In this document: positions 1 through 64,000 of the stretch, in pieces | Layout: each line of letters opens with the position of its first letter | Numbering within the stretch: the stretch's first letter is position 1 | Position numbers and translations under genes: made by a program | Source: a virus | Reading direction: 5' to 3' (one strand) | DNA length: 64,000 nucleotides | IMG/VR virus record: IMGVR_UViG_3300045988_180880 | Location: 256,001 to 320,000 of that record | Notes under the pieces: model-generated | Databases searched by the model: none | Told to the model about the DNA's origin: nothing | Seen by the model: the letters and a program-made list of their open reading frames with translations, nothing else

Positions 1-3
1 TTA

Positions 4-252
4 TTATTTATTATCATTTATAAGGCTTTCAGGGTTCTCTTTTTCCTTCTCTTCGAGATATTCTATAACTCTCCAAAGAACATAATAAGTCAATACCGCT
101 AAAGAAAATACTATTAAGATAGCAAGAGTAATCTTTATATTTTTTATTTCACTATTTAATGAAAAGAAAGCAACTAAATCAACTGGAATTAAATAAAATA
201 ATATTGTTGCTTTTATTTCTTCTCTTACGATTTCTCTAATTTTCTTTTTCAT
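4..252 (-). CDS. small hypothetical membrane protein
   Basis: 82-aa ORF with two hydrophobic helices (FYLIPVDLVAFF, ILIVFSLAVLTYYVLW). No recognisable domain. Confidence 0.4.
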   Translation of the reverse strand: MKKKIREIVREEIKATILFYLIPVDLVAFFSLNSEIKNIKITLAILIVFSLAVLTYYVLWRVIEYLEEKEKENPESLINDNK

Positions 253-289
253 AATTTTCTATTTAAATTTTAGTTTTACATAAATAAGG

Positions 290-1687
290 TTGTCAATCCC
301 TTATATTTGCAATGAAAATTTAATTTTATATATTATGGTAAATAGCGAAAATTTTATTATTCCAAAGAAAATTAACGTCGGATATCAAGAGAGATCTGAC
401 TGTTATACTAAAAAACTTGGATTCATTACTTACACAGACTCTTCGACAGGGATTTTGAAAAAAGAAAAATCTTGGAATTCTTGGAGAGATCATAAAATCA
501 AAGATGATGAATTTGAGAATGTTCCGATGGAAGGTTTTATAGTGAATCGTTCTGTTGGTGGTGGAAAAGTAGGTTGGAATTATAGACAAGCTTATTGTAG
601 AATTTGGGATCCAAGGGGGTTTGAGATTGAAATAGGAATTGATAATTTCTTATGGATATTAGATTATTGTGATAGCTTGGCTGGAAAGAAAATAATCGGA
701 AAATGTGTTTATTCTTGGATAGGGACAGAATTAGTTCTCCTTCCGATTAATACAGAGGAATATAGAATTTCTTCTGAGATAATGAAGAAACGAGAAGTAA
801 TAACAAAAGATCTTAAACCCGCCGAACTTAAACCTGGATCTTTATACAAACTTAAAAAACTACCTTGGAAATATTCAGGAATTTCTAAAAACTATGAAGA
901 AAGGAAAGCAATATTTATTGGAGAAGCTAAGTTTGGAAAAGAACTAGGGAAGAAATATGAAACTAAACTTTTATTTTATGATCCAGGGAGTATAGAAAAA
1001 GAGGATTTTGTATTCACTGAAAGTATTAAAAGTGTAGAATTCGAAGTTTGTCCTAGGGTATTATCAGATGGAGAGATTAAAGAAATCATGGATCGTTTTG
1101 AAATGACAGCTTATTCTTGGAAATTCTGGAATAGCCCTATAGGATTTATTGAAGAATTTTATCGTCAAGATTCAGCCTTAGAGAGTCGATTAAAGAATGA
1201 TCATGAAGCTGCTGAGAAGAAATGTCATGTTTATATAGATGATCTTGGAAAAACTATTAATTTCTATAAATCATATATTCAATACTACAATGATAATTCA
1301 GGATATACCTATAGTAGTTATATCAGGACAAAGAATATTTCAGACAAATATTTATCTTATAAGTTTGATTTTTCTGGTGGTAATATAAAAGTTTCTGAAA
1401 AAATTTTAGACTTGGGAAAAATCTTTAATGAATATTGGAATTATTATGGATTTAGAACAGTTCCATTGAATAAAACAGTATATCCAGAAGCTACAGAAGA
1501 AGATTGGATTAATTTAGGTGAGAATTTAAAAAATTCGGAAGAAATTCCTAAGACTTATATATTTTATAAGACAATATCTGGATATTATTCAGAATCCCTT
1601 CAAAAAGTTCTTTCTCAAGAAGCAATAACCTCTGGAAAGTCCTTAGTTAGATCAGATCTTATTATTTATCTTCCTATTAAAAAATGA
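290..1687 (+). CDS. hypothetical protein (465 aa)
   Basis: Long uninterrupted ORF. TTG at 290; first in-frame ATG at 335. Stop overlaps the next start (ATGA at 1684). Confidence 0.6.
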   Translation: MSIPYICNENLILYIMVNSENFIIPKKINVGYQERSDCYTKKLGFITYTDSSTGILKKEKSWNSWRDHKIKDDEFENVPMEGFIVNRSVGGGKVGWNYRQAYCRIWDPRGFEIEIGIDNFLWILDYCDSLAGKKIIGKCVYSWIGTELVLLPINTEEYRISSEIMKKREVITKDLKPAELKPGSLYKLKKLPWKYSGISKNYEERKAIFIGEAKFGKELGKKYETKLLFYDPGSIEKEDFVFTESIKSVEFEVCPRVLSDGEIKEIMDRFEMTAYSWKFWNSPIGFIEEFYRQDSALESRLKNDHEAAEKKCHVYIDDLGKTINFYKSYIQYYNDNSGYTYSSYIRTKNISDKYLSYKFDFSGGNIKVSEKILDLGKIFNEYWNYYGFRTVPLNKTVYPEATEEDWINLGENLKNSEEIPKTYIFYKTISGYYSESLQKVLSQEAITSGKSLVRSDLIIYLPIKK

Positions 1688-2196
1688 AAAAACCAAAACT
1701 ATATTGTTACAGTCATACAGAATTTGATATGATGTGCAGTTCTTGTGGGTGGAATGATGATAATCTTCCGAGTAATAGTTGTTTTATATCTATCATTGGG
1801 ACTCCTGAATGTCAAAAATATTATTTAGAAGAGGATGAATTACATTGGTTTAAGAAAGATAATTCCTCGGTTGTATTAAATCTAGAGTTTGATGATATAC
1901 CTTCTCAAGAAATAGAATGGAAAGGTCATAAATTTTTAGGAATAACTCAAGAACAGGCAGCCGAAGTAGTAGATTTTATAGAGTCGAATCTAGGAAAAGA
2001 CATATATGTTCATTGTAAGGCTGGAAGATCAAGATCTCAGGGAGTAGTTAGATTTATTCTTGATATGTACCCTGAGATTTATGATGAATCTTGTACTCGG
2101 CCGGAAAATAAATGTGTCTCTCCTAATATATATGTAGTTGGAGAACTTAAACGGGCTTATTATAAAAAACATGAATTATATGAAACAGATAATTAA
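1684..2196 (+). CDS. protein-tyrosine / dual-specificity phosphatase-like protein
   Basis: Canonical CX5R P-loop, VHCKAGRSRSQGV (HCxxGxxRS). Confidence 0.7.
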   Translation: MKKPKLYCYSHTEFDMMCSSCGWNDDNLPSNSCFISIIGTPECQKYYLEEDELHWFKKDNSSVVLNLEFDDIPSQEIEWKGHKFLGITQEQAAEVVDFIESNLGKDIYVHCKAGRSRSQGVVRFILDMYPEIYDESCTRPENKCVSPNIYVVGELKRAYYKKHELYETDN

Positions 2197-2587
2197 AAAC
2201 GTTAGAGATTGTTATAACCACATCCCCTATACTTGGAAACATTGGATTGCATTTATGAAAACAGAGAAAAAACTTCTTGGATATCATTCACACTGGTTTC
2301 ATGATTGGGATAAGTTGATACTATTTATATTCTTTCCATTCCTAGGTGAGAAAATAATAAATAATTTTCATCGACAAATTCAATCTCATCATCCAACTTA
2401 CTATGAAGATGATATTTTATTTAGAAAATGTCCAGTTGAAGTAGATTGGGTAGAAGCTGTGATTGATTGGGAATGTGCTCGAATAACAAAACCTGATAAA
2501 CCACTTAATGCTAGACAAACTCTTGAGAAATACTACCCACAATATAGAGAATTTGTTGAACCAATTTTAAAAGAGTTTGAATTATGA
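2171..2587 (+). CDS. hypothetical protein
   Basis: ORF track starts at TTG 2138; first in-frame ATG is 2171. Stop overlaps the next start (ATGA at 2584). Confidence 0.5.
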   Translation: MNYMKQIIKNVRDCYNHIPYTWKHWIAFMKTEKKLLGYHSHWFHDWDKLILFIFFPFLGEKIINNFHRQIQSHHPTYYEDDILFRKCPVEVDWVEAVIDWECARITKPDKPLNARQTLEKYYPQYREFVEPILKEFEL

Positions 2588-3033
2588 TAGCATTTTATAT
2601 TGGAATTATAGTATTAATAATATTATACTGTATAATAAAATCTGATATTGATACAAAAGGTTTTATAATAGGAACTTCTCAGTATACTCCAGAGAGAATA
2701 ATAAAAATAGAGAAATATTTTCTCTCTGATCCAAGTACTAGAAAAACAGAAAGGAATTGGGACAGAAGTATTATTTTAGTAAAACCAATAGATGATAATA
2801 AAGAAGGTAAATGGAAGAAAGATGATATCTTAATCTTCAGAAAATATATTGGACAATCAATAAAAAAGAAATACATTATTTTACAAAATCGAAGAAAAGA
2901 AAAGAGGATAGCTTATTGTACAGCTGAATCTCCTGGTTTTCCTCCGATTTTTGATGGCCCAGAAACTTTAATAGAATATGAAATTATTGGAGTTCTTGAG
3001 TCATCCTATACACCTCTAAAGTCTTATAATTGA
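2584..3033 (+). CDS. hypothetical N-terminally anchored protein
   Basis: N-terminal hydrophobic helix MIAFYIGIIVLIILYCII. No motif recognised. Confidence 0.5.
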   Translation: MIAFYIGIIVLIILYCIIKSDIDTKGFIIGTSQYTPERIIKIEKYFLSDPSTRKTERNWDRSIILVKPIDDNKEGKWKKDDILIFRKYIGQSIKKKYIILQNRRKEKRIAYCTAESPGFPPIFDGPETLIEYEIIGVLESSYTPLKSYN

Positions 3034-3075
3034 AGAAAAAATATAATTCTTTATAAATGGTATTAATTTTTATGA

Positions 3076-3109
3076 AAACCCTACCTGTTCGTGATGAATG
3101 GGTAGGTTT
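3076..3109. terminator. bidirectional hairpin terminator between convergent genes
   Basis: AAACCCTACC...GGTAGGTTT stem followed by a T-run. A second hairpin, GGAGC/GCTCC, lies at about 3141-3160. Confidence 0.6.
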
Positions 3110-3165
3110 ATTTTTCTTCAAAAAAGAATGATAGAAAAAGGAGCTTCTACGCTCCTTTAATTTTT

Positions 3166-5394
3166 TTAAAACTTATTTAATATTTTTTCATACCAATTCT
3201 TTCCTTCTTCGAGTTTAGATGATACATATTTATCAGTTAGCTTGTTTCCATACTTAATAACAAAATCTCTAAACTCATCAGAATTCATAGATCCATTCTC
3301 TCCAAGATATAATGCAACTACTTTTAATAACTCTTTTTCGTCTTTCAAGATATTCACTACATCTTGTCTAAGTTCTGAAAATCTATGAGCTACCATTTCG
3401 TTAAGATATCCATTATATTCTTTATAAGGATGTTTGACATATAAACCTTCATTATCTAAGAATCCAGAAGGTATACCACCTGTACTTTCTTCTGTTAAAT
3501 GATTCGTATATGAATAAGGTTCAAAATACCCACATCTATAAGCCATCTCAGAGAAAAAATCCCATGCGTTTTCAATATCACTTCCAGAACCCATTAAACA
3601 CTTCTCTGGATATTTTCCATAAACTAGATTCTCAGCTTCATAACCAGCGAGACATATCCTAACCTCTGAATCAACATCTCCTCGACTATCAATTTCTCCT
3701 TCTTTTTTTGGATCATAAGTATTACAAAATCCTCCATCTCCGGTAGCGACAGAAACTATATTAACTGGATAAACACCAGTCTCATGTAAGGCTACTATTG
3801 CATGTCCAGCTTCATGTACAGAATTTATAAATCTTGTTAATCTTCTCTCTGGATTCCTTAATTCTCCAAGTTGTAATGGAATTTCTATATTTACTGTTTT
3901 TCTTGATTCGCCAAAAATAATACTTAGTGACGTTTTATCTATTTTTAATTTCTTTTCTGTAAGATCTGTTTCCTTAGTAAGAGTTATCATCACTTCTTTA
4001 TCTTCAGCGATACGATTAATTAAAATATCACTTAGAAGAGGAGTTAATAGAGTTCCAATAGTAGTATAAACCGGTCTTACACCTTGTACTGGAAATACTC
4101 CCTCTGAATACATAAGATCAATTATATTTTCAGCATAATTAATTTTTATTCCTTCAGTTTCTAAAAATTTATCTGCTATTCTAGATAATTCTTTTTTAAT
4201 AATCTTAATAAAATGTTCTTTCTTTAGTGTCGGATATTTTATTAAATTATTTCCAAGTCTAGCTATCTGTTCTGCTCTAAATCTTTGTTTGAGAGCTTCC
4301 TTAATATCTGAAATTGATACTTTACTTGTTTTATCATAGAAAGTATTAGCATCCATATCTGGATCTAAATCAGATTCTACTTTAAAAGCCTCATCTAAAT
4401 TTCCAAGAATAAATACTAATGATCTTGAACAATCTAATTCTTTCGGTTTAGATATAATTATAGAAACTTTTTCAAGAATATGACTAAATTCAGATATATT
4501 TTTAGAGTTATTTAAATTAGTGATTATTTCATACCCGTATCTAGGTTTATAAGCATTGAGTTTTTTTACAATTGTTCTCATATCTCTATCTTCCAAAAGT
4601 CTAAGAGGTCTAAATATATCTTCTTCCTCATCTTCATCATCACTAGTCTTTATGAAGGGTTTTGATACTTTTACTTTAGCAGAATCATCACCATTTAGAA
4701 GCTCTGTTACATTTCTTCCATAATAGAATAATCCAAGATTTTCTAAAACTGTCTTAACTTCTTCTCTAGAGGTTACTTTTCCAGAATCTAATTTTATTTC
4801 TGGATGTTCTTTAGAAAATTGTTTAAAATCTTCTACAAAATTTCCGAAATGTGTTATATCATATCTATACTCTGAAACACTAACTTTTCCATTATCTATA
4901 ATATTCCAAATTGGTCGAAGAGGAGATTTAAGAAGTTCACAACCATTTTCATCTATGGTTCTTGCATATTGAAACTCATCAAATACAAAAACTGCATCTC
5001 CAAGTTTATTTTCCCCTGATGAATTAAGAGAATCAAAATCGTCTTCAATATCAAATACTTCTTCTATTTTATCTGCAATACTTCCTGAAGATGATTCATT
5101 TGCTTCAAGACCACAATCAAAGAAAGCTGTTTTCCCAGTAAGACCAAGAAGTTGAACTAATCTCCGAACTACGCTTGTTTTTCCAGTTCCAGTTAATCCC
5201 CATAATGAAATAACAACTGGTCTCTCTATTATTTCTGGAGTTATATACCAAGGAATTATAGATTTTTTTATATTATCTATAATATCATCTAATCCTACAA
5301 ATTCTGATTTCAATATTGCTACAGCTTCATCTAATTTTTCTTGACGAAGCTCTTTTGTTTTTGGAATTGTCAGGTTTTCTAAATTTTTCTTCAT
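3166..5394 (-). CDS. AAA+ ATPase fused to an FtsH-type (M41) zinc-metalloprotease domain, no transmembrane segment
   Basis: Walker A GLTGTGKTS, Walker B VFVFDEFQ, and a C-terminal HEAGHAIVA (HEXXH identical to the FtsH active site). No hydrophobic N-terminus. Confidence 0.7.
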   Translation of the reverse strand: MKKNLENLTIPKTKELRQEKLDEAVAILKSEFVGLDDIIDNIKKSIIPWYITPEIIERPVVISLWGLTGTGKTSVVRRLVQLLGLTGKTAFFDCGLEANESSSGSIADKIEEVFDIEDDFDSLNSSGENKLGDAVFVFDEFQYARTIDENGCELLKSPLRPIWNIIDNGKVSVSEYRYDITHFGNFVEDFKQFSKEHPEIKLDSGKVTSREEVKTVLENLGLFYYGRNVTELLNGDDSAKVKVSKPFIKTSDDEDEEEDIFRPLRLLEDRDMRTIVKKLNAYKPRYGYEIITNLNNSKNISEFSHILEKVSIIISKPKELDCSRSLVFILGNLDEAFKVESDLDPDMDANTFYDKTSKVSISDIKEALKQRFRAEQIARLGNNLIKYPTLKKEHFIKIIKKELSRIADKFLETEGIKINYAENIIDLMYSEGVFPVQGVRPVYTTIGTLLTPLLSDILINRIAEDKEVMITLTKETDLTEKKLKIDKTSLSIIFGESRKTVNIEIPLQLGELRNPERRLTRFINSVHEAGHAIVALHETGVYPVNIVSVATGDGGFCNTYDPKKEGEIDSRGDVDSEVRICLAGYEAENLVYGKYPEKCLMGSGSDIENAWDFFSEMAYRCGYFEPYSYTNHLTEESTGGIPSGFLDNEGLYVKHPYKEYNGYLNEMVAHRFSELRQDVVNILKDEKELLKVVALYLGENGSMNSDEFRDFVIKYGNKLTDKYVSSKLEEGKNWYEKILNKF

Positions 5395-5457
5395 ATTATA
5401 AGTTTTATATAATCTACATGTATAAGGATTAGAGGTTGAAAGAGGAGAAAAATAAAG

Positions 5458-5478
5458 AAAGGGATTATATTTCCCTTT
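5458..5478 (-). terminator. hairpin terminator downstream of 5492..5953
   Basis: AAAGGGA/TCCCTTT stem followed on the minus strand by a T-rich run. Confidence 0.5.
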
Positions 5479-5491
5479 CTATTGTTGCTTA

Positions 5492-5953
5492 TTAGTATTC
5501 AGGTATTACTTTCACTCCTTTTCTATTACTAATTCTTGGAGTGGTAATATTATAGAACATTGTGCTTCTGTTCATCTTTTTATAATATCTGCCCCAGTAT
5601 CCATATTCTCTTATTAATATCTCCAATTCTCTTCTATTCTTTGGAGCTTTAGATAACCAATTATAATTTACTACATTAATTATCAATCTCCAAGTAAAAG
5701 ATTGGAAAAATTCATCTGGCTTTTTAATATCTGGATCTTTTAAACAATCATCCAGAATATCTACAATAATTTCCTTAATAGGCTCAACACCATTCACGAT
5801 TTTTGTTCTACTTGAATCTAAAGATAACTGGGATCTTTTTTCTTCTCCTTTTCTTTCATTTTCCTTACCAGTTTTCTCACTAGATTTCAAGGGCTCACTT
5901 GGACGGATTCCTATTATCCACCCAAGGACTTCTGTTAAACTCTTGAGTCTCAT
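5492..5953 (-). CDS. hypothetical protein
   Basis: 153-aa ORF co-oriented with its neighbours. No motif recognised. Confidence 0.5.
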   Translation of the reverse strand: MRLKSLTEVLGWIIGIRPSEPLKSSEKTGKENERKGEEKRSQLSLDSSRTKIVNGVEPIKEIIVDILDDCLKDPDIKKPDEFFQSFTWRLIINVVNYNWLSKAPKNRRELEILIREYGYWGRYYKKMNRSTMFYNITTPRISNRKGVKVIPEY

Positions 5954-5956
5954 AGT

Positions 5957-6424
5957 TCAAATCCTTTTTAAGTAGTTAAACAATTTATATATAGAATATA
6001 GAAATACTATAATAATTGCTAATAATCTTAATAAAATCTCTACATTATTGATCTCAGGTACATATTTCATAAACAATGCCAATCCAATTAAACTTCCTAT
6101 GATTGGTAATACATATTTACAAATTAATAATCCTGTATTCAATGATTTAACTACCCAAAGCAAACCTTCATTTTTAATTCCCCATAATTTTCCTAGATTA
6201 AACATCGCATCTTGACCGTACTTATAAATCCAGAATATTTTTTCTATTCCTAATATAAGTGCTCCAATAAAACATAATGCCATATATATTCCTAGGTGTG
6301 TCATATTACCTGGGGAGGTAACTTTGAACACGTAAATTAAGTAGATACATAAAAAGTAATAAGCAATACTTCTTATACTAAATGTTAATTCAAATTTTTC
6401 ATTTAATTTATTTTTCTTTGTCAT
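5957..6424 (-). CDS. multi-pass membrane protein (hypothetical)
   Basis: 155-aa ORF with at least 4 hydrophobic helices. Confidence 0.5.
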   Translation of the reverse strand: MTKKNKLNEKFELTFSIRSIAYYFLCIYLIYVFKVTSPGNMTHLGIYMALCFIGALILGIEKIFWIYKYGQDAMFNLGKLWGIKNEGLLWVVKSLNTGLLICKYVLPIIGSLIGLALFMKYVPEINNVEILLRLLAIIIVFLYSIYKLFNYLKRI

Positions 6425-6611
6425 AATTCTTTTGTTATTGTCTTAAGGTTTTTCTGACACTATAGATAATAAATCATAGTGGCACCCTACTCCGAGAGAA
6501 AGCATAACATATAGGAACGCTCATCTCTCATTGCTACATTTAGTTTCACAACTTTAGTGCTAGTTGTCTTCTACACCGCGAAGAGGTAGTAGTTTCGTAG
6601 AAGAAAAAATA

Positions 6612-6746
6612 CTAGGGATATATAAAATCAAACTCTAAGTATTATTTAGTTAATAAATTTTTACTATTCTATCATAAATACATATATGCGCACTAACGTA
6701 TTTAATTAAAAATTTATTAAAGTCTATTTGATTTTATATTCCCTAG
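6612..6746. repeat. imperfect palindrome of about 135 bp inside a 570-bp ORF-free gap
   Basis: CTAGGGATATATAAAATCAAA ... TTTGATTTTATATTCCCTAG, plus inner arms TAATAAATTTTTA / TAAAAATTTATTA. Confidence 0.7.
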
Positions 6747-6996
6747 TGAACTTTACCTGTTTACCTCGAGAAGATTATACTTTTCGATCTTGATACTCTG
6801 GAAATTGTTACAGTGATCAATTAATTTATACTCATAATTATAATTAGAAGTAACTAATAACATAAGCCAGTTATATCCAAATAAAATTCAATTATTTATT
6901 ATTATATTAATAAGTAGTCTCCGATCAGTACCATATTTTCATCTGATCTTTACTACATATATAAGAATTTGAAGGTTTCTGAGGTATCTTATTTTT

Positions 6997-8008
6997 TTAT
7001 TCATCTAATCTTTCTTGCTTAGACTTCTTAGATATCTCTTCCTCATCCAAATCTCCATAAACTTCCGGAAGCCATCTTTTTAAAATACTGGGAATCAAAT
7101 CATTTCTCACAACATCCTCTAGACCAAATTCAACAATACCTATTTCATCCATATCAGATAATTTTTCCACAGCATATTGTAATCCTTTTTGATTTTTCCC
7201 TGATTTTAAAGAACTCGAATCTAATTGCATTTCATCAGAATTAAAGATATATTTAGAATTAGTTCCTATTCTAGTTAATATCTTAAGAAAAGTATCTCGA
7301 CTGAAGTTCTGGCTCTCAGATATTAAAACAATTGAAGAATCAATATTGTTTCCCCTAAGAAACTGGCTGCCTTTCACTTCTATTTTACCAGCATCTACTA
7401 ACTTTTGAACAATTTCTTTTCCATTTTTTCCTGAAGCATTAAATATCTTCTCCATCGTATAAAAATCTGCTTCTTTATACGGCGCGAGCTTTTCTTGCAA
7501 ATCTCCGCGAAGATCGAATAGGCCTATATTAATTATATAGACTACTAGACTATATCTTAAAAGCGTTTTTATTTTCTTTTCTTCACACATAGTCGTTGAG
7601 AAACTATTTAGGTTAATCTAATTAATAGTTTTTGCTGATTATACTTTAATTTCCAGCATTTCTTGAAGTTTTCCTAAGTTTTATACACCTAGGGGACAAT
7701 CTAACTTATCCAATATTTTCGTCAGGATTAGTAGCTACAGGATAAATAAATACTATTTTTTCATAACCATTATCAGGATTTTTTAATAAATCAAGGGCAG
7801 CGTAAACAGAAACGTATGATTTTCCAGAACCGGCAGGACCCTTAACTATTGTAATTTCGTGATCATAAATAGATTTAAGAAATTCTTTTTGATGCTTAGT
7901 TTTGCATTTAAAATTAATTTTAAAATTCAAAATACTATCTCTTTCTTTTCGAATTAGATCAAGTTCTTCATCTACACTTGATTTAGTAACAGCTTTCTTT
8001 TTAGCCAT
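6997..8008 (-). CDS. phoH: PhoH-like ATPase, 2 exons
   Basis: join(8008..7708,7514..6997) on the minus strand. Exon 1 carries Walker A GPAGSGKS. Exon 2 carries IVLISESQN (Walker B), TRIG and DVVRN. The splice restores ENIG-YLRGDLQEKLAPY, matching the E. coli PhoH block ERLGFLPGDLSQKVDPY with identical spacing. Confidence 0.85.
7515..7707 (-). ncRNA. ORF-less mini group I intron (class A, 193 nt) in phoH
   Basis: P1 pairs exon GGAU with guide GUCC (U.G at the 5' splice site). P2 CCUAGG/CUUAGG, P3 CUUCA/UGAAG. Core blocks: P AAAUGCUGGAAA, Q AAUCAGCA, R UCAACGACUA, S AAGAUAUAGUC. The intron ends in G. Confidence 0.85.
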
Positions 8009-8017
8009 AGAGTTTAA

Positions 8018-9112
8018 TTATTTTTTATTAATACCAACACTAGATATCTCGGATACAACCTGACATCTAGAATATTTAAAGTCTTCTAGGTCATAGGAAT
8101 TTGTATATGACATTGCTGATCTAAGATAGGAATCCATGTTTTTTGCCCACCCTGCTAATGTATATTCAATTTCTAAGACCACGCTTTTTCCTTCTGAAGT
8201 TTTTAATTTTTCTCTGTCTACGGTTTCTATTGATTTTCCTAAGATTTCTGCTTGTGCTCGTTTAGTTGACATTCCATAATACTCTCGATAAAATTTCTCT
8301 CCTCTGGTTATATCTATACTTTCTGGAAGGGATTCATAATATTCGCCGTAATATTCTCTTAGCACTGGACCGGCCGCTTCTAATGCTTTTCCAAATGTAC
8401 TTCCCATCATAACATAATCTGCTCCAAGTGCTAAGCATTTAATTACGGCCGAAAAAGTGCTAATTCCTCCATCGGCGATAATTTTTGTACGCCCTGAACA
8501 TTCTATCTTAACCTGAAAAGTATCATTAATCAGAGAACCCATAGGATAATGAATACCAGTCTGAGTAGAAGTAATACAACCAGCTCCACCACCTATACCT
8601 ACTCTAAGATAATCAAATCCAGCTTTATCATACAATTTATAGGTCTTAGGGTTAGCTATATTTCCACCCATGATTTTTATTAATGTTCCATATAATTCTC
8701 TAAGAGTTCGACCAAGTTCTATCTGACTCTCCATATGTCCATTAGCTATATCAATTAAGACATATAATCCAGATCCTGTACTTTGTTGATGCTGTTTTAT
8801 AAAATTTTCTTCAATCTCTTTCATAGAAAAAGCACAAAATACTTCAGAACATAATTTGAGTCTTTCAGAAAGAGGTACATTTCTGGGGATAATACATGAA
8901 ATTAGATTATCATGAAAAGTTTTATAATTTTTTGGACTAACCACTGATGCCATAGGTGCTGCAATAACTGGAAGGAATTTGCTATCTTCTCTGCCATCTA
9001 TTCTAGGAACCCATGGAATACATTGAGATCTACTATTTATTCTTGTTACTACTTCTGGAATGATTGTTATCTCTTCAAGTGAATACAAAATAGTTGGTTT
9101 ATTTTCTAACAT
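8018..9112 (-). CDS. IMPDH/GMP-reductase-family oxidoreductase (GuaC-like)
   Basis: TIM-barrel motifs: catalytic-Cys loop GIGGGAGCITSTQTGIHYP, phosphate-binding IADGGI and GADYVMMGS. No CBS insert. Confidence 0.7.
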   Translation of the reverse strand: MLENKPTILYSLEEITIIPEVVTRINSRSQCIPWVPRIDGREDSKFLPVIAAPMASVVSPKNYKTFHDNLISCIIPRNVPLSERLKLCSEVFCAFSMKEIEENFIKQHQQSTGSGLYVLIDIANGHMESQIELGRTLRELYGTLIKIMGGNIANPKTYKLYDKAGFDYLRVGIGGGAGCITSTQTGIHYPMGSLINDTFQVKIECSGRTKIIADGGISTFSAVIKCLALGADYVMMGSTFGKALEAAGPVLREYYGEYYESLPESIDITRGEKFYREYYGMSTKRAQAEILGKSIETVDREKLKTSEGKSVVLEIEYTLAGWAKNMDSYLRSAMSYTNSYDLEDFKYSRCQVVSEISSVGINKK

Positions 9113-9216
9113 AATTTTATATTAATTTTGGTTTCATATATAAAGCAATTAAGGCATGGGGAGAGCAAAAAGTAAATAACCTTAAGGAATTTCTCTTCCC
9201 TAAGGTTTATCTTACA

Positions 9217-9639
9217 TTACTTTTTTATCTCAATGTCCCAAGAAATAAATAAATATGTACTATTCTTAAATTCTGGAACTCTTTCTTTGTCAAGATAAAA
9301 AGTTTTAAATCCTTTTTCTGTATAGTGAGTTTTTATTAAGTCATAGAGATCTCTTTGATCATCCGGAACAATCAATGCTAATAATCTTTCTTTATGACTA
9401 AATTGAAGCTTACTTGTTATTTGTTCTTCAATTTCTTTAATCTTTTTCTTAGCAATTTCTTCTAGGCTAGAATACCCCTGAAGATTAAACCTGCTAATAA
9501 TATTAGCTTGATCTGCTGTTAATTCTTTCTTTTTTCCGATTGTCATAATTTTTTCTTTAAGTCTTAATAAACTTTTAATCATCCTCACACTATCTTCATC
9601 TTGTTTTTCTAGTACTTTACTTACCGTTATTTCTTTCAT
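9217..9639 (-). CDS. hypothetical protein
   Basis: 140-aa ORF. No motif recognised. Confidence 0.5.
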   Translation of the reverse strand: MKEITVSKVLEKQDEDSVRMIKSLLRLKEKIMTIGKKKELTADQANIISRFNLQGYSSLEEIAKKKIKEIEEQITSKLQFSHKERLLALIVPDDQRDLYDLIKTHYTEKGFKTFYLDKERVPEFKNSTYLFISWDIEIKK

Positions 9640-9718
9640 AACTTTTAAGTTTTTTTATTGTTTACACCTATAAGGAATTCAATGGTTCTTAAGATTCTTA
9701 TATATGATAATAAAATAA

Positions 9719-10192
9719 ATGATTATGCAAAAATTTATAATTAGTAAAGAAGGAGAATTAATTTTAGGTAATGTAGAGTTTCACTTTGAATTACTTGGAA
9801 AGAATTACGCTACAGGATGTTGGGGAGGAGGTTTTTGGAGAGTTGATAAAAAATCTAAAACTTTAATCCTTGCCGGAAAATCAACAGACTTCGGACCTCC
9901 TAAGTGGGAATACTTCAAAGAACCTCCTGTAGGGTATGAAGATTATAAAATTACATATGAAGGAAAAGAAGTAATGATCTCTAAAAAAGAAGATCCAGTA
10001 GATAATTATACTAAACATGTAGATAATAAAATATTGGAGGAACTTAAGAAACAAAAATCTTATGATCCAACAAAAGGTTTACTTAATAATTTTAAATTTA
10101 ATGATGGTTATGAAGTCAAAGCAAAAAACAAAAAAGACGCCACTAGAAAACATAACGCTTGGAAAAGAAGAAATAAAAAAGCCGAGAACTAA
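9719..10192 (+). CDS. hypothetical protein
   Basis: 157-aa ORF with a Lys-rich C-terminus. Its 3' end overlaps the next ORF. Confidence 0.5.
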   Translation: MIMQKFIISKEGELILGNVEFHFELLGKNYATGCWGGGFWRVDKKSKTLILAGKSTDFGPPKWEYFKEPPVGYEDYKITYEGKEVMISKKEDPVDNYTKHVDNKILEELKKQKSYDPTKGLLNNFKFNDGYEVKAKNKKDATRKHNAWKRRNKKAEN

Positions 10193-10496
10193 ACAAGAAC
10201 GTCTAGCAGCAGGAGAAACGTTTGTAACTTCTGAGAAAGGAAATTCAATGACTCCTCTCATCATGTCTGGTCAAAAACATGTCTTAGAACCTGTTCCTGG
10301 ACTAGATTCAGTAAAAGTTGGAGATATAGTTTACTGTAAAGTTCATGGAAGATTCTTTACACACTTAATTAAAGCAATAGATCCAATTAAAGGTGCTCAG
10401 ATAGGGAATAATCACGGACATATAAATGGTTGGACTAAGAACATTTATGGAAAAGTAATAAAAGTTTTAAAACCAGATGAGAAATGGGAAAAATAA
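10062..10496 (+). CDS. S24 (LexA/UmuD/signal-peptidase-like) peptidase-domain protein
   Basis: GNSMTPLI...VGDIVYCKV resembles the S24 Ser-containing motif. The true start is uncertain (in-frame ATGs at 10062, 10101, 10104, 10110). Confidence 0.5.
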   Translation: MIQQKVYLIILNLMMVMKSKQKTKKTPLENITLGKEEIKKPRTKQERLAAGETFVTSEKGNSMTPLIMSGQKHVLEPVPGLDSVKVGDIVYCKVHGRFFTHLIKAIDPIKGAQIGNNHGHINGWTKNIYGKVIKVLKPDEKWEK

Positions 10497-10816
10497 CAAA
10501 AGAATCCATTAAAGAGTTTTTAGATTACTTAACCGAAAATTCAGGTTCAGGAGTTAGAATAACAGAAGGTTCAACGAGTGAGATATATACAATTCATTTT
10601 CTTGGAGCAGCTATTGAACAGATTATCTTATATGAAAAATTCTATGGAGTAGAGTTAGCATTTATTACTTTAGAAGATAAATCTGTATATACTCAACACA
10701 AACAGATTACAAATCAAGAATCCCTAGAGAAAGAGGTATTATGTTGGATTCTAAAAACTACTGAAAAAGTGAAACAAAGAAAACGCTTGAAAACCTTATA
10801 TGTGAATGTAAAATAG
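10484..10816 (+). CDS. hypothetical protein
   Basis: 110-aa ORF that overlaps the upstream stop. Confidence 0.45.
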   Translation: MGKITKESIKEFLDYLTENSGSGVRITEGSTSEIYTIHFLGAAIEQIILYEKFYGVELAFITLEDKSVYTQHKQITNQESLEKEVLCWILKTTEKVKQRKRLKTLYVNVK

Positions 10817-10943
10817 AAACACAACAAATTTTTAAACTCATGAATTATATAGGTTCTGGTCTGTGAAGATCGGAACTTATTTTTTTTATTCACAAGAAAA
10901 AAAAAGAAAGGCCAGGATTAATTTCCTAGTCTTTCTCTTATTT

Positions 10944-11381
10944 TTATTTATTCAATTCTAATAATGATTTTTGAACAATATAATTATTTCTGGTTAGATC
11001 TTTTACATTATATAATAAATCTTCTAAAGGAATATCTATGAATTGTAAAGCTTTTGGATTAGATTCATAAGCATTATGTACTTCATATTTAGATTGTTTT
11101 TTATCAACAAAGTCATCATAACCCGAATATTCATCAAAGTTATTTCTATTAAGTAAGATAAGATTTTTAGTAAGCTTTTTACAAATACTTAATGGAAATT
11201 TAGCAAGAATTAATTCAGCGGTTGTAATTACTTTATCATCTCCTACTAGATTATCCCAAGATTTATTATAATCGAATAGATTTACATCTAATGAATTCTC
11301 TAGTCTAAAAGCTCCTTTATAGACTTTTATTAGTTTAGATACTTTTAGTGAATACTTAGATCGAACTACTTTAAATATCAT
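10944..11381 (-). CDS. hypothetical protein
   Basis: 145-aa ORF; its start overlaps the stop of 11378..11776. Confidence 0.5.
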   Translation of the reverse strand: MIFKVVRSKYSLKVSKLIKVYKGAFRLENSLDVNLFDYNKSWDNLVGDDKVITTAELILAKFPLSICKKLTKNLILLNRNNFDEYSGYDDFVDKKQSKYEVHNAYESNPKALQFIDIPLEDLLYNVKDLTRNNYIVQKSLLELNK

Positions 11382-11776
11382 AAAATAGTAATTAATCTAG
11401 AGAACATTTTTTCAATTCCAGCAAGATCAAGGAGCAGTGGGTAAGTTTTATTCACTACTTTTTGTCTTTTCCATTGAATTAGTGGTATCTCTGGAGATTC
11501 AGACGTATATAAATCGAGTCTTTTCTGACCTGGAATATATACTAAACATCCAAAAATACTTCTTTTATTTTTTACTAACAAGGCGAGTTTATAAATTGCT
11601 TGACCTTGTGCTACACTTAAAAGAATCTGATCTGCTCCAAGTCCCCAAAGAAGTCTTGTATTATTATAAAGAGTTCGTAAAGGTATCATTTCTTTTGGAT
11701 CCCCTGTTTTAAAAAAGTCTGTAGGATTTTTTACATCTGCAAACTCTAACATATTATATGTTATATCCTGTAACAT
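11378..11776 (-). CDS. hypothetical protein
   Basis: 132-aa ORF in the operon. Confidence 0.5.
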   Translation of the reverse strand: MLQDITYNMLEFADVKNPTDFFKTGDPKEMIPLRTLYNNTRLLWGLGADQILLSVAQGQAIYKLALLVKNKRSIFGCLVYIPGQKRLDLYTSESPEIPLIQWKRQKVVNKTYPLLLDLAGIEKMFSRLITIL

Positions 11777-12323
11777 AAGTATTAGTATTATTGGAATTTA
11801 TATTAGTTGGTATTTGTGATGATGCAGAAGATACAACATAATCTGAAGAACATGTAGTTGTTGATACCTGAGAATATGGAACAAATGGGTTAGTTGAAGA
11901 GCCATCATTATACCAAAATTTTCCGGGAACTGTCATAATTGGATTAGTTGTCCACTTTCTATTTGCATCATTCAGTTCTTCCATAAGTTTTTGTAATGTT
12001 TCGCTGTCTAGGTTAATATAGTCTCCGGCATTATAAATATCTTTAATCTTATCTATAATTTCTTCTGGCATCGTAAAATATACCTCAGGACATTCGGGAG
12101 AAACTATAACTAAATAATCTCCTATATTTTGAATAATACCTATCCTAAATTCTTCTACCCAAGCAATGGATTCAGTTTTAAAAATCTTTATTCCACTAGA
12201 AATTAAAGTACCATACTTTGGAGAAGACTGAAATGTTCCTAAAACTCTATATCCAGAAAAATCACTAAACCCATTAAATATTTCCTCTTTTAGAAAATAT
12301 TCTTTTAATTTTTCTTCACTCAT
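11754..12323 (-). CDS. hypothetical protein
   Basis: 189-aa ORF with a Ser/Thr/Asn-rich C-terminus. Confidence 0.5.
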   Translation of the reverse strand: MSEEKLKEYFLKEEIFNGFSDFSGYRVLGTFQSSPKYGTLISSGIKIFKTESIAWVEEFRIGIIQNIGDYLVIVSPECPEVYFTMPEEIIDKIKDIYNAGDYINLDSETLQKLMEELNDANRKWTTNPIMTVPGKFWYNDGSSTNPFVPYSQVSTTTCSSDYVVSSASSQIPTNINSNNTNTYVTGYNI

Positions 12324-12331
12324 CGTATTAA

Positions 12332-15136
12332 TTATTTTATTGTAATATTTGTAACTCCTGAATCATTTAATTCAAGTCTACAAGTTTTATTATTAAATGA
12401 AGTAATAGATTCCATATGACTAGAAATCATAATACATCCAATATTCATACTACTAATCATATCTATACAATTATCATGATTTTCTGGATCTAAGTGCTTC
12501 AAAAATTCATCCATAATAAGCAGTCCCATTCTAGTTACTATCTTACTAAGAAAGTTGATATCTAAAACTGTTTGTTGACCTGAACTACATGCATCATAAG
12601 AGACATAATTTCCATTATTATTAAACCTACTAGTAAGGTCAAGATGATCCTTCTTTCTGAAATTATATGTATCTACTGAATATTTAACTTGATTATCTGT
12701 AAACTGTTCAGCGAGTCTTGTCATAATTTCTTCATAAATCTTTCCTGTAGGTCCTGTAAGCTTAATATACTCCTTAAGATCTACTAAAGCATTCTGAATT
12801 AATCCTAACTCAGATTGTGCCTTTAAAATATTTGCTTCTTCTACAGCCCTATCTTGGATTAATCTTTCATGATCCGTCCAAGCTTTTATTCCAGAATCGA
12901 TCGAACTCATGATTTCCATAAAGTTATCAGGAAGTTCTACTTTTTCTGGTGTTCCTAAGTTATTTAATTGAGTCTTATAATTTTCTAAGAGAACTTCTGT
13001 ATTTTCTATATCTTTAGCTGTCTTAGTAATTTTTTGTTTCTCAGACATCAACATAAATATTTGATTCCCCAAGGTCTTAACTTTTTCAGAGGCAATTGAA
13101 ATTAATGAATCAGCCTGTTGTTTTTTCCCAGACATTCCTCTAAGTTCATCGCCGATTTTTATAGCCTCGGATCTAAGTTCTTCAAGTTTTCCTAGGATTT
13201 CTTGTTTATGACGGTCTAGAGATTCTGTATTTTTCAAAGCCTGACCACAACTAGGACACACTTTACTTTTTTCGAGGCGTTCTAATTCGGCGGTTGTTTT
13301 CTTTCCTTCTGCACATACCTGATTATATCTATCCAACTTTAAAGAATATTCAGATTCTATTGTTCGAAGTTGTGATATTTCTTGATTTTCATTATCTACT
13401 TCGGCCTGAAGATATGCAATTTCTGAATCTATTTCTTGAAGATGTCTGTAAGTAGATTGTTCTTTAATTAATCTCTCCAAAGTTTCAACATAAAGAGAAA
13501 CTTGTGCTTGAAGTTTTCCAGAATCAGCTAAGTAACTCATCCATTCTTTATTTTTTCTTTGTAATTCTAAGCCTTCCGATCTTAGTTGAGTGAGTTCTGT
13601 TTTTGTTTGTCCTGGAAGTTGAATATTAGAAAGATTAGTATCTATATATCTTAAGATTTCTTCTGACTTTTTAATTGCTTCATTCCATACACTTGAGGAT
13701 TTAGTAACTTGATCTAAAAGAATTCCAGCTTCTTTATTATAAGCATCAATTCTATCCATTTTATAGAACTTACTAATTATCTCTGACTTTCTTTCAGGGG
13801 TAATATTTCCAATTAATTTATGATGGTCTGAATCAAATAAGAAAATATCCATATATCCAATAAATGGAAATCTACGATACATATCTTCTTCGAATTCTTT
13901 CTTATTATTATACTTAAGAGGTTCATCATCAATCCAGCATCCATATTTTTTATTACCTCTCTGAATCTTACACTTCTTTCCTTGATACATAAATTCTACT
14001 GCTAAGATACACTCTTTTTCTCCGAACTGTAAATAATCCTTAATATTTCTACACTCTAAGAAAGCATATTTAAGAGCACTAAGCAAAGAACTTTTTCCAG
14101 AACCATTTTTTCCAGTTATCAAGATCTTATCACCATCCTCAAAGTAAATATCAGCTTCGTCTATACTTCTCCAATTTTTACAATATAATCTAAGAAGAGT
14201 AAATCCAAAATCAACTTCTTCAGAATCTACATCTTTAAGATTTCGAAGAACTTCAGAATGAATTCCTTGAAGATTGTTTTCTATTATAATATTATCAATC
14301 AAGTTTCCAATTTCTTCCCATGCTGGAATTTTAATATCTCTTACTCCTCCAGCAATACTTAAGTTTTCCGGTTTATATACACTCCAAGTTCCAGTTCCTT
14401 GATTCCAGCCTTCATCTTCTCTGATAGGTGTATAAACGAATTTCATAAGGTTATCATCTGGATTTAGATCTACCCATTTAAATTGTTTAGTTACACAATC
14501 ATATACAACTCCAGTCGATTTATCATAGTCAGACATTTTACATTTCTGTGGAATACCTATACTAACATATTTTCCAATCTGAGCTGGTCTATGAATATCA
14601 CCACAAATAGCTAATCCAAATTTAGACTCATCCAAAACTTGGGATTGTATTTTATCTGATCCACCATAATTAATAGTAGCATGTGTAAATAAAACATCTA
14701 CTTGTCCTGAAATCCATGAAAGATCAAATTCAGGTCTCCAGTTACTAAATGCTATTCTAGAATTATCAATTACTAACTCTTTCTGATCAGCATAATATAG
14801 ATTAGGGGGTAACATTACAGCAAGACATGAATCAATAAGTTCAGAATCTACTGACTTATTATCTTGATCATGATTCCCCCAAATTATATATCCCTCTTTA
14901 AAGAAACTCATTAAAGTATCAAGGAATAATTTAACTTCTGCTTGAACATAGGGTCGGAGAACTGATTTTTCGATAACATCTCCTGCGATCACAACTCTTT
15001 CAGCTCCTTCAATTGTAGCAGCTTTTATAATATTTTGTGCTACTGTTCTTGCTTGAGTTAAACGTTGTTTATCGTAGGAATTTCTTTGTGGATAATCAAA
15101 AATATGAATATCCGAAATTGCTAATATTTTACTCAT
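12332..15136 (-). CDS. single-polypeptide Mre11-Rad50 (SbcD-SbcC; T4 gp47+gp46 equivalent) nuclease-ATPase
   Basis: N-terminal phosphoesterase motifs SDIHI, GDVIE and WGNHD. These are followed by P-loop GKNGSGKSS, a long coiled coil with zinc hook CPSCGQ, signature SSGQQT and Walker B LLIMDEF. Confidence 0.8.
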   Translation of the reverse strand: MSKILAISDIHIFDYPQRNSYDKQRLTQARTVAQNIIKAATIEGAERVVIAGDVIEKSVLRPYVQAEVKLFLDTLMSFFKEGYIIWGNHDQDNKSVDSELIDSCLAVMLPPNLYYADQKELVIDNSRIAFSNWRPEFDLSWISGQVDVLFTHATINYGGSDKIQSQVLDESKFGLAICGDIHRPAQIGKYVSIGIPQKCKMSDYDKSTGVVYDCVTKQFKWVDLNPDDNLMKFVYTPIREDEGWNQGTGTWSVYKPENLSIAGGVRDIKIPAWEEIGNLIDNIIIENNLQGIHSEVLRNLKDVDSEEVDFGFTLLRLYCKNWRSIDEADIYFEDGDKILITGKNGSGKSSLLSALKYAFLECRNIKDYLQFGEKECILAVEFMYQGKKCKIQRGNKKYGCWIDDEPLKYNNKKEFEEDMYRRFPFIGYMDIFLFDSDHHKLIGNITPERKSEIISKFYKMDRIDAYNKEAGILLDQVTKSSSVWNEAIKKSEEILRYIDTNLSNIQLPGQTKTELTQLRSEGLELQRKNKEWMSYLADSGKLQAQVSLYVETLERLIKEQSTYRHLQEIDSEIAYLQAEVDNENQEISQLRTIESEYSLKLDRYNQVCAEGKKTTAELERLEKSKVCPSCGQALKNTESLDRHKQEILGKLEELRSEAIKIGDELRGMSGKKQQADSLISIASEKVKTLGNQIFMLMSEKQKITKTAKDIENTEVLLENYKTQLNNLGTPEKVELPDNFMEIMSSIDSGIKAWTDHERLIQDRAVEEANILKAQSELGLIQNALVDLKEYIKLTGPTGKIYEEIMTRLAEQFTDNQVKYSVDTYNFRKKDHLDLTSRFNNNGNYVSYDACSSGQQTVLDINFLSKIVTRMGLLIMDEFLKHLDPENHDNCIDMISSMNIGCIMISSHMESITSFNNKTCRLELNDSGVTNITIK

Positions 15137-15140
15137 CTCT

Positions 15141-15485
15141 TCAAAAATAATTAGTCATTATATATTCTACAACAAATTCACTATTTACATAAAACTGATA
15201 ACTCTTATAACAACCATATTGGTAAATAATATCCCAATAGTCATTATTAATCTTATAACCAATAAAACTTTGAATATTAAATCTATTTTCAAATAATGTT
15301 GCTTTGAGTTCATCAGATTCTGAACTATGACACTTGATATCAATCGAAATAACTAAGTGATTTTTTAATCTAGTAAATGTAATATTAGATGGTAACTTAA
15401 ATGAACCAGTATATTTTGCTAATATTACTTCTGTATCTCTACTATCTACTCTAATTAAACTATAATGAGGTTTTAATTCTATCAT
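15141..15485 (-). CDS. hypothetical protein
   Basis: 114-aa ORF. Confidence 0.5.
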   Translation of the reverse strand: MIELKPHYSLIRVDSRDTEVILAKYTGSFKLPSNITFTRLKNHLVISIDIKCHSSESDELKATLFENRFNIQSFIGYKINNDYWDIIYQYGCYKSYQFYVNSEFVVEYIMTNYF

Positions 15486-15490
15486 TAATT

Positions 15491-16024
15491 TTATATAGTT
15501 TTCATTATATTTTGGTAATTATTCACTAGATACTGTAAAGCTGCCATAGAGTGTTTACAAAGTAGAGTTGTTGGCGTTTTATCTTTGGGCGCTTGAGTTA
15601 ATGCTGGACCGAGTTTTATTTTTATACGATCCGACAAAAACAGCGTATTATTCTTGCCCAAAAGATACGCCGATCTAAATTGAAAATCTTTACACTCACA
15701 ATAAACTTTACATTTCGAATTCTTCCATCCACGTATATCATAGTCAGGGGAAGTTTGAATTATGACGTTATAAGTACTACCTGTTTTAGACGTTACTTCA
15801 AATTTAAAAACTAAGTAATAAATCTTAAGTACAGTCTTCCCAAAAAATACAGATCTTAGTTTATCCATGATCGACTCTTCTTTGAGAACATGATATACTT
15901 TTGTCAATCTCACTACACATTCAGAAGCTCTATCTTTTCTTCCTTCATCAATGTTCATAATTTCTTGGATTGAGAGTTGTTTTCCAGTCAATTTTCCAAG
16001 AATTCCTCCTAATAATCCTGCCAT
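15491..16024 (-). CDS. SWIM zinc-finger protein
   Basis: CxC...CxH pattern: CECKDFQF...LLCKHSMAAL. Confidence 0.6.
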   Translation of the reverse strand: MAGLLGGILGKLTGKQLSIQEIMNIDEGRKDRASECVVRLTKVYHVLKEESIMDKLRSVFFGKTVLKIYYLVFKFEVTSKTGSTYNVIIQTSPDYDIRGWKNSKCKVYCECKDFQFRSAYLLGKNNTLFLSDRIKIKLGPALTQAPKDKTPTTLLCKHSMAALQYLVNNYQNIMKTI

Positions 16025-16035
16025 AATTCCTTCTT

Positions 16036-16281
16036 TTAACTTATTGTATTAGGATCTGTCACTGGAGAAATTTTACCATTAAGAGTTAAGATTGAACCTG
16101 TATCTTTGAGTAATATTCCTCCAAAAACCGGCTCCCCTGAACTATCTCCAAGGTAACTATAGACCGGTTCTGCTTGTGATGATGTTAAAACTTGACCTTC
16201 CTTAAATATTCGGCCAGTTCTTTCATCATAACTATATTTTATTCCGCGTAGGGTTACAATATCTTTCATTTTTTTACTCAC
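16036..16281 (-). CDS. hypothetical protein
   Basis: 81-aa ORF overlapping the upstream gene by 8 nt. Confidence 0.45.
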   Translation of the reverse strand: MSKKMKDIVTLRGIKYSYDERTGRIFKEGQVLTSSQAEPVYSYLGDSSGEPVFGGILLKDTGSILTLNGKISPVTDPNTIS

Positions 16282-17302
16282 AATATAATTTTTGATCTAA
16301 TCTTCCAATGAACTCTGAATAATAACTATCTGAAATCCCTGGGATATTATAAGTTCTACAAAACATTCTAAATTCAGAAACATCTCCAAGGGAACCACAT
16401 ACTGGAAGGTAGTTGTTAATCGTATCTCTAGCTTCATCAATCCCTGGGTAACTGAATATATCGAAAGTTTTATATTGTTTTTCAAAGAGTTCTAGGTCTG
16501 TTAAGTTCTCGTAGTTTCCTGATAAAACCTCTAAAATTACTTTTTCAGATTTCATTCTAGGTTTTACAGTTTTTCTTAGGTCATTATGTCCATACCCTAG
16601 ACTATCTTTAAGGCTGAGATATTGATATAATCCGATTCCAGCATTTCTAATTGATTCTGGAATTGAATAATACATCTCATCATAAGTTATTATTCTAGGT
16701 TCTTCATTTTTTCCTGGGAGACGAAATAATTGAGTAGCTGGTGATAAACAATACATCCAATCCGAGTCTTTAGTAACAAAAAGACTAGGGAGATCTGTTT
16801 TTCCATAGAGCTCACAACTTAATAGATAAGCCCAATTGTCAGCTTCCCAGCCACTTCTCCCAAGCATCCCGATTCCAAATCTAGGTAACTCAGAGATCAT
16901 TGTATATTTAGCTGTCTGTTTTACTTGATTTTGATATAATTCCCATGCAGCTTTCTTTAGGTCGTCGGGAGAAACGGCCGGATCATTTTTCATACCCTCA
17001 AAAATCGTTTCATCCATATAATGCCTTGTGTCTTTATATTGTCCCCCTAAAAGATAAGATGTATAATAACCTCCTATAGATTCATCCCACTTATCATAAA
17101 CTAGAATCACTTTCCTAGCACTAATACCATAATCCCTAAGAACTTTATTGATCGTCCATATACAGGTTCTGATTAATTCCCCGGCCGTATATTCTCCGAT
17201 GTCTTTTCCTTTACTTATCACGAAGAGGGACCTTGTCAAAATTAGTGAAAAATCTAGGAAACAGTAGAAATATTGTTTATTATTCATTATTATTATTTCC
17301 AA
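16274..17302 (-). CDS. T4 RNase H-like 5'-3' exonuclease / flap endonuclease
   Basis: CFLDFSLILTRSLF, GWEADNWAYLLS and LFVTKDSDWMYCL align by eye with T4 RNase H blocks CLIDFSQIALS, KYEADDHIAVLV and ILIISSDGDFTQL. Confidence 0.7.
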   Translation of the reverse strand: MEIIIMNNKQYFYCFLDFSLILTRSLFVISKGKDIGEYTAGELIRTCIWTINKVLRDYGISARKVILVYDKWDESIGGYYTSYLLGGQYKDTRHYMDETIFEGMKNDPAVSPDDLKKAAWELYQNQVKQTAKYTMISELPRFGIGMLGRSGWEADNWAYLLSCELYGKTDLPSLFVTKDSDWMYCLSPATQLFRLPGKNEEPRIITYDEMYYSIPESIRNAGIGLYQYLSLKDSLGYGHNDLRKTVKPRMKSEKVILEVLSGNYENLTDLELFEKQYKTFDIFSYPGIDEARDTINNYLPVCGSLGDVSEFRMFCRTYNIPGISDSYYSEFIGRLDQKLYCE

Positions 17303-17388
17303 CTTTAAACAAATAAAGGTAGAGGAAATCTGTTAAAATCTCTTCTACCTTTTAGTTTTATTATTTTATATTATTCCTTTTCAGATCA

Positions 17389-18690
17389 TTAAAAAGGTAA
17401 ATCATCTCCACCATTATTACCTCCGAAATTTGGTTTCTGGAAAGGTGCTTGTTGATTACCTTGTCCAAATCCTCCCCACTGTGGCTGTTGTCCACCACCG
17501 AATGGAGATCCTCCACCATTACCTGGATTTACAGGGCTGGCTGTTACGGGATCACTATGATACACGGGAGGAGTCTGAAAAACCTGATCGTTTTTACTCA
17601 GATCAACTTGAGGTGCAGAATTTCCACCTCCAGACAGAGAAGCTAACATCGGATCATTTGTCTGACGAAAACCACTTTTATCTGTCGGAACCTGTTTTGC
17701 AAGAACTTCATTATTAACTCTTGTAACAGCTTCTTTAAAATCTACACTTCCCTGAGATTTAGCGAGTCTGATGCTTGCTAAAATTTCTGACATATATTCA
17801 ATAGACTCTTTAATCAAGGTCGCATTGAATAAACGTTTCTGACCAACAGGAGTATCGTTATCTCTATTAGCCTGCCAAGACATAAATGATTGCAATGGAT
17901 CTGCAGCCAATTCCATATCTTCTTCTGAAATCTGAATTGACTTAAAGTTCTCATTACCAACTTCATGTGTGGCAGTAATAGCAAATCCGGCTGCTCCGTC
18001 TTTCTTCTTTCCGATACTAAACATCAAGAATCCAGAACGTCCTGTAGCATCACGATTATAAACTTCTGAAATCCAGCTATTATCTCCACCTTTCATCAAA
18101 GATTTTTCTTGAATATTATCTTCAACTACTGATGTAAACATTTTAGCTGTCGCAACGAACAATGCCGTAAAATTCTGACGACTAGGGTTACGATTTTCAT
18201 TCGGATCCCATTTATTAAGACAGAATGCATGGAAGATAGTATAATTCTTCAACCGGACTAAGTTTGTTGTTAATTCGTCGCGGTTATTCTTTGCATCCAG
18301 TTCTCGATAAAGTTCATCAAAGATCATATGCGCTTGTGATAATAATTCATCATCTGCGGCGGTCAATGAAGAAACTAATCTACCTGTCATATCTTTCATT
18401 ACATAAGCACTTTTCGGTAGGAGCTTAATCCACGCATTATAAGTGTTTTCAGTTCCATCCGCCGCCATGTTTTTACGAGGGATATTAATTTCACGAGTTC
18501 CGAATAAAGTAACAAACGGAAAGTCAGTTACTACACTATCCAACGGAAATACTTGATATCTACCAAAATTTCCTGGAAAGTTAAGATAAATTTTTTCTAA
18601 TGATCTGTTTTTCTGCTCAAAATTGTTTTCTTTTGCTTTTGGTGCTTGCGCTGCCAATTTACTCAAAAAATCATCTACTCGATTTCCCAT
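17389..18690 (-). CDS. ssb: single-stranded DNA-binding protein
   Basis: G/Q/P-rich disordered tail ending in the acidic tip GGDDLPF (bacterial SSB tips end DDDIPF). The N-terminus resembles T4 gp32. It sits in the replication module. Confidence 0.7.
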   Translation of the reverse strand: MGNRVDDFLSKLAAQAPKAKENNFEQKNRSLEKIYLNFPGNFGRYQVFPLDSVVTDFPFVTLFGTREINIPRKNMAADGTENTYNAWIKLLPKSAYVMKDMTGRLVSSLTAADDELLSQAHMIFDELYRELDAKNNRDELTTNLVRLKNYTIFHAFCLNKWDPNENRNPSRQNFTALFVATAKMFTSVVEDNIQEKSLMKGGDNSWISEVYNRDATGRSGFLMFSIGKKKDGAAGFAITATHEVGNENFKSIQISEEDMELAADPLQSFMSWQANRDNDTPVGQKRLFNATLIKESIEYMSEILASIRLAKSQGSVDFKEAVTRVNNEVLAKQVPTDKSGFRQTNDPMLASLSGGGNSAPQVDLSKNDQVFQTPPVYHSDPVTASPVNPGNGGGSPFGGGQQPQWGGFGQGNQQAPFQKPNFGGNNGGDDLPF

Positions 18691-18893
18691 AATTTAAATA
18701 AAATAATAAATTAAAAATAAATGTTAGTTAAAATATAATATAAAATTTGTATATAATTCCGCGCAACACAATAATACGCGGATCTTTTTTTGAGATTATT
18801 TTATTCCTCTCACATCTATAAGATTCTTAGTGTTTCTGAGAGGAGTATTTTTACTTTCAATTATAAGAACCTCAAGGGGATGGAAGTACCTTT

Positions 18894-19493
18894 TTATTGA
18901 TTAGAAAGAAAATATTCACATAATTTCTCTACCTCATCACTATCACCTAAATTCCAAGACTCTTCAGAATAACATAACAATTGATCTATATTTTCGATAA
19001 TCTCTGTTACTTGTTCATATCCATCTTTATCAATGAAATAACAAAAATAATCTAAATGTAATGACCTGAAAGTACAATCTATTGAATCTGGATTGTGAAG
19101 TCTATTACTATCATTTAGAGCTTTTAACCAATTAATTTGAAAATATTTCTGATTTCTGAAAAAATAGTTTTTAAGTTTTTGTTTTGGATAGCCATAAACA
19201 GGAAAGTCTCCAATAAAATTCATAAAATTTTTTAAACTATCAATTCTACCTGTTCTTGAAATCCAATAAAAAATATTTTCAACACCAATTAATACTTTTC
19301 TATAGAGATCTAGGTCTGATAAAGTAAATAAGTAAATGGAATCATAAAGATTTGATATATGAAAGTTTTTAGAAGATAATACTTTTCTTACACTTTCACT
19401 CATTCGATCTAAAAATAATACATATATTTTCTTTTCTTTAATTATTACTTCAACTAAATAATCTTCTGTACTCTCTTGATAAACTATTTTCAT
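18894..19493 (-). CDS. hypothetical protein
   Basis: 199-aa ORF. Confidence 0.5.
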   Translation of the reverse strand: MKIVYQESTEDYLVEVIIKEKKIYVLFLDRMSESVRKVLSSKNFHISNLYDSIYLFTLSDLDLYRKVLIGVENIFYWISRTGRIDSLKNFMNFIGDFPVYGYPKQKLKNYFFRNQKYFQINWLKALNDSNRLHNPDSIDCTFRSLHLDYFCYFIDKDGYEQVTEIIENIDQLLCYSEESWNLGDSDEVEKLCEYFLSNQ

Positions 19494-19513
19494 TTTATTA
19501 TTATTTTATTTCA

Positions 19514-20212
19514 TTAATTAGAGTTTCGAATTGTATAATTATATTTACTATCTTTATTTGGCGTAATTCTTGTTATTTTGAATGTTTTAAGTTCTGAGGA
19601 TTTTCCACCTACTCTACTTAAATTTATAGCTCTTCCTTTCTTACCTATTCCTCTAATTACTTCTGCAACTCTATCTCCTGCAGCATCTTCTATTTTATCT
19701 CTTTGTTTCTTGAGATTATTTCCTAAACCGTAAACAGCTCCTATTCCAGCTCCAATTGCTGCATACTTTCCAACTTTTTTCACTGGTTTATATAATTTCT
19801 TTCCAGATTTAACTGTCTCGTTTAATTCCTCTAAGGGTTTATCTAAAAATTTCTTTTTATTATCTAGAAATTTTAAACCTATTTCCTTAGATTGATGTTC
19901 ATTTCTCTTAGTTTTCTCAATAAGATCTGATTTCTTTCCAGTAACTATATCTTTTACTGCCTGTTTAGCATTACTATATCTATGCTTCATTTTTAATTTA
20001 TCAGTATCTCGGTTACTTTTCTTTCGATATAATTTCTTTATAGAATCTTCTGTTACCTCTTTTTGAGGATTAAATGCTTTTTCATAGGATAATCTCCCAG
20101 AACCTGCTATCAAAGCACCCATTCCTGCTCCAACGGTTACATCAGAAGTTATATCAGATTTGCTTCTTTCTTGTTTTTCTTCTTTAGAAAATAATTTACG
20201 TCTTATGATCAT
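19514..20212 (-). CDS. N-box protein with glycine-zipper segments
   Basis: Starts MIIRRKLFS. Contains VGAGMGALIAGSG and AAIGAGIGAVYGLG. This is the only N-box gene on the minus strand. Confidence 0.55.
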   Translation of the reverse strand: MIIRRKLFSKEEKQERSKSDITSDVTVGAGMGALIAGSGRLSYEKAFNPQKEVTEDSIKKLYRKKSNRDTDKLKMKHRYSNAKQAVKDIVTGKKSDLIEKTKRNEHQSKEIGLKFLDNKKKFLDKPLEELNETVKSGKKLYKPVKKVGKYAAIGAGIGAVYGLGNNLKKQRDKIEDAAGDRVAEVIRGIGKKGRAINLSRVGGKSSELKTFKITRITPNKDSKYNYTIRNSN

Positions 20213-20733
20213 AATAAAATTCTATGTTTAATTTTTATATTTTCAAGTTCTTCTGTTTCAGGCCCATGTAAAAAGATATCCAACACTACACAATTACTTA
20301 TTTTATCTCCTAAAAGAGGATCCTTATAAATCATTGCACAGAGCTCTAAATCATTAAATAACTCATCATATCTTTTCCTATAGTTATCTAGATCTTTCAT
20401 AAGTTGTTCACCTCTTTTACTAGGATCTGAAACTAATTCCGTCATGATTATAGCATCATTTTTATCTCCCTTAATGAGATTCTTAAAATCTTCAATAATT
20501 TGATATTTTTCATATGAAGTAGAATATTTCTGAGTATCATGATTATCTGTAGAAATTAATTTTAAGAATTCATAATTACTTTCATTAAAATCTGATAAAT
20601 ACTCATTAAAGAATTTCTTTTCATATTTTGCCATCTCATTATTCCACTTTACTATCTCTGGATCTTTTCTTGATAAAGTATTCCGAGTAGCTTTAAAAAT
20701 AGCTGATTTAATTTTATCAAACATAATTAACAC
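20209..20733 (-). CDS. hypothetical protein
   Basis: 174-aa ORF with overlapping start/stop junctions. Confidence 0.5.
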   Translation of the reverse strand: MLIMFDKIKSAIFKATRNTLSRKDPEIVKWNNEMAKYEKKFFNEYLSDFNESNYEFLKLISTDNHDTQKYSTSYEKYQIIEDFKNLIKGDKNDAIIMTELVSDPSKRGEQLMKDLDNYRKRYDELFNDLELCAMIYKDPLLGDKISNCVVLDIFLHGPETEELENIKIKHRILL

Positions 20734-22766
20734 ACCTCCTTTCTACTTATTATATTATATATCTTTACCACCTTCTTAACCCCATCTATCTCTACTCTGG
20801 CTGAAGACTCCTTTACATTAAAGTAATTTTCTAAGTCTTTTGCCTTAGGTGTAGCATCGTAATTAATGGACTTATATAACACTTCAAGTCTAGATTTTAT
20901 ATCAGATAATGTTATTTTATCTCCTACTTTAAATTCTGAATATATATTAGACTCTAGAAGTTCTTGACTAAATGTTACTACTCCTAACTCCTTTTCTATA
21001 TACGTTTTATTATATCCAAGAGCTCTAAGCTTTTCGGGACCAAGTGCTAAGTAGTAAGATTTAATATTATCATGTTCTCCAATCTGATCTAATATTATAT
21101 TAGTCATAGTATCATTAAAACTACATTCACAAAGATACTTAAGTTTAGATTTAAATGTTCCAAACTTTTGATATTGCTCTAAAAATCTAGACACTTCTTG
21201 ATTAATAATATCATCTGGAGATAAAGTACTATATATAGTACTAAATACAGTAAATCTATCTTTATAATCTATTTGTTGTATTCTAAAAGCTCTAATCTCA
21301 TTTACTAATACTAAATTATTAAGTACAGGTATCAAAGTTCCACTCTGATGTTCGTTTACTGCTATATAATCATCTTTATAATTCTGTGTTCTAGCTAATG
21401 TTTGGTATCTTTCAGCTACAGTTAATCTTGCTTTTTCCGGAGTAGAATTATAAGAAAGAAGTAAATCATTAGTAGCTTTCTTTTTTCTTTCTATTTCTCT
21501 ATCAAACTCTTCTTGACTAACTTTTCTATAGTCACAAGTAGATCTGTAATAGAAAATGGCTTCATTCTTCCAAGGATTTTCAAAGAGTCTTTGTCTTCCG
21601 AGAATTTGAGGTAAATCTTCACTAATATCAACAGCTAAAGAGTCTATATTAGAATCCGAAAATATAAATGATCTAGCACAGGTAGAATAAAAATCTGCTC
21701 CTAGGTAAACAGTCCTCGTACAAAATGTAAACATTTTAGGTTTAACTCCTTTTAATGGTACCTCTCCGATAGTAAATCTCTTTCCTAACTTCTTTTGTAT
21801 TCTTTTTAAATTTTCGGGAGTATCAGAACAAAGAATATTTACCTCTTCTGGTTGGAGATCACACTTCTTTATAATAGATGTAATATGATTAACAGAGTTT
21901 ACGTAGAATACAGCTTCATCCGATATTACTCTAGTAGGATATCCATTAACCATTCTAATAGCACTTTCAAAATTACCAGATTTATAAGAGTCTATTATCT
22001 CAGGTAATTTAGTTCCTACTGATTTCATTGTTAATACCTTAAGAGAAGGTTTTAATACTCTAGTAGGATCTTGCGAAGCCCAATCCATATTAATATATGG
22101 TAAACCATCAAATTCATCTAACATATTTAAGTATTCCTCTAACATGGGTGTAGCACTAACAAATAGAGCTGAATGAGATTGCTTAAGAATATTTAAAAAT
22201 TCTAATTCTGTATTAGACTTAAACTTAGAATCATGTAGGATAGTTTGAAATTCATCTATTACAGTATAAAAGGATTGAAATATTCCTAAACTTTCTAGAA
22301 TATCTTTTACAATTCTATAAGAATCATATGTTACAAGAATTTTACAAGGTTTATCTCCCAGGTATTTTCTTTCATTTAGATAATCTTTTATTTCATTCAT
22401 TAGTCTATTATAAACTGTATCTTTTCCATGTACTACTTCTTTAAGAGTATCTATAAATACCTGAGATCTAGTTTTATCTACTTTATTTAAATCTTTATCA
22501 ACCGTTAGTTCCTTTTCTAATTCATTTACTACTAAATAAACATCTCTACCGTGTTGATCCTTTTTATTTTCTAATAACATCTTTCTTGGAGAACAGAGTA
22601 TTACATTCTCTGGTCCTCTAAGACAATATTCAGTAAATCCACATCCAGGTAATTGTTTGTTTATAATACACTTTACTGGGAATTTATAAAATCTAAAGTT
22701 TGTTCCTAATTCTGATATAAATCTTATTCCTCTAGGAACAATGTAATCATTTAATTTTTTTATCAT
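20727..22766 (-). CDS. SF2 helicase-like ATPase (putative)
   Basis: Degenerate motif I QLPGCGFTE, motif II VIDEFQ, motif III FVSATP. First gene of the minus-strand module. Confidence 0.4.
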   Translation of the reverse strand: MIKKLNDYIVPRGIRFISELGTNFRFYKFPVKCIINKQLPGCGFTEYCLRGPENVILCSPRKMLLENKKDQHGRDVYLVVNELEKELTVDKDLNKVDKTRSQVFIDTLKEVVHGKDTVYNRLMNEIKDYLNERKYLGDKPCKILVTYDSYRIVKDILESLGIFQSFYTVIDEFQTILHDSKFKSNTELEFLNILKQSHSALFVSATPMLEEYLNMLDEFDGLPYINMDWASQDPTRVLKPSLKVLTMKSVGTKLPEIIDSYKSGNFESAIRMVNGYPTRVISDEAVFYVNSVNHITSIIKKCDLQPEEVNILCSDTPENLKRIQKKLGKRFTIGEVPLKGVKPKMFTFCTRTVYLGADFYSTCARSFIFSDSNIDSLAVDISEDLPQILGRQRLFENPWKNEAIFYYRSTCDYRKVSQEEFDREIERKKKATNDLLLSYNSTPEKARLTVAERYQTLARTQNYKDDYIAVNEHQSGTLIPVLNNLVLVNEIRAFRIQQIDYKDRFTVFSTIYSTLSPDDIINQEVSRFLEQYQKFGTFKSKLKYLCECSFNDTMTNIILDQIGEHDNIKSYYLALGPEKLRALGYNKTYIEKELGVVTFSQELLESNIYSEFKVGDKITLSDIKSRLEVLYKSINYDATPKAKDLENYFNVKESSARVEIDGVKKVVKIYNIISRKEVC

Positions 22767-22841
22767 ATTAATTATATTTTAATTTTTTTATTATCTAATT
22801 ATTATAAATTCTTTTAATACAGAATCCAGTTACATAAAAGT

Positions 22842-23464
22842 GAAGACATAGGAGTCTCCCTTTTTCATTAATTAGAGTTTGAAGTTATTAGAAGAGCAAA
22901 ATGTAGATTTAAATTCAGATCAATTTGGGAAATAGTAATATAATATAATATATAATAAAAAAGTATACATTTAGTATTTAGATTAGATTCGCCTCCTTGG
23001 AGAGGCGAAAATCAATAATATAAAATCTTTATAAATATCTTCATTTTCTGAGTTTATTTTCTATATATCTTATTCAATGTTTCTTTTCTAAGACACCCCT
23101 AGCGGTAGCGATAAGGGGTGTAATATAAGGGAAGCTCCTGTGTCTTCATAAATAAGTTACCGAATTTTTATCAATTTTGAAGATAAAAAATAAAAGTGGG
23201 TTATTTTGGCTCATTTTAGGGTAAAAAGTAGTAAAAAACATCAAAAATAACCCACCTTTTGAGGGTTAAATTTAATATAAGCCTTATACATGAAATATAA
23301 GGAGAATCTGTGTCCTTCCCTCCTTTCCAAACGTGGTAATTTTGTTTTTCATATCCATATATTACTAATAGCGATTAGTTTTCTACTAAGTAAGTTCTTT
23401 TTCATAGTTGTTAATAATTTGTTTATTTCTCACATATAAATGGACACAGATTCTTCCTTTTATA
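22842..23464. promoter_or_regulatory. divergent control region with four copies of a ~22-bp motif, two per strand
   Basis: Plus-strand copies: ATATAAGGGAAGCTCCTGTGTCTTC (23123-23147) and ATATAAGGAGAATCTGTGTCC (23295-23315). Minus-strand copies lie at 22842-22860 and 23442-23464. Hairpins lie at about 22989-23008, 23092-23121 and 23197-23257. Confidence 0.5.
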
Positions 23465-23514
23465 CTAAGAAATCGATATTATATTTTTTAAGATAATAAT
23501 TGTTTTCAGGGATT

Positions 23515-23592
23515 AGGTTCGGCGCTAAAGTTGCTGCGGAGATGGGTTAAGTAGGTTACTTAATTTTGTATCCCGGGACTTAGCTCCGACCT
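23515..23592 (+). other. GC-rich structured leader upstream of 23629 gene
   Basis: Closing stem AGGTtCGGcGC / GCtCCGACCT encloses the GGG..AAGTA/TACTT..CCC hairpin. It is a GC island in AT-rich context. Confidence 0.35.
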
Positions 23593-23628
23593 CTTCTTTT
23601 TAGTTCTTTGTAAAAATACTATGTTCAT

Positions 23629-24093
23629 ATGATAATAAAGAGAAAAACAAAAAGTGTCTCCGATCTGTTCTATATATCATCAAGACCAGACTTAGATGGA
23701 GAATATATAAAACCGAAAATTAATTTGTACCCAGATGTAGGATCAGCACTTTCAGGAATATCAGCAGTTCCGGGAGAGGATACGAACATAGAAGGAGCTA
23801 CTTATTATATATACAAGCCGCTAATGGGAAGAGCCGATTCACTAGTAAAACCTGGAATAATAGAATCTCCGAAGGTATTAGTTCTCCCTGATGAATATTG
23901 GTATCTACAAGAACTCCGGCTCAGATTTATAGCGGCAGTTAAAGTCTTGGGGAGAGAAAAACTTATTGGAACTTATAGAACTGGAACTAGACAAACTCCA
24001 TCTAGAGTATATTCTTGGAGTTGGGAAGAAATTTTAGGGAAATATCAGAAGAAAGGTAAGTTAATAGAGACTGATAAAACAAAGAAAACGTGA
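23629..24093 (+). CDS. hypothetical protein (N-box variant MIIKRKTKS)
   Basis: 154-aa ORF; first gene of the plus-strand module. Confidence 0.55.
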   Translation: MIIKRKTKSVSDLFYISSRPDLDGEYIKPKINLYPDVGSALSGISAVPGEDTNIEGATYYIYKPLMGRADSLVKPGIIESPKVLVLPDEYWYLQELRLRFIAAVKVLGREKLIGTYRTGTRQTPSRVYSWSWEEILGKYQKKGKLIETDKTKKT

Positions 24094-24162
24094 ATAATTT
24101 ATTTTCTAATATTTTTAAGAAGAGGGAAAAATACTGGGAAACTATAAACAAATTAAATCAAT

Positions 24163-24675
24163 ATGAAAATACTACGAAATAAAACATATTCTGATTCTGA
24201 CAATGAAACTCCAAAGAAAGTCGGAGAAGCTATCGGAACTGCACTAGTCGGAACAGCTGGAACTGTAGGAGCAACAGACTTAATAAAACGTGGGGCTAAG
24301 AAGTATATAACCAGTCAGGAATCAAAGAAAGCAAAAAAAGCATTTAAAGAAGGTATTAAGAAACTTGATTCAACCAGGAAAGCTAATAATTTTAAAGCAG
24401 AAGTAGCTCGTGGTGAAACTAATTCAGGAAGCGCTTTAGATCTAATTTTCCACAAAAGAAAAGTCAAGAAAGCAGATCAAGTATATAAAGCAGCTACCTC
24501 TAAAAATAATGAAGCCTATAAATCAGGTGTTAAAGCTCTTAAGAAAACTTTAATATCTAATAAAGATGCAAATATCGCCAAAAGAACAGGAAGAGTTGGA
24601 AAAATAGCTACGACTGCTGGTTTAATTGGAACAGGTATAGCAGCTGGAATGAAACTTAGAAAGAAAGATAAATAA
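24163..24675 (+). CDS. Lys-rich N-box protein with Gly/Ala-rich hydrophobic segments
   Basis: Starts MKILRNKTYSD. Contains GTALVGTAGTVGA and TAGLIGTGIAAGM. Confidence 0.55.
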   Translation: MKILRNKTYSDSDNETPKKVGEAIGTALVGTAGTVGATDLIKRGAKKYITSQESKKAKKAFKEGIKKLDSTRKANNFKAEVARGETNSGSALDLIFHKRKVKKADQVYKAATSKNNEAYKSGVKALKKTLISNKDANIAKRTGRVGKIATTAGLIGTGIAAGMKLRKKDK

Positions 24676-24681
24676 TAGGAA

Positions 24682-24770
24682 CGGAGATAGTAACCTATAA
24701 TGGAATAGGGACTGCCTGCTAAGCAGATCGATCGTGTTTTACGATTAGAGGTCGGAACTCTACATCTCCG
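24682..24770 (+). ncRNA. tRNA-like cloverleaf element (possible degenerate type II tRNA-Ser GCT)
   Basis: 7-bp closing stem CGGAGAT/ATCTCCG. Arms: CCTAT/ATAGG, CTGC-ctGCTaa-GCAG, long arm ATCG/CGAT, and TAGAG-gtcggaa-CTCTA. Junction lengths are non-canonical. Confidence 0.3.
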
Positions 24771-24794
24771 CATTATAAAGAATAAAAATATAAT

Positions 24795-24822
24795 CTATAG
24801 AGTTATTGGTTTAGCTCTATAG
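24795..24822 (+). terminator. hairpin CTATAGAG/CTCTATAG
   Basis: Same stem family as the hairpins at 29159 and 34962. Confidence 0.45.
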
Positions 24823-24847
24823 AACGACTTAGTGATTATTAGTTAAT

Positions 24848-24919
24848 TTCCCCTTAGTTCAGCGGATAGAACCTGGGATTTCTAATCCCATAACGTGTGT
24901 TCGATTCACACAGGGGAAA
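24848..24919 (+). tRNA. trnR: tRNA-Arg (anticodon TCT)
   Basis: Acceptor TTCCCCT/AGGGGAA, D stem GTTC/GAAC, anticodon arm TGGGA-ttTCTaa-TCCCA, T arm GTGTG-ttcgatt-CACAC. Confidence 0.9.
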
Positions 24920-24970
24920 CAAATAAATATAAATTACAACTAAATTTAACTAATAAAAACTAAATTAATC

Positions 24971-25135
24971 ATGACAACAATTTTTAAGAAAGTAATCTTT
25001 AACCCTCTTAAGAGAGCGGTTAAGTGGTATTTTACTCAGTCTGCTAAAACAGGAAATTATATCTGTATGACTGGAACTTTTCCTCAAGAGTACTATGAAA
25101 TGATGTATGAAAAGAGGAAAGATCAACAAAAGTAA
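24971..25135 (+). CDS. small hypothetical ORF (54 aa)
   Basis: ATG ORF MTTIFKKVIF... between two tRNAs, below the ORF-track size cut-off. Confidence 0.3.
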   Translation: MTTIFKKVIFNPLKRAVKWYFTQSAKTGNYICMTGTFPQEYYEMMYEKRKDQQK

Positions 25136-25219
25136 AAGACAGTAGAAATTTATGGGATATAGGAAATTCCTATATACCCTTCGTTGACTAGGAAGAAAAT
25201 AATTAATAAAAAAATATAT

Positions 25220-25291
25220 CGCAGGATGAAAGAAATGGTATCTGACAAGTTTCATAAGCTTGGGTTGTTCGTTCGAATCGAGCTCCTGCTA
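25220..25291 (+). tRNA. tRNA with CAT anticodon (Met, fMet or Ile2), atypical
   Basis: Anticodon arm CAAGT-ttCATaa-GCTTG, T arm GTTCG-ttcgaat-CGAGC, G18 G19 present. The D stem is weak and pair 1:72 is a C/T mismatch. Confidence 0.6.
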
Positions 25292-25301
25292 CATACATAC
25301 T

Positions 25302-25415
25302 AACGATGTGATATCGTAAGTTCTTTATTGTATTTATAAAAATATAGAAGAGAGATTTAGTAAGACTCTCTTCTATTAATAAAAAAAAAAGAACTTTAAT
25401 TGATATTACGGGAAG
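25302..25415 (+). promoter_or_regulatory. conserved structured leader, copy A (tRNA to HNH gene)
   Basis: AACGATG-GTGATATC ... hairpin TAGAAGAGAG/CTCTCTTCTA ... GATATTAC-GGGAAG. It ends 16 nt before the ATG. Confidence 0.6.
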
Positions 25416-25431
25416 TAGTAAATTTAATTAT

Positions 25432-26160
25432 ATGAATAAGTACAATAAAGATGAATTAGAGAGATTAATTTTTAAAGAAAATTTATCTTATAAAGAAATT
25501 GGCAAAAAATATGGAGTATCTGGAAATACTATTAGAAAGAATGCAAAAAAGTTAGGAATAGTGTTACCTAAGAGAAGAAATATAAATCCTAATGAAACTT
25601 TTAATAAAGGAAAACAGATTCATATAGCTAACAAAAAACAAAATTCTAATAATAGTAAATTAGATCTCATATCTGATAATGATTTTATTGAAATTATCAA
25701 GACAAAGGATAATTGGAAAGATATATTAGTTTCACTTGGATATAATAAACATGGATCTAAATTTATTAGGGATAAAATAAGAAAAAGATGTTCGAATTTG
25801 GGAATAAATTTAAATCTTAAACAAAATCAACTAGATACTGTACCAATTTTATCTGTAACTAAAGGAGATTTATTTAAAAAACGTTCTAATTGGCAGAACG
25901 CTAGATCTAATATTCAAAATTCAGCAAGAAAAATATTTTTTAAGAATTGTCTTGATCCTAAATGTATAGTTTGTGGATATACTAATCATGTGGAAGTAGC
26001 ACATATAAAGGCAGTTAGTAATTTTAGTGAGGATTCATTAATATCAGAAATTAACGATATTTCTAATTTAATAGGTTTATGTCCTAATCATCATTGGGAG
26101 TATGATAATGGATTATTAGATATAAGTAAATACATAAATCATGAAAATAATAAGAAATAA
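25432..26160 (+). CDS. HNH homing endonuclease with N-terminal HTH module
   Basis: C-terminal CIVCGY...HVEVAHIKA...LCPNHHWEYDNG. The N-terminal LSYKEIGKKYGVSGNTIRKNAKKLG is shared with the 27388 and 36489 genes. Confidence 0.8.
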   Translation: MNKYNKDELERLIFKENLSYKEIGKKYGVSGNTIRKNAKKLGIVLPKRRNINPNETFNKGKQIHIANKKQNSNNSKLDLISDNDFIEIIKTKDNWKDILVSLGYNKHGSKFIRDKIRKRCSNLGINLNLKQNQLDTVPILSVTKGDLFKKRSNWQNARSNIQNSARKIFFKNCLDPKCIVCGYTNHVEVAHIKAVSNFSEDSLISEINDISNLIGLCPNHHWEYDNGLLDISKYINHENNKK

Positions 26161-26497
26161 TATTATTCCTTTTCCAGGCTATAAAGCAGTAAATATCTTT
26201 GGAATTTTATTTGTAAGGAAGAATGCTAATATAAAACCAGAAGACTTAAATCATGAAGAAATACATACAGCACAAATGAAAGAAATGGCTTATATCGGAT
26301 TTTATGTATGGTATTTCTTGGAGTGGTTATTATGTCTCCTAGTTTCAGGATTTAGCTTTGGTTATGCTTATCATGATATTAGTCTTGAGGAAGAAGCACA
26401 CTTAAATGATAAAGACCTGGAATACTTAAAAACCAGAAAACATTATTCTTGGTGGTCCTATATAAAACTAGGAAGTTGGAAGAAAAATAAAAATTAA
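26141..26497 (+). CDS. membrane protein with HExxH motif
   Basis: NHEEIHTAQ is followed by a hydrophobic segment. It overlaps the HNH gene's 3' end by 20 nt. Confidence 0.4.
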   Translation: MKIIRNNIIPFPGYKAVNIFGILFVRKNANIKPEDLNHEEIHTAQMKEMAYIGFYVWYFLEWLLCLLVSGFSFGYAYHDISLEEEAHLNDKDLEYLKTRKHYSWWSYIKLGSWKKNKN

Positions 26498-26518
26498 CCA
26501 TATATACATAAAAAGATT

Positions 26519-26833
26519 ATGATTATACTTAGAAATAAGACCTATTCGCATGAAGAAGAAATTGCGAATATTGCGGCAGCTCCTGGAAGTCCAGAGTATA
26601 GCCATGAAAGAGCCGAAATAGAAAAGAAACCGGCTCAAGAAGCATCAGCAGTTCAAGAAGGTTATGAAAAAGCATCTCAGGAAATTGATAAAACAGTAGA
26701 AGAAGTAGAAATAGTTCCTGAAGCAGCTGAAGAAGCAATCGAAACAGAAGCACGTGAAGCTGGAGATTCTAACCTAGACTCTAGAAATGATGCATTAAAA
26801 ACTCTTAATGATTTCTTAGGTAATATTCATTAA
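26519..26833 (+). CDS. acidic N-box protein
   Basis: Starts MIILRNKTYSHEEE; Glu/Ala-rich. Confidence 0.5.
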   Translation: MIILRNKTYSHEEEIANIAAAPGSPEYSHERAEIEKKPAQEASAVQEGYEKASQEIDKTVEEVEIVPEAAEEAIETEAREAGDSNLDSRNDALKTLNDFLGNIH

Positions 26834-26835
26834 TT

Positions 26836-27054
26836 ATGATTATCCTCAGGCAAAAGAATTATTCCGGCCGAGAAAAAGTACCTCAGGCTATAGCAGAGAA
26901 GGCACGAAAATCTGGAGTAGTTCAAAAAGATTCAAATGGTGCCTGGAGAATTATTAGCCTGAAAACTTCTCCGGCCGAATATTGGGATGCACATTATGAT
27001 ACCCGTGAAGATGCTGAAAAAGCTCTAGCCGCTTATCATGCAAATAAACATTAA
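26836..27054 (+). CDS. small N-box protein
   Basis: Starts MIILRQKNYSGREK. Confidence 0.5.
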   Translation: MIILRQKNYSGREKVPQAIAEKARKSGVVQKDSNGAWRIISLKTSPAEYWDAHYDTREDAEKALAAYHANKH

Positions 27055-27168
27055 GAGATTAATTTTAGAAGCGATGAAAATCGGATATTTTGAAAATTTT
27101 TACACTAGTACTTTTATCTCAGAATAAAGGAAATTGAGTAGTTATAGTGTTAGGTTTTTAACGCTTTT

Positions 27169-27251
27169 ACGGGAATGTTGGAATCGGTAGACAAGTAACT
27201 CTTAGAAAGTTATGCTAATTTAGCATGAGGGTTCGAGACCCTCTTCCCGTA
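27169..27251 (+). tRNA. trnL: tRNA-Leu (anticodon TAG), type II
   Basis: Acceptor ACGGGAA/TTCCCGT, anticodon arm TAACT-ctTAGaa-AGTTA, long variable arm TGCTAatttAGCA, T arm GAGGG-ttcgaga-CCCTC. Confidence 0.85.
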
Positions 27252-27260
27252 CGATAAGTT

Positions 27261-27368
27261 AACGATGTGAATCGATTCCTTATTAATTCATTTATATAAA
27301 ATATAGAGAGCTCGACGGGGCTCTCTTTAAGTAGAATTAATAAGATGTTGTTTATGATTCATGGGATG
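27261..27368 (+). promoter_or_regulatory. conserved structured leader, copy B
   Basis: AACGATG-TGAATC ... hairpin AGAGAGC/GCTCTCT ... GATTCA-TGGGATG. The helix sequence differs from copies A, C and D but pairing is kept. Confidence 0.55.
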
Positions 27369-27387
27369 TAACTTAGATTTTATATAA

Positions 27388-28251
27388 ATGAATGAAAGTA
27401 AATTAAGTAATGTAACAAAAGAAGAATTAGAAAAACTAATCTTTGGAGAAAAATTATCCTATGAAGAAATAGGTAGGAGATATGAAGTTTCTGGAAGTGC
27501 TATTAAAAAGAAGGCTAAAAAATTAGGTATAGAACTTCCTAAGAAAAGAGATATAAATTCTAATGAAACTTTTAATAAAGGATACTCTTTTAAGTATAAT
27601 AAGAAAGATTTAGAGAAGTATTTAGGTGAAGGAAAGAGTTATAAAGAGATTGGAAATATTTATGGAGTATCTTCATCATCTATATATAGGGCAGTTAAAA
27701 GTTTTGGATTATCACCTAAGAAAAAATCTCCTAAGAAAAAAGAGTCAAAAAATTTGAATAAACCTAAAATTATAATAAATTCTGTAGATGATAGTGTTTT
27801 TTCAGATTATGTAAAGGATAGTTTATCAATAGCAGAAGTCGCTAGATCAATTGGAATAGATAATAATAAAATTAATACTAGCGTTTATAGAGAAATTCAT
27901 AAAAGAATCGATTCTTTAAAGTTAGATACATCTCATTTTACAGGAGGTGCATGGAATGTAGGAGATAGATTTAGAAAAATAGATAAAGGATTTCCATTAA
28001 GTGAAGTTTTAGTAAAAAACTCATCATATAAATGTACTAATTCTTTAAGGAAAAAGCTATTTAATGAAGGTGTAAAAGAACGAAAGTGTGAATGTTGCGG
28101 TATAACTGAATGGAATGGAAAGCCTGCACCATTACAACTTCATCATATAGATGGAGATAATACTAATAATTCTTTAGAAAATCTTCAAATACTTTGTCCT
28201 AATTGTCATGCTCAAACAGATAATTATTGTAGTAAAAATAAAAACGTCTAA
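27388..28251 (+). CDS. HNH homing endonuclease with duplicated HTH modules
   Basis: CECCG...LQLHHIDGDNTNN...LCPNCHAQTDNY, plus two LSYEEIG / KSYKEIG HTH-like repeats. Confidence 0.8.
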   Translation: MNESKLSNVTKEELEKLIFGEKLSYEEIGRRYEVSGSAIKKKAKKLGIELPKKRDINSNETFNKGYSFKYNKKDLEKYLGEGKSYKEIGNIYGVSSSSIYRAVKSFGLSPKKKSPKKKESKNLNKPKIIINSVDDSVFSDYVKDSLSIAEVARSIGIDNNKINTSVYREIHKRIDSLKLDTSHFTGGAWNVGDRFRKIDKGFPLSEVLVKNSSYKCTNSLRKKLFNEGVKERKCECCGITEWNGKPAPLQLHHIDGDNTNNSLENLQILCPNCHAQTDNYCSKNKNV

Positions 28252-28335
28252 TATCTATACTAACCTCTTTTCCTCTTAATAATTCTCTCTAAACAAGGGG
28301 GAGGGGTAAAATAATTAACACTTTAAACAATTATT

Positions 28336-29148
28336 ATGTACATAAGAAGAAAAGTATTCTCACTATTACAAGACGGTGAGACAGGAGAAGAGAAGTATTT
28401 TTCTACGACCGATGTAACTTTGGATAATCTTGAAGAAAGAATTTTTAGTATTTCAATTCCAACTGAAGAAGAATTAGAACAAAGAGAATTCGGTGCTAGA
28501 CAGAGAAAACAGAATAGAAAACTAGCTAGATCTATTCACAATGCCGAGATGCAAGCAAATAAAGCAGCTAAGGCACAAGAAAAAGCAGCTAAAATAGTTT
28601 CTAATCCAGCTAATTTAGTTGATGAGAAGAAAATGGAAGAAGCTCAGAAACTTACTAAGAAAGCACAAAAAGCAGTTGAGTCTTCTAATCGTAATGCAGG
28701 TCAAGCTTCTCAACAAGTAAAGAATATCTCTAAAACTAGAAAGTCAGTTGCGACAAATCCGGGAGGTCTTGAAATTAAAAATCAAGGTGCAGGAGATATA
28801 ACTGTTAAGAAAGAAGGTGGTAATGTAACTGCTCATAAAATTGCTTCTAAGAAAAGTGGTCAGACAACAACTACTGTAAGAACAACGTCAACTAAGCCTG
28901 ATGTTGTAGTTGATAAGATGACATCCAAAGGTTCTAAGAAAGTTTCTACAGAGGCAGTAAAGAAATCCGCTGAGAAAACTCAAAAAGTTGCAGAAGTAGC
29001 TCAAAAAACAACAAAAGACTCAAAGAAGATTCTGAATGGGGCTAAAAAATTAATGAACACAAAAGCTGGTAAAATAGCTGGAGGAGTTGCTTTAGCTAGT
29101 GGTGCGATGATCGGGGCTAAAAAGTTATATGATCATAAAAAGAAATAA
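28336..29148 (+). CDS. Lys/Ala-rich N-box protein, paralog of 34367 gene
   Basis: MYIRRKVFSLLQD..GEEKYFSTTDVTL is shared with 34367. It has a C-terminal Gly/Ala hydrophobic segment. Confidence 0.55.
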   Translation: MYIRRKVFSLLQDGETGEEKYFSTTDVTLDNLEERIFSISIPTEEELEQREFGARQRKQNRKLARSIHNAEMQANKAAKAQEKAAKIVSNPANLVDEKKMEEAQKLTKKAQKAVESSNRNAGQASQQVKNISKTRKSVATNPGGLEIKNQGAGDITVKKEGGNVTAHKIASKKSGQTTTTVRTTSTKPDVVVDKMTSKGSKKVSTEAVKKSAEKTQKVAEVAQKTTKDSKKILNGAKKLMNTKAGKIAGGVALASGAMIGAKKLYDHKKK

Positions 29149-29158
29149 AAAAGATAAT

Positions 29159-29191
29159 CTATAGAGGTAGTGTAATCAATCTCCTCTATAG
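29159..29191 (+). terminator. hairpin CTATAGAGG/CCTCTATAG
   Basis: 33-nt element identical to the one at 34962-34994, after the paralogous gene. Confidence 0.6.
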
Positions 29192-29215
29192 AACTTAATA
29201 TAAATATTATAAAAT

Positions 29216-29659
29216 ATGAAATTTAATAAAACTCTTGAAGCTGTAAATATTATGGTTATGGCTTCTTATCCGGCCGCTAGATTCTATGAAGCGCAAGGTA
29301 TACTAATTGAAGAAAATAATAGTTTTATCCCTGAAGTTTCTGGAATGGTAATTGTTTATTCATTACCTCTTGGAAAAACGCTTCTTGTAAATGTTGCGGC
29401 CGAGTCGGAAGAAGCCTATGAATTTAAACTAATCAATGAAAACTGGCTTGAAGATAGATCTATAACTCCTTATGTAGGTATGACTCTAGAAGATGCTTTT
29501 CAAGAATTAGTTAAAGCAGAAAAGATTATTAAATCTAGAAATGTAGTTCTCAGACATCCATTACATCCATCTTATACTCGTCCTGTTTATATATTTGGTG
29601 ATGTTCGGCGAGGAGGTAATAGTGTTGATGTAATGACTGGAGAAATAAGAGAAGAATAA
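29216..29659 (+). CDS. hypothetical protein
   Basis: 147-aa ORF. Confidence 0.5.
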   Translation: MKFNKTLEAVNIMVMASYPAARFYEAQGILIEENNSFIPEVSGMVIVYSLPLGKTLLVNVAAESEEAYEFKLINENWLEDRSITPYVGMTLEDAFQELVKAEKIIKSRNVVLRHPLHPSYTRPVYIFGDVRRGGNSVDVMTGEIREE

Positions 29660-29690
29660 AAAGATTTGCTTTAGATGATTTAATAATATT

Positions 29691-30149
29691 ATGATGAAAG
29701 TTAAAAGATTTTCTCAAACTCAACCAGATATAGAGTGGCATAAAAACAATATAAATCCAAACTCAGGTAGCAATCTGGAAGATGGAAGTACTCTTTATAA
29801 AGCAAAATCTGGAGATTATCTTTATTTGTATAAAGATGGTGAATGGGTTATTATGAATGGTGTTAATAAATTTATGCAGGATTCTAAATTATATCAAATT
29901 TCAAAATTCGATAAAAACATTCATAATAAGATTGGAGCCGCAGGAGCAGTTATTGGTGGTTTTGTTGGGAGTTTGCCTGGATTAGCAATGGGTAATTTAA
30001 AAACAGCTGCTACAGGGGCTGTGATTGGATCAACTATATCTGGATTATATAATAGAAATAAAGCAAAGAAACGTGCTGAAAATATAGTAAAGGATTACGA
30101 GTCTAAGTATGGTAAGAATGCTTATACTACATTTATGAAAAAGAAGTAA
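29691..30149 (+). CDS. N-box glycine-zipper protein
   Basis: Starts MMKVKRFSQ. Contains IGAAGAVIGGFVGSLPGLAMGNLKTAATGAVIGS. Confidence 0.55.
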   Translation: MMKVKRFSQTQPDIEWHKNNINPNSGSNLEDGSTLYKAKSGDYLYLYKDGEWVIMNGVNKFMQDSKLYQISKFDKNIHNKIGAAGAVIGGFVGSLPGLAMGNLKTAATGAVIGSTISGLYNRNKAKKRAENIVKDYESKYGKNAYTTFMKKK

Positions 30150-30251
30150 ACTATCTTTAATTTTAAATTACTTTTACTATAATTGAATACCTATTCCATT
30201 TTAAGGATGTAGTAAGGAATGATATTCAGTTTATTATATATTTCTAATAAT

Positions 30252-30292
30252 AAAAAAAATGAGATACACTATTCTCACGAACTATGTATCTC
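30252..30292 (+). repeat. REP-A hairpin, copy 1
   Basis: A-run followed by GAGATACA-ctattctcacgaacta-TGTATCTC. The loop sequence is conserved in all 3 copies. Confidence 0.7.
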
Positions 30293-30326
30293 TTGGCAAG
30301 TTACTACAAAAATTAATGTAGCAAGT

Positions 30327-30358
30327 TTAATCCTCATAAAAAATGAGAATTAATTTTT
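30327..30358 (+). terminator. rho-independent-type terminator
   Basis: TTAATCCTCAT/ATGAGAATTAA hairpin followed by TTTTT. Confidence 0.5.
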
Positions 30359-30363
30359 TAAAT

Positions 30364-30383
30364 CATATATAAGGCTTTGAAGT
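30364..30383 (+). promoter_or_regulatory. promoter-like box CATATATAAGGCTTTGAAGT
   Basis: One of 4 near-identical boxes; the others directly precede tRNA genes or an ATG. Confidence 0.4.
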
Positions 30384-30427
30384 GATAAAAATAATACTGT
30401 CTTATTTTCACAAACTGTACTGCCTTT

Positions 30428-30526
30428 TACGACAAATAATAATAATAAAATTACCTTACATAGGTAATTAGTATAAGTTCCAAGTTTTATTGTAGTAAAA
30501 AACTTATACTGATTTATTCTACTACA
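30428..30526 (+). ncRNA. candidate pseudoknotted small RNA, copy X1
   Basis: Hairpins ATTACCT/AGGTAAT and TATAAGTT/AACTTATA. The second loop, GTAGTA, is complementary to the downstream TACTAC. Confidence 0.35.
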
Positions 30527-30537
30527 TACCTTAATGA

Positions 30538-30577
30538 TAAAAAATGAGATACACTATTCTCACGAACCATGTATCTC
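30538..30577 (+). repeat. REP-A hairpin, copy 2
   Basis: AAAAATGAGATACACTATTCTCACGAACCATGTATCTC. Confidence 0.7.
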
Positions 30578-30628
30578 TGCGTAGCAAATTTAATCAACAC
30601 AGATTGTGAAGATTAAATTCTTATATTA

Positions 30629-30648
30629 ACATATATAAGGCTTTGAAG
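30629..30648 (+). promoter_or_regulatory. promoter-like box CATATATAAGGCTTTGAAGT
   Basis: Ends 15 nt upstream of tRNA-Glu. Confidence 0.45.
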
Positions 30649-30663
30649 TCTTATTAAAAATGT

Positions 30664-30735
30664 GGTCCTATCGTCTATCGGTTAGGACGCGAGATTTTCA
30701 TTCTCGAAAGAGGAGTTCGATTCTCCTTAGGACTA
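30664..30735 (+). tRNA. trnE: tRNA-Glu (anticodon TTC)
   Basis: Acceptor GGTCCTA/TAGGACT (G1.U72), D stem GTCT/GGAC, anticodon arm CGAGA-ttTTCat-TCTCG, T arm AGGAG-ttcgatt-CTCCT. Confidence 0.85.
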
Positions 30736-30743
30736 CAAAAGTC

Positions 30744-30864
30744 AACGATGAGATATCGCAAAGACTTATTTAGACATGTTAATAGTGAAAAGGATAGAAT
30801 TAGCTACTCTATCCTCTCACTTTAAATCTAAGTAAGGTTACGTAATAATTGATATCTCGGGAAG
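30744..30864 (+). promoter_or_regulatory. conserved structured leader, copy C
   Basis: AACGATG-AGATATC ... hairpin GGATAGA/TCTATCC ... GATATCT-CGGGAAG. It ends 15 nt before the ATG at 30880. Confidence 0.6.
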
Positions 30865-30879
30865 TGATAATTAAATAAC

Positions 30880-31451
30880 ATGTCTAAAAATGATAAATTA
30901 TTACCTGTACCATTAAAGTACACCTATCCGGTTGTAATGGAAATTTCTCCAAGTAACAAACCATTGAAAAATTAGACATCTATTGTAATAGGTGTGGAAA
31001 GTTTTTTAAACAAACAGCCTATGATCATGTTTATGGATCTGGATGTCCTGATTGTAATAAATTAGGAGGAAAAAGCGCATTAAATGTATTAAAGTGGTTA
31101 GAAACAAATCAAATTGATTATACAAGGGAATATTCTATAAAATTAAATAATAGGAACATTAGAATAGATTATGTTTTTAATTATAATAATTGTTGTTTGT
31201 GGATAGAGTATAATGGACTACAACATTATAAGAAAGTAGATTATTTTCATAAAACAGATGAAGGTTTTCTTAAACAATTAAATAGAGATAATGAAGTTAG
31301 AAAATATTGTAAAGAGAATAATATCATCCTTATAGAAATTCCGTATACATATAACACTTATGAAAAAGTAGAACAATTATTAAATCGAGTAATTTTAAAT
31401 GGAGAGGATATAAACTCTATTATAGATTATTCAAAATTATATAAAATATGA
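30880..31451 (+). pseudogene. deleted/frameshifted zinc-ribbon + Vsr/DUF559-like homing endonuclease
   Basis: The 31-codon N-terminus MSKNDKLLPVPLKYTYPVVM matches the start of the 41879 gene, then stops at TAG 30973. The -1 frame continues from 30972 (LDIYCNRCG...GCPDCN...WIEYNGLQHY...RDNEVRKYCKENNIILIEI) to 31451. The central ~250 aa of the full-length paralog are missing. Confidence 0.6.
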
Positions 31452-33656
31452 AAAAATCAGAAACAATATTTCAAAAGTTATTTTCAGGAATTAGTTTTGG
31501 AAATTCACGTATACCTTTAATTATGTAGTAGAGGCTTAAGATAGAATAAAATCTTAAGAAAATACCTTAAAATGCTGGAAAATATAAAATATAGATCAGC
31601 ATCTCTATTTATCGATTAAAAATAGAGTTCAACGACTATAGTAGGTACTTAGATAATATAGTCTAAATTTAATAAAATATATTAAAATAAATTGTACGTT
31701 CAAATGTATTTAGTAAAGGTGGGGGAAGAGGGTATTCTGTTATTGGAGGAACTGGAAATGGAAGATTCTTAGATAATGAAAGAAATTCGCCCTTACTTGG
31801 TAATTCACAGCCTTCTTCTAGGTTATCCGGTTATCTTGATAGAATGGCAGAGCTTAGGTCATATTATCTTTTAGATATTACAAAGATGGCTACAAATTTC
31901 TTTTCAGATTATGTAGTTAATTTTATATCTCAAGATACCCAACAAATAGTTTCTGTATTAAATCCTGAAGATTCTACAAATAATGAAGCTGTAACTACTC
32001 GATTAAATGAGATTCTTTTAAAAGATATTAAAATAATTGATTATATACGAGACCATATAAATGACTATGTATTTTATGGAGGTTATTATAGTATGCTTCA
32101 AACTCAAAGAGATGAAAAAGGTCATCTTGTATTTAGAACAGAAGAACTTAATAATCCAAATGCAGTAGTTATAAAGAAGAAAAAGAACGAGGATGGAAAT
32201 ATAGAAGATATATTTTTAGCAATCGGAGATGATGGAAATCTATATGAAATTCCTAGTACTGAGGTAATATATATAAGTAATCCTAAACTTCGACTTACAA
32301 ATGATCTCGAAGAAGGATGGAAAGAAAAGTCTAAACCAGAAAAGCCAAAATTAGGAAGAAATAAGGGATCAGAAAATAGAAATAAAGTTCTTAGGAAAGA
32401 ATCATTTATGGCTTCTGAACCGTTATTTTATTCAAGTATTTTGAAGATAAAAGAATTAGTTATAAAAGAGCTTTTGATATCTCTTATTTCGTTAAGAGAT
32501 CTTTCATCGCCTCAATTATTGGGATTAAATACCGATTAAAATTTGTCGGATTAGATAAATAAAATCTAATGGAACTTTGTAAATTGCTGGAAGATCAAGT
32601 AAAGATAAATCAGCAAAAGATAGTAAAAACTACCTTCTCAACGACTAGATACAAAGAGAGAGTTTATATATAAATTCTTAAAGATATAGTCTAGTTTAAC
32701 TAAATAATTGTTAATATTCGAAAAGTGTCCCTCTAGAGACAATGAACGAATTATGCGCTCGATTACAGAAACTTGCAAACAATACGAATGAGTTGTCTTC
32801 ATTCATCACATCTCAGTTCGATGTCACCTCGTTCATTGAGTCTGCATTAACTCAAAATGTTAAGGTTTTTCCTGACTATAATAGTACCATTACCTCAAGG
32901 ACTTCACTACTCCCACTTGATAAATTAACAGACAAACTTTTAGATCTTATACAGAATCTTGATTATGTAAGAAATAGTGTTCTTTCTCCTCTTGGATTAC
33001 CATCTACTATATTAGATGGAACATCTGGCAGTAAGTGGTTAATAAATTGGCCGTCTAGAGAAGCAATTCTTTAGATAATTAGTAAGTAAATTTGGTGAAA
33101 CTATTAATACTAGTAATACCAAGCCTTAGATTAATCTAATTAAGGTATAACGAATAAAGACTTACCAACTTATAAAAAGTTGAATTTATATTCTAAACTA
33201 TAATAAAAAGATTATAGAGATATCATTGCAGTACTTCAACAGTCAGAAAGAGCTAATTCAAGAGTAACATCATTAATTTCAGGAATAAAAGATTCAATAG
33301 TAAATCTTGTTTGTAGTATTTATAAGGTAATATATAATGAAGATTTAGATCCAAGTTTAGTTCAAATTCATATATTCCAGAAAACAACTGTAGAGTATAA
33401 CAATCAGATAAATGAAGCTGAATCAGTTAGTGGTTTAGTTCAAGGTATCTCTGGAGTTTTATCTAATGCACTCCAAACTTTAGAACAAGCAACTCCATTA
33501 ATTGAACCAGAATCATATTTAAGTTATATTCAAAACTTACTTAAAGATATTGACCCAAGTACAGAATCTCTAATAAATGAAGATACGATTAAGCAGTATA
33601 TAGAATTTCTTAATCAAAAACTTCAGGCACAACGAGAACAGCTTGGACTCAGTTAA
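31448..33656 (+). CDS. portal protein (putative), 4 exons
   Basis: join(31448..31517,31695..32536,32721..33039,33229..33656), about 552 aa. The block LSPLGLPSTILDGTSGSKW-SVLQQSERANSRVTSLISGIK resembles the conserved portal stem/clip region. The ATG overlaps the stop of the upstream endonuclease remnant (ATGA). No homology search was done. Confidence 0.6.
31518..31694 (+). ncRNA. mini group I intron class A (177 nt), portal intron 1
   Basis: P1 CCUU/GAGG, P2 CUUAAGAU/AUCUUAAG, P3 UACCU/AGGUA. Core blocks P AAAUGCUGGAAA, Q GAUCAGCA, R UUCAACGACUA, S UAAUAUAGUC. It ends AAAUUG. Confidence 0.8.
32537..32720 (+). ncRNA. mini group I intron class A (184 nt), portal intron 2
   Basis: P1 CCGAU/GUCGG, P2 AUUAGAU/AUCUAAU, P3 CUUUG/CAAAG. 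Core blocks P AAAUUGCUGGAAG, Q AAUCAGCA, R UCAACGACUAGA, S AAGAUAUAGUC. It ends UAUUCG. Confidence 0.85.
33040..33228 (+). ncRNA. class B mini intron (189 nt, group I-like architecture), portal intron 3
   Basis: Shares AGUAAGUAAAUU, GGUGAAA, UAACGAAUAAAGACUUAC, AAUUUAUAUUCUAAACUAUAAUA and AUUAUAGA with the terL element. Proposed P1 is UGGU/GCCG and P2 is UCUAGAGAA/UUCUUUAGA. It ends CAUUG. Boundaries are tentative. Confidence 0.6.
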
Positions 33657-33671
33657 AATTATTCAAAGAAG

Positions 33672-34037
33672 ATGATAATTAAACGTAAATTATTTGCTTC
33701 TAATGATCCCACTCCAGAACAGTCTCCAGAAATTGGTCTAGCTAAACAAGAAATGACTTCTAAGGACTTGCAAATAGAACAAATGAGACTTCAACGTCAA
33801 ATCCTAGAAACTCAGAGAATGCGACAGAGAATGCAAGCTGAGGAAAGAATGCAAGAAATGAAGCAAGTCAATCAAACTCAGAAACTAGAACAGAAAAAGG
33901 ATGAAGCTCAAAAAGATAATCAATTAAAAGTAAAGAAAATTGACGCTCAGAATAGTAGGCAGGAAGTAAATAATATAGGATTGTACAAAACAAAATCAAA
34001 GCCTACGCCAACAGTATCAATGAAAACAAACTTGTAA
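33672..34037 (+). CDS. N-box coiled-coil protein
   Basis: Starts MIIKRKLFASND; Gln/Met/Arg-rich. Confidence 0.55.
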   Translation: MIIKRKLFASNDPTPEQSPEIGLAKQEMTSKDLQIEQMRLQRQILETQRMRQRMQAEERMQEMKQVNQTQKLEQKKDEAQKDNQLKVKKIDAQNSRQEVNNIGLYKTKSKPTPTVSMKTNL

Positions 34038-34041
34038 GATT

Positions 34042-34134
34042 ATGATTAAAGAAAAGACATTTACAGAAGGAGTGGAAGATTCTAAAGAACAAGAAGAGAA
34101 AGGATTTGATCCACTAAGACCGTATATAAAATGA
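34042..34134 (+). CDS. 30-aa N-box-like micro-ORF
   Basis: MIKEKTFTEG...; its stop overlaps the next ATG (ATGA at 34131). Confidence 0.3.
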   Translation: MIKEKTFTEGVEDSKEQEEKGFDPLRPYIK

Positions 34135-34364
34135 AAATTAAAAGATTTTCCGGTTATTCAGAAGCTGCCCCTGAAGGTGTAACTTATCAAAAATCAAGTC
34201 AGGTAATTACAAGATATATTCTTGATCCTCTTGATTCTAGTGTAGATACCTTAGAAGAAACAGATAAACTTGGGGTAACTAAACGAAAGAGTGATAGAAT
34301 TAAGAAGGTAATAAAACCTCTTAAAAAATATTTTAAATATAAATCAAATAAAAACAGTAATTAA
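34131..34364 (+). CDS. small N-box protein
   Basis: Starts MKIKRFSGYSE. Confidence 0.5.
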   Translation: MKIKRFSGYSEAAPEGVTYQKSSQVITRYILDPLDSSVDTLEETDKLGVTKRKSDRIKKVIKPLKKYFKYKSNKNSN

Positions 34365-34366
34365 GT

Positions 34367-34951
34367 ATGTATATTAGACGTAAAGTATTCTCATTACTAC
34401 AAGATGAGACAGGAGAAGAGAGATACTTCTCTACTACTGATGTAACACTGGAAAATGAGGAAGAGAGAACCTTTAGTGTTGCAGAAGATGCAGAAAGTTT
34501 GGAAGAAAAGGATTTCTCTGATAAAAAAAAAGAGGAAGATGATGAGCCAAAACTTACAACTAGTGATAAGATTAATATTAAGTTGAATAAAGCTCTGATT
34601 ACTAAGAAGGATCGCGAAGCATTTGTTGAAGCTTATGAAGATGGAAAATCTCATAAATACGGAAAACAGGCAGCTAAGTATGCAGCAATTGGTAATGGTA
34701 TAGGTGGCGGTATATTAGGTGCTGCAGTTGGTGGTAAAAAGGGTGCAGCTATTGGAGCCGGAATTGGCGCTGTTTCAGGTGCAGCAGGATCTTATGCTGG
34801 TACTAGAGCAGGTGTTGCACTTAATAAGCTTGCTAGAAAACATAGTGGTAGTCTTGATACTAAAACAAAATTAGCAGTAGATCGAGTAAAAGTAGCAGAT
34901 GGAAAAATGACAAAAGAAGAATTTGCTAAAAAATGGAGATCTAAGAAGTAA
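34367..34951 (+). CDS. N-box glycine-zipper protein, paralog of 28336 gene
   Basis: Starts MYIRRKVFSLLQDETGEERYFSTTDVTL. Contains AAIGNGIGGGILGAAVGGKKGAAIGAGIGAVSGAAGSYAG. Confidence 0.6.
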   Translation: MYIRRKVFSLLQDETGEERYFSTTDVTLENEEERTFSVAEDAESLEEKDFSDKKKEEDDEPKLTTSDKINIKLNKALITKKDREAFVEAYEDGKSHKYGKQAAKYAAIGNGIGGGILGAAVGGKKGAAIGAGIGAVSGAAGSYAGTRAGVALNKLARKHSGSLDTKTKLAVDRVKVADGKMTKEEFAKKWRSKK

Positions 34952-34961
34952 AAGAAATAAT

Positions 34962-34994
34962 CTATAGAGGTAGTGTAATCAATCTCCTCTATAG
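34962..34994 (+). terminator. hairpin CTATAGAGG/CCTCTATAG
   Basis: Identical to 29159-29191. Confidence 0.6.
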
Positions 34995-35096
34995 AACAAA
35001 CGCGCTAGATTTTTACAACCGAAGATTAATCGCACTAGGTGCAAAAAGTAAACGGTTGATAGTTGTAAAGCGCGAGAACTATAAAATAATAAATGT

Positions 35097-35992
35097 ATGA
35101 TAGGAACAGTTAACCCATTTAGTGACCCTGAATTTAAGAAACAAATTTTAGGGAAAGAAGGGAGAGCTGTTGATGACCCGGGAGATTATGAGATTTTGCA
35201 GCCGGAAGAGGATGTATCTAAAAACCTAAAAAATATTATAGGGTCAGCTCCAGTACTCCCTAAAACGGCTCGCAATATTATTATGGATGCTAGTGCTATT
35301 GCGAGTAATCAAAAAGAACAAAAAGCACTAGAATTAACTCATAAATTGAATGAAGTCTTTACTAGTTATAATAAAGAATATAATATAGATCTTCATGTTG
35401 ATTTCGGAAGCCTCTCAAATACTTTAGTTAATGTGGCAGATCCGAAGTCTAGACATATCTTAGAATTATATGTTTCTGAGGTATTTCAAAGTATAAGACC
35501 TATTTTAATTCTCAATATGATTTCTAAACTTTGTCTTTGTATTGATTATATACTCGATCCAATGAGACTCTTTGATAGTTCACAAATGACTTTACAAGAT
35601 TCATTTATTGCCGTTAATATATCTGCGGCTTAGTTGAAATACTAAGAAAATTATACTAAAATGCTGAAAGATAGTTAAAACATAAATCAGCAAAAAGGAT
35701 TACTAATATAAATCCTTTCTCAACGACTAAATGTATAACTAAATTTGAAATATAATTTAGATGATATAGTCTAATTTAATAAAATAAATATTAAAAATAG
35801 ATATGAGAAAAAATTATGCAATTTATTCAACAATTAGAAGATATGAAGAGTCAGATAATTGTTAAAGGTTCTGATCTTGAATTGAAAAAAATTGCAGAAG
35901 AATCTGGAAATGAAGAGTTGAATAGTGAAGAGTCTAAGCAAATAGTAGCAGACTTTATGAGATTATTTCAAAAAGAACATGGAATAGAATAA
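35097..35992 (+). CDS. hypothetical morphogenesis-module protein, 2 exons
   Basis: join(35097..35614,35806..35992). The junction reads ...DSFIAV-EKIMQFIQQLEDMK.... Function unknown. Confidence 0.65.
35615..35805 (+). ncRNA. mini group I intron class A (191 nt)
   Basis: P1 CCGU/GCGG, P2 CUUAG/CUAAG, P3 UAUAC/GUAUA, P6 AGGAUU/AAUCCU. Core blocks P AAAUGCUGAAA, Q AAUCAGCA, R UCAACGACUA, S UGAUAUAGUC. It ends GAUAUG. Confidence 0.8.
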
Positions 35993-36029
35993 AAAATGAG
36001 ATACACTATTCTCACGAACTATGTATCTC
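35991..36029 (+). repeat. REP-A hairpin, copy 3
   Basis: AAAAAATGAGATACACTATTCTCACGAACTATGTATCTC, immediately after the stop codon of the 35097 gene. Confidence 0.7.
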
Positions 36030-36046
36030 TACTTTAAATTATGATA

Positions 36047-36129
36047 ATACCTACTACGACATAGGTAATTAGTACTATTTCTATATAAAAAGTGTAGTAA
36101 AGAAATAGCACTCGTTTATTCTACTACAC
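36047..36129 (+). ncRNA. candidate pseudoknotted small RNA, copy X2
   Basis: Hairpins TACCT/AGGTA and CTATTTCT/AGAAATAG; the latter differs from X1's TATAAGTT/AACTTATA but still pairs. Loop GTGTAGTA is complementary to the downstream TACTACAC. Confidence 0.35.
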
Positions 36130-36148
36130 ATATATAAGGCTTTTAAGT
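36127..36148 (+). promoter_or_regulatory. promoter-like box CACATATATAAGGCTTTTAAGT
   Basis: Lies 44 nt upstream of the Thr-Asn-Ser tRNA cluster. Confidence 0.45.
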
Positions 36149-36192
36149 TTTATGATATTTTCTGATTTATATTTCATAATTAAATCAGAATT

Positions 36193-36266
36193 GCCTCTTT
36201 AGCTCAGTTGGCCAGAGCACGTGATTTGTAATCTCGGGGTCGTTGGTTCGAATCCGACAAGAGGCT
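36193..36266 (+). tRNA. trnT: tRNA-Thr (anticodon TGT)
   Basis: Acceptor GCCTCTT/AAGAGGC, D stem GCTC/GAGC, anticodon loop ttTGTaa (one stem mismatch), T arm GTTGG-ttcgaat-CCGAC. Confidence 0.85.
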
Positions 36267-36278
36267 CAAAAATAATAT

Positions 36279-36350
36279 TCTCCGTTAGCTCAGAGGCAGA
36301 GCATTTGACTGTTAATCAAAGGGTCGGTATATCGTAATTACCACGGAGAG
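36279..36350 (+). tRNA. trnN: tRNA-Asn (anticodon GTT) with aberrant T arm
   Basis: Acceptor TCTCCGT/ACGGAGA, D stem GCTC/GAGC, anticodon arm TTTGA-ctGTTaa-TCAAA. The T arm is GGTA-tatcgtaat-TACC and lacks TTC. Confidence 0.65.
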
Positions 36351-36358
36351 CTGTTTTA

Positions 36359-36443
36359 GGAGAGGTGGCAGAGTGGTCGATTGCGGCGGTCTTGAAAACC
36401 GTTGTACTGCGAGGTACCCGGGGTTCGAATCCCTGTCTCTCCG
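36359..36443 (+). tRNA. trnS: tRNA-Ser (anticodon TGA), type II
   Basis: Acceptor GGAGAGG/TCTCTCC, anticodon arm GCGGT-ctTGAaa-ACCGT, long variable arm, T arm CGGGG-ttcgaat-CCCTG. Confidence 0.85.
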
Positions 36444-36488
36444 CAATAATTTTAAAGATAAGAAAAATTATAAAAAAAACAATTAATT

Positions 36489-37273
36489 ATGGGAAAAGAG
36501 AAATATAACAAAGAAGAATTAATAAGATTATTAATTCATGAAGGAAAATCTTATAAAGAAGTTGCAGCTATGCGGGGTGATGGAAGCACTGGAGAAGCTA
36601 TACGTAAAGCAGCAAATAGATACGGGATAAAAGTATCAGATAGAAAGAAACTAAGAAAATGTGAATATTGTGGTAAAGAGCATGATGGTTCTTTTGGTTC
36701 TGGAAGATTTTGTTGTTCAGATTGTGCAAAGAAATATTCACTTAGTTTCAGCAAAGGTAAAAAACCAGAAGATAAATCTACTAAAGAAGAAAAAGTAGAA
36801 GAGTCTGTAAAGATAGCTCCTCCTAAGGAATGTACCACTGAATTGTCTAGATTTGATGGAAAATTAACTTCAGATTTATTAGGATATGTAGGTGAATGTG
36901 CGACAATGTTTCAATTAGCAAGAGTTGGAATTATGTCATCTAAACCTTGTGGAGTAGATAGATATGATGTAATTGCAGATATAGGAGGAATACTTTATAA
37001 AATTCAGGTTAAATCTACTGCTGGCTATATTGATAAAGATGGAGCATTATCGTACAATCTTCAAAATAAATCTGGATTATATAAAAAGGTGAAGTAGATT
37101 TCTTTGCCTTGTATAATTATGTACTTGATATTATACTATTAGTTCCCTTTAGTATACTTGAAGGTAAATATAAGGTGCGTATTCATTTTGGAAAAGAAAA
37201 AGATGAATCAGATTTATTCTTTTGGAAAGATTATATTTTATTTGATGTAGCGAAATCTTTATTATCCAGTTAA
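36489..37273 (+). CDS. HTH + zinc-ribbon + PD-(D/E)xK-type homing endonuclease, needs a -1 frameshift at AAA-AAG (37083-37088)
   Basis: Frame 0 stops at TAG 37095. The -1 frame from 37088 reads [54 protein letters not shown] to TAA 37271-37273. Upstream lies [17 protein letters not shown] (D...QxK nuclease core). Confidence 0.6.
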
Positions 37274-37286
37274 TTAATAATAAGTT

Positions 37287-37368
37287 TGTGTGATACTCAA
37301 GTGGTTAACGAGGATAGACTGTAAATCTATTAGCTTTGCTTTCGGGAGTTCGAATCTCTCTCACACAA
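37287..37368 (+). tRNA. trnY: tRNA-Tyr (anticodon GTA), type II
   Basis: Acceptor TGTGTGA/TCACACA, anticodon arm ATAGA-ctGTAaa-TCTAT, long variable arm, T arm GGGAG-ttcgaat-CTCTC. Confidence 0.85.
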
Positions 37369-37388
37369 CATAAAATAAAATTATAAAT

Positions 37389-38372
37389 ATGAAAGTAAAA
37401 AGATTTAGTAAATTAGATACTCTACAAGATTCTATAAAAATTGTAAGTAAGAAAACAGGAGAATCTCTCACAATAAATAGATTTAAATCTTTTGTAGATA
37501 TTCTTGGAAAATTTATTAAGAGACTTAGAGAATGGAGTAATAAGAGACCGTCATTTGATATTTACTTAGGTTCTGAGAAAGTAGCAGAATTAAATCTTAT
37601 AGAAAAGTCCAAAGAAGAATTAAATATAATGTGGATTGAAACTTATGAAGATTATAGAGGTAAAGGATATTCTCAGGCTATTCTAACAGAGTTGATTAGA
37701 TTTGCTAAGTCTCAAGGTTATAAATATGTTACTCTTGAAGTGCCTGGTAGATCTCCTGATGCTAGACATATTTATGAGAAGCTTGGATTTAAGGATGATG
37801 GAGTCTTGACAACCCCAGAAGAAGATTTTTATTGGGGAGGTCTTACTAGAATGAAACTTAAATTGTTTGCAAATATTACTAATGTAACAAGTTTAACTCC
37901 ATTGAAAAATATAATAACAACTACTACTAGAAAAGCTACCGGACTATCTAATTCTAAAATAGCAACACAAGCAAAGAATGCAGCATTAGATTTACACTCT
38001 GTAACTAAAGATGCTCAAAATTCTTTTATATCTCCTAATGGTAATGGATATGTAACTAAAAGTTATTTTACTAAAAGACGTCCTAAAGGAAAGAAAGTTG
38101 AGTTTGTAGGAGATTTATTTGGGAATCCTAATCAATTACAGAAACCGAAAGTTATTAATAGCAGCAGTAGTAATAAAGGAGGAAATTCTTCAATTAGTAG
38201 TTTAGATGCTAAAAGAATGAATTTAAAACGGTATAATTCTCATAAAACAAGATCTTTGGAAGTAACACCTACTGCACCTGGACAAAATGAGTGGGTTAAA
38301 CGTGTAAAAACTAATGGACAAGCTAGGTGGGAAAATAATGGGTTATATATTCCTGGTTTTGAGAAATTATAA
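37389..38372 (+). CDS. N-box GNAT acetyltransferase-domain protein
   Basis: Starts MKVKRFSKLDT. GNAT motif A YRGKGYSQAILTELIRFAK and ...IYEKLGFKDDG. The C-terminal half is low-complexity. Confidence 0.65.
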   Translation: MKVKRFSKLDTLQDSIKIVSKKTGESLTINRFKSFVDILGKFIKRLREWSNKRPSFDIYLGSEKVAELNLIEKSKEELNIMWIETYEDYRGKGYSQAILTELIRFAKSQGYKYVTLEVPGRSPDARHIYEKLGFKDDGVLTTPEEDFYWGGLTRMKLKLFANITNVTSLTPLKNIITTTTRKATGLSNSKIATQAKNAALDLHSVTKDAQNSFISPNGNGYVTKSYFTKRRPKGKKVEFVGDLFGNPNQLQKPKVINSSSSNKGGNSSISSLDAKRMNLKRYNSHKTRSLEVTPTAPGQNEWVKRVKTNGQARWENNGLYIPGFEKL

Positions 38373-38392
38373 AAAGAGAAAGGATCAAAATT

Positions 38393-40490
38393 ATGATTAA
38401 TTTCACAGACCATTTTGATCCCACTAAAAATATAGAAAAAGATTTAGCAAAAGTAGATCTTAGGGATCAATACACATCATTAACAGAAGATGAAAAGATA
38501 ATGGTATTTCTTCGTCTCAAAGGATTTACACACAGACCTCCAACGATAGAAAGATTATATTCTGATGATTATTATTTAGGTAGTCAGGAATTTTTTGATC
38601 ATGGAGATGTAATATTTCCTTTTTGGAAAGATGGATTGAAGAGAATTTTTCCAAATGAAGTTACAACAGCAAAACCATTACTCTGTTTGTCAGGAGCTAT
38701 TGGTATAGGTAAGTCTACGGTATCTAAATTAGCTATGACAAATACACTAGCTAGGTTAAGTTGTATGGCTAATCCGTGGAGAACATTTAAATTAGGTAAA
38801 AAACCACTTAGTTTTATCATCTTTCATAGAGATGAAGATGTAGCAAATGCTGAATTTCGAAGATGGATGCTAGATGATGTATTAAAGCAGAGTCCATTTT
38901 TTAGAAATTTACCACACAGACATAATATAAGAATATTAACTTCTGGTCCTAGGGGTAATGTAGTATAAAAAGTTGCCCTCCATATTAAGAAATTATATGG
39001 TAATAAAGTAAGTAAATTCGGTGAAAGGATAATCCCAATACCGAGTCAAGGATCTTAGATAAATCTAAGTAATCTTTGATGTAACGAATAAAGACTTACT
39101 AACTTATATAATTATATAAGTTAAATTTATATTCTAAACTATAATAGAGTATTATAGAAATAGATTGGCAGGTGGACTAGGAACTGACTTGATTTTTGCA
39201 ATCATGTCTGAGGTCAATTTTTGGCCTAACGAAGAAAAAGCCATGGAACGTGTAAATAGTACGTATATTCGTATTACATCTCGTTTTGATGTAAAAGAAA
39301 GTTTAACATTAGCCGGAAATCTAATAATTGATAGTTCTAGTAGAGGTGCAGGTGGTCCAACTGAAATATTTCTTGAGAATGCAGAACCTCAATTTACTTG
39401 GGATTGTAGACCTTCTCATTATGAAGTTAGAAAAAATCTGTACGAACGTTCAAGGGGAATAACTTTCTCAGTTTATACTGGAGATGGTAAATATCCTCCA
39501 AGAATATTAAATAAAAATGATAAAGAAGAGAACTATAAATTAGAAGATGATCAAGACCCTGATAGAGTGGAACATGTACCTATTCAATTATTTGGAGAAT
39601 TTAAATCTGATTTGATTAAAGCTCTTCAAGATAAATCTGGTATTAATACAGGATCATCAGATAGTTTTTTTGGAGGTACTATAGAACACTTATCTAAATG
39701 TTCAACAATAAAGAATAGAATTCCTGAAATTATTACAGTTGATTTTTATGATAAAGAAGATAGGATTATTAATCATGTAGAAAAAATGATTAATCTTATT
39801 CCAAAAGGTACTCCTATATGGCTAGGTCTTGACTTAGGTGTAGTAGATGATACAACTGGAATAGCAGCAGTTAGTTTTGATCATTGGGAAAATATAAATG
39901 GTACTTTAGTTCCTAAGGTTAAATGTCATTTTGTTTTAGGTGTATCTAGGTTAGAAGGACAAGAGACGAGTTTATTTCACATAGAGCAGTTTATAGAAGA
40001 TCTTAACAAGAAATTTAATATTATAGTTAGTGCTGACCAAGCTTTTTCTAAACAAATACTTCAATATTGTGAAAGAGAAGGAATTAGAAATAATGGGAGA
40101 ATTTCTACAGATAATACTCCTTGTGAACCGGCTCTTTATTTGAAGTATATAATAAACAATGAACTTCTTGAAATTCCTGAATATAAAAGATTACAAAGAG
40201 AGGCATATGATTTAAGATATGTTGGTCCAAAACGTAAAGTAGATCATCCTAAAAAAGCATCAATATCTCCATTATTTGATAATCCTGATGGTTCTAAGCC
40301 AGGAAGCAAGGATTTATGGGATGCTTTAGCTTCTAGTGTTTATTCTTTAAAATTATCTATTGATGAAGGAGAAGAGATGGGATATTCTTCAGGAATAGCT
40401 AAACAACTCGAATCTCTTACTAAAATAACAGCGGATCCAAGAGAAGAGTCACAAAAAGAACTTCAAAACATGTTGGAAAATATATTTTAA
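38393..40490 (+). CDS. terL: terminase large subunit, 2 exons
   Basis: join(38393..38956,39168..40490). Walker A SGAIGIGKST is in exon 1. Walker B LIFAIMSE and the RNase H-like nuclease motif WLGLDLGVVDDTTGIAAVS are in exon 2. The junction reads ILTSGPRG-AGGLGTDLIFAIMSE. Confidence 0.8.
38957..39167 (+). ncRNA. class B mini intron (211 nt, group I-like architecture) in terL
   Basis: P1 GGGGU/GCCCU (U.G at the splice site), P2 CCAUAU/AUAUGG, P3 GUAAGU/ACUUAC, proposed P7 GAAUAAA/UUUAUaUUC, P8 AACUUAUAU/AUAUAAGUU, P9 CUAUAAU/AUUAUAG. It ends GAUUG. Confidence 0.65.
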
Positions 40491-40595
40491 GATTCTTTTT
40501 CCATAATATATAATCAATTCCTAGGATGGCCAGAGGAAAGTGGTCTATTGTTCGATCAAGTCCTAGGAACAGAAAAAAAAGAAAAGAGATATATT

Positions 40596-40805
40596 TCAAT
40601 CTCTTTCTTCCATACGTTTTACAAATTCCCATTCTTCTGGAGTAACATAATCCAGAACGCTTTTTGGAATTTCTACTTCTCTATCGTTTAACATTAATTT
40701 AACTTTAACAAATAATTTATTAGGAGTAATATCTACATCAGTTACTACTCCATAAAATCCTGTTTTACGAGATTTAACTTTATCTCCTACTTTTAAATTT
40801 TTCAT
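40596..40805 (-). CDS. small hypothetical protein, lone minus-strand gene in the plus-strand module
   Basis: 69-aa ORF; GDKVKSRKTGFYGVV resembles a KOW/SH3-like beta motif. Confidence 0.45.
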   Translation of the reverse strand: MKNLKVGDKVKSRKTGFYGVVTDVDITPNKLFVKVKLMLNDREVEIPKSVLDYVTPEEWEFVKRMEERD

Positions 40806-40826
40806 AATTTTCTATATTTATTATTA

Positions 40827-40846
40827 CACATATAAGGTTTTTAGAG
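40827..40846 (+). promoter_or_regulatory. promoter-like box CACATATAAGGTTTTTAGAG
   Basis: Ends 3 nt before the ATG at 40850. Confidence 0.4.
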
Positions 40847-40849
40847 CTT

Positions 40850-41218
40850 ATGATAATACTACGAAAACAAAAATATAAAGAACTTCCCTGGACCAAAGAA
40901 AATATAGAAAAATATAAGTCACAGGAGAATATGTTAAAGCACGCAAGAAATACACCAGGAAAAACGGCTGGAAAATTATTAATAAACCCAGCCAAAGATG
41001 AGTTGGTGGGATATATAGCGTGCGAAGAAGATACTATTATTGCTCTAGAAGTTTCTCCGGGGTATAGAGGAAAAGGAATAGCAACTGATTTGATAAATTC
41101 TTCTGGGGCTAATAAACTTACAGTATCAAAGAAAAATATAAATGCGATAAATTTATATAAGAAACTTGGATTTGAAATTATATCAGAAACTCCAAAAATA
41201 TATTTTATGGAGAAATGA
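40850..41218 (+). CDS. N-box GNAT acetyltransferase
   Basis: Starts MIILRKQKYKEL. Contains YRGKGIATDLIN and NLYKKLGFE. Confidence 0.65.
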   Translation: MIILRKQKYKELPWTKENIEKYKSQENMLKHARNTPGKTAGKLLINPAKDELVGYIACEEDTIIALEVSPGYRGKGIATDLINSSGANKLTVSKKNINAINLYKKLGFEIISETPKIYFMEK

Positions 41219-41219
41219 T

Positions 41220-41291
41220 TGAACTATAGTATAATTGGCAATACACCAGATTTTGGTTCTGGGATTTCCTGTTCGAGTCAGGATAGTTCAA
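41220..41291 (+). tRNA. trnQ: tRNA-Gln (anticodon TTG)
   Basis: Acceptor TGAACTA/TAGTTCA, D arm GTAT-aattggca-ATAC, anticodon arm CCAGA-ttTTGgt-TCTGG, T arm TCCTG-ttcgagt-CAGGA. Confidence 0.85.
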
Positions 41292-41322
41292 CGAAAGAAA
41301 ATAATAATAACTAATAAAAACT

Positions 41323-41640
41323 ATGTTGAGAGTTAAAAGATTTAGTAAAGTTACTGATAAAGTTAAAGAAATAGGAAAATCTATTGAACATACAGTAACT
41401 CATCCTAAAGAAACTGGTAAGAAGGTGGTGGAGTATGTAAAGAAACACCCAGATGAAGCTATAATTCTTGGGACATCTGATATTGTTCCTGGAGTTGTTG
41501 CTGCCAAACTTGCAAAAGCTGGAAAAACAAAACAAGCAGCTATCGCAGGAACTATTGCAGCACTTCCTATTGGTGGTGCATATGTATCAGGGAAAATAGC
41601 TATTCGAAAATGGAATGAAAAAAGAAAGAAGAATAAATAG
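41323..41640 (+). CDS. small N-box protein with Gly/Ala hydrophobic segment
   Basis: Starts MLRVKRFSKVTD. Contains AAIAGTIAALPIGGAYVSG. Confidence 0.55.
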   Translation: MLRVKRFSKVTDKVKEIGKSIEHTVTHPKETGKKVVEYVKKHPDEAIILGTSDIVPGVVAAKLAKAGKTKQAAIAGTIAALPIGGAYVSGKIAIRKWNEKRKKNK

Positions 41641-41648
41641 AATAGATT

Positions 41649-41721
41649 CGAGATGTAGTTCAGTAGATAGAACGCTTGGTTTGGGACCAAGAAGTCGCAC
41701 GTTTGAGCCGTGTCATCTCGA
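41649..41721 (+). tRNA. trnP: tRNA-Pro (anticodon TGG)
   Basis: Acceptor CGAGATG/CATCTCG, D stem GTTC/GAAC, anticodon arm CTTGG-ttTGGga-CCAAG, T arm GCACG-tttgagc-CGTGT. Confidence 0.85.
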
Positions 41722-41734
41722 CCTAGATAAATAG

Positions 41735-41862
41735 ACGATGAGATATCGTGGAATTACTAACATGAATTATAAACCTTTAGGAAGAGTAAAAGTCGCGAGT
41801 TACTCTTCCACTACTAAGGATGACATGTTAATAATACAAGGATAGTTTGATATCTCGGGAAG
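41735..41862 (+). promoter_or_regulatory. conserved structured leader, copy D
   Basis: ACGATG-AGATATC ... hairpin GGAAGAGTAA/TTACTCTTCC ... GATATCT-CGGGAAG. It ends 16 nt before the ATG. Confidence 0.6.
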
Positions 41863-41878
41863 CTATAAAATTTAATTC

Positions 41879-43327
41879 ATGATAGATACTAAATTATTAC
41901 CAGTACCTTTAGAGTATTCTTGTCCAATAGTAATGAGAGTAAAACTTCCCAGAAGAAATGATAGTGGGAGATTAAACTATTATACGTATGTTCCAGAATT
42001 AGGTACTTGGGTATTAGAAAAGATGAGAAATTCAGTTTTTAAGAAATTACAAAAATTAAATATAACTTTTAGGGACTGGGAAAATAGATGGTTACTTAAA
42101 TTACAACCATCTGATATGTATTCAGAACTTTGGGTAGATAAAATAATAGAAGTTTATTATAAAGATAAATTACCAAATACAAAAAGTTATATAAAAGATC
42201 AATTATTGTTAGATAATGATTATGTATTTACGGGTGTTATGGTTAAAGAGGATTTAATGGATATATTTATTAAATCTCGGGAGGGTAGTTTTATAGACAT
42301 AGTATATAATTATGATTTAGTACCTAAAATAATCGAAAAACTTACAGATGAAATATGTTTACAGTATTTAAATGATAATAATGAATATGAAAAATACTAT
42401 ACTACGTATTCAGATTTTATTTCAAGAGGGCTAAATTGTAGGTATTATGCTGCTAAACTTAGAAAAATAACGCTTAGTAATAAAGAATATCATTCGAGTA
42501 GATTAAAGACAACAGAAGCTTATATTACAGAATCAAAAGCTAAGTTTGGAGAAAATTCCTTTGAATATTTATCTGAATATACTGGAAGAATTGATAAAAT
42601 GACTTTTAAATGTAATAAGTGCGGAACAACTTTTTCGGTTTTAGCAAAAACACATTTAGAAAGTTCTCATGGTGGGTGTCCAGTTTGTAATACTAATTCT
42701 ATAAAAGAAGATAGAAAGTTTTCTAATCAAGACTTTCAAAATAGGTTGGATAATATTTATGGAATTGGAAAGTATAAGTTAATATCTAACTTTATCAATT
42801 GCAAGACTACTGTGGAAATTTTAGATCTTGAAACAAATACTATATTTAAACAAGATCCAGAGAATTTATTATATCATGGACTTACAGATCCTAGTACTGT
42901 TACTAAATCAAAGGGAGAACGATTAGTAGAGCTTTGGATTAATAAAAATTCAGATAAAATATTGGATTATAAGTGGAATACTAAAGTAAGTGGAATAGAG
43001 GGCAGGTGTAGAGATTATGTTATGATTGATTTTATTATTAACTATGGTGGGAAAACCATATGGATTGAATATAATGGAATTCAGCATTATACATATTTTT
43101 CACTATATCACAAATATGATAAAAATCTTTTTGATGACCAAAAAAGAAGAGATGAAAATGTAAGAATTTATTGCAAACAGAATAATATAATGTTGGTAGA
43201 AATTCCTTACACTATAAGTTCTTTTAAAAGAGTTTCTGAATTTTTAAATAAAGTAGTTTTTGAAAATATTGATCCAAGTACTTTAGTAGATTATAATCTT
43301 TTATATGAAACTACAAAAGGAAAATAA
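41879..43327 (+). CDS. freestanding homing endonuclease: zinc ribbon + Vsr/DUF559-like PD-(D/E)xK domain
   Basis: FKCNKCGTTF...GGCPVCN, then VMIDFIINYGGKTIWIEYNGIQHY...RRDENVRIYCKQNNIMLVEIPY (D...E.NG.QH...R.D...K pattern). Confidence 0.65.
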   Translation: MIDTKLLPVPLEYSCPIVMRVKLPRRNDSGRLNYYTYVPELGTWVLEKMRNSVFKKLQKLNITFRDWENRWLLKLQPSDMYSELWVDKIIEVYYKDKLPNTKSYIKDQLLLDNDYVFTGVMVKEDLMDIFIKSREGSFIDIVYNYDLVPKIIEKLTDEICLQYLNDNNEYEKYYTTYSDFISRGLNCRYYAAKLRKITLSNKEYHSSRLKTTEAYITESKAKFGENSFEYLSEYTGRIDKMTFKCNKCGTTFSVLAKTHLESSHGGCPVCNTNSIKEDRKFSNQDFQNRLDNIYGIGKYKLISNFINCKTTVEILDLETNTIFKQDPENLLYHGLTDPSTVTKSKGERLVELWINKNSDKILDYKWNTKVSGIEGRCRDYVMIDFIINYGGKTIWIEYNGIQHYTYFSLYHKYDKNLFDDQKRRDENVRIYCKQNNIMLVEIPYTISSFKRVSEFLNKVVFENIDPSTLVDYNLLYETTKGK

Positions 43328-43347
43328 TATAAAATTTAAATTGAAAT

Positions 43348-45137
43348 ATGAAATTTATTGCAAAATTGTTTTCGACAATGCTACCTGCATCTGACAGTAG
43401 TATGATACCTCGAGATGTTGCGGAATCTTTCTTTAGTAGCCAAGAGTTTAAACAAGCCTTAGAGGATAGAAAGCTCTTTGGAACATTAACACACTTAGCC
43501 AGAAATCTATCATCTGCCAAAAATGGTGGTCCTGCAGTATCTAAGACTATAGGGAAAGATGATCTCCTTTATTGCTAATAATGAGAGGCATAGATAAAAA
43601 GTTTATGAAAATGTTTTTAATTGCTGGAAAAAATAATAAATTAAATCAGCAAAAATAGATAATAAAATCTATTTCTCAACGACTAGAGTAAACACTAAGA
43701 ATACCGATTAATTCTTAGATAATATAGTCTATTATTGATTTTAAAATCAATTAGGTTAAGTTATTAATTGGCGAAAGTTCACCTACACATGTGTTAACTA
43801 AAGTTTGGTTCGAAAATGACGGCTGGTGCTATGGGGAGTTTGAGGTTCTCTCCGAAGATGGCCTAGACGATGAAGCTATACAAAGAATCAGAAGAGTAAA
43901 GGGCCTTCTTAAAAATGGTTGCAAAATTGGAATTTCCTGTGTCGTTCTTTAATTAACTGAGACTTAAGAAATTCATAAGTTCTTAAGAAAATTTCATAAA
44001 ATGCTGGAAAGGTTAGAATCAAATCAGCATCATCTAGCAGATAGCGAGATGTTCAACGACTAAAGATGGAACCTAGATTTTTAGGATAATATAGTCTAAA
44101 TTTAATAGCAAGCAATATATTAAAAAAAATTGGGATATTGGGAAAATTCTAGCGGAAGTGACTATTTAAAGCGTATGGTTGCGCTAAAAGGGGCTGACCT
44201 TACATTAAACCCTTCTTGGAAAAATGCGGGTATAGTTTCAATTGATGGTTCTGAGAGCGAAAAAACATTCTCTGAACTTGATATAGAGTATGATCCTGAA
44301 GCTTATAAGGATACAAAAATAAAAGTTAAGCAATTTTCTAACTTCGATTCGGGAGATTTATTAAAGTCTTCTAAGATTAATGGAAAGTTTACGCAATTAA
44401 AAGCTAAATCATTTTCATTTAATTCTGAAATAAATTCAATAGAAGATACTATCGTTAGTGAATCTGTAATAGAAGAACCTATTCAAAAAGATTTCTCAGT
44501 TGCTACAGTTAAAGAGAGAGTTAGAATTGGAAAGATGTCCCCTCGCCAAAGATTTCGTCTACTTGTTTTAGAATATAAGCAAGCAGTAAAACAAGCTGGT
44601 GGTTCTGAAAAGATGGATCCAGAAACACTTAAAATCATGAAGTCTTTGTTTACTACAGATCTTTTGGATATTATGAAGTCGATTACACCAGAAATCATGA
44701 ATGGAAAAAATCCAGGAACATTACTTGGTGCTTCTAGTTTAGGTAAGAATGTACGTAAATAATATGCGTTTTTTATATGAATTGCTGGAAATATCTAAAT
44801 GAGATAAATCAGCATCAAATCATACTTAGATAAATCTAAAGAAGTGATTTGTTCAACGACTATGTATATAAACTGTCAAAATAGACAGAAGATATAGTCT
44901 AAATTATAAATAAATTTTATAAATACATTGATAAGTGTACAAAAATTGTTCTTACCATATAAGATGGCTATGTCTGAGGTATCTAAAACTAATGCAATAT
45001 CTAAGGCAAGATATCAAAAAATTCAAGCTGCTTATTCTGACTTTGTTAATGCAATGTTAGAGGAAATATTCGCGCCAAAGAATGGTACGAAGAAAGAAGA
45101 GCCAGTAGAAGAAGAAAACCCTGAAGAAAACAGTTAA
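43348..45137 (+). CDS. prohead protease (HK97/S78-like) with C-terminal scaffold-like extension, 4 exons
   Basis: join(43348..43573,43771..43949,44133..44756,44931..45137). LFGTLTHLARN lies in exon 1. GLLKNGCKIGISCVVL-GYWENS spans the exon 2/3 junction and resembles the Ser-containing ..G.S.G. block. The family call is by eye only. Confidence 0.55.
43574..43770 (+). ncRNA. mini group I intron class A (about 197 nt), protease intron 1
   Basis: P3 UGUUU/AAACA. Core blocks P UAAUUGCUGGAAA, Q AAUCAGCA, R UCAACGACUAGA, S UAAUAUAGUC. P9 is AUUGAUUUU/AAAAUCAAU and it ends UAAUUG. The 5' boundary is ambiguous: P1 is either UUUAUU/GAUAAA (used here) or CUUU/GAGG ending at 43570. Confidence 0.7.
43950..44132 (+). 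ncRNA. mini group I intron class A (183 nt), protease intron 2
   Basis: P1 UCUU/GAGA, P2 CUUAAGAA/UUCUUAAG, P3 UUUCAU/AUGGAA. Core blocks P AAAUGCUGGAAA, Q AAUCAGCA, R UUCAACGACUA, S UAAUAUAGUC. It ends AAAUUG. Confidence 0.85.
44757..44930 (+). ncRNA. mini group I intron class A, P2-less (174 nt), protease intron 3
   Basis: P1 ACGU/GCGU, P3 UAUAU/AUAUA. Core blocks P GAAUUGCUGGAAA, Q AAUCAGCA, R UUCAACGACUA, S AAGAUAUAGUC. It ends ACAUUG. Confidence 0.85.
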
Positions 45138-45143
45138 AAGATT

Positions 45144-46037
45144 ATGAAAGTAGAAAGACGTAAATTATTCTCTTCTTCGATTTCTCCACGGCGCAAGTTA
45201 TTTTCAGGTGGAGTAACTCAGGCAGAATATAAGAAAATTCAGTGTAGAGATTGTGGTTATATTATGGATACTTTAGCCACTACAACTAACTTCTTATGTC
45301 CTAAATGTGGAGCTGTAAATAGATTTAATGTTTTAGAAGTTACACCAAGTCCTGAAAATACTCCTGAAGCTGTACAAGTCGAAGTATCAAAAATTGAAGA
45401 AGTAGAAAAAGGATTCTCAAGACGTTCGTTATTCGGCGGAGATAATAATGCCGCTGTACAAAAAGAATTTTCAGAACCGTCGAACGAATTTGAGGTAAAA
45501 TTAAAAGAATTTTCTGGCAAAACTTTAAATGAATCAGAAGTTGTTAAGGCATTTGGTATTTCCGCCGAAGATTTAGTTGAAAAAGGTTTTGCTAGTATTG
45601 ATGAAGATAATAAAGTTACTATTCCTGAAACTGCATTCTTACAATCTAAATTATTCTCTAAGTTAATCGTATCAGTGACTAAGATTTTGGATTTAGACCC
45701 AATAGAAGGACCTAAGGAAGACATAATTAATATGTTAGAATCTAAAGGATCTTTAGGACCGAAAGGTATAATGCTAATTAAAAAAGCTCATTCTCTTCCA
45801 CTTGAAGAAATGAAAGAAGTTGAGTTCTCTAGCACTGAAGAAGTAGAGGATTGGATTAAAGATTCTGGAATTATTGGAGACTTAAAGATAGAGTTTGGTA
45901 ATTCTGCAATGGGAATTAAAGAATTTACAAAGATCCTAGAAGAGAGATATGATGATGCTCCAGATAATATAATAGATATATTAATTGATCGTGGAGTAAT
46001 CAAAATTCAAGGAAATCAAGTTGATATAATGAAATAA
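45144..46037 (+). CDS. N-box zinc-ribbon protein with repeated K-x-F-S motifs (scaffold-like?)
   Basis: Starts MKVERRKLFSSSISPRRKLFSGG. Contains CRDCGY...CPKCG. Internal motifs: KGFSRRSLFGG, KEFSEP, KEFSGK, KLFSKL, VEFSST. Confidence 0.55.
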   Translation: MKVERRKLFSSSISPRRKLFSGGVTQAEYKKIQCRDCGYIMDTLATTTNFLCPKCGAVNRFNVLEVTPSPENTPEAVQVEVSKIEEVEKGFSRRSLFGGDNNAAVQKEFSEPSNEFEVKLKEFSGKTLNESEVVKAFGISAEDLVEKGFASIDEDNKVTIPETAFLQSKLFSKLIVSVTKILDLDPIEGPKEDIINMLESKGSLGPKGIMLIKKAHSLPLEEMKEVEFSSTEEVEDWIKDSGIIGDLKIEFGNSAMGIKEFTKILEERYDDAPDNIIDILIDRGVIKIQGNQVDIMK

Positions 46038-46056
46038 AATATTTATAAAACTCAGT

Positions 46057-48414
46057 ATGAAAAATACAAGATTTATGGAAGTCCTATTCTCAGCTGTAGA
46101 GGATAAGGATGAAGAATTAGCAAAGCAAGTAGCCAAAGATATTGAAGATGCTAAGGCTAATGGCTCTGTTGATACTGAAGAAGTAAAATATGAAAATATC
46201 GGTGACGGTAAAGTTTCAGTAACAGACAAAGAAAATGGCGAAGTTACTATCGTTGAAAAGGCTTCCGATGAGGACGATACTTATGATATGTATCCAGCTG
46301 AACAATCTGAACAAATCGAGGGATATCTTCATCCGGAAGGGGATGGAGTAACTCCGGGTAATCAGGTAGGTGCAGTTGACGAGGAAGTTGAAAGTCATAT
46401 GGATGGTAGTGCTGTTATTGCACCGAATCTTCCTGATGGTGGTTTAAATCCAGCAGCTGGTCATGAAGAAAGTGTAGAAATTACTGCACAAGAAGGTCCT
46501 GAAGCTGTAGAAGAATGCGAAGAAAAAGAATTCTCTGTAAGTACTGATAATAGCGTAGTTCTTAGAATTTTCTCAGATCAAGAATTTTGTGAAAGATTAT
46601 TCTCAGAAGTTATTGAATCAGAAGAAACAGCTAAAGTAGGTGATCTTAAAGTAGAGAAAACTGGTGAAAATGAAGTAGTTGTTACATCAGAATCTACAGG
46701 TGATCAAGCAAAGGTAGAGTTTAATGGTGAAGATATGGATGTTACTGAGCTAGAATCTAAGAATTTTAGTGAAGCAGAACAGTTTGATCCGTTGTTTGTA
46801 GTAGGAGTAGATCCAGTAAATCATGTTATTGTAGATGCTCCAGAGTATGACGAAGCATCAGCTCAAGAATTAGTTCAGAGTTTAACAGAAAAAGGAGTAG
46901 CAGGAGTTAGAATTTTTGATAACCCCGAAGACGCTCGTGAATATGCTATCGATCTCTTGAATGGTCTTGGTGTAGTTGAAGATGAACAACTTGGAGAACC
47001 TGAACAAGCAGAATTTTCAGATCATACTATTTACTTAACTGAATTCCAAGCTGATAATACAGACTTTATGTGTCGTTTCTTCTCTGAATCTGTAGATAGT
47101 ATTAGTGCAACTCAGGATGCTATTGAAGATGCTATTGAAAATGGTGATGAGATTGAAACAGATTCTGAAGTTATTACACCTATCGATTCTAAGACTGCAG
47201 TTATACAGGATAAAAATAAAGATGAATTTACTAAAGTTAGTTTAGAAGGTGAAGAAATGGAGCTTGAAAAGATAAGCGAAGATCAAGCAGAAGAGTTGAC
47301 AGATCATATCGTTGTTTCTGAAGAAGAGGAAGACGAAGATGAGGAAGAAGAAAAAGAATTCTCTGATGTTTGGTGTGACGAAGCAGAAACTAAATTTTTC
47401 TCAGAAAATGAAGAACTTACTCAGTATATGATTCGTTTGTTCTCTGAAGAGGCTGATTCTGCTGAAATTGAAAGCGCAATCCAAACTGGCGAACAAGTAG
47501 AAACAGATAAAGAAATTATTACGCCTATCGATTCTAAGACTGCAGTTATACAGGATAAAGAAAATGGCGAATTTACTAAAGCTGAGATGGATGAAGAAGT
47601 TCTTGATGTTAATCCTATCTCAGAAGCAGAAGCCGATAATCTAACAAACAGTATTGCAGTAGAAGATAAAGTTGAAAATCATGAAGAAAAAGAATTTTCT
47701 GAAGATATCTACTGTAATGAGGCAGAAACTAAATTCTTCTCTGAAGGTGAGGAATTTACTGAATATATGGTTCGTCTATTCTCTGAAGAAGATGGTCATT
47801 GTCCAGTAGAAAAAGCTATTGAAACTGGTAAGAAAGTAGAAACAGATAAAGAAATCATTACTCCAATTTCAGCTACAGAAGCAATTATAGAAGATAAGGA
47901 AAATGGTGAATTTACTAAGGCTACTATGAGTGAAGATGATATTGAATGTCATCCATTATCAGAAGAAGAAGCTGACAAACTTGAAGAACATTCTATTGAT
48001 AAAGAAGAAAAGAAATTCTCAGGAGATTATGAAGATCCTATTCTTAATAAATTCTTCTCAGATGTTGTAGGTGCAGTTCCTGTTCCTGCTGGAGAAGTAG
48101 ATCCTAATACTCCTGTAATTCCTTTAGCTGATCCTAATGCTGTAGCTCCTCAGGAAGTAGCAGTTCCGGCAGGTGTTGCTCCTGCACAAGGTGGTGCTAC
48201 TAGTGTTGAAGCTATTGAAGATAAAGCACTTCAGGCAGTTCAAAGTATCCAAGCAGTAGCAGAAGAAGCAGCTCAGCAAATTATGGAAGCAAAACAAGCT
48301 CCTGCACAGGCTCAAGAACAAGATCTTCAGGAAGCTCAGTTCTCAGAAAAGAAATTCAGTGATACAAATGATACTCTAGTATCATGGTTGACTGGAAATA
48401 GTTTTCGTAAGTAA
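46057..48414 (+). CDS. highly acidic repeat protein (scaffold or decoration candidate)
   Basis: 785 aa, D/E-rich. Contains three ~113-115-aa tandem repeats and 17 [KRE]-x-F-S motifs. Confidence 0.6.
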   Translation: MKNTRFMEVLFSAVEDKDEELAKQVAKDIEDAKANGSVDTEEVKYENIGDGKVSVTDKENGEVTIVEKASDEDDTYDMYPAEQSEQIEGYLHPEGDGVTPGNQVGAVDEEVESHMDGSAVIAPNLPDGGLNPAAGHEESVEITAQEGPEAVEECEEKEFSVSTDNSVVLRIFSDQEFCERLFSEVIESEETAKVGDLKVEKTGENEVVVTSESTGDQAKVEFNGEDMDVTELESKNFSEAEQFDPLFVVGVDPVNHVIVDAPEYDEASAQELVQSLTEKGVAGVRIFDNPEDAREYAIDLLNGLGVVEDEQLGEPEQAEFSDHTIYLTEFQADNTDFMCRFFSESVDSISATQDAIEDAIENGDEIETDSEVITPIDSKTAVIQDKNKDEFTKVSLEGEEMELEKISEDQAEELTDHIVVSEEEEDEDEEEEKEFSDVWCDEAETKFFSENEELTQYMIRLFSEEADSAEIESAIQTGEQVETDKEIITPIDSKTAVIQDKENGEFTKAEMDEEVLDVNPISEAEADNLTNSIAVEDKVENHEEKEFSEDIYCNEAETKFFSEGEEFTEYMVRLFSEEDGHCPVEKAIETGKKVETDKEIITPISATEAIIEDKENGEFTKATMSEDDIECHPLSEEEADKLEEHSIDKEEKKFSGDYEDPILNKFFSDVVGAVPVPAGEVDPNTPVIPLADPNAVAPQEVAVPAGVAPAQGGATSVEAIEDKALQAVQSIQAVAEEAAQQIMEAKQAPAQAQEQDLQEAQFSEKKFSDTNDTLVSWLTGNSFRK
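47000..48010 (+). repeat. three tandem ~339-345-nt coding repeats
   Basis: ATTAC(A/G)CCTATCGATTCTAAGACTGCAGTTATACAGGATAAA occurs at 47173 and 47518; a diverged copy lies at 47857. Each unit starts GAAAAAGAATT(C/T)TCT (EKEFS). Confidence 0.8.
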
Positions 48415-48496
48415 TTAAATATAAATAGATAGGTTTATGGTTATCCTCAAAAACCATTTTACATAAACTAAAAATAATAAAAACATTATATATATT

Positions 48497-49945
48497 ATGA
48501 ATACACAGTATTTGCAAATGATGCAGACTCCTTCAATGATGGAGGCTCTTATTAATAGCTCAGTATCAGCAGAAGATGCTAACCTTCGTTCTCGTGAATA
48601 TGCTAAGATGTTCTCTCGTAACGATGAAATGAAAGATTTGTTTGGTCTAGGTAATGCAGGTAATTTGCTGCAGAAGACTTTCTCTGGTTATGCAGAAACT
48701 CCGTTGCTGTCTACTCAGTATTTCAATGCTTCTGTAGCTTCTTATGTAAGCTCATTCGCAGGTTATATGTCTATCGAACGTGACTTTGATCAGCCTAATG
48801 GTTTGTTCTATTGGTTCGACGTTTTGGGTGTAACTGATATGCGTTCTGTTATTCCTAACTTAGGTCCGGATAACTATCAGGATATTCAAGCTATGGGTAA
48901 CTTTACTTTGAATATTACTCCGACTACTAATGCTGACTACTCTTCTTTGATTGGTCGTAAGATTATCCCTGGTACAGTACGTGTTAAGATTGCTACTGCA
49001 ACTGAAAAATTCGAATTGATCGATAATGGTCAGGGTGCTTTCATGGCTGTTGCTGGTAAGATTTCTAACGGTACTATCAACTATTTGAATGGTCGTGTAG
49101 AATTTACTTTGGCTACTGCTTTGGCTGGTGATGCTGCTACTGAATCAATCACTATTGTAGGTAAGGAAGATGTTACTGGTACTCCTTGTAATACTATTGG
49201 TGCTTCTAATGCACATGCTAATGATAAGAGATTTATCGCTAAGATGCAACAGCTTGGTTTGGCTACTGTACCTGATATGTTGGTAGCTGAATATAACATT
49301 GCTGCTTTAGGTGCTATGAAGAAAGCAACTGGTTCTGATATGGCTACTTTCTTGTTCACTAAGCTTCGTGAATTGTATACTAAGGTAATTAACTATAAAT
49401 TGGTTTCTACTTTGGAAGAAGGTTATAATGGTAACGTTATGGCTGACTTGGATTTGACTCAGGGTGCTATGACTGGTCAGTTCATGGATTATCGTTCTAG
49501 AGTTGACTTGTTCGATGCTTACTTGATTAATGTTGAAAGTGCATTGGCAACTAAAGCTGTTAAGGGTGTTGATGTTACTGCCTATGTAGCTGGTAATATG
49601 GCATCTAATCAATTCCAGAAGGGTGGAATGATTGGTAAATGGGAACGTAATACTAAGATGACTTATATCAATGACCTGTTGGGTTGGTATAATGGTATTC
49701 CTGTACTTCGTTCTACTGATATTGCTGAAGCTCCGGGTGAAGGTACTTTCTATGCAATTCACAAAACAAAAGATGGTCAGATGGCTCCGCTTGCACGTGG
49801 TATCTATATGCCTTTGACTGATACTCCGACTATTGGTAACTACAATAACCCAACTCAGATGGCTTCTGGTATCTACTATCAGGAAGGTACTAAGTATATG
49901 GCTCCTGAATTGGTACAGAAGGTTACTTTCAAATTCGGTATCTAA
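48497..49945 (+). CDS. major capsid protein (putative)
   Basis: 482-aa ORF just downstream of the protease/scaffold genes. It has visibly higher GC and a distinct codon choice (CGT, CTG, GGT, GCT), and strong hairpins follow it. No homology search was done. Confidence 0.6.
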   Translation: MNTQYLQMMQTPSMMEALINSSVSAEDANLRSREYAKMFSRNDEMKDLFGLGNAGNLLQKTFSGYAETPLLSTQYFNASVASYVSSFAGYMSIERDFDQPNGLFYWFDVLGVTDMRSVIPNLGPDNYQDIQAMGNFTLNITPTTNADYSSLIGRKIIPGTVRVKIATATEKFELIDNGQGAFMAVAGKISNGTINYLNGRVEFTLATALAGDAATESITIVGKEDVTGTPCNTIGASNAHANDKRFIAKMQQLGLATVPDMLVAEYNIAALGAMKKATGSDMATFLFTKLRELYTKVINYKLVSTLEEGYNGNVMADLDLTQGAMTGQFMDYRSRVDLFDAYLINVESALATKAVKGVDVTAYVAGNMASNQFQKGGMIGKWERNTKMTYINDLLGWYNGIPVLRSTDIAEAPGEGTFYAIHKTKDGQMAPLARGIYMPLTDTPTIGNYNNPTQMASGIYYQEGTKYMAPELVQKVTFKFGI

Positions 49946-49965
49946 TTAAACCATAAAAATCATTT

Positions 49966-49987
49966 GGATCGTTAAACTCTCAGATCC
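49966..49987 (+). terminator. hairpin GGATC/GATCC after the capsid gene
   Basis: Nested inside the longer complement AAAATCATT...AAATGATTTT. Confidence 0.5.
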
Positions 49988-50074
49988 CTAAAGAATAAAA
50001 TGATTTTAAACAAAGAGAGGGATTCCCTAGGTCTTATAGACTTAAGGTTCCTTCTCTTTTTAATTTTTACAATT

Positions 50075-50440
50075 ATGGCAAGTACATTTAGATTAAAGAG
50101 AAAATTATATTCTGATGATAAAGGCGGAATGAGTACTGGGAAAAAATTAGCTTTAGGTGGCCTCGCAGCAGGTGCAGCCATTCTTGGGGCTAAAAAAGGT
50201 GCATTTGGTGCTAACATAATGGCTAAAACTAATACTGGACTAATGAAAGCTGGTAAAGCTGTTGGAGGAAAAGTTGGAGATAGAATGATGATGTCTGGAG
50301 CTAAGGATTTTGGAGTTGCACGAGCTAAACAAATTGATAATGCACTTTTAAAGAAAACAGGATCTCAGATGACAAAACAAGCTTTTAATGCAAAAGCTGA
50401 TCAAAAAGGTATGCAGGCACTTGGAAAAATTATGAAATAA
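50075..50440 (+). CDS. N-box Gly/Ala/Lys-rich protein
   Basis: The in-frame ATG at 50075 gives MASTFRLKRKLYSDD (the ORF track starts upstream at 50000). Contains LALGGLAAGAAILGAKKGAFGA. Confidence 0.55.
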   Translation: MASTFRLKRKLYSDDKGGMSTGKKLALGGLAAGAAILGAKKGAFGANIMAKTNTGLMKAGKAVGGKVGDRMMMSGAKDFGVARAKQIDNALLKKTGSQMTKQAFNAKADQKGMQALGKIMK

Positions 50441-50442
50441 TT

Positions 50443-50691
50443 ATGGCAACTTATAAGCTTAAAAGAAAAAATTTTGGATTATTTTCTCCATTCGCCAAAA
50501 CAGCGGCAAATTGGACTGCAGCAAAAGGAGCTTTTAAAGCAGGAGAAAATGCCAAAGGTTTTAAGAATTTAGCTTCTACTGTGGGAAGAGGCACTATTGG
50601 AATAGGTAAAGGATTAGGTGTTGCTGCCGCCGGAACTGCTGCATTAGGTGCTGGTACATTTTTAGCAGCAGAAAATAAAGCTAATAGTTAA
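50443..50691 (+). CDS. N-box Gly/Ala-rich protein
   Basis: Starts MATYKLKRKNFGLFS. Contains GIGKGLGVAAAGTAALGAGTFLAA. Confidence 0.55.
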   Translation: MATYKLKRKNFGLFSPFAKTAANWTAAKGAFKAGENAKGFKNLASTVGRGTIGIGKGLGVAAAGTAALGAGTFLAAENKANS

Positions 50692-50741
50692 GGAAGAAGT
50701 TAATCCCTGAAAATTAATTTTAAAATATTAAAATAAGTTTT

Positions 50742-51878
50742 ATGAGTGATGTAATTTACAGAGGTCTTAAACTCTCTTCTAATAAATGTAGGTATTTTCA
50801 AGTAAAAGAAGGACAAATAAGCTCTATAGTAGAGGATACTTCAAGATCTACTCTCACTCTAACTTATTCTCCAGGAAGTACTTCTGGAAGTTTATCAGAT
50901 CTTTTAGGAATACCGTGTACTGAAAAAAGAATCGACATGCTCCCTACAGGACTTCCTAAATTATTTAAAAATACTTATGTTACATTAAATGGACTTAAGT
51001 TAAGAAAATTAACTTATGATCCACATACTATTAATATAGTTATTGTAAATGACTCAGAATCTAGAGTTATCCAAAACTATAATTATACAACAATAGTAGT
51101 TTCGGAAGGAGATTATAAAAATCCTGAGTTTATAAATTTCTTGTTTTACTCTGGAAATCTTATATATCTTCAACCTATTGGACCTAGACCAAGCTGTTAT
51201 GAGATAAGAAATTTTCCTAAAATTATAATTAGTTCAGATGATGTTACACTTGAATCTGAATCTGAAACAATATTTACATTAAGAAGGAAATATAATGATT
51301 ATGTTATAAGAGCTGTAGATTATCAAGATCAATTTATTCTAGAATTACGTAAAATTTTAGATGATTATGGTTTAGAGTTAGTTAGAATTAATAAAGAAAC
51401 TACATTAACTAAAACATCACATGTTGTTTATCAATTTCTTCAGACTCCAGTGAAAGATAATCATCCTAAGTATTCTGATGATAAAGTAATGCAGCATAAA
51501 ATACCAGTTGAATTTTATCTAAGAAGTACTGATATGCCATTATTCTTTGACTTTAAAAATAGATATATGAATGTCACATTACTTACTAATTTCTGTGAAT
51601 TCAAAACATCAGATAGATATGGACAAAGATGGACAGCTGCAATAAAATGGGGAGGAATAACTGAAGATTTTAACCAGACATATCAACAAGATGATAATTC
51701 AAATTTCTCTTATCAATGTCAATTCAGATGTGAACTATTTTTCTATGAAGTAATTGATGATAGATATAAATTCCTAGAAGAAATAGTTCAGAATATAGAG
51801 TTTGAACGAAATAATCCAGATTATCATTATGAAGTTCCGGTTGATACTGAAACAACAATTATAAACAAAGGGTTATGA
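50742..51878 (+). CDS. hypothetical virion-module protein (378 aa)
   Basis: Long ORF whose stop overlaps the next start. No N-box. Confidence 0.55.
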   Translation: MSDVIYRGLKLSSNKCRYFQVKEGQISSIVEDTSRSTLTLTYSPGSTSGSLSDLLGIPCTEKRIDMLPTGLPKLFKNTYVTLNGLKLRKLTYDPHTINIVIVNDSESRVIQNYNYTTIVVSEGDYKNPEFINFLFYSGNLIYLQPIGPRPSCYEIRNFPKIIISSDDVTLESESETIFTLRRKYNDYVIRAVDYQDQFILELRKILDDYGLELVRINKETTLTKTSHVVYQFLQTPVKDNHPKYSDDKVMQHKIPVEFYLRSTDMPLFFDFKNRYMNVTLLTNFCEFKTSDRYGQRWTAAIKWGGITEDFNQTYQQDDNSNFSYQCQFRCELFFYEVIDDRYKFLEEIVQNIEFERNNPDYHYEVPVDTETTIINKGL

Positions 51879-52246
51879 TAAATTTTAGAAAGAAGAAATA
51901 CCTTATCCAAAATTTAATGCCGGACGCTATTGAATATTTAAAGAAACAAGGATTACGGCCTAATATTATAACTCCAGAGCAAGCAGATAGCGTTAGTAGA
52001 GTTAATTCTAAGGCTATGGTTTTAGTTTCATTTATAAAAAATGAGTCTGGATATTATCAAATTCAAGTACAGGATAAGGAATTATACAATTATACTCAAA
52101 AATTAATCAAAGATATTTTTAGAATGAGAATAACTGATATTAATAAAGAAACCAGAGTAATCACAGCAGAAACTGATCACTTAGGAATAGCTTTTGATAT
52201 TATAGAAATTCTCGCTACAAAATATAATTTATCAGTTGTGGCATGA
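51875..52246 (+). CDS. N-box protein
   Basis: Starts MINFRKKKYLIQN. Confidence 0.5.
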   Translation: MINFRKKKYLIQNLMPDAIEYLKKQGLRPNIITPEQADSVSRVNSKAMVLVSFIKNESGYYQIQVQDKELYNYTQKLIKDIFRMRITDINKETRVITAETDHLGIAFDIIEILATKYNLSVVA

Positions 52247-52953
52247 TTAAATTTAGACAGAAAGAATTTACAGAATATGATGCAATGAGAAGTCTTTATG
52301 TAAAACTTATGCGATATTCTGATAGAAATAAATTCGGAGTAATAGATACTAGTGCATTAATTCCTGTTCTTAGAGGAAATAATGTAGTAATCGAAAGATT
52401 TGTAATTAGTACTTCTATGTTTGGAAAAGATAAATATAGAATGTATCTAAAAATTGGTGCCAAAGCAAAGTTACCAGATGAGGTTAGACTTCCAGGTAAA
52501 ACATATGATAAACGTCTTGGAAATATGCAATTAAACGTAAGTCATTCTATATTTGCGCCAAAAGATAGTGATCCAAATTGGAATAATAACAATAATGGAG
52601 GAAATAATAATACTTCTTTAGGAGACACTTCTGGACCTAGGAATGATAATCCTGAAGAAAGAAGAGGTGGAAAAAAGAAAGAAAAGAAGTATTCAGAATT
52701 TCCAGGATCAATTTTAGAGCAAAGAGAATTTAAGAGTAAAGGCGGTGATAAACAATATCCCTATCTATCTGGTTCATTCTCTCCTTCCTTTGATCTATCT
52801 TATGAAGTTTCTGAATTGCTTGGAGAGGCTATCAAATATGATAAAAAATCAAGATCATTGGTCTTAGAATTCAAATCTATCGAAGATGCTATTAATGCAT
52901 TGAATATATTACCCTTCGGATTAGGTTATAAGATATATTTACTTAATGCATGA
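52243..52953 (+). CDS. N-box protein with Asn/Gly low-complexity insert
   Basis: Starts MIKFRQKEFTEYD. Contains NWNNNNNGGNNNTS. Confidence 0.55.
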   Translation: MIKFRQKEFTEYDAMRSLYVKLMRYSDRNKFGVIDTSALIPVLRGNNVVIERFVISTSMFGKDKYRMYLKIGAKAKLPDEVRLPGKTYDKRLGNMQLNVSHSIFAPKDSDPNWNNNNNGGNNNTSLGDTSGPRNDNPEERRGGKKKEKKYSEFPGSILEQREFKSKGGDKQYPYLSGSFSPSFDLSYEVSELLGEAIKYDKKSRSLVLEFKSIEDAINALNILPFGLGYKIYLLNA

Positions 52954-53174
52954 TGATTGTAAAGAGATTTTCTCAAACCAAGATATTAAATACTAATAAC
53001 CCAGCTCTTGGTTTCACTAAAGGGAGAAAATATGATACAGATATGGATAGACTGGGTAGAATGAATACTTCTCAACGTGAATTAGCTGGAATCGGTAATT
53101 TAGGAAAAGAAATGAGAAAATTAAATCAAGAATTAAATCGTGGAGGAAGAGGTAAATGGCAAGATACAGATTAA
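52950..53174 (+). CDS. small N-box protein
   Basis: Starts MMIVKRFSQTKIL. Confidence 0.5.
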   Translation: MMIVKRFSQTKILNTNNPALGFTKGRKYDTDMDRLGRMNTSQRELAGIGNLGKEMRKLNQELNRGGRGKWQDTD

Positions 53175-53443
53175 AAAGAAAATGTTACAATGCACTAACT
53201 GAAGCTGCCGGAAATACACTAGGAGGAGTTACAGAAGGAGTTGGTAAAGCTCTTGATAATAAAGTAGCCGGAATTGCTGGTGGTGTTTTAGGAGCTACTA
53301 AATTAGGAGGAACTATTGGAACAATGATAGGGGGACCATTTGGAAGTATTTTAGGTATGGGAGCTGGTTATCTCTTAGGTTCTGCAGCTACTAGAGGTCT
53401 TGGAAAAGGTCTTAAAACTGCCGGTCAAGATATGCAAACTTAA
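53156..53443 (+). CDS. N-box glycine-zipper protein
   Basis: Starts MARYRLKRKCYNAL. Contains AGIAGGVLGATKLGGTIGTMIGGPFGSILGMGAGYLLGSAA. Confidence 0.55.
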   Translation: MARYRLKRKCYNALTEAAGNTLGGVTEGVGKALDNKVAGIAGGVLGATKLGGTIGTMIGGPFGSILGMGAGYLLGSAATRGLGKGLKTAGQDMQT

Positions 53444-53462
53444 TTATAGGAGGATTTAAATT

Positions 53463-54494
53463 ATGATTAAGTTTAGACAAAAAGAATTTTTTTGGGGAAT
53501 GGCTTTAAATGCTGCAGGGGCTATTGGTACAGGTCTTTCTCTAAAACAAGGTTCTGATCAAATGAAACAAGCTGAGGAACAAGCAGCACAGGCAGAGGAA
53601 CAAAATAGAAAGATGACCAAAGCTTTAAATAAAATTGCAGAGAACGCAAAAAATAATCCACAAGCAGCACAACAAGCAGCAGATGTAATGGGACAAAAAC
53701 AGTTTGCTCAAATAAATTTTGCAAAACTTACAGCAACTCTTAAGAATAATAAAACTTTAGGAAATGCTAAAGGTCTCGCTAAAGATGTTGGTAAAATTGT
53801 GTGGAAAGGAAAAAATAAGCTGATTGGTGGAACTATGATGGGAGCTACAATGGCAGGAGCTTCATATCTTACTGATAAAGCAATTCAAAAAGATATGAAG
53901 AAAAATGGAATGCCTCTTGAAAAAACCTATTCTGCTGGATCTATAATGAAAGCAGTAAAAGGTACTGGAAAAGTTTTAGGAGAAGCTGCAAAAAAAAATA
54001 AAGGAACGTTAATAACGATGGCTGCTCTAGGTTCTGCTCCCATGGCTCTCGGATACTCTGCTGAAAAAGCTCAATATAAAGATCAGATGGCATTAACTCA
54101 GAGAAACTATGCAGTCCCTGGAGTAATGGCAGTTAAAAGATTACTTACTGGCGCTTCTAAATCTGTAAGAAATTCACAGATATTTAAAACTCCTGGACAA
54201 ACAATTTTAGGTGGACTTTCTAATTTATCTGGCGGAGGTGGTCGAAAAGGTGTATACAAATTCGGTCATCAGTTAAATAGATATGGAAAACACTCAGGTT
54301 CAGTATGGTCTCAAAAAGCAGGTAAATTCATTATGGATAACCCCAAAACAGCCTTAGCAGGTAGTATTCCAGTCGGTGCTGCAGTTTTAGGAGCAACATG
54401 GGGAACTGGAGAGAAAATAGTAAATAAAACAGCTCGGGCTCTAGATAAAGATGCTTTCAAATATCAAGATTCTAAAAATCAAGAAATACAATGA
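53463..54494 (+). CDS. N-box Gly/Ala/Lys-rich protein (343 aa)
   Basis: Starts MIKFRQKEFFWG and has several Gly/Ala hydrophobic stretches. Confidence 0.55.
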   Translation: MIKFRQKEFFWGMALNAAGAIGTGLSLKQGSDQMKQAEEQAAQAEEQNRKMTKALNKIAENAKNNPQAAQQAADVMGQKQFAQINFAKLTATLKNNKTLGNAKGLAKDVGKIVWKGKNKLIGGTMMGATMAGASYLTDKAIQKDMKKNGMPLEKTYSAGSIMKAVKGTGKVLGEAAKKNKGTLITMAALGSAPMALGYSAEKAQYKDQMALTQRNYAVPGVMAVKRLLTGASKSVRNSQIFKTPGQTILGGLSNLSGGGGRKGVYKFGHQLNRYGKHSGSVWSQKAGKFIMDNPKTALAGSIPVGAAVLGATWGTGEKIVNKTARALDKDAFKYQDSKNQEIQ

Positions 54495-54904
54495 TTATAA
54501 AAAGAAAATTATTCACTAAATACGACGATACTGATAATCTTAAAAGAATGAAGGATTCAGATATTCTTGCTGAAAAACCAAAACAGGCTCCTGGATATGG
54601 TTCTGTAGCTGGGGCTGCTCTTGGTGGGGCTGCTCTTGGTGGAACAGTTGGTTCTGTAGCTGGAGCTTTTGGAAAGAATAAGGCAGGTCGTAGTTTACTC
54701 GGAAGAATGGGTAAAGGTGGAAAAACTGGATTAGTTGTTGGTGGTCTTCTAGCAGGTGGAATGGCTCTTCGAAATAGAAATAAACAAGCTGAAAATAATG
54801 AATGGTATAATAAAAGACTTAATTATGCTCAAAGACAGGCTAGACGAAGAGAAAAACAAGATTGGAAGACGAATATGACTCAAAGAGATGGTTATTCCTA
54901 TTAA
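54491..54904 (+). CDS. N-box glycine-zipper protein
   Basis: Starts MIIKRKLFTKYDD. Contains GYGSVAGAALGGAALGGTVGSVAGAFG. Confidence 0.55.
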   Translation: MIIKRKLFTKYDDTDNLKRMKDSDILAEKPKQAPGYGSVAGAALGGAALGGTVGSVAGAFGKNKAGRSLLGRMGKGGKTGLVVGGLLAGGMALRNRNKQAENNEWYNKRLNYAQRQARRREKQDWKTNMTQRDGYSY

Positions 54905-54918
54905 AACTAATAAAAATT

Positions 54919-55872
54919 ATGGCAAAATTTAAACCAAAGAAAATAATCAGAGATGTAAAGGAGTTTTATAAAAATAATCCTACGGCAAAAATTACTACTG
55001 CCACTGCTGGATTTTCTGGAACTAATCTTGCTATTAATGCTACTAGAAAAAATTCTGATAAAAAATATCAAGAAGAACAACTAGAAGCAATGGATAAATT
55101 AACTAAAGCACTTGGAGGAGTTAATAAAACTTTAAAAGAGGTAGAAGTAAAAGAACCAAAAAAGACAACCTCTTATAAATTTAAAAAAATCTTTTCCGAG
55201 AGAAATGATAATAATATGATTACATTTAGAAGAAAAGACTTTAGTATATTATCTGATACTGTTAAAGGAGCTATAATTGGTGGAAACGTAGCTACCCTAA
55301 GTTTACCATTATCCGGAAAAGATGCTAAAAATATTAAATATGAAGGGAGTAATCCTACTTTCCGAAAATTAAATGCTCTAAGTCCATTTGCTAAACGACT
55401 TGGAGTAGTAGCCGCCGGAACATTAGTCGGAGCAGCTCTTGGAGCCTTAGTTGGTACTATAAAAAAAGGTGATGAGGCTATTTCCAGAAAGTTAACAGTT
55501 GACAATAGATTAATGGATAGAGTAGTAGAGGATCTTAAGAAAACAGGTTTTAAAGAAGGCTCCGATTTTACAAGAGATCCTAAAACGGCGGATTCTCTTA
55601 AATCAGCAATAAGTGTAGCTATAACAAGAAATTCTGGTGAACTTAGACTTCTAGTAAATACAATAGCAGATAATAAACTAAAAGATATAACAAAAAACAT
55701 AATACGAAATCTACCAAACTCAAGTGCAGTAACAGAAGAAAGTAAAAGTAGATATAATGAGATTTCTATAACTACTATATCTGATGGAACCGCTGATGTT
55801 GGTTTAATAGCTGGAATATGTGAAAAATTTATAAGAAATAAATATCCAGTATATCTCGTAGAAGTTGGTTAA
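54919..55872 (+). CDS. protein with N-terminal and internal N-boxes
   Basis: The ATG at 54919 gives MAKFKPKKIIRD. The internal KKIFSERNDNN-MITFRRKDFSILS has an in-frame ATG at 55216. Confidence 0.5.
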   Translation: MAKFKPKKIIRDVKEFYKNNPTAKITTATAGFSGTNLAINATRKNSDKKYQEEQLEAMDKLTKALGGVNKTLKEVEVKEPKKTTSYKFKKIFSERNDNNMITFRRKDFSILSDTVKGAIIGGNVATLSLPLSGKDAKNIKYEGSNPTFRKLNALSPFAKRLGVVAAGTLVGAALGALVGTIKKGDEAISRKLTVDNRLMDRVVEDLKKTGFKEGSDFTRDPKTADSLKSAISVAITRNSGELRLLVNTIADNKLKDITKNIIRNLPNSSAVTEESKSRYNEISITTISDGTADVGLIAGICEKFIRNKYPVYLVEVG

Positions 55873-55901
55873 ATAAAACAATTAATTATTATATTTAAAT
55901 T

Positions 55902-58816
55902 ATGGCACAATGGACTGAAACTCTCGAACCGTATGTAAAAGTTATAGAGAGAGTACATACCGCAGCTCTTAATCCTACTGCAGGTGAAAGTTTAATTATC
56001 GGAGTGACTTTAATTTCTGATGCAGGCCCAGCAGTTCCTACACTGATCTCTAGTCAATCTGAATTCTTAAAAACTTATGCTTCAGGGGACTTAACAGAAG
56101 ATTATATGGCATCCTTGAATAATCTTTATCATGATGCTAATAATACAGGAGATAAAAATGTAGCTGCAACAATGTGGATGAATGCTTATAGATTGGCTGG
56201 CTCTAATGTTATGCTGGTTTGTAGAGCATCTAAAGCTAACGATATCTACTACGCTAAACCCATGACTAAAACTGATTATAGTACATATATCCTTAGAGAT
56301 GGTGCTTTAATGAAGGGATTTAGAGATGCTGATAAAGGTGTCGTTAAGTTTGTTCTTGATATTGATGGTGATGATGCAGAACATGATCAAGATGGATGGT
56401 CAATTAATTTGAATGGAGTAGGTATTCTTGGTAATCGTACCACCGATGATGGTCCTCAATATGATTACTATGTAAGAACTCTCCCCGACTTAGTAAATCA
56501 AATGAATGAAACTAATAAATTCTTCTCTCCATCTTATAAATTCTTCACAGATCCTAATAATATCATCTCTGAAAATGAAACAACTGATCCCGATAAAGCA
56601 AAGGCAGTTGTATTCTATGAACTTTATCTAGGACAGGATATGCTAGATACTTCAGACTCTAGATGTCCACTAGGAAAGCAGTATATCGTGATTTGTGAAC
56701 CTGATTGGACTAGTGATAATCCTAATCAAAAACTTATAGATATTAATGCTTCCGCTTGGTCTGGTTTCGAAGAACAGAAATATTATGCAGTTAATCAATA
56801 TAACTCTAATACTGATCTGAGAGTTAGAATTAGACGTTTTAATCATGATGCAGTAGTTACCAAAGAATTAACTAACCCCGCTTTGAACGAAAACTCTGAT
56901 TCTCCTTATATGGTACTATCGGCCGTTCTAGATACCTATACTAAGAAAGGAACAGTAGAACCGTCAGAAAGTATCCTACAGCGAGATTTTTATGAAGTCG
57001 CTGTTCTTGATCCTAATATTTCTGACGAAGTACAGTTCTTTAATATAGGTAAAGTAACCGGCCGTGGAGATATGGAAGTATCAGAACTCAATGAACTCCT
57101 AAGTATGATTCAACTTCAACTCCCTGACGATATGAGAGAGCTTGGATTGAACTACTATGGATACGGAGCTGATGATAAAGTATGGGTAGAACTTGATCCT
57201 AATGACCCAAATGCAGGTTCTTATAAGCAAACAGTTTCTTCAATGACTGATCTTTACAACTCAATAGGTATGTCAGTTGGAGATGTTTACCGAGTTGGAT
57301 CTGGAAGTTCATATAAGTACTATGAATATCAAGAAAATGGTGGAGATCAAGTTTATGCAAAATTAGGCGTAGATCCAACTGAAACAGATATTCTTGACGT
57401 ATCTGAATCGGATCTTAAGAAAGCACTTGACGAAATCAATATTCAGGAAATTTATGTGGTTGAAGGATTATGTGACCTTGGAAATACATCACTAAGTTTC
57501 CAGAATTACTTGGCTAATATGGCTATCAACTCTAACTATTTCTATCCAATATCAACAGTTCAGAGCACAAATTATATGACTATCGCTAATAATGCAACTA
57601 AGATAGCACAAGATTCATATAAACTCTATCTATCTGCACCTTGGGATATCGACTCTGGTACATTTGGATGGAAATATTATTGCTCACCTGCTGTTGTTTA
57701 CTGGGAAGCTGTAGCTAGAAACCGTAGAAATAATGCAGAATTTGCTCCTGTACTTGGACAAACTAATGGTATTGTTCAGTATCAGAGACCTATGACAGAG
57801 TTTAATAAAAAAACTCGTCAACTTCTATTATCTAAACGAGTAAATACTGTACTCTGGAATTATCAAACTAATGCTTGGAACATGAATGATAAACAAAATT
57901 GTCCAATTTATTGAAATTGAATTTTTATGAACTGCTGGGATTTATATAAAAAAAATAAAAATCAGCAAAAAGGATTACTAATATAAATCCTTTCTCAACG
58001 ACTAAGTATAAAAGATAAATAAATTTTATTATTTTTCAAGATATAGTCTAGCGAAATTACCAAATAATTTTCTAAAACGAATTATACTAAGCAAAGTGTG
58101 GATAATATTGTTTCAGATGAAGGTAACTCTCGTTTAGCTATTCGTATCTCAAAAGCTATGCCTGTACTACTTAAACAGTATATAGGCTGGAGAATTGCAC
58201 CAAAACTATGGGAAAGTGCGATTGGAACTATCGATTACTGGTTTAAATCAACTATTCTCCCAATGTCTTATAATATCGATGATTACCGTATTATCATCGA
58301 TGAGACAAATAACCCTGTTCAAATTCAGCGTAAATAATTGCGCCTTGGATTTTTATATTACCAAGAAAAATAAGAGAATTGCTGGAAGATAATAAAATAA
58401 ATCAGCAAAGAAAGTTTACAAAAATTTTCTCTCAACGACTATGTACTTATTAAAATGATATAGTCTGATCTTAAATATTAATCTTATATTTAAGTTTAAC
58501 AATAATGCAGAATAAAATGGTGGTTAACGTTTTGGTTAGATACCAGAGAGCTTTGAAATATGTCATCGTAAAGTATATGCGATTATTATACCAATTGCTG
58601 GAACTTAATAAATCCAAAGAATCAGCAAAAATAGATATAATTCTATTTCTCAACGACTAGATGTATAATTAAAATTTCATGAAGATTTTAAAAGATATAG
58701 TCTGAACATGAGTAGATAATACTTAGCAAACATATTGATATCACGACATTTTCGACGTTGGTATGCAACTTGCAGTCTCAGAGTACGAAGATACTAGAGG
58801 AGCAGCCCTTGAATAA
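55902..58816 (+). CDS. tail-sheath-like protein, 4 exons
   Basis: join(55902..57909,58099..58331,58508..58569,58738..58816). The N-terminus GESLIIGVTLISDAGPAVPTLISSQSEFLKTYASG resembles sheath proteins. So do the C-terminal blocks PAVVYWEAVARNRRNNAEFAPVLGQTNG, KRVNTVLWNYQTNAWNMND and NKMVVNVLVRYQRALKYVIV. The family call is by eye; the exon 2 start may be 58102. Confidence 0.6.
57910..58098 (+). ncRNA. mini group I intron class A, P2-less (about 189 nt), sheath intron 1
   Basis: P1 AAUUU/GAAUU, P3 UUUUAU/AUAAAA, P6 AGGAUU/AAUCCU. Core blocks P GAACUGCUGGGA, Q AAUCAGCA, R UCAACGACUA, S AAGAUAUAGUC. The 3' boundary is G 58098 or G 58101. Confidence 0.7.
58332..58507 (+). ncRNA. mini group I intron class A (176 nt), sheath intron 2
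   Basis: P1 GCGU/GCGC, P2 CUUGG/CCAAG, P3 UAAG/CUUA, P9 CUUAAAUAU/AUAUUUAAG. Core blocks P GAAUUGCUGGAAG, Q AAUCAGCA, R UCAACGACUA, S UGAUAUAGUC. It ends AAUAAUG. Confidence 0.8.
58570..58737 (+). ncRNA. mini group I intron class A, P2-less (168 nt), sheath intron 3
   Basis: P1 AUCGU/GCGAU, P3 UAUAC/GUAUA. Core blocks P CAAUUGCUGGAAC, Q AAUCAGCA, R UCAACGACUAGA, S AAGAUAUAGUC. It ends AUAUUG. An alternative 3' site after G 58725 would give a different C-terminal peptide. Confidence 0.75.
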
Positions 58817-58826
58817 TAAATAACAT

Positions 58827-58858
58827 GATAGTATGCTGGAGAGATCTGGCATACTATC
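58827..58858 (+). terminator. strong hairpin after the last sheath exon
   Basis: GATAGTATGC-tggagagatctg-GCATACTATC. Confidence 0.6.
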
Positions 58859-58876
58859 CTTTATAAATAATAGAAT

Positions 58877-60175
58877 ATGCAAAAATTTACAAAAGATGAA
58901 ATAATATATAATATTATTTCAAAATTAACTAAAGATATTGAATTCCTAGGATTAGAAAACTATTCAAAAGATATATCTACAAAAAAATTAAAAATTATTT
59001 TAAGATGTAAATTACATAATATAAGTAAAATTATAAAATATTCTAGTTTTATATTAAATGGATGGCATTGTCCTGAATGTTCAAAAATAAAAAGAACACT
59101 TCCAGAAAATATAGCAATAGAAAGAATACAAAAATCCATATTAAAGAAAAATAATGAAGGGAGTAATATATCTTTTTTAGGATTTGTAAATTTTTGGAAA
59201 GGCTCATCAACAAAATTGATTTTAAAATGTAATATTCATAATATTATTTGGAAAACAACGACCTATAATGGATTTATTTCGAATAATTTAATTGGTTGTC
59301 CTGAATGTTCAAAAGAAAGAAAAAAAAGAAAATTAACTAATTTAGAAGCAGAAAATAATATAATCGAATTTCATAAATCATCTTCTACAAATGAATCGTC
59401 AATATTTTGTAATATTCATAATAGCTACACAGGTTATAATTCTCCAGTTGAATTAGTTTGTTATAAACATGGAAAATTTTCATGTTATTATAGTTATTTA
59501 ATGACTGATAAAAGTAGAAATATTATACTATGTCCTAAATGTAGAGAATTATTTGAACGTGAACAGGAAAAGAAAAGATATCATAACTTAATAATAGATA
59601 GAGTAAATCATTTAAATAAAAAATATAATATATCTTTAGAATTTTTAGGATTTAAAGAAGAATTTAATTATCAAAATACATATCTAATACTAAAATGTAA
59701 TATTCATAATCATATTTGGGATACTACTAGACTAGGTATATTTTTAAAACATGAAGGAAAATACTGTATATATTGTTCAAAAACTAGTAGTATTTCGTTT
59801 ATGGAAAATTCTTTATACTCTATTTTAAATAGTTATTATTTAAACATAATTCGTCAATATAAATTAATAATAAATAATAGAATATTTTATTTAGATTTTT
59901 ACATACCAAAATTAAATGTAATAATAGAGTATGATGGAAAACAACATTATGAATTTACTTCTTTCTTTCAACCCACATATCAAAATTTCGTAAATCAAGT
60001 TAACCGAGATAGATGTTTAGAACAATATTGCAAAGAAAATAATATAAAACTTCTTCGAATTTCTTATAAAGACAATAATAGAATCCCTGAAATCATAAAG
60101 ATATTTTTCGAAGAAGGAAAAGATATAACAACAAAAGTAGAACCTAAATTATTACCAGTATTATATCATGGATAA
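58877..60175 (+). CDS. freestanding homing endonuclease: four zinc-ribbon repeats + Vsr/DUF559-like PD-(D/E)xK domain
   Basis: Four CxxH...CPxC units (CKLHN..CPECS, CNIHN..CPECS, CYKHG..CPKCR, CNIHN..CIYCS). These are followed by YLDFYIPKLNVIIEYDGKQHY...NRDRCLEQYCKENNIKLLRISY. Confidence 0.65.
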   Translation: MQKFTKDEIIYNIISKLTKDIEFLGLENYSKDISTKKLKIILRCKLHNISKIIKYSSFILNGWHCPECSKIKRTLPENIAIERIQKSILKKNNEGSNISFLGFVNFWKGSSTKLILKCNIHNIIWKTTTYNGFISNNLIGCPECSKERKKRKLTNLEAENNIIEFHKSSSTNESSIFCNIHNSYTGYNSPVELVCYKHGKFSCYYSYLMTDKSRNIILCPKCRELFEREQEKKRYHNLIIDRVNHLNKKYNISLEFLGFKEEFNYQNTYLILKCNIHNHIWDTTRLGIFLKHEGKYCIYCSKTSSISFMENSLYSILNSYYLNIIRQYKLIINNRIFYLDFYIPKLNVIIEYDGKQHYEFTSFFQPTYQNFVNQVNRDRCLEQYCKENNIKLLRISYKDNNRIPEIIKIFFEEGKDITTKVEPKLLPVLYHG

Positions 60176-60908
60176 AACATTATTAATAGATCTTAAAAAG
60201 AAGTTATTTATCAGGAGTGCTCTTATAAGTTTGACGTCTCTTGATGAAATTTTAGCCTTGAACGATTTTTTGAGTCCAGATGAGATATTACTGGAGATAA
60301 TTAAGGAGTCGTTAAGAGAATTTGAACATACCTTGCCATTGATTCTGGAGATGAAAATGAACCGTTCTCAGATGTGTAGTTGTGAGAACATGGGACTTGA
60401 AGGGTATTGTGAGATTAAGAGTAATTTTACATTATTTCTTGATTGTAAAATATCGGAAGATCAGATTATATTAATTCCAAACTCTATTCCTATGTACAGG
60501 GTGGGGTCTATATCTTATCCAGCTCCAGGAAACTATACTTACTTCACAGATTATAGACGTCCTTATGTTTTTATGATGGATATGCCCAGTTACGATCAAT
60601 TCTATATTAGAGGAATATGTAGTCGACCAATAATTCCTGACTTTCTTCCTGATAAAACGTTTAATCCAGGATCATCTAAAGCAGCTATTTATTGGCTGAA
60701 TGTAGAAGAAGGGTCGAGAGGTACATTTTTTATGGATCTCTGTATGACTCATTTACTAGACTATATTAGGAACCTAAAGGCTTCATTAATGTTACCTAAT
60801 GTTGGTTTGGAAGTTCTTAATAATATCGACGCTGCATATCAAGAGCTTAGATCTAGGTGTGATAATTATATACTCCAATCTGGATGGTATGGAGATTTAC
60901 TTGTTTAA
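60168..60908 (+). CDS. hypothetical virion-module protein
   Basis: 246-aa ORF overlapping the upstream stop. Confidence 0.55.
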   Translation: MDKTLLIDLKKKLFIRSALISLTSLDEILALNDFLSPDEILLEIIKESLREFEHTLPLILEMKMNRSQMCSCENMGLEGYCEIKSNFTLFLDCKISEDQIILIPNSIPMYRVGSISYPAPGNYTYFTDYRRPYVFMMDMPSYDQFYIRGICSRPIIPDFLPDKTFNPGSSKAAIYWLNVEEGSRGTFFMDLCMTHLLDYIRNLKASLMLPNVGLEVLNNIDAAYQELRSRCDNYILQSGWYGDLLV

Positions 60909-60919
60909 TATATAAAATT

Positions 60920-61381
60920 ATGATAATAAAAAGAAAGTTGTATTCTCTTACAGGAACTAGAGTATTGGCTGGATTTAATAAAAAAGTTCTTAGAAAGACT
61001 CCAATGGCTGCAAAAAGATCCGCCATAAAAACACAAAATAAAGTCTTAGAAGCTACAGCAAGAGGTTTAAATAAGATAGAAGGAGTAAAAATGGCGGCAA
61101 ATCAAGCAGCCATTAATCCAGGAAGAGTTGTAAATACTAAAGTAATTCAACCATCTATAGAAGCACCTATAACTTCTGTAGCTATGAAAACAGTACCTAT
61201 TCCTGGAACATCTGCTTTAGTTAGTGTAGTAGGAAAACCAGAGAAAACTATATGGAAAAAGATTGGAGTTGGTGATAAAATGTCTAAGGCTGCATCTAAG
61301 TATGTAGATAGTAAAGGAGGTAGAGTTGTAGAAGATGTAGTAAATAGCTCGACTAATTATTTAAAAAATCTTATGGTATGA
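60920..61381 (+). CDS. N-box protein
   Basis: The in-frame ATG at 60920 gives MIIKRKLYSLTGT (the ORF track starts at 60884). Confidence 0.55.
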   Translation: MIIKRKLYSLTGTRVLAGFNKKVLRKTPMAAKRSAIKTQNKVLEATARGLNKIEGVKMAANQAAINPGRVVNTKVIQPSIEAPITSVAMKTVPIPGTSALVSVVGKPEKTIWKKIGVGDKMSKAASKYVDSKGGRVVEDVVNSSTNYLKNLMV

Positions 61382-62571
61382 CAAAATTTAGACAAAAACA
61401 ATATACAATTCCGGAGGGTCACTATACAGGTCCTAAGGATATGGATAAGGTTCCAGGAGCTATAGAAGTAATCGGAAAATCTGCCTTAGCTGGTGCTGGT
61501 ATTGGAGGAGTTACAGGTAGTCTCCTAAAAGATGCTAGTATTACCAGTGGTGCTATAACTGGAGGTAAATATGGAACTATAGCAGGTGTAGTATTAAAAT
61601 TCTTCTTAAACTATTTACACAATCCAATGTCATCTATTAAATTTCAAGAAGTAGATAAATTAATTCGTCGTGAGTTTGGTATTTATAGAGCTTCTGGAGT
61701 AACTATAGGAGATTCATTAGATAAAAGAGCAAAAATAGATGAGAAGTTTAGTTTTAATGATCGAAATGTAACAGCTTATAAATTAAATTTTTCAATACAA
61801 GATAATTCCATTACCATGTATACTTTTGGAATGACCTCTAAGGAATTGGAAAAGACTTCAGATAGTTTAGACTATTACTGTAAGAAGTATACAGGGATGG
61901 AATATAGTAGTTATGCAATCAATTCTAGAAATAATTCTTATTCAGTGGCTATTGTATTTACAAATTATCAAGTTATAGCCAACTTTATAATGGAACTCAG
62001 TAATACTCTTGGAGTAAAAATAAATCTTCTTGATAACAAAGCTTTAGTTGAAAATAGAATTAAGGAAGTTGAACAGAAGGATTTTTCAGTTAAGTCTTTA
62101 AATAAATATGATTTAAAGAAATTCATTGGAAAGACAGGAAAATTTCTATTTTCCGGTAAATCTGAAGATCTTATCGGTTTAATTTATAGTGCTGCAGTAA
62201 CTTTTTCTAATGATCCTGATATAATTCCTACATATCGAGGAGATTTTGGAAATAAGTACTTAGAAAATAGCCTTAAAAGACTTCGTTATGTTGAAGGTTT
62301 AGATTATACTGTTGGGGAATTTGGTGGAGATATAGGTATTAATATGTCAATGATCTCTGGAATATTCGTAATAACAGTAAATAAAGAGGATACCGACGAA
62401 CTTAAGAAGATTGATTCTATTTTCTGGAATCACTTAAAAACGATAGTAAATAGGGTAGATACTGGAAAAGTAGTTGTATATAACTACACAATTAAAACAA
62501 GAAATGAATTTGATTTTATCTTAAAAAAATTCATGTCAACTGATGTAAAACCTAATATATTTGAAAAATGA
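61378..62571 (+). CDS. N-box protein (397 aa)
   Basis: Starts MTKFRQKQYTIPEG. Has the Gly-rich segment ALAGAGIGGVTGSL followed by a globular domain. Confidence 0.55.
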   Translation: MTKFRQKQYTIPEGHYTGPKDMDKVPGAIEVIGKSALAGAGIGGVTGSLLKDASITSGAITGGKYGTIAGVVLKFFLNYLHNPMSSIKFQEVDKLIRREFGIYRASGVTIGDSLDKRAKIDEKFSFNDRNVTAYKLNFSIQDNSITMYTFGMTSKELEKTSDSLDYYCKKYTGMEYSSYAINSRNNSYSVAIVFTNYQVIANFIMELSNTLGVKINLLDNKALVENRIKEVEQKDFSVKSLNKYDLKKFIGKTGKFLFSGKSEDLIGLIYSAAVTFSNDPDIIPTYRGDFGNKYLENSLKRLRYVEGLDYTVGEFGGDIGINMSMISGIFVITVNKEDTDELKKIDSIFWNHLKTIVNRVDTGKVVVYNYTIKTRNEFDFILKKFMSTDVKPNIFEK

Positions 62572-62939
62572 TAGTACCTAGAATTCGATATTTTTCAGAT
62601 TTACAAGCTAGAAAGATGATAACGAAATTAACAGAGAAATTGGATAAAGATCGTATCGGGGATTATGAAGTTTCTAGTAAAATTCCCAAAGATGTAATTA
62701 GTATATATCCTGATCCATCTTCAATTAAAATATATATTCCAAAAGATCTTGAATATAGTCAGTACGAAATTGATGATTTCATTAGATCTATGGCAGCTCA
62801 TATTAGAACAACTACGATCCTAGAGAGAGATATATATGTAATGAAACTATCAGGATCTCTTACTTTTGAACAGATATATAAATTAATACGTGAAATAATT
62901 GATACAGAAGAATTTTGTACTATTATTGACTGTGATTAA
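62568..62939 (+). CDS. N-box protein
   Basis: Starts MIVPRIRYFSDLQ. Confidence 0.5.
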   Translation: MIVPRIRYFSDLQARKMITKLTEKLDKDRIGDYEVSSKIPKDVISIYPDPSSIKIYIPKDLEYSQYEIDDFIRSMAAHIRTTTILERDIYVMKLSGSLTFEQIYKLIREIIDTEEFCTIIDCD

Positions 62940-62963
62940 TCTTTAAACTAAATATATACTATT

Positions 62964-63395
62964 ATGGCGGATATGATTTCAAAAAACTTAGATAAGGCAA
63001 ATAGGCTTTATTCTATTGGAATGAAAAATATAAAATTACAATTAAAACTTCTTGGGACTGAATTTGTAGTACTCAGACCAAAGAGTAATTCAAAATGGAA
63101 AAATGTTTTTGGAGGTACATATTCATCAAGTAGTACATTAGAGAACGATTATGATCAATTTACTACAATATTGATATTAAATCAGAATGAACTAAGAGAT
63201 GTATGGAATCGAAACAGAGATAATCTAGAAGTATATACAGATGATGGATCTCTTGAAGTAGGGGATGAATTACAATATACTCGTGGAAAATATACATTCA
63301 GATTTAAAATATCTCTTAAAATGGGTTACTCTGAAGTAGCTGAAGTATTCTATGTTTATACATTGAATAGTATTATTGAAACTTTAGATATGTAA
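62964..63395 (+). CDS. hypothetical virion-module protein
   Basis: 143-aa ORF. Confidence 0.5.
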   Translation: MADMISKNLDKANRLYSIGMKNIKLQLKLLGTEFVVLRPKSNSKWKNVFGGTYSSSSTLENDYDQFTTILILNQNELRDVWNRNRDNLEVYTDDGSLEVGDELQYTRGKYTFRFKISLKMGYSEVAEVFYVYTLNSIIETLDM

Positions 63396-63397
63396 TT

Positions 63398-64000
63398 ATG
63401 AGAGAAAGAAATATAGAAAATGAGATTCTGAAGCAAAATAAAATTCCTGGATGTGATCAACTTACTAGACCTGAGGAAGTAAAAGCTCTTAGTAAATATC
63501 TTAAAAGTATTAGAACAACTCAAGAAAATCATACTTCCCTAGAGAAAGATAATCTAGAACTCCCTGGAAGAACAACAGGGAGGATTCCAGAAATTAATTC
63601 TCTCGAAGATCATGTAGAAGGATTAGATGGAATTAGGGGTGTAAAGAATTTATATAAAGAAAGTAGTAGAATATCTTTGAGTGATGATCAAGGAGAAAAG
63701 ATACCTACAGGATTATATACAGAAAAGTCACGTGAAAATTTAGAGGATAAAAGAAAAATATTCTTAGAGAATAAACGTGAGGATCTTAAAAATACTTTAG
63801 AGGATCCTAAACTTGAAAAACACAGAGAAAATCTTGATACAGATTCTTCGGGGATAGATGAACTTAACAAAGAAAAAGTAAATCTAGAAGGAGTTAGGGA
63901 TGTAAGAAATCTTTATATAAATACAAAAGAAAAACTTAAGGTTCCAGAAGAAGATCTAAAACTAGGAAAAGAAAAGGAATCTCTTATTGATAATCATAAT
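63398..64000 (+). CDS. hypothetical protein, 5' partial (runs off the window)
   Basis: ATG at 63398, open for 201 codons to the window end. Repeated LDGIRGVKNLY / LEGVRDVRNLY motifs. Not in the ORF track because it has no stop. Confidence 0.55.
   Translation, partial: MRERNIENEILKQNKIPGCDQLTRPEEVKALSKYLKSIRTTQENHTSLEKDNLELPGRTTGRIPEINSLEDHVEGLDGIRGVKNLYKESSRISLSDDQGEKIPTGLYTEKSRENLEDKRKIFLENKREDLKNTLEDPKLEKHRENLDTDSSGIDELNKEKVNLEGVRDVRNLYINTKEKLKVPEEDLKLGKEKESLIDNHN

What the first reader, a model, noticed from the sequence alone, without database searches (positions are those of the whole stretch)
31448..33656. Portal-like gene split into four exons by three introns of two different classes
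Exon 1 is only 70 nt (MKKSETIFQKLFSGISFGNSRIP + one nt) and starts at an ATGA overlap with the stop of a decayed endonuclease gene. Introns 1 and 2 are class A; intron 3 (33040-33228) is class B. The proposed junctions read IP-L-RSNVFSKGGG, LGLNTD-KSVPLETMNEL and GTSGSKW-S-VLQQSERANSRV. Exon 4 (33229-33656) is missing from the ORF track because it contains no start codon. I translated it codon by codon and it is open to TAA 33654-33656.
Basis: partly seen in the sequence, partly recalled or inferred. Interest (0 to 1): 0.7.

Follow-up and report, generated by a model that had tools for sequence, protein, structure and literature searches.

The report
Portal gene with three self-splicing introns

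Summary
Joining 31448-31517, 31695-32536, 32721-33039 and 33229-33656 gives a 552-aa ORF. It aligns without a gap at any of the three junctions to more than 100 uninterrupted homologues of 546-582 aa. Natural intron-less alleles exist for each intron, with exactly the predicted borders: L001 lacks introns 2 and 3, and L007 lacks introns 1 and 3.

All three inserts are compact group I introns of 177, 184 and 189 nt.
- Each 5' exon ends in U, which pairs with G in P1, and each intron ends in G.
- The P7 and J8/7 sequences resemble the Tetrahymena core (compared from memory).
- The long-range helix P3 covaries across 31 copies (p = 1e-14).
- Rfam RF00028 aligns intron 2 end to end, but at 38 bits, below the cut-off of 50.

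Introns 1 and 2 belong to one sequence family ("class A") and intron 3 to another ("class B"). A structure model of a 77%-identical homologue matches portal proteins in Foldseek, whereas sequence profiles find nothing.

The window is about 99.9% identical to 371-387 kb gut contigs. These fit the published Jug phages, for which 2513 group I introns and a fragmented portal gene were reported. The finding is therefore correct but already known in kind.

Details that may be new: at least six intron sites in this gene across the population, and class A variants of 166-177 nt, intron 1 among them, that lack helix P8.

The parts
30880..31451 (+). Decayed free-standing homing-endonuclease gene. It consists of a short N-terminal ORF at 30880-30975, then a frameshift, then an open frame without a start codon that runs to the TGA at 31449-31451.
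   Evidence: ORF list and reading of the sequence. The 159-aa C-terminal frame matches phrog_559 'HNH endonuclease' (E=1.2e-28, profile positions 278-409 of 607), phrog_9084 'homing endonuclease' and phrog_7140 'intron encoded nuclease'. It also gives a weak DUF4379 zinc-ribbon hit. Different parts of it are deleted in L001 (window 30739-31214 absent) and in L007 (30880-31031 absent).
31448..31517 (+). Portal exon 1 (70 nt; MKKSETIFQKLFSGISFGNSRIP plus the first base of codon 24)
   Evidence: The N-terminus matches homologues that begin MKKSE...NSR(I/V)PLRSNVF. In L007 it is fused directly to exon 2 in a single 304-aa ORF.
31518..31694 (+). Intron 1: class A group I intron, 177 nt, phase 1, P8-less variant
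   Evidence: It is absent from L007 exactly at 31517|31695. By inspection, P1 is CCUU/GAGG with U.G at the splice site, P10 is UAC/GUA, P3 is UACCU/AGGUA, the P7 strands are CGACUA and UAGUCU, and the last base is G. Only 19 nt lie between the 5' strand of P7 and ATAGTCT, so a P8 hairpin does not fit. RF00028 gives only 13 bits over part of the model.
31695..32536 (+). Portal exon 2 (842 nt, residues 24-304)
   Evidence: The frame is open from 31695 but has no start codon before 31844. Residues 24-73 are nevertheless conserved in homologues, so exon 2 must be joined to exon 1 to be translated in full.
32537..32720 (+). Intron 2: class A group I intron, 184 nt, phase 0, with a full P1-P9 set
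   Evidence: It is absent from L001, which reads ...GAT|AAG... at this point. RF00028 Intron_gpI aligns end to end (model 1-253, 38.3 bits, E=1e-8 in a 201-nt search; gathering score 50). That alignment recovers P1 CCGAU/GUCGG, P2, P3 CUUUGU/ACAAAG, P4-P6, P7, P8, the J8/7 sequence AAGAUAUAGUC, and P9.
32721..33039 (+). Portal exon 3 (319 nt, residues 305-410 plus the first base of codon 411)
   Evidence: In L007 this stretch carries three further class A introns, after CDS nt 935, 999 and 1082.
33040..33228 (+). Intron 3: class B group I intron, 189 nt, phase 1
   Evidence: It is absent from L001 and L007, which read GGT|CA... and TGG|CAA... with nothing in between. An unconstrained MFE fold of this copy and of two divergent class B copies recovers P1, P2 (with a GCAA loop here), P3 enclosing P4-P6, P8 and P9 in each. 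P7 ACGAAUA/UAUUCU was found by inspection. Compensatory changes are visible in P1, P2, P4, P5, P6 and P8 among the three copies. RF00028 gives 14.8 bits, E=0.11.
33229..33656 (+). Portal exon 4 (428 nt, residues 411-552 plus the TAA stop)
   Evidence: It has no start codon and is not in the ORF list. It translates openly to TAA at 33654-33656 and is 100% identical to L001 across the junction.

Best explanation
The region encodes the portal (head-to-tail connector) protein of a Jug-type jumbo phage of gut Bacteroides/Phocaeicola. The gene is interrupted by three ORF-less group I introns of 177-189 nt. The gene is transcribed as one pre-mRNA. Each intron folds into the group I core: P1 is formed by the last bases of the upstream exon and an internal guide sequence, P3-P9 make up the core, and P7 holds the guanosine-binding pocket. 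Each intron excises itself by the two-step guanosine-initiated transesterification. This joins the exons into a 1659-nt mRNA for a 552-aa protein. In-frame stop codons lie 0-11 codons inside each intron and release ribosomes before they can unfold the ribozyme.

Shown here: the exon borders, the intron-less alleles, the group I sequence and structure hallmarks, and the portal fold. Inferred: splicing at the RNA level, and whether it proceeds without protein help.

The introns are or were mobile. They are present or absent independently among nearly identical phages, they sit in the most conserved codons of the gene, and exon divergence is concentrated around their sites. Because they carry no endonuclease gene, the most likely route of spread is recombination after cleavage by free-standing homing endonucleases. 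One such gene lies, decayed, directly upstream of exon 1. This last step is inference only.
For: Junctions:
- The spliced product is 552 aa.
- It aligns gap-free at all three junctions to 13 homologues, among them P0001, which is 98% identical and uninterrupted across junctions 2 and 3.
- More than 100 full-length homologues were found.
- DNA of L001 lacks introns 2 and 3, and DNA of L007 lacks introns 1 and 3, at the exact predicted bases.

Group I nature:
- Every 5' exon ends in T and every intron ends in G.
- P1 with a U.G pair can be drawn for all three.
- RF00028 aligns intron 2 over its full length at 38.3 bits and introns 3 and 1 in part.
- P3 duplex energy for cognate pairs is -4.26 kcal/mol against -1.60 for non-cognate pairs, Mann-Whitney p=1e-14, over 31 contexts and 26 distinct duplexes.
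- MFE folds of three divergent class B copies each give the P1-P2-P3[P4-P6]-P8-P9 layout.

Portal:
- Foldseek returns portal or connector entries throughout the top 50 PDB hits, and portal-annotated proteins among most of the named top BFVD hits.

Expression is needed: the 5' 150 nt of exon 2 and all of exon 4 have no start codon yet are conserved.

The same three-intron allele is about 99.9% identical in nine independent assemblies of 200-387 kb. Its ORF fragments are seen on 606 and at least 1000 contigs.

Literature: in Jug phages, 37 of 76 predicted group I introns had metatranscriptome support for splicing, and the portal gene is described as fragmented (PMC12880540).

Mobility:
- There are six insertion sites, after CDS nt 70, 912, 935, 999, 1082 and 1231.
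- 20 of the 37 window-versus-L001 mismatches lie in the 100 nt around the intron 2 site.
Against: - No RNA data for this gene were available here.
- At gathering thresholds Rfam finds no group I intron anywhere in the window. Even at E<=10 it finds none in a 3.5-kb search. All RF00028 scores are below the curated cut-off of 50.
- Intron 1 lacks P8, a helix of the canonical core, so its autonomous activity is uncertain.
- The portal assignment rests on a mediocre model (mean pLDDT 60, TM-scores 0.3-0.47) of a homologue, not of the window protein itself. Sequence profiles find no portal family.
Confidence: 0.92

Rival explanations
1. The gene is truly split. The fragments are translated separately and assemble non-covalently into the portal, or only some fragments are used. 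The inserts are unspliced spacers or dead mobile elements.
For: Gene callers and GenBank treat the pieces as separate hypothetical proteins (UWG86803.1 of 231 aa; UWG86804.1/DAG94993.1 of 110 aa). Exon 2 and exon 3 each contain an internal ATG.
Against: Exon 4 (142 aa, the best-conserved part) has no start codon at all, and residues 24-73 of exon 2 lie upstream of the first ATG yet are conserved. Introns 1 and 3 split codons, and the rejoined codons give exactly the residues of the intron-less alleles (L24, S411). The inserts carry the group I core with covarying helices.
Confidence: 0.03
2. The inserts are group I-derived RNAs that no longer self-splice. They would depend on a phage or host protein, or on help from other intron copies. 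This applies especially to the P8-less intron 1.
For: Intron 1 and at least 7 other class A contexts lack room for P8. The introns are 21-25% G+C, with short A/U-rich helices. Only 37 of 76 predicted Jug introns had RNA support in the published data (PMC12880540).
Against: The P8-less form has spread to several sites with matching changes in P1 and P3. It also sits in an essential gene of the dominant genotype. It is therefore removed in vivo by some means. Nothing here separates autonomous splicing from assisted splicing.
Confidence: 0.2
3. The gene product is not the portal but another large virion or non-virion protein.
For: There is no sequence-level match to any portal family. The model has low confidence over about 43% of residues.
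Against: Every one of the top 50 PDB Foldseek hits is a named portal or connector entry, from unrelated phages (P1, T4, G20c, SaPI1, T7, SU10 and others). The best BFVD hit, a portal protein, has E=2.4e-20 over 553 columns. The size of 552 aa is typical. The Jug phage paper also lists a fragmented portal gene.
Confidence: 0.08

Closest known systems
Group I introns of Jug (jumbo gut) phages (Sci Adv 2026, PMC12880540; preprint PMC12363816)
   Same: This is the same phage clade. The window is about 99.9% identical to 371-387 kb gut contigs and has 30.7% G+C. It shows the same phenomenon: many short (mean about 206 nt) ORF-less group I introns in essential genes, numerous free-standing HNH/PDDEXK_5/GIY-YIG endonucleases, and a portal gene reported as 'fragmented'. 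Splicing of terL and nrdD introns was shown there by metatranscriptome reads.
   Different: The main text illustrates terL and nrdD, not the portal gene. I could not read the tables that list individual introns (S8, S12), so I cannot say whether these three, and the P8-less intron 1 in particular, were detected. [quoted passage not shown] The anatomy here is that of ordinary, very compact splicing introns.
Staphylococcus phage Twort orf142, one gene with three group I introns (Landthaler and Shub 1999; recalled from memory)
   Same: A single phage gene is interrupted by three self-splicing group I introns that lack endonuclease ORFs.
   Different: As I recall, the Twort introns are larger (about 250 nt or more), were assigned to subgroup IA2, and were shown to splice in vitro. 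The introns here have no P7.1/P7.2 insertions and are 177-189 nt.
Small bacterial tRNA group I introns (Azoarcus tRNA-Ile, about 205 nt; cyanobacterial tRNA-Leu), subgroup IC3 (from memory)
   Same: The architecture is compact and has no P5abc, P7.1/7.2 or P9.1/9.2 extensions. The J3/4-P4 sequences are similar (AAAUUCGGUGAAA in class B).
   Different: These sit in protein-coding phage genes, are shorter still (166-190 nt), and are very A/U-rich. Subgroup assignment was not tested, because no subgroup models were available.
Collaborative homing: a free-standing endonuclease next to an ORF-less intron (cyanophage S-PM2 psbA intron with F-CphI; Zeng, Bonocora and Shub 2009; from memory)
   Same: An endonuclease gene lies immediately upstream of an intron-containing gene, the intron itself carries no ORF, and intron presence varies among related phages.
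   Different: Here the endonuclease is a frameshifted, truncated remnant. No cleavage site is known, and the link between it and intron 1 is inferred only from position.
Group I introns and inteins of crAss-like phages (Yutin et al. 2021, PMC7886860)
   Same: Abundant gut phages of Bacteroidota whose essential genes are broken by self-splicing introns.
   Different: A different phage order, with much smaller genomes. Some of those phages also use alternative genetic codes. No recoding is needed here, since the spliced ORF is open under table 11.

Membership tests
Group I self-splicing intron | The 5' exon ends in U, which forms a U.G wobble pair with an internal guide sequence (P1) | tested here: met
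   Exons end ...CCTT...CCGAT and ...GTGGT. The guide sequences GAGG, GUCGG and GCCGU lie 8-14 nt inside the introns. The four L007 introns do the same. P1 covaries among class B copies: GUGGU/GCCGU, GGGGU/GCCCU, GAGGU/GCCUU.
Group I self-splicing intron | The last intron nucleotide is G (omega-G) | tested here: met
   The introns end ...AAATTG...ATATTCG and ...TCATTG. All four L007 introns also end in G.
Group I self-splicing intron | Conserved core of P3-P4-P5-P6-P7-P8-P9, with the P3/P7 pseudoknot and a bulged nucleotide next to the G-C pair of P7 | tested here: inconclusive
   Introns 2 and 3 have every helix. P7 is A(C)GACUA/UAGUCU in class A and A(C)GAAUA/UAUUCU in class B. P3 covaries strongly. 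Intron 1 has P1-P7 and P9 but no room for P8 (19 nt between the 5' strand of P7 and ATAGTCT).
Group I self-splicing intron | Match to Rfam RF00028 at the gathering score (50 bits) | tested here: not met
   Scores are 38.3 bits (intron 2, full-length alignment), 14.8 bits (intron 3) and 13.0 bits (intron 1) in searches of about 200 nt. Nothing was found in the whole-window gathering scan or in the 3.5-kb scan at E<=10.
Group I self-splicing intron | Precise excision that restores the reading frame | tested here: met
   This was shown at the DNA level only. Intron-less alleles and uninterrupted homologues match the predicted junctions exactly.
Group I self-splicing intron | Guanosine-dependent self-splicing of the RNA | not testable with these tools
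   This needs in vitro splicing or RNA-seq. The published metatranscriptomes support splicing for 37 of 76 Jug introns (PMC12880540), but the per-intron table was not readable here.
Phage portal protein | Portal fold (wing, stem, clip and crown) | tested here: met
   An AF2 model of P0002 (77% identical; pLDDT 60) gave only portal or connector entries in the top 50 PDB hits (best E=7e-6). The best BFVD hit is a portal protein at E=2.4e-20. Domain-by-domain correspondence was not examined.
Phage portal protein | Sequence-profile match to a portal family (Pfam, PHROGs or PDB) | tested here: not met
   No family was found in Pfam or PHROGs. There was no significant PDB hit with a 14-sequence profile, and no tblastn hit in 50,697 phage records.
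Phage portal protein | Forms the dodecameric ring at one capsid vertex | not testable with these tools
   This needs virion proteomics or cryo-EM.
Jug (jumbo gut) phage clade | Genome of 360-402 kb from gut metagenomes, about 30% G+C, with many group I introns and free-standing endonucleases | tested here: met
   The downstream 121-aa protein occurs on ENA contigs of 371-387 kb. Nine loci are 99.8-99.95% identical to window 30001-34100. Fragments are seen on contigs of up to 403 kb. Window G+C is 30.7%. The window holds at least 12 introns. Direct comparison with the genomes named in the paper was not possible.

The most novel reading that the evidence does not exclude
Intron 1 and its relatives would be natural group I introns that splice without helix P8. 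That would make them, at 166-177 nt, the smallest self-splicing group I ribozymes known, with a reduced catalytic core. These relatives include the 166-nt and 171-nt introns of L007, the copy at window 58336-58510, and at least four further contexts in IMG/VR contigs. The P8-less form would also have multiplied to new sites in essential genes by retargeting its P1 and P3 sequences. The portal gene would be a hot spot, with at least six sites. Such introns score only about 13 bits against RF00028 and may be under-counted in the published census.
Probability: 0.35. Interest if true: 0.6.

Novelty: already known. Interest (0 to 1): 0.27.

Why it matters
For annotation: in public records this essential gene appears as unrelated 'hypothetical proteins' (231 aa and 110 aa), with the first and last exons not called at all. 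Standard Rfam scanning misses the introns. The exact exon map gives the true 552-aa portal of one of the most abundant human-gut jumbo phages.

For biology: it is a clean example of several ORF-less group I introns coexisting in one structural gene and varying independently among near-identical genomes. That makes it useful material for studying how endonuclease-less introns spread.

For ribozyme research: the P8-less 166-177 nt variants are candidates for a naturally minimised group I core.

The main phenomenon itself is published, so it is not a discovery.

Tried and rejected
- Rfam at gathering thresholds on the whole window found only tRNAs. Rfam at E<=10 on 30700-34200 found no group I hit. 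Hits appeared only when each intron was searched alone.
- Pfam and PHROGs on the spliced protein found nothing. A PDB sequence-profile search gave only noise. tblastn and megablast against 50,697 phage records found no homologue; the only DNA hits were a tRNA and two short matches to unannotated records.
The homologue P0002 was modelled instead.
- The supplementary tables of the Jug paper that list individual introns and RNA support were not held or were truncated. No mention of the portal gene was found in them.
- Literature searches for P8-less or smallest group I introns returned nothing useful.
- Stop-codon recoding was rejected: each intron has 4-10 stops of mixed type in every frame.
- Inteins were rejected for the same reason.
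- Translational bypassing was rejected because the gaps are 177-189 nt and fold as group I cores.
- Assembly artefact was rejected because the same structure appears in at least 9 independent assemblies.
- A formal covariance model of class A was not built. A test of cognate against non-cognate P3 duplexes was used instead.
Full report
**1. What is in the sequence**

The window is A/T-rich (30.7% G+C), phage-like, and carries ten tRNA genes. They are 31448-31517, 31695-32536, 32721-33039 and 33229-33656.

My first attempt placed the start of exon 3 one base early. The intron phases are 1, 0 and 1.

Exon 1 starts at an ATGA overlap with the stop of the upstream ORF. Exon 4 has no start codon and is absent from the ORF list. 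Each insert has 4-10 stop codons in every frame and is 21-25% G+C.

**2. Are the junctions real?**

Yes. A search with the spliced protein found 396 homologues. The listed 120 are almost all single ORFs of 546-582 aa that cover 100% of the query at 59-77% identity. Some lie on contigs of up to 396 kb.

In a 14-sequence alignment there is no gap at any of the three junctions, and each junction lies in a block of invariant residues. These blocks are R21/P23/S26/N27, D304/K305/P308, and G407/K409/W410/L413-R422.

Decisive evidence comes from near-identical alleles.
- Contig L001 is 98-100% identical in DNA. It reads straight from window 33039 to 33229, and from ...GAT to AAG... at the intron 2 site, while keeping intron 1.
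- Contig L007 fuses exon 1 to exon 2 at 31517|31695 and also lacks intron 3.

Every one of the three introns therefore has a natural intron-less counterpart with exactly the predicted borders.

**3. What are the inserts?**

Both classes are group I introns. All three follow the rule that the upstream exon ends in U and the intron ends in G. For each, a guide sequence 8-14 nt inside the intron pairs with the exon end through a U.G wobble. The P1 pairings are CCUU/GAGG, CCGAU/GUCGG and GUGGU/GCCGU.

*Class A (introns 1 and 2).* These share the motifs UUGCUGGAA...AUCAGCA (P4/P5), UCAACGACUA (J6/7-P7) and AAGAUAUAGUCU (J8/7-P7'). From memory, the last is the same as in the Tetrahymena intron.

Rfam's RF00028 did not report the introns in the whole-window scan or in the 3.5-kb scan. 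When intron 2 was searched alone, the model aligned end to end (positions 1-253, 38.3 bits, E=1e-8, cut-off 50). That alignment reproduces P1, P2, P3, P4-P6, P7, P8, J8/7 and P9. Introns 3 and 1 gave partial matches of 14.8 and 13.0 bits.

As an independent test of the long-range helix P3, I took all distinct class A copies in the window and the fetched loci (31 contexts). I compared the duplex energy of each copy's own P3 strands with that of mismatched partners. The means were -4.26 and -1.60 kcal/mol (Mann-Whitney p=1e-14), with 26 distinct duplexes (first run).

*Class B (intron 3).* Three divergent copies were compared: window 33040-33228, window about 38957-39167, and L004. Unconstrained MFE folds give the same layout for each: P1, P2, P3 enclosing P4-P5-P6, then P8 and P9. 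Compensatory changes are visible in P1, P2, P4, P5, P6 and P8. P7 (ACGAAUA/UAUUCU, with a bulged C) was identified by eye.

Neither class has P5abc, P7.1/7.2 or P9.1/9.2 extensions. The organisation resembles the small IC3 introns, but I could not test subgroup membership.

**4. What does the gene encode?**

Sequence methods fail: Pfam, PHROGs, a PDB profile search and tblastn against phage genomes all found nothing.

The tool would not accept the spliced sequence, so I modelled P0002 (77% identical, uninterrupted) with a 36-sequence alignment. Mean pLDDT was 60, with residues 60-230 and 420-460 modelled well.

Foldseek against the PDB returned only portal or connector structures in the top 50 hits: P1 at E=7e-6, then T4 gp20, G20c, SaPI1/80alpha, T7, SU10 and others. 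BFVD gave a portal protein at E=2.4e-20, followed mostly by portal-annotated proteins and unnamed entries. TM-scores are modest (0.3-0.47). I therefore put the portal assignment at about 0.9, not as certain.

**5. Which phage, and is this known?**

The 121-aa protein encoded just downstream occurs in thousands of assemblies, including contigs of 371-387 kb. Nine fetched loci are 99.8-99.95% identical to window 30001-34100, all three introns included. The 231-aa and 110-aa ORF fragments are seen on 606 and at least 1000 contigs, of up to 403 kb. In GenBank they appear as separate hypothetical proteins UWG86803.1 and UWG86804.1.

This matches the 'Jug' phages described in Sci Adv 2026 (PMC12880540). 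That paper reports:
- genomes of 360-402 kb with about 30% G+C, and Bacteroides/Phocaeicola as hosts;
- 2513 group I introns in 136 of 139 genomes, with a mean length of about 206 nt;
- many free-standing HNH/PDDEXK_5/GIY-YIG endonucleases;
- metatranscriptome support for splicing of 37 of 76 introns.

The phenomenon is therefore published for this very clade. I could not read the per-intron tables.

**6. How it most likely works**

The gene is transcribed as one pre-mRNA and the three ribozymes self-splice. Stop codons 0-11 codons into each intron terminate any ribosome that enters. The ligated mRNA is then translated into the 552-aa portal subunit.

Splicing is required, because the conserved residues 24-73 and all of exon 4 have no start codon of their own.

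The introns vary independently among genomes. L007 has a five-exon allele. It carries intron 2 plus three further class A introns of 166, 171 and 190 nt, inserted after CDS nt 935, 999 and 1082. Its spliced product is again 552 aa and is 94.6% identical to the window's. The gene therefore has at least six insertion sites.

Exon mismatches between alleles cluster around these sites. Twenty of the 37 differences from L001 lie within 100 nt of the intron 2 site. The differences from L007 peak at CDS nt 951-1100 and 1201-1250. This is the pattern expected from co-conversion during homing or recombination.

The introns carry no ORF. A frameshifted, truncated homing-endonuclease gene abuts exon 1 and has suffered different deletions in L001 and L007. 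A 'collaborative homing' arrangement is therefore plausible, but it is purely inferred.

**7. What remains odd**

Intron 1 has no room for helix P8. Only 19 nt separate the 5' strand of P7 from ATAGTCT, against 27-39 nt in copies that carry P8. The short form occurs in at least 8 contexts with different P3 helices, so it is a propagating architecture rather than a one-off lesion.

Whether it splices unaided is unknown. This is the most novel reading left open.

**8. Verdict**

The inserts are group I introns and the product is very probably the portal protein. In kind, this is already described for Jug phages.

Interest is low to moderate. The added value lies in the exact exon map, the six-site polymorphism and the P8-less mini-introns.

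Noticed in passing
window 7547-7658(-), 31573-31664, 32585-32692, 35662-35772, 43622-43730, 44002-44097, 44783-44900, 57933-58049, 58380-58466, 58596-58703 (class A cores); 33040-33228 and ~38957-39167 (class B): The 64-kb window holds at least 10 class A and 2 class B group I intron cores. That is a much higher density than the published mean of 18.5 introns per ~375-kb genome would suggest. Either the structural-gene region is a hot spot or the published census misses many copies.
   Followed up: partly
window 31518-31694 and 58336-58510; L007 8735-8900 and 8965-9135; L013, L022, L029: Class A variants of 166-177 nt lack helix P8. Only 17-19 nt lie between the 5' strand of P7 and J8/7-P7'. 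They occur in at least 8 contexts with different, covarying P3 helices. They look like deletions of the 5' strand and loop of P8.
   Followed up: partly
L007 7619-9985 (ENA ERZ27261632 k119_58320, 200 kb): An alternative portal allele lacks introns 1 and 3, keeps intron 2, and has three extra class A introns inside 'exon 3'. All four of its introns have T| and G| borders, and the spliced product is 552 aa. ORF fragments of 304, 421, 394, 241 and 220 aa in the same protein cluster suggest still more intron combinations.
   Followed up: yes
window CDS nt ~851-950 (around 32536|32721), compared with L001 1490-1560: Exon sequence flanking the intron 2 site is strongly diverged between the intron-plus and intron-minus alleles. 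There are 20 mismatches in 100 nt, in a gene otherwise 98-100% identical. This is consistent with a co-conversion tract or an endonuclease-resistant target variant.
   Followed up: partly
window 30880-31451: The endonuclease remnant upstream of the portal gene is decaying differently in different genomes. It is frameshifted in the window, missing 30880-31031 in L007, and missing 30739-31214 in L001, where the tRNA-Glu gene abuts the remainder. Its C-terminal part is about 68% identical in DNA to the 3' end of a 569-aa HTH-containing ORF elsewhere in related loci.
   Followed up: partly
window ~30264-30383 and ~30549-30668 (upstream of tRNA-Glu at 30664-30736): There is a partial tandem duplication of the region upstream of tRNA-Glu. 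Window 30349-30536 is absent from L003 and L009, and L001 has a single copy joined directly to the tRNA.
   Followed up: no
window 28336-29148 and 34367-34951: Two ORFs on either side of the portal gene share a nearly identical N-terminus (MYIRRKVFSLLQD(G)ETGEE(K/R)YFSTTDVTL...). The second ORF and the ORF at 29691-30149 have weak glycine-zipper matches. Their function is unknown.
   Followed up: no
window 31844-32539 and 32742-33074: Public records annotate the exon 2 and exon 3 fragments as separate hypothetical proteins (UWG86803.1; UWG86804.1/DAG94993.1). The 110-aa record includes the intron-encoded read-through tail LINWPSREAIL. Exons 1 and 4 are not called in the gene tables of the related loci fetched here.
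   Followed up: yes
window 35097-35992: The 178-aa ORF at 35097-35633 is followed at once by a class A intron (core 35662-35772) and then by further coding sequence, so it looks like another split gene. The Jug paper mentions a fragmented prohead protease, but I did not identify this gene.
   Followed up: no

Follow-up and report, generated by a model that had tools for sequence, protein, structure and literature searches.

Two elements in the window, by which we mean the whole 64,000-nt stretch of phage DNA analysed, are very probably group I introns that are compact, lack ORFs and belong to a single lineage, here termed class B; both interrupt essential phage genes. One, of 189 nt, lies in the portal gene (33040-33228) and the other, of 211 nt, in the terL gene (38957-39167).

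Copies, boundaries and parts of the two elements

The two elements are copies of one another. Searches of the 64 kb window for the shared blocks TAACGAATAAAGACTTAC, AATTTATATTCTAAACTATAATA and AGTAAGTAAATTYGGTGAAA found exactly two occurrences of each, whereas shuffled sequence, with up to 3 mismatches allowed, is expected to yield 0.26, 0.00 and 0.05 occurrences, respectively. A covariance model built from relatives (R1) likewise recovered only two matches in the window, with 173.7 bits for the portal copy and 111.1 bits for the terL copy. The boundaries that a first-pass annotation of this DNA had assigned to both elements proved to be exact, because intron-less alleles lack precisely the insert. 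In related phages, three such terL alleles (L081, L082 and L105) read CCTAGGGGT|GCAGGTGG (...GGGGT|GCAGG...) with identical flanks, and portal alleles (L109-L111 and L113) are missing precisely 189 nt, with the junction ...TGGC|AAGTA...; the -1 base of the intron-less portal allele is a C, as against U33039 in the window. Thus, both introns are inserted after a U and end in a G. The parts of the portal element, as delineated from these alleles, from R1, from the alignment of relatives and from free-energy folds, are as follows:

33036-33039, + strand: end of the 5' exon, UGGU, the 5' strand of P1, with U33039 in the U.G wobble at the 5' splice site
33040-33228, + strand: probable class B group I intron, 189 nt, no ORF (R1, intron-less alleles, fold)
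33046-33049, + strand: AUUG, a possible P10 pairing with 3' exon CAGU
33050-33054, + strand: guide GCCGU, the 3' strand of P1 (GCC invariant across class B copies)
33053-33076, + strand: P2 hairpin with the GNRA tetraloop GCAA at 33063-33066 (double changes at 9/10 pairs)
33082-33087, + strand: P3 5' strand GUAAGU, partner 33160-33165 (100% paired)
33088-33123, + strand: P4-P5 domain, probably the diverged P and Q elements (covariation; RF00028 on the equivalent terL segment), including J3/4 AAA, J4/5 GAA and J5/4 AAU
33091-33096 with 33118-33123, + strand: P4, UUUGGU with ACCAAG (U-A to C-G exchange in 16/38 rows)
33100-33103 with 33111-33114, + strand: P5, within the P4-P5 domain
33124-33145, + strand: P6 hairpin (6/6 pairs covary; 98.7% of cells paired)
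33150-33151, + strand: A33150, paired with U33194, and bulged C33151
33152-33156, + strand: P7 5' strand GAAUA, at the consensus GACUA position by analogy with the terL alignment; G33152-C33193 would be the guanosine-binding pair
33160-33165, + strand: P3 3' strand ACUUAC (38-row alignment)
33166-33182, + strand: P8 hairpin (6/6 pairs covary)
33183-33188, + strand: J8/7 AAUUUA, directly 5' of UAUUC
33189-33193, + strand: P7 3' strand UAUUC, the putative diverged S element (mapped by analogy with the terL alignment)
33198-33217, + strand: P9 hairpin (alignment, fold)
33228, + strand: omega-G at the 3' splice site (intron-less alleles)

The corresponding parts of the terL element are:

38952-38956, + strand: end of the 5' exon, GGGGU, the 5' strand of P1
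38957-39167, + strand: probable class B group I intron, 211 nt, no ORF (intron-less alleles, R1, RF00028)
38975-38979, + strand: guide GCCCU, pairing with exon GGGGU
38980-39000, + strand: P2 hairpin with a GAAA tetraloop at 38989-38992 (R1, fold)
39008-39013, + strand: P3 5' strand GUAAGU, partner 39094-39099 (R1, alignment, fold)
39014-39045, + strand: J3/4, P4 (39017-39022 with 39040-39045) and P5 (39027-39029 with 39033-39035) (RF00028, R1, fold)
39046-39079, + strand: P6, lengthened by an inserted helix module (fold)
39086-39090, + strand: P7 5' strand GAAUA, partner UAUUC at 39130-39134 (RF00028, alignment)
39100-39123, + strand: P8 hairpin (alignment, fold)
39139-39157, + strand: P9 hairpin (R1, fold)
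39167, + strand: omega-G (intron-less alleles)

The inserted module of the terL P6 is also seen in introns of other insertion sites, and a P10 pairing at the terL site is weak or absent. As had been noticed earlier, the variable stretches between the shared blocks are hairpins that retain their pairing: in the two copies P5 is ACUA/UAGU versus GGA/UCC, P6 is CCUUAG.. versus UCAAGG.., and P8 is CAACUU/AAGUUG versus UAACUUAUA/UAUAAGUUA.

Neither intron contains an ORF, and the interrupted genes show up as separate ORFs. These separate gene pieces are what would be expected of a MITE-like DNA insertion that is never removed, with TerL and the portal protein made as split polypeptides or through translational bypass. 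We regard this as highly improbable, given that the terL site lies within the ATPase domain, between the Walker A and Walker B motifs, that neither insert has terminal inverted repeats or target duplications, that a conserved RNA structure covaries, and that RNA reads described for related phages join the terL exons (PMC12880540). The spliced TerL is colinear in one piece with uninterrupted TerL proteins.

Splice-site rules, fold and covariation in the class B family

In related jumbo-phage loci (IMG/VR contigs), 107 copies of the class B core scored 106 bits or more. They represent 30 unique sequences, 186-228 nt in length, spread over 16 insertion sites. All copies end in a G; at the sites other than the two in the window, an in-frame G comes after P9. 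All 16 sites combine an exon ending in GGT with an intron guide GCC, and form a U.G wobble at the splice site, while the exon part of P1 spans 3-7 bp. The guide GCCGU is used at 10/16 of them, which lends support to the portal P1 (UGGU/GCCG) that the first-pass annotation had put forward as the weaker of the two. The terL guide GCCCU and exon GGGGU, proposed in the same place, are backed by the intron-less alleles, the free-energy folds and covariation: relatives with the exon GAGGU have the compensatory guide GCCUU. The loop of P2 is always of the GNRA type (GUAA, GCAA, GAAA or GUGA).

In a plain MAFFT alignment of these introns 93% of the cells were paired, as opposed to 30-48% when the partners were slid. 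A model-fitted alignment of 38 distinct rows, covering P1-P9 inclusive of the P3/P7 pseudoknot, gave 93.8% paired cells against 32-45% in the slid controls, with double changes in 46/53 pairs; the pairing of individual helices was 87-100% with covariation, and 76.8% for P9. The covariation check on P3 and P7 that had been suggested at the outset came out in favor of both, each being 100% paired among the relatives. In P3, 5/6 pairs covary once the class A introns (see below) are co-aligned, and this covariation depends on them, P3 being invariant within class B. P7 was absent from the search model, and 2 of its pairs covary. Its 5-bp core GAAUA/UAUUC, with the compensatory variants GUAUA/UAUAC and GACUA/UAGUC, is the part of the P7 candidate originally drawn that stands, whereas the two additional A-U pairs with a bulged A are unnecessary. 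The G-C pair of P7 is kept in 37/37 rows, with a bulged C and an A-U pair on its 5' side, at the consensus position to which RF00028 aligns it; this sequence is consistent with a guanosine-binding pair.

Unconstrained free-energy folding recovered P1-P6, P8 and P9 in both the portal (z = -2.9) and the terL (z = -4.6) copies. The class B introns thus display a group I topology, with a P3-P7 pseudoknot and a P4-P6 stack, P8 lying between P3' and P7'. Covariation, folds and intron-less alleles together uphold the arrangement first sketched for them, in which P3 (GUAAGU/ACUUAC) encloses P4-P6 and is accompanied by P7, P8, P9 and a terminal G.

The core is very A+U rich: P7 contains a single G-C pair and P3 only two, and the overall GC is 24-25%; because the core is so A+U rich, autonomous folding in vitro is not guaranteed. 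A degenerate intron, with a group I fold but in need of a phage or host maturase, chaperone or other factor, would accord with this composition, with the minimal peripheral stabilising elements and with the published in vivo evidence, which, as described in PMC12880540, is silent on autonomy. We nevertheless consider it unlikely, if the least so of the alternatives weighed here: the conserved GNRA loop of P2 and the strong covariation in all helices point to a complete ribozyme, and the compact architecture equals that of the 205-nt Azoarcus intron, which self-splices efficiently. Such a protein-dependent element would be a variant of a class B group I intron, with no different fold.

Relationship to other group I introns and ribozymes

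The first-pass annotation had described these elements as lacking P, Q, R and S and as unlike any group I consensus. This does not hold: in a 246-nt search, RF00028 aligned with the terL copy over its full length (positions 1-253; 22.8 bits, E 5.5e-4), placing the terL blocks on P/Q/R/S. With the portal copy it gave a partial match of 14.9 bits, so that the search proposed in that annotation returned a full-length alignment for terL but left both copies below the gathering threshold of 50 bits. A 10 kb scan with RF00028 gave no match at E<=10. As a control, one genuine Azoarcus-type intron scored 51.9 bits with RF00028 and a second fell below the threshold; because such controls barely pass or fail, this cut-off is insensitive for compact introns. 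R1, in turn, matched the class A introns of the window (27-41 bits) and Azoarcus-type tRNA-Ile introns (24-27 bits, E 5e-4 to 2e-3), in each case over the full length. Class B also has the junction words AAAUUYGG.GAA, AAU, AACGA.UA and AUAU.UCU in common with the class A introns. Given these full-length alignments, of RF00028 with terL and of R1 with group I introns, we read P/Q/R/S as present in diverged form, with P7 being GAAUA/UAUUC instead of GACUA/UAGUC.

The earlier suggestion of a divergent subgroup or a distinct ribozyme survives weakly in its first half, as a tight sequence lineage inside group I. A new ribozyme class with a superficial likeness to group I might be suspected from core words unlike textbook R and S, and from the absence of any Rfam match at the gathering threshold. 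We rejected it as exceedingly improbable in view of the full-length alignments of RF00028 with terL and of R1, reciprocally, with class A and IC3-type introns, the common junction words, and the conserved U.G and omega-G splice-site rules.

GIR1 ribozymes have no P1 bearing the 5' splice site and are found in twin-ribozyme introns, where a homing endonuclease gene follows them downstream; the reaction they catalyse is branching, not exon ligation. The elements studied here, however, have a P1, a guide and an omega-G and are directly flanked by exons that must join; furthermore, no Rfam family other than RF00028 matched either of them at E<=10. An identity with GIR1 or lariat-capping ribozymes, as stated for introns of ~206 nt in related phages on account of this similar size (PMC12880540), is hence hardly credible.

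The class A introns (e.g. 32540-32741, in the portal gene) resemble class B in size, absence of ORFs, host genes, helix order and junction words, the bulged C in front of the P7 G being one of the shared features. They retain textbook forms of the conserved elements, namely P AAUUGCUGGAA, Q AAUCAGCA, R UCAACGACUA and S GAUAUAGUC, and their P3 and P1/guide vary from copy to copy, whereas class B is typified by a fixed P3, P7 GAAUA/UAUUC, P4 UUYGGU/ACCRAG and a fixed GGU/GCC P1. The 205-nt Azoarcus-type (IC3) tRNA-Ile intron has the same size and minimal P1-P9 architecture as class B, including a GNRA loop in P2, and both are devoid of P5abc, P2.1 and P7.1/7.2; the J3/4-P4-J4/5 word is nearly the same (AAAUUCGGCGAAA versus AAAUUCGGUGAAA). 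It differs in its 51% G+C, location in a tRNA anticodon loop, P7 GACUA/UAGUC and GNRA-type L9, that of class B not being GNRA. To judge from sequence comparison, it is not a close relative, the resemblance consisting in architecture and a weak reciprocal match of 24-27 bits.

Classical phage introns (T4 td, nrdB and nrdD; SPO1; Twort) are usually of subgroup IA and have P7.1/P7.2; their length is often 0.25-1 kb, and most of them contain homing endonuclease ORFs. Like class B, they occupy conserved motifs of essential genes and are polymorphic in presence between related phages. In contrast to them, class B lacks P7.1/P7.2, and no endonuclease ORF was found in any of its introns (186-228 nt); the endonuclease genes of the window are free-standing. 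A blastn search of 50,697 GenBank phage records returned no class B match.

The phage itself almost certainly belongs to the same clade as group Alpha of the Jug jumbo gut phages described by the Chen lab (bioRxiv 2025.08.10.669567 = PMC12363816; Sci Adv 2026 = PMC12880540). Its GC of about 30% is that of Jug phages, 100% identical terL matches occur in human-gut IMG/VR contigs of 335-378 kb, one of them within the Jug collection, and terL relatives sharing 85% and 61% identity parallel the Jug Beta and Gamma groups. According to the published description, which counted introns with subtype models, Jug phages contain 2513 ORF-less group I introns of ~206 nt, about 18 per genome in group Alpha; terL is split into 2-3 pieces by introns in all group Alpha genomes, RNA reads across the spliced terL junction attest to in vivo splicing in this group, the portal gene is fragmented, and HNH and PDDEXK_5 endonucleases stand alone (PMC12880540). 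Compact group I introns of Jug phages are therefore already known in large numbers and the novelty is low. The class B lineage, its GGU/GCC rule and its structure are absent from the description in that paper (PMC12880540), and what is new is possibly confined to this one homogeneous lineage restricted to GGU sites.

Proposed splicing and possible spread of class B introns

By analogy with other group I introns, splicing would follow the standard pathway. P1 would arise from pairing of the 5' exon end ...GGU with GCC(N), the intron guide, which leaves a U.G wobble at the splice site; the P3-P7 pseudoknot and P8, together with the P4-P6 domain, would make up the core. External guanosine, docked at the P7 G-C pair (GAAUA/UAUUC), would then attack the 5' splice site, after which the terminal G would replace it and the freed exon would attack the 3' splice site. 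Exon joining would restore SKWS-VLQQ in the portal protein and, in TerL, SGPRG-AGGLGTD, a junction anticipated in the first-pass annotation and backed by the intron-less terL alleles. On this analogy, the reaction would depend on guanosine and might proceed without protein help.

Nothing here is categorically new for group I intron biology. For annotation, these introns break essential genes into fragments that are called as separate ORFs, and the standard Rfam model is blind to class B at genome scale; an R1-type model, or GGU...GCC plus the core words, would permit their clean removal. Besides terL and portal, the genes affected include those for RNA polymerase beta and beta', for a GyrB-like topoisomerase, for PhoH and for an amidase. 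Sequence homogeneity over 16 sites, together with the strict GGU/GCC rule, makes for a tractable natural system in which to study how ORF-less group I introns come to occupy new sites. We tentatively suggest, as a conjecture more doubtful than probable, that class B is a young, highly homogeneous lineage colonising new sites by means of its fixed 3-nt guide (GCC/GGU). Ectopic spread might proceed by guide-directed reverse splicing or similar RNA-level targeting, and homologous recombination might subsequently exchange the introns from phage to phage and from copy to copy. Should this hold, nature would have left an unusually clear record of group I introns transposing with no homing endonuclease involved. 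Consistent with the conjecture, the 16 unrelated sites have only GGT in common, and two of them, both in the gene for RNA polymerase beta, are 6 nt from each other. Equally in keeping with it are a tandem pair of introns around a micro-exon of roughly 12 nt, peripheral hairpins that are mosaic among the copies, and a co-conversion-like tract beside the portal intron.

Boundaries of the two insertions

The two class B elements are compact and lie within phage genes:

33040-33228: class B element in the portal gene, 189 nt
38957-39167: class B element in the large terminase gene (terL), 211 nt

The first-pass annotation had recognized long identical blocks common to both, and sequence comparison bore this out. 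The three blocks used as queries, TAACGAATAAAGACTTAC, AATTTATATTCTAAACTATAATA and AGTAAGTAAATTYGGTGAAA, each occur twice in the whole 64 kb window, against a shuffle expectation (up to 3 mismatches) of 0.26, 0.00 and 0.05, respectively. The upstream frames enter each element for a few codons and then meet a stop codon, and no ORF was found inside either of the two. When 38393-38956 is joined to 39168-40490, a 628-aa protein is obtained; its residues 42-586 align unbroken in tblastn searches with the uninterrupted large terminases of cultured phages, in agreement with the splice proposed earlier. Against PHROGs the spliced TerL gave only a marginal terminase match and the portal fragments gave none.

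A scan of IMG/VR recovered terL relatives at 28 loci, with 0 to 3 insertions per gene at three sites. The terL element is lacking in L081 and L082, related loci whose flanking DNA is that of the window, and in L105, whose TerL protein is 85% identical to that of the window. These empty alleles read CCTAG(G/A)GGT^GC(A/T)GGTGG (the caret marking the insertion point), with nothing between, and because they join there the terL element can be delimited as exactly 38957-39167, with a U directly before it and a G as its last nucleotide. In the relatives (L081-L108) one site lies inside Walker A, another is the class B site, and the third is found 24 nt farther downstream; all three obey the U^...G^ rule.

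The 189 nt of the portal element are missing, to the base, from the portal genes of four other loci (L109, L110, L111 and L113). With the intron present the sequence is AGTAAGTGGT[intron]CAGTA (W-S-V) and in the empty allele it is TCAAAATGGC^AAGTA (W-Q-V), such that position -1 is T versus C and position +1 is C versus A (window 33010-33039 against L109 1770-1800). Within about 30 nt upstream a Ser codon is AGT versus TCA, accompanied by other mostly synonymous changes; apart from +1, the downstream exon is identical in both alleles. Because the empty alleles differ at these positions, the -1 U and the +1 C travel with the intron together with the upstream cluster of changes; all of these look like either a co-conversion tract or an exon adapted to P1/P10.

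Four other explanations were set aside. An intein is ruled out by in-frame stops and by the length of 211 nt, which is not a multiple of 3; a group II intron by size and the absence of domain V/VI and of an Rfam match; and an IStron by the absence of the IS part. Translational bypass was considered and rejected.

Fold and relation to the group I consensus

In a plain MAFFT alignment of 14 short-form class B copies (A3), a nine-helix group I model was 93% paired, a value that dropped to 30-48% when the 3' partners were slid by 1-3 columns, and double changes were abundant in P2, P5, P6 and P8. MAFFT misaligned the P1 loops, the P5 extensions and P9; the low P9 count on this alignment (65%) was accordingly recounted on the model alignment. 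A covariance model, R1, was derived from A3 with P7 left out. In the window it detected only the two class B copies, and over 773 kb of related loci 107 copies scored at least 106 bits; below them came a gap and then 17 full-length matches at 27-41 bits that are canonical class A introns from these phages. The R1-derived alignment of 38 distinct rows, which is model-fitted except for P7, has 93.8% of its cells paired and changes on both sides in 46 of 53 pairs. Pairing in P3 reaches 100% in these rows, and 5 of its 6 pairs covary, a covariation that depends on the co-aligned class A introns; P7, which lies outside the model, is also 100% paired and has two compensatory pairs (GAAUA/UAUUC exchanged with GACUA/UAGUC and with GUAUA/UAUAC). 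Conservation of P3 and P7 in homologs was one point on which the first-pass annotation had staked its fold, and the pairing found in the 38 rows supports a group I fold. Unconstrained free-energy folds of both window elements recovered P1, P2, P3, P4, P5, P6, P8 and P9, with z-scores of -2.9 and -4.6.

Several further features typify class B. L2 is a GNRA tetraloop in every case, P1 carries a U.G wobble, J3/4, J4/5 and J8/7 are A-rich, the G-C pair of P7 is invariant and preceded by a bulged C, and the element ends in a terminal G. This anatomy, as read from the sequence, matches that of a splicing group I ribozyme. P1, guide and omega-G are present, and the element has a position directly between exons that need joining. 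As members of group I, these elements would be expected to follow the two-step guanosine-initiated splicing pathway.

Class A, the other group I introns of the window, brings the total to 12 in 64 kb. The canonical P/Q/R/S words of its approximately ten cores are AATTGCTGGAA, AATCAGCA, TCAACGACTA and GATATAGTCT.

Class A cores in the window
7547-7661, minus strand
31570-31664, plus strand
32582-32692, plus strand
35685-35772, plus strand
43619-43730, plus strand
43999-44097, plus strand
44780-44900, plus strand
57960-58049, plus strand
58377-58466, plus strand
58593-58703, plus strand

A whole-window scan with the Rfam group I model (RF00028) yielded no class A intron at its cut-off. Intron matches were absent from Rfam searches of the whole window at the gathering threshold and from a 10 kb scan at E<=10, sub-threshold RF00028 alignments being visible only in scans of a few hundred bases. 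An all-Rfam scan of the terL element alone gave a single match, RF00028, which scored 22.8 bits over model positions 1-253; E was 5.5e-4 in this small search, and the score falls below the 50-bit cut-off. The portal copy matched partially at 14.9 bits, and a neighbouring class A intron in the portal gene scored 38.3 bits in a short scan.

Conserved elements of the terL intron in the RF00028 alignment
P element: AAAUUCGGUGAAA
Q element: AAUACCGAG
R element: ACGAAUAAAG, with GAAUA in place of GACUA
S element: AAUUUAUAUUCU

Azoarcus-type tRNA-Ile introns from Rhodocyclaceae genomes (including L128 and L130) served as a control set: RF00028 scored one at 51.9 bits and missed another, and R1 gave three full-length alignments at 24-27 bits. 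Given these controls, the sub-threshold score of class B reflects a weakness of RF00028 on compact introns and not a different fold, and Rfam-based surveys will under-count compact group I introns, the Azoarcus-type ones lying at or below the gathering score. Class B is akin to the 205-nt Azoarcus intron in size and in its minimal P1-P9 architecture. The original observation is thus confirmed and its interpretation partly supported: the assignment to group I holds, the supposed lack of P/Q/R/S does not, since RF00028 maps all four on the terL copy, and the suggested alternative of a distinct ribozyme was not borne out. Class B is group I, not a new ribozyme.

The class B family and its insertion sites

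Exact-word scans located the core blocks in 80 IMG/VR loci; the contigs, up to 378 kb long, derive from a few gut metagenomes and carry several copies apiece. From these, 30 unique class B elements of 186-228 nt were extracted, representing 16 different insertion sites. Every one has an exon GGT 7-18 nt upstream of GCC, and a logo of the 16 sites contains information only at -3 to -1 (2 bits each), the rest of the ±20 nt being unconserved. The exon part of P1 spans 3-7 bp across sites, exon and guide change together at the terL site (GGGGU/GCCCU versus GAGGU/GCCUU), and at 11 of the 16 sites the 3' exon allows a P10 of at least 3 pairs to be drawn. The sequences of P3, P7 and the junctions are identical across all 16 sites, in contrast to class A introns, in which P3 and the guides are variable. 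The host genes that were identified are essential ones, and in each the site falls on a Gly codon within the best-conserved motifs.

Class B sites in identified host genes (caret, insertion point)
RNA polymerase beta: RYGG^KG^VVS, two sites at a distance of 6 nt, occupied in different phages (L005 8533-8731, RYGG^KG; L010 2212-2402, RYGGKG^)
RNA polymerase beta': NADFDG^D
GyrB-like topoisomerase: RRRPG^MYIGG and ARSG^QNG
PhoH: GPAG^SGKS
Amidase: LDNG^HG
TerL: GPRG^AGG

At one locus two class B introns (L018 7877-8083 and 8096-8288) stand in tandem around a micro-exon of ~12 nt. A gapped core pattern had zero copies in 185,579 bacterial and archaeal species genomes, and blastn with terL and with the portal intron as queries gave zero matches in 50,697 GenBank phage records; among the collections searched, the lineage was present only in IMG/VR viral contigs.

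Phage clade, published introns and possible spread

The window has a G+C content of ~30%, and its terL shares 99-100% identity with IMG/VR contigs 335-378 kb in length. For at least two of these the annotation is human digestive system; one is IMGVR_UViG_3300045988_180488, which is huge_phage_1602 in the collection of the study on Jug phages, jumbo gut phages with published group I introns. Jug phages (360-402 kb, ~30% GC) infect Bacteroides or Phocaeicola, and 136 of 139 genomes contain a total of 2513 group I introns of ~206 nt, a mean of 18.5 per genome (PMC12363816; PMC12880540). In every group Alpha genome, group I introns break terL into two or three pieces, and RNA reads from group Alpha phages map precisely across the terL intron flanks; the portal gene is fragmented, and free-standing HNH and PDDEXK_5 endonucleases are numerous (PMC12363816; PMC12880540). 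Our intron-less terL relatives at 85% and 61% identity match the paper's groups Beta (~82%) and Gamma (~57%). The phenomenon is already published as group I introns, and very probably so are the window's own two. What may be new is the lineage structure, absent from the Jug paper, with class B as a very homogeneous lineage restricted to GGU sites.

Class B copies at different sites combine their peripheral hairpins in mosaic fashion (alignment A4: L002, L007, L008, L009, L035 and L064). One long P6 module recurs in the introns of three genes (terL, PhoH and one more), introns at the terL site are distinguished from each other by a P8 loop also present in introns elsewhere, and variants with different P5/P6/P8 sets can occupy one site. 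This mosaicism suggests recombination between intron copies. Together with the homogeneity of class B, its restriction to GGU sites, the Gly-codon positions and the tandem pair, it forms a pattern that is compatible with, though no proof of, a guide-directed colonisation of new sites and later recombination; DNA-level insertion and subsequent selection for splicing competence could generate a similar pattern, as could trans-acting endonucleases. Three free-standing genes of the window are candidates for trans-acting homing enzymes, and none of the three adjoins a class B insertion site:

25432-26160: HNH_2 endonuclease
27388-28251: HNH endonuclease
36489-37097: PDDEXK_5 endonuclease

A repeated helix-turn-helix module (repeat families D3, D5 and D16) is found at the N-terminus of all three gene products.

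Other features were seen in the window. Ten tRNA genes (Arg, Met, Leu, Glu, Thr, Asn, Ser, Tyr, Gln and Pro) lie within 24848-41723, and several are preceded by repeated cassettes, one set at 30246-30293, 30531-30578 and 35983-36030 and the other at 30364-30405, 30630-30671 and 36129-36170. Two paralogous genes with a weak Gly-zipper match are followed by a near-identical, G+C-rich, terminator-like hairpin (hairpins and paralogues together: 29140-29194 and 34943-34997; 28365-28455 and 34393-34483). Downstream of the packaging genes, the coding region at 45374-47929 contains tandem repeats of 339-345 nt along with short acidic (Glu-rich) repeats.

What the first reader, a model, noticed from the sequence alone, without database searches (positions are those of the whole stretch)
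43348..45137. Prohead-protease-like gene carries three introns, one next to the putative catalytic-Ser block
Four exons (226, 179, 624 and 207 nt) are separated by class A introns of about 197, 183 and 174 nt. The exon 2/3 junction joins ...NGCKIGISCVVL to GYWENSSGS.... That places the intron beside the block resembling the Ser-containing active-site strand of HK97-type proteases. Group I introns typically sit in the most conserved codons of essential genes. The intron 1 5' boundary is ambiguous: 43573 gives ...LLYC-ESSP and 43570 gives ...LLC-ESSP. The 3' half of the gene encodes K-x-F-S-rich, charged sequence resembling a fused scaffold.
Basis: partly seen in the sequence, partly recalled or inferred. 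Interest (0 to 1): 0.7.

Follow-up and report, generated by a model that had tools for sequence, protein, structure and literature searches.

The report
Three self-splicing introns split phage protease gene

Summary
Window 43348-45137 (+) is one gene cut by three ORF-less group I introns. Near-identical contigs that lack one, two or all three insertions fix the boundaries: introns 43570-43760 (191 nt), 43950-44132 (183 nt) and 44757-44930 (174 nt). The exons are 222, 189, 624 and 207 nt, and the product is 413 aa. Each intron follows a U that forms a U.G pair in P1, ends in G, and has P1-P9. Across 47 distinct relatives, 96% of cells pair (35-42% when partners are slid) and 44 of 48 pairs show compensatory changes. 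The protein has no Pfam, PHROG or PDB sequence hit. Its N-terminal domain folds like T4 gp21 prohead protease. Invariant H49, S133 and D159 align with gp21 H85, S140 and D168. Intron 2 lies four codons after S133. The window is very probably a "Jug" jumbo gut phage. A 2025/2026 paper reports about 2500 such introns in that group and says the prohead protease gene is fragmented, so the phenomenon is known. Possible additions are a free-standing HNH endonuclease gene that co-occurs with intron 1, and a strongly enriched [KR]-x-F-S motif that may mark head-protein targeting or cleavage.

The parts
43348..43569 (+). Exon 1 (222 nt, residues 1-74). It contains the catalytic His49 codon (43492-43494) and the conserved GKDD motif.
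   Evidence: Start Met and sequence match full-length homologues. The 3' end is fixed by intron-less allele L001.
43570..43760 (+). Intron 1, group I, 191 nt, no ORF. P1 pairs 43566-43569 (CCUU) with 43585-43588 (GAGG), including the U43569.G43585 wobble. P7 pairs 43681-43685 with 43725-43729. The terminal G is 43760. An in-frame stop lies 2 codons into the intron.
43761..43949 (+). Exon 2 (189 nt, residues 75-137). It contains the catalytic Ser133 codon (43935-43937).
43950..44132 (+). Intron 2, group I, 183 nt, no ORF. P1 pairs 43946-43949 (UCUU) with 43959-43962 (GAGA). P7 pairs 44058-44062 with 44092-44096. The terminal G is 44132. The first intron codon is an in-frame TAA.
   Evidence: It is precisely absent from L004, L006 and L001. 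Hand-drawn structure is checked, and the MFE fold recovers P2, P4-P9.
44133..44756 (+). Exon 3 (624 nt, residues 138-345). It holds the Asp159 codon (44196-44198). Residues 178-258 (44253-44495) form a disordered linker carrying four conserved K-x-F-S motifs. The C-terminal helical domain starts here.
44757..44930 (+). Intron 3, group I, 174 nt, no ORF and no P2. P1 pairs 44753-44756 (ACGU) with 44766-44769 (GCGU). P7 pairs 44858-44862 with 44895-44899. The terminal G is 44930. An in-frame TAA is the second intron codon.
   Evidence: It is precisely absent from L005, L006 and L001. See, and 90 (fold z-score -3.3).
44931..45137 (+). Exon 4 (207 nt including the stop, residues 346-413). It holds the end of the helical domain and an acidic tail.
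41879..43327 (+). Free-standing HNH-type homing endonuclease gene (482 aa) immediately upstream. It is part of a 1.6-kb insertion (41723-43343) that is absent from intron-less alleles.
   Evidence: PHROG 559 HNH endonuclease, E 5.5e-28. Insertion relative to L001 is shown. Co-occurrence with intron 1 across 33 loci is shown.
45144..48414 (+). Two downstream genes (297 aa, and 785 aa acidic) carrying 6 and 14 [KR]-x-F-S motifs. They are candidate scaffold or internal head proteins and protease substrates.
   Evidence: motif positions are conserved in orthologues
48497..49945 (+). Probable major capsid protein (482 aa), with K-x-F-S at residues 37 and 60.
   Evidence: The best BFVD match is an annotated major capsid protein (E 5.4e-19, 24% identity). 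The model is low-confidence (pLDDT 50), so this is tentative.

Best explanation
The region is a single head-morphogenesis gene of a jumbo gut phage, very probably a 'Jug' phage of Bacteroides/Phocaeicola. It encodes a 413-aa protein with three parts: an N-terminal T4-gp21-type serine prohead protease domain (catalytic H49, S133, D159), a disordered linker, and a C-terminal helical domain that is probably scaffold-like or prohead-targeting.

The gene is interrupted at three phase-0 positions by small (174-191 nt) ORF-less group I introns of one family. After transcription each intron folds into the P1-P9 ribozyme core. An exogenous guanosine attacks after the U of the U.G pair in P1. The freed 5' exon then attacks after the terminal G. 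The exons are ligated and the reading frame is restored.

In-frame stop codons within the first three intron codons would halt ribosomes on unspliced RNA.

The introns are mobile or recently mobile. Close relatives carry every combination from none to all three. Spread is most likely driven in trans by a free-standing HNH endonuclease gene inserted just upstream ('collaborative homing').

Shown: the precise insertions, the RNA structure with covariation, the fold and the conserved triad. Inferred: actual self-splicing, proteolytic activity, and the endonuclease-intron partnership.
For: Boundaries and polymorphism:
- blastn against intron-less and partly intron-less alleles fixes all three boundaries.
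- Distribution across IMG/VR loci is 0, 1, 2 or 3 introns.

RNA structure:
- All three introns share the group I core.
- The model from intron 2 recovers introns 1 and 3 end to end.
- On 47 distinct homologues, 96.4% of cells pair, against 35-42% for slid partners.
- 44 of 48 pairs show compensatory changes.
- The last P1 pair is U.G in 33 of 43 sequences.
- P7, which was not in the model, is 99% paired.
- MFE folds independently recover most helices.

Protein:
- More than 240 homologues exist, mostly uninterrupted ORFs of 405-430 aa, and they read across the junctions.
- AF2 pLDDT is 87-94 for most of residues 1-160, dipping to 77-78 for 51-70.
- Foldseek matches T4 gp21 5JBL and many annotated prohead proteases and protease-scaffold fusions.
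- hhalign against a gp21-family profile gives E 4.9e-4, with H, S and D aligned and invariant.

Context:
- The downstream gene is a probable MCP.

Homing endonuclease:
- It is absent from intron-less loci and present, or a remnant is present, in every intron-1 locus.

Literature:
- The Jug phage paper reports 2513 group I introns (mean about 206 nt). Splicing of 37 of 76 was confirmed by RNA reads. It says the prohead protease gene is fragmented (PMC12880540).
Against: - None of the three introns reaches the Rfam gathering score: 28, 24 and 17 bits against 50.
- Thermodynamic z-scores are modest: -2.0, -0.8 and -3.3.
- The covariation alignment was fitted to the model, which favours the structure.
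- No sequence-profile library recognises the protein.
- hhalign probability to the gp21 family is only 32%.
- No RNA data for this locus were available to me.
- The endonuclease-intron association rests on loci that are phylogenetically non-independent.
- Assignment to the Jug clade is indirect. It rests on size, GC, habitat of related contigs, and split genes. The relevant supplementary tables were truncated.
Confidence: 0.87

Rival explanations
1. The gene is broken (a pseudogene or a gene in pieces). The insertions are repeated non-intron elements that are not removed from the RNA. The ORF pieces are either non-functional or translated separately.
For: Gene callers in public data call the pieces as separate ORFs (P0008-P0011). 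Rfam does not call the insertions at its gathering score.
Against: Exons 2 to 4 have no proper starts. The exon sequence is intact and identical, or nearly so, across many contigs with different intron combinations. The insertions are excisable to the nucleotide and restore a conserved ORF. They show the full group I architecture with covariation. The catalytic Ser and His would fall on different fragments.
Confidence: 0.03
2. The introns are real, but the protein is a scaffold or core protein with a protease-like fold that no longer cleaves. The true maturation protease would be encoded elsewhere.
For: There is no Pfam or PHROG protease hit. The hhalign probability is low. SPN3US carries a second, diverged protease-like paralogue (PMC5694885).
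Against: H49, S133 and D159 are invariant in 64 homologues that are 46-86% identical to the window's protein. They align with the gp21 triad positions. No second copy was seen among the window's ORFs, although only 64 kb was available.
Confidence: 0.08
3. The introns are group I-derived but not autonomous ribozymes. Because of their minimal size and AT-richness they would need a phage or host protein, such as an RNA chaperone or maturase, to splice.
For: They are very small (174-191 nt), with a 3-5 bp P5 and no P5abc or other peripheral stabilisers. GC is 23-28%. Fold stability is weak.
Against: All core helices and the conserved junction sequences are present. The Jug paper's metatranscriptome reads show that splicing occurs in vivo for this intron class. 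That evidence does not separate self-splicing from assisted splicing.
Confidence: 0.25

Closest known systems
Group I introns of 'Jug' jumbo gut phages (PMC12880540, Sci Adv 2026; preprint PMC12363816)
   Same: They are small (about 206 nt on average) ORF-less group I introns that fragment essential genes of 360-402 kb, roughly 30% GC gut phages. That paper states that the prohead protease and portal genes are fragmented, and that stand-alone HNH genes are abundant. Contigs related to the window are 362-378 kb from human gut, and two of them are in that paper's huge-phage catalogue.
   Different: I could not see the paper's tables, so I do not know whether this gene's three sites are listed. 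Intron density here is at least 11 model hits at E<0.01 in 64 kb. That is well above the published mean of 18.5 per genome.
Staphylococcus phage Twort orf142 (Landthaler & Shub 1999, PNAS 96:7005; cited in PMC11878797)
   Same: It is a single late structural gene carrying three self-splicing group I introns.
   Different: Twort orf142 encodes a tail tube protein. Its introns are larger (about 250 nt, from memory). Exon skipping was shown experimentally there; here it is only a possibility.
T4 gp21 prohead protease (PDB 5JBL; Pfam PF03420) and protease-scaffold fusions such as Tenacibaculum phage PTm1 'prohead core scaffolding protein and protease'
   Same: The fold is shared, and the His, Ser and Asp positions align with gp21 H85, S140 and D168. 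The motifs GxLxHxxR and G[IV]S are also shared. A C-terminal extension follows the protease domain, and the gene lies in the head module.
   Different: There is no detectable match to the Pfam model. About 30 residues are inserted between the His and the core strands. T4, phiKZ and SPN3US proteases cleave after Glu at (L/I/A/S/G)-x-E. The recurrent motif in the presumed substrates here is [KR]-x-F-S.
[quoted passage not shown]
   Same: An ORF-less intron lies in a conserved gene with a free-standing endonuclease gene next to it. Alleles without the intron also lack the endonuclease gene.
   Different: The cleavage specificity of this HNH enzyme is untested. Three introns share one neighbouring endonuclease gene. 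A second, distantly related endonuclease (31-37% identity) occupies the same position in the divergent allele, which has a different intron set.

Membership tests
Group I intron | Conserved catalytic core with paired regions P3-P8 (P4-P6 and P3-P7-P8 domains, P3/P7 pseudoknot) | tested here: met
   All helices were placed in each of the three introns. On 47 distinct homologues 96.4% of cells pair and 44 of 48 pairs show compensatory change. Slid controls give 35-42%.
Group I intron | 5' splice site follows a U that forms a U.G wobble at the end of P1 with an internal guide sequence | tested here: met
   The wobble pairs are U43569.G43585, U43949.G43959 and U44756.G44766. The pair is U.G in 33 of 43 homologues.
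Group I intron | Intron ends in G (omega-G) | tested here: met
   G43760, G44132 and G44930 are the last bases removed relative to intron-less alleles.
Group I intron | Match to Rfam RF00028 at or above the gathering score | tested here: not met
   Scores are 28.0, 24.2 and 17.3 bits against a gathering score of 50 (E 1.2e-4, 1.6e-3, 0.19). The generic model fits these minimal AT-rich introns poorly.
Group I intron | Guanosine-initiated self-splicing with exon ligation | not testable with these tools
   The only indirect evidence is metatranscriptome support for 37 of 76 introns of this class in Jug phages.
T4 gp21-type prohead serine protease (Pfam PF03420; structurally related to HK97 S78 and the herpesvirus assemblin fold) | Significant match to the family's sequence profile | tested here: not met
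   No Pfam, PHROG or PDB sequence hit was found for the protein or for any of 64 homologues. hhalign against a gp21-family alignment gives E 4.9e-4 but a probability of only 32%.
T4 gp21-type prohead serine protease (Pfam PF03420; structurally related to HK97 S78 and the herpesvirus assemblin fold) | Assemblin/gp21 fold | tested here: met
   Foldseek's only significant PDB hit is 5JBL (prob 1.00, E 3.8e-4, TM 0.63 on the target, 161 columns). There are 26 BFVD hits with E<1e-3, many annotated as prohead protease.
T4 gp21-type prohead serine protease (Pfam PF03420; structurally related to HK97 S78 and the herpesvirus assemblin fold) | Catalytic His, Ser and Asp conserved at the equivalent positions | tested here: met
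   H49, S133 and D159 are invariant in 64 sequences. They align with gp21 H85, S140 and D168. That gp21 has a His-Ser-Asp triad comes from PMC5694885. The gp21 residue numbers come from my own count and memory.
T4 gp21-type prohead serine protease (Pfam PF03420; structurally related to HK97 S78 and the herpesvirus assemblin fold) | Encoded in the head-morphogenesis module next to scaffold and major capsid genes | tested here: inconclusive
   The downstream 482-aa ORF best matches annotated major capsid proteins (E 5.4e-19), but from a low-confidence model. The intervening acidic proteins have no annotation.
T4 gp21-type prohead serine protease (Pfam PF03420; structurally related to HK97 S78 and the herpesvirus assemblin fold) | Proteolytic processing of head proteins | not testable with these tools
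   This needs expression and mutagenesis, or virion mass spectrometry.
Collaborative homing unit (free-standing homing endonuclease plus ORF-less intron) | Endonuclease gene adjacent to the intron-bearing gene and absent from intron-less alleles | tested here: met
   The 1.6-kb insertion carrying the HNH gene is absent from L001-L003 and L102, which have no introns. It or its remnant is present in all loci with intron 1.
Collaborative homing unit (free-standing homing endonuclease plus ORF-less intron) | Endonuclease cleaves the intron-less insertion site and is blocked by the intron | not testable with these tools
   This needs a cleavage assay on the L001-type allele.

The most novel reading that the evidence does not exclude
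The recurrent [KR]-x-F-S motif may be the recognition signal of this protease family, for cleavage, prohead targeting, or both.

It occurs in two settings:
- As an N-terminal tag at residues 4-7 of at least 9 proteins in the window, including a GNAT acetyltransferase and the protease itself.
- In clusters (often E-E-K-x-F-S-E/D) in the protease linker, in the two acidic downstream proteins, and near the N-terminus of the probable capsid protein.

If so, this gp21-fold protease has a specificity unrelated to the Glu-specific T4, phiKZ and SPN3US enzymes. The motif would let the packaged or processed proteome of Jug phages be read directly from sequence.

Separately, all four exons are multiples of 3 nt. 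Exon skipping of the Twort kind would therefore give in-frame variants. One example is a Ser133-less form if exon 2 is skipped.
Probability: 0.45. Interest if true: 0.6.

Novelty: already known. Interest (0 to 1): 0.3.

Why it matters
As a phenomenon it adds little. Group I introns that split essential genes of these gut jumbo phages, including the prohead protease, have been published. Three introns in one phage gene has a 1999 precedent.

Its practical value is for annotation:
- Standard tools miss both the introns (below the Rfam gathering score) and the protein (no Pfam or PHROG hit).
- Public gene calls for this locus are therefore fragments.
- The exact junctions, the catalytic triad and a covariance model give a clean gene model.

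The side observations could make head maturation and intron mobility in an abundant, uncultured human-gut phage experimentally approachable. These are the endonuclease-intron co-occurrence and the [KR]-x-F-S signal.

Tried and rejected
- Rfam at the gathering score found only tRNAs.
- Megablast and tblastn against GenBank phages (INPHARED) found no match.
- Pfam, PHROG, NCBIfam and PDB sequence searches of the spliced protein, its homologues and its neighbours gave nothing useful. The exception was the HNH endonuclease, plus a weak terminase hit.
- I tried to enumerate splice sites from open reading frames plus P1 pairing alone. It was not discriminating, with tens of candidates per intron. 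Boundaries were taken from intron-less alleles instead.
- A published Jug-targeting CRISPR spacer is not in this window. That is uninformative, because the window covers about one sixth of a genome.
- The supplementary tables that would list Jug genomes and annotations were not held or were truncated. Clade assignment therefore stays indirect.
- The AF2 model of the probable capsid protein was poor (pLDDT 50). Its Foldseek result is only suggestive.
- A literature search for the gp21 catalytic residue numbers did not return the primary papers.
- I considered and rejected inteins, because the insertions carry in-frame stops and no ORF.
- I considered and rejected stop-codon recoding, because the conserved ribozyme core and the precise deletions in relatives explain the stops.
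Full report
**What is in the sequence.** The window is about 30% GC and carries nine tRNA genes. Between 43348 and 45137 the + strand holds four ORF pieces separated by three non-coding stretches. The three stretches align with each other. They share the blocks AATTGCTGGAAA, AAATCAGCA, TCAACGACTA and ATATAGTCTA. Rfam's group I model hits all three, but below its gathering score: 28.0, 24.2 and 17.3 bits against 50. The exact core CAACGACTA occurs ten times in the window.

**Checking the junctions.** This returned more than 240 homologues. Most are uninterrupted ORFs of 405-430 aa, on metagenomic contigs up to 385 kb, and none has a Pfam domain.
- In the alignment, junction 2 (SCVVL|GYWEN) and junction 3 (GKNVR|ISVQKLF) match the uninterrupted proteins residue for residue.
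- Junction 1 does not.
- Several shorter hits were natural intron-minus variants. P0010 runs across junction 2 and stops where intron 3 starts. P0009 starts at exon 3 and runs across junction 3.

I fetched their contigs and compared DNA.
- L001 has no introns and is 94-95% identical in exons 1 and 2. It joins window 43569/70 to 43761, and 43949 to 44133.
- L004 is 100% identical across exon 2 (96% from exon 3 onward). It lacks exactly 43950-44132.
- L005 is 98% identical. It lacks exactly 44757-44930.

With the rule that the exon ends in U and the intron in G, the result is:
- Introns: 43570-43760 (191 nt), 43950-44132 (183 nt), 44757-44930 (174 nt).
- Exons: 222, 189, 624 and 207 nt, all multiples of three.
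- Product: 413 aa.

The other two introns are exact.

**Are they group I introns?** I drew a P1-P9 structure for intron 2 by hand. The MFE fold independently recovers P2, P4, P5, P6, P7, P8 and P9. A covariance model built from that one sequence found intron 1 (E 2.9e-6) and intron 3 (E 3.3e-4) end to end, with the splice sites in register. It found at least eight further copies in the window at E<0.01. Projected onto the three introns, every helix forms, except that intron 3 has no P2. Each 5' splice site is a U.G wobble: U43569.G43585, U43949.G43959 and U44756.G44766.

I also scanned IMG/VR for the core motif and searched those loci with the model. This gave 63 matches, 47 of them distinct.
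- 96.4% of cells form standard pairs, against 35-42% when the 3' partners are slid by 1-3 columns.
- 44 of 48 pairs show compensatory changes.
- The last P1 pair is U.G in 33 of 43 sequences.
- P7 was not part of the model, yet it is 99% paired.

The alignment was fitted to the model, which inflates pairing somewhat. The size of the effect and the slid controls still leave little doubt. Thermodynamic z-scores alone are modest, at -2.0, -0.8 and -3.3. In-frame stops lie within the first three intron codons in all three introns. This is a feature commonly noted for group I introns in protein-coding genes (PMC3984707).

**What the gene encodes.** Pfam, PHROGs and PDB sequence searches find nothing. 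That holds for the single protein, for a 64-sequence profile, and for each homologue scanned alone.

An AlphaFold model from the 64-sequence alignment shows three regions:
- Residues 1-175 are mostly confident: pLDDT about 87-94 over most of 1-160, dipping to 77-78 for 51-70 and falling after about 160.
- Residues 178-258 are disordered.
- Residues 259-392 are a confident helical domain.

Foldseek's only significant PDB match is the T4 capsid assembly protease gp21 (5JBL; prob 1.00, E 3.8e-4, TM 0.63 normalised to the target). In BFVD, 26 matches have E<1e-3. Many are named prohead protease, Peptidase U9, or 'prohead core scaffolding protein and protease'. Some align over about 400-570 columns, though with large rmsd, which hints that the two-domain architecture is shared.

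hhalign of my alignment against T4 gp21, and against a 22-member gp21-family alignment, gives the same register. E is 4.9e-4 and probability is 32%.
- GTLTH49LAR aligns with GELNH85PPR.
- GIS133 aligns with GVS140.
- GAD159 aligns with GVD168.

All three residues are invariant in 64 homologues. PMC5694885 states that gp21-type proteases use a His-Ser-Asp triad.

Intron 2 therefore lies four codons after the catalytic Ser. Intron 1 lies two codons after the invariant GKDD motif. Intron 3 lies directly after invariant R345 in the C-terminal domain. Measured over +-5 residues, the three sites rank at the 48th, 83rd and 89th percentile of conservation within the gene. This is a tendency, not 'the most conserved codons'.

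The ORF two genes downstream (48497-49945) best matches annotated major capsid proteins (E 5.4e-19), but from a poor model. A head-module context is likely but not proven.

**Mobility.** Searching IMG/VR for the gene gave 32 loci. tblastn and the RNA model show these combinations:
- No intron: L102.
- Intron 1 only: L103.
- Introns 1 and 2: L104-106 and L112-114.
- Introns 1 and 3: L107-111.
- All three: L115 and L116.
- In a divergent allele (about 46% identical by tblastn): a variant intron at the same site 2, plus an intron at site 3 with the same model score and length as the window's intron 3, and no intron 1 (L117-133).

The ORF upstream of the gene (41879-43327) is an HNH-type homing endonuclease (PHROG 559, E 5.5e-28). 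Relative to L001, the 1.6 kb that carries it is an insertion. Across loci, the pattern is as follows:
- The endonuclease gene is absent from all intron-less alleles.
- It is present in every allele with intron 1, either intact or as a 40+49-codon remnant.
- In the divergent allele it is replaced by a different endonuclease with 31-37% identity.

This is the arrangement described as collaborative homing, but the loci are not independent samples and cleavage is untested.

The window's gene is also mosaic. Exons 1 and 2 are 94-95% identical to L001, but exon 3 is only 77% identical. The last 116 or so residues are identical to the otherwise 60%-identical P0012. This fits recombination or co-conversion around intron 3.

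**Comparison with what is known.** A 2025 preprint, published in Sci Adv in 2026, describes 'Jug' jumbo gut phages: 360-402 kb, about 30% GC, infecting Bacteroides/Phocaeicola. It reports:
- 2513 group I introns in 136 of 139 genomes, with a mean length of about 206 nt.
- Many stand-alone HNH genes.
- Split terL, nrdD and DNA polymerase genes.
- RNA-read confirmation of splicing for 37 of 76 introns.
- An explicit statement that the portal and prohead protease genes are fragmented and/or divergent.

The window's relatives are 362-378 kb human-gut contigs. Two of them are listed in that paper's huge-phage catalogue. The window also has an intron hit just upstream of its weak terminase ORF. I could not confirm membership from the truncated tables, but I rate it as very probable.

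Three group I introns in one phage structural gene has a precedent in Twort orf142, a tail tube protein. The finding is therefore real and correctly interpreted in the main, but not new.

**What may be new.** [KR]-x-F-S occurs 48 times in the window's ORFs of 90 aa or more, against 7.4 expected from shuffling. It appears in two settings:
- As an N-terminal tag at residues 4-7 of at least nine proteins, including the protease itself and a GNAT acetyltransferase.
- In clusters: the protease linker (residues 181, 203, 229, 256), the 297-aa protein (6) and the 785-aa acidic protein (14) downstream, and residues 37 and 60 of the probable capsid protein.

Motif positions are conserved in diverged orthologues. 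By analogy with T4's capsid-targeting sequence and gp21 cleavage sites, this may be the targeting or cleavage signal of this protease. Its specificity would then be unlike the Glu-specific sites of T4, phiKZ and SPN3US. This is inference only.

Noticed in passing
window 7581-7711(-), 31512-31697, 32532-32656, 33035-33184, 35609-35806, 39005-39099, 57923-58013, 58328-58450, 58585-58668, possibly 63453-63593: At least eight further copies of the same small group I intron family lie outside the protease gene. With the three in the gene, that is at least 11 hits at E<0.01 in 64 kb. None reaches the Rfam gathering score. This density is well above the published mean of 18.5 per Jug genome, so published counts may be low or introns may cluster in this region.
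   Followed up: partly
window 55902-60175 (+): This looks like another gene with three introns. ORF 55902-57914 (670 aa) and ORF 58877-60175 (432 aa) are separated by three intron cores at about 57.9, 58.4 and 58.6 kb. The product was not identified, and there was no Pfam or PHROG hit for the first piece.
   Followed up: no
window 38393-40490 (+): An intron hit at 39005-39099 lies just upstream of ORF 39165-40490, which gives a weak large-terminase PHROG hit. This fits the split terL reported for Jug phages.
   Followed up: no
window-wide; strongest at 45144-48414, 44253-44495, 28336-29148 and 34367-34951: The [KR]-x-F-S motif occurs 48 times against 7.4 expected. It is an N-terminal tag at residues 4-7 of at least 9 ORFs: 19514-20212(-), 28336, 29691, 34367, 37389 (GNAT acetyltransferase), 41323, 45144, 62568, and the protease. 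It also forms internal clusters, often EEKxFS[ED]. Positions are conserved in orthologues in L001, L102 and L118.
   Followed up: partly
window 41723-43343; loci L103-L133: The free-standing HNH endonuclease gene is itself an insertion polymorphism. It is absent from L001-3 and L102, intact in most intron-1 loci, and reduced to a remnant of about 90 codons in L107-L110. In L117-L133 a 31-37%-identical endonuclease occupies the same place.
   Followed up: yes
window 44600-45137 compared with P0012 and L118: The gene is mosaic. The N-terminal half is closest to the P0001 and L001 alleles (94-95% nt identity). The last 116 or so residues flanking intron 3 are identical to the otherwise 60%-identical P0012 allele. 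The site-3 intron of L118 gives the same model score (26.2 bits) and length as the window's intron 3. This suggests recombination or co-conversion around the intron.
   Followed up: partly
L050 1496-1654; L053 730-895: Some family members in related contigs span only about 159-166 nt of model match including 9 exon bases, which implies introns of about 150-157 nt. If functional, that would be unusually small for a group I intron.
   Followed up: no
window 41220-41291 and 41649-41721: Two tRNA genes flank a 105-aa ORF (41323-41640) that begins with the RVKRFS tag. This block is 99-100% conserved in relatives whose protease alleles differ strongly.
   Followed up: no
window 43348-45137: All three introns are in phase 0 and all four exons are multiples of 3 nt. 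Any exon-skipped mRNA would therefore stay in frame. Skipping exon 2 would remove Ser133 (and corrected coordinates).
   Followed up: no
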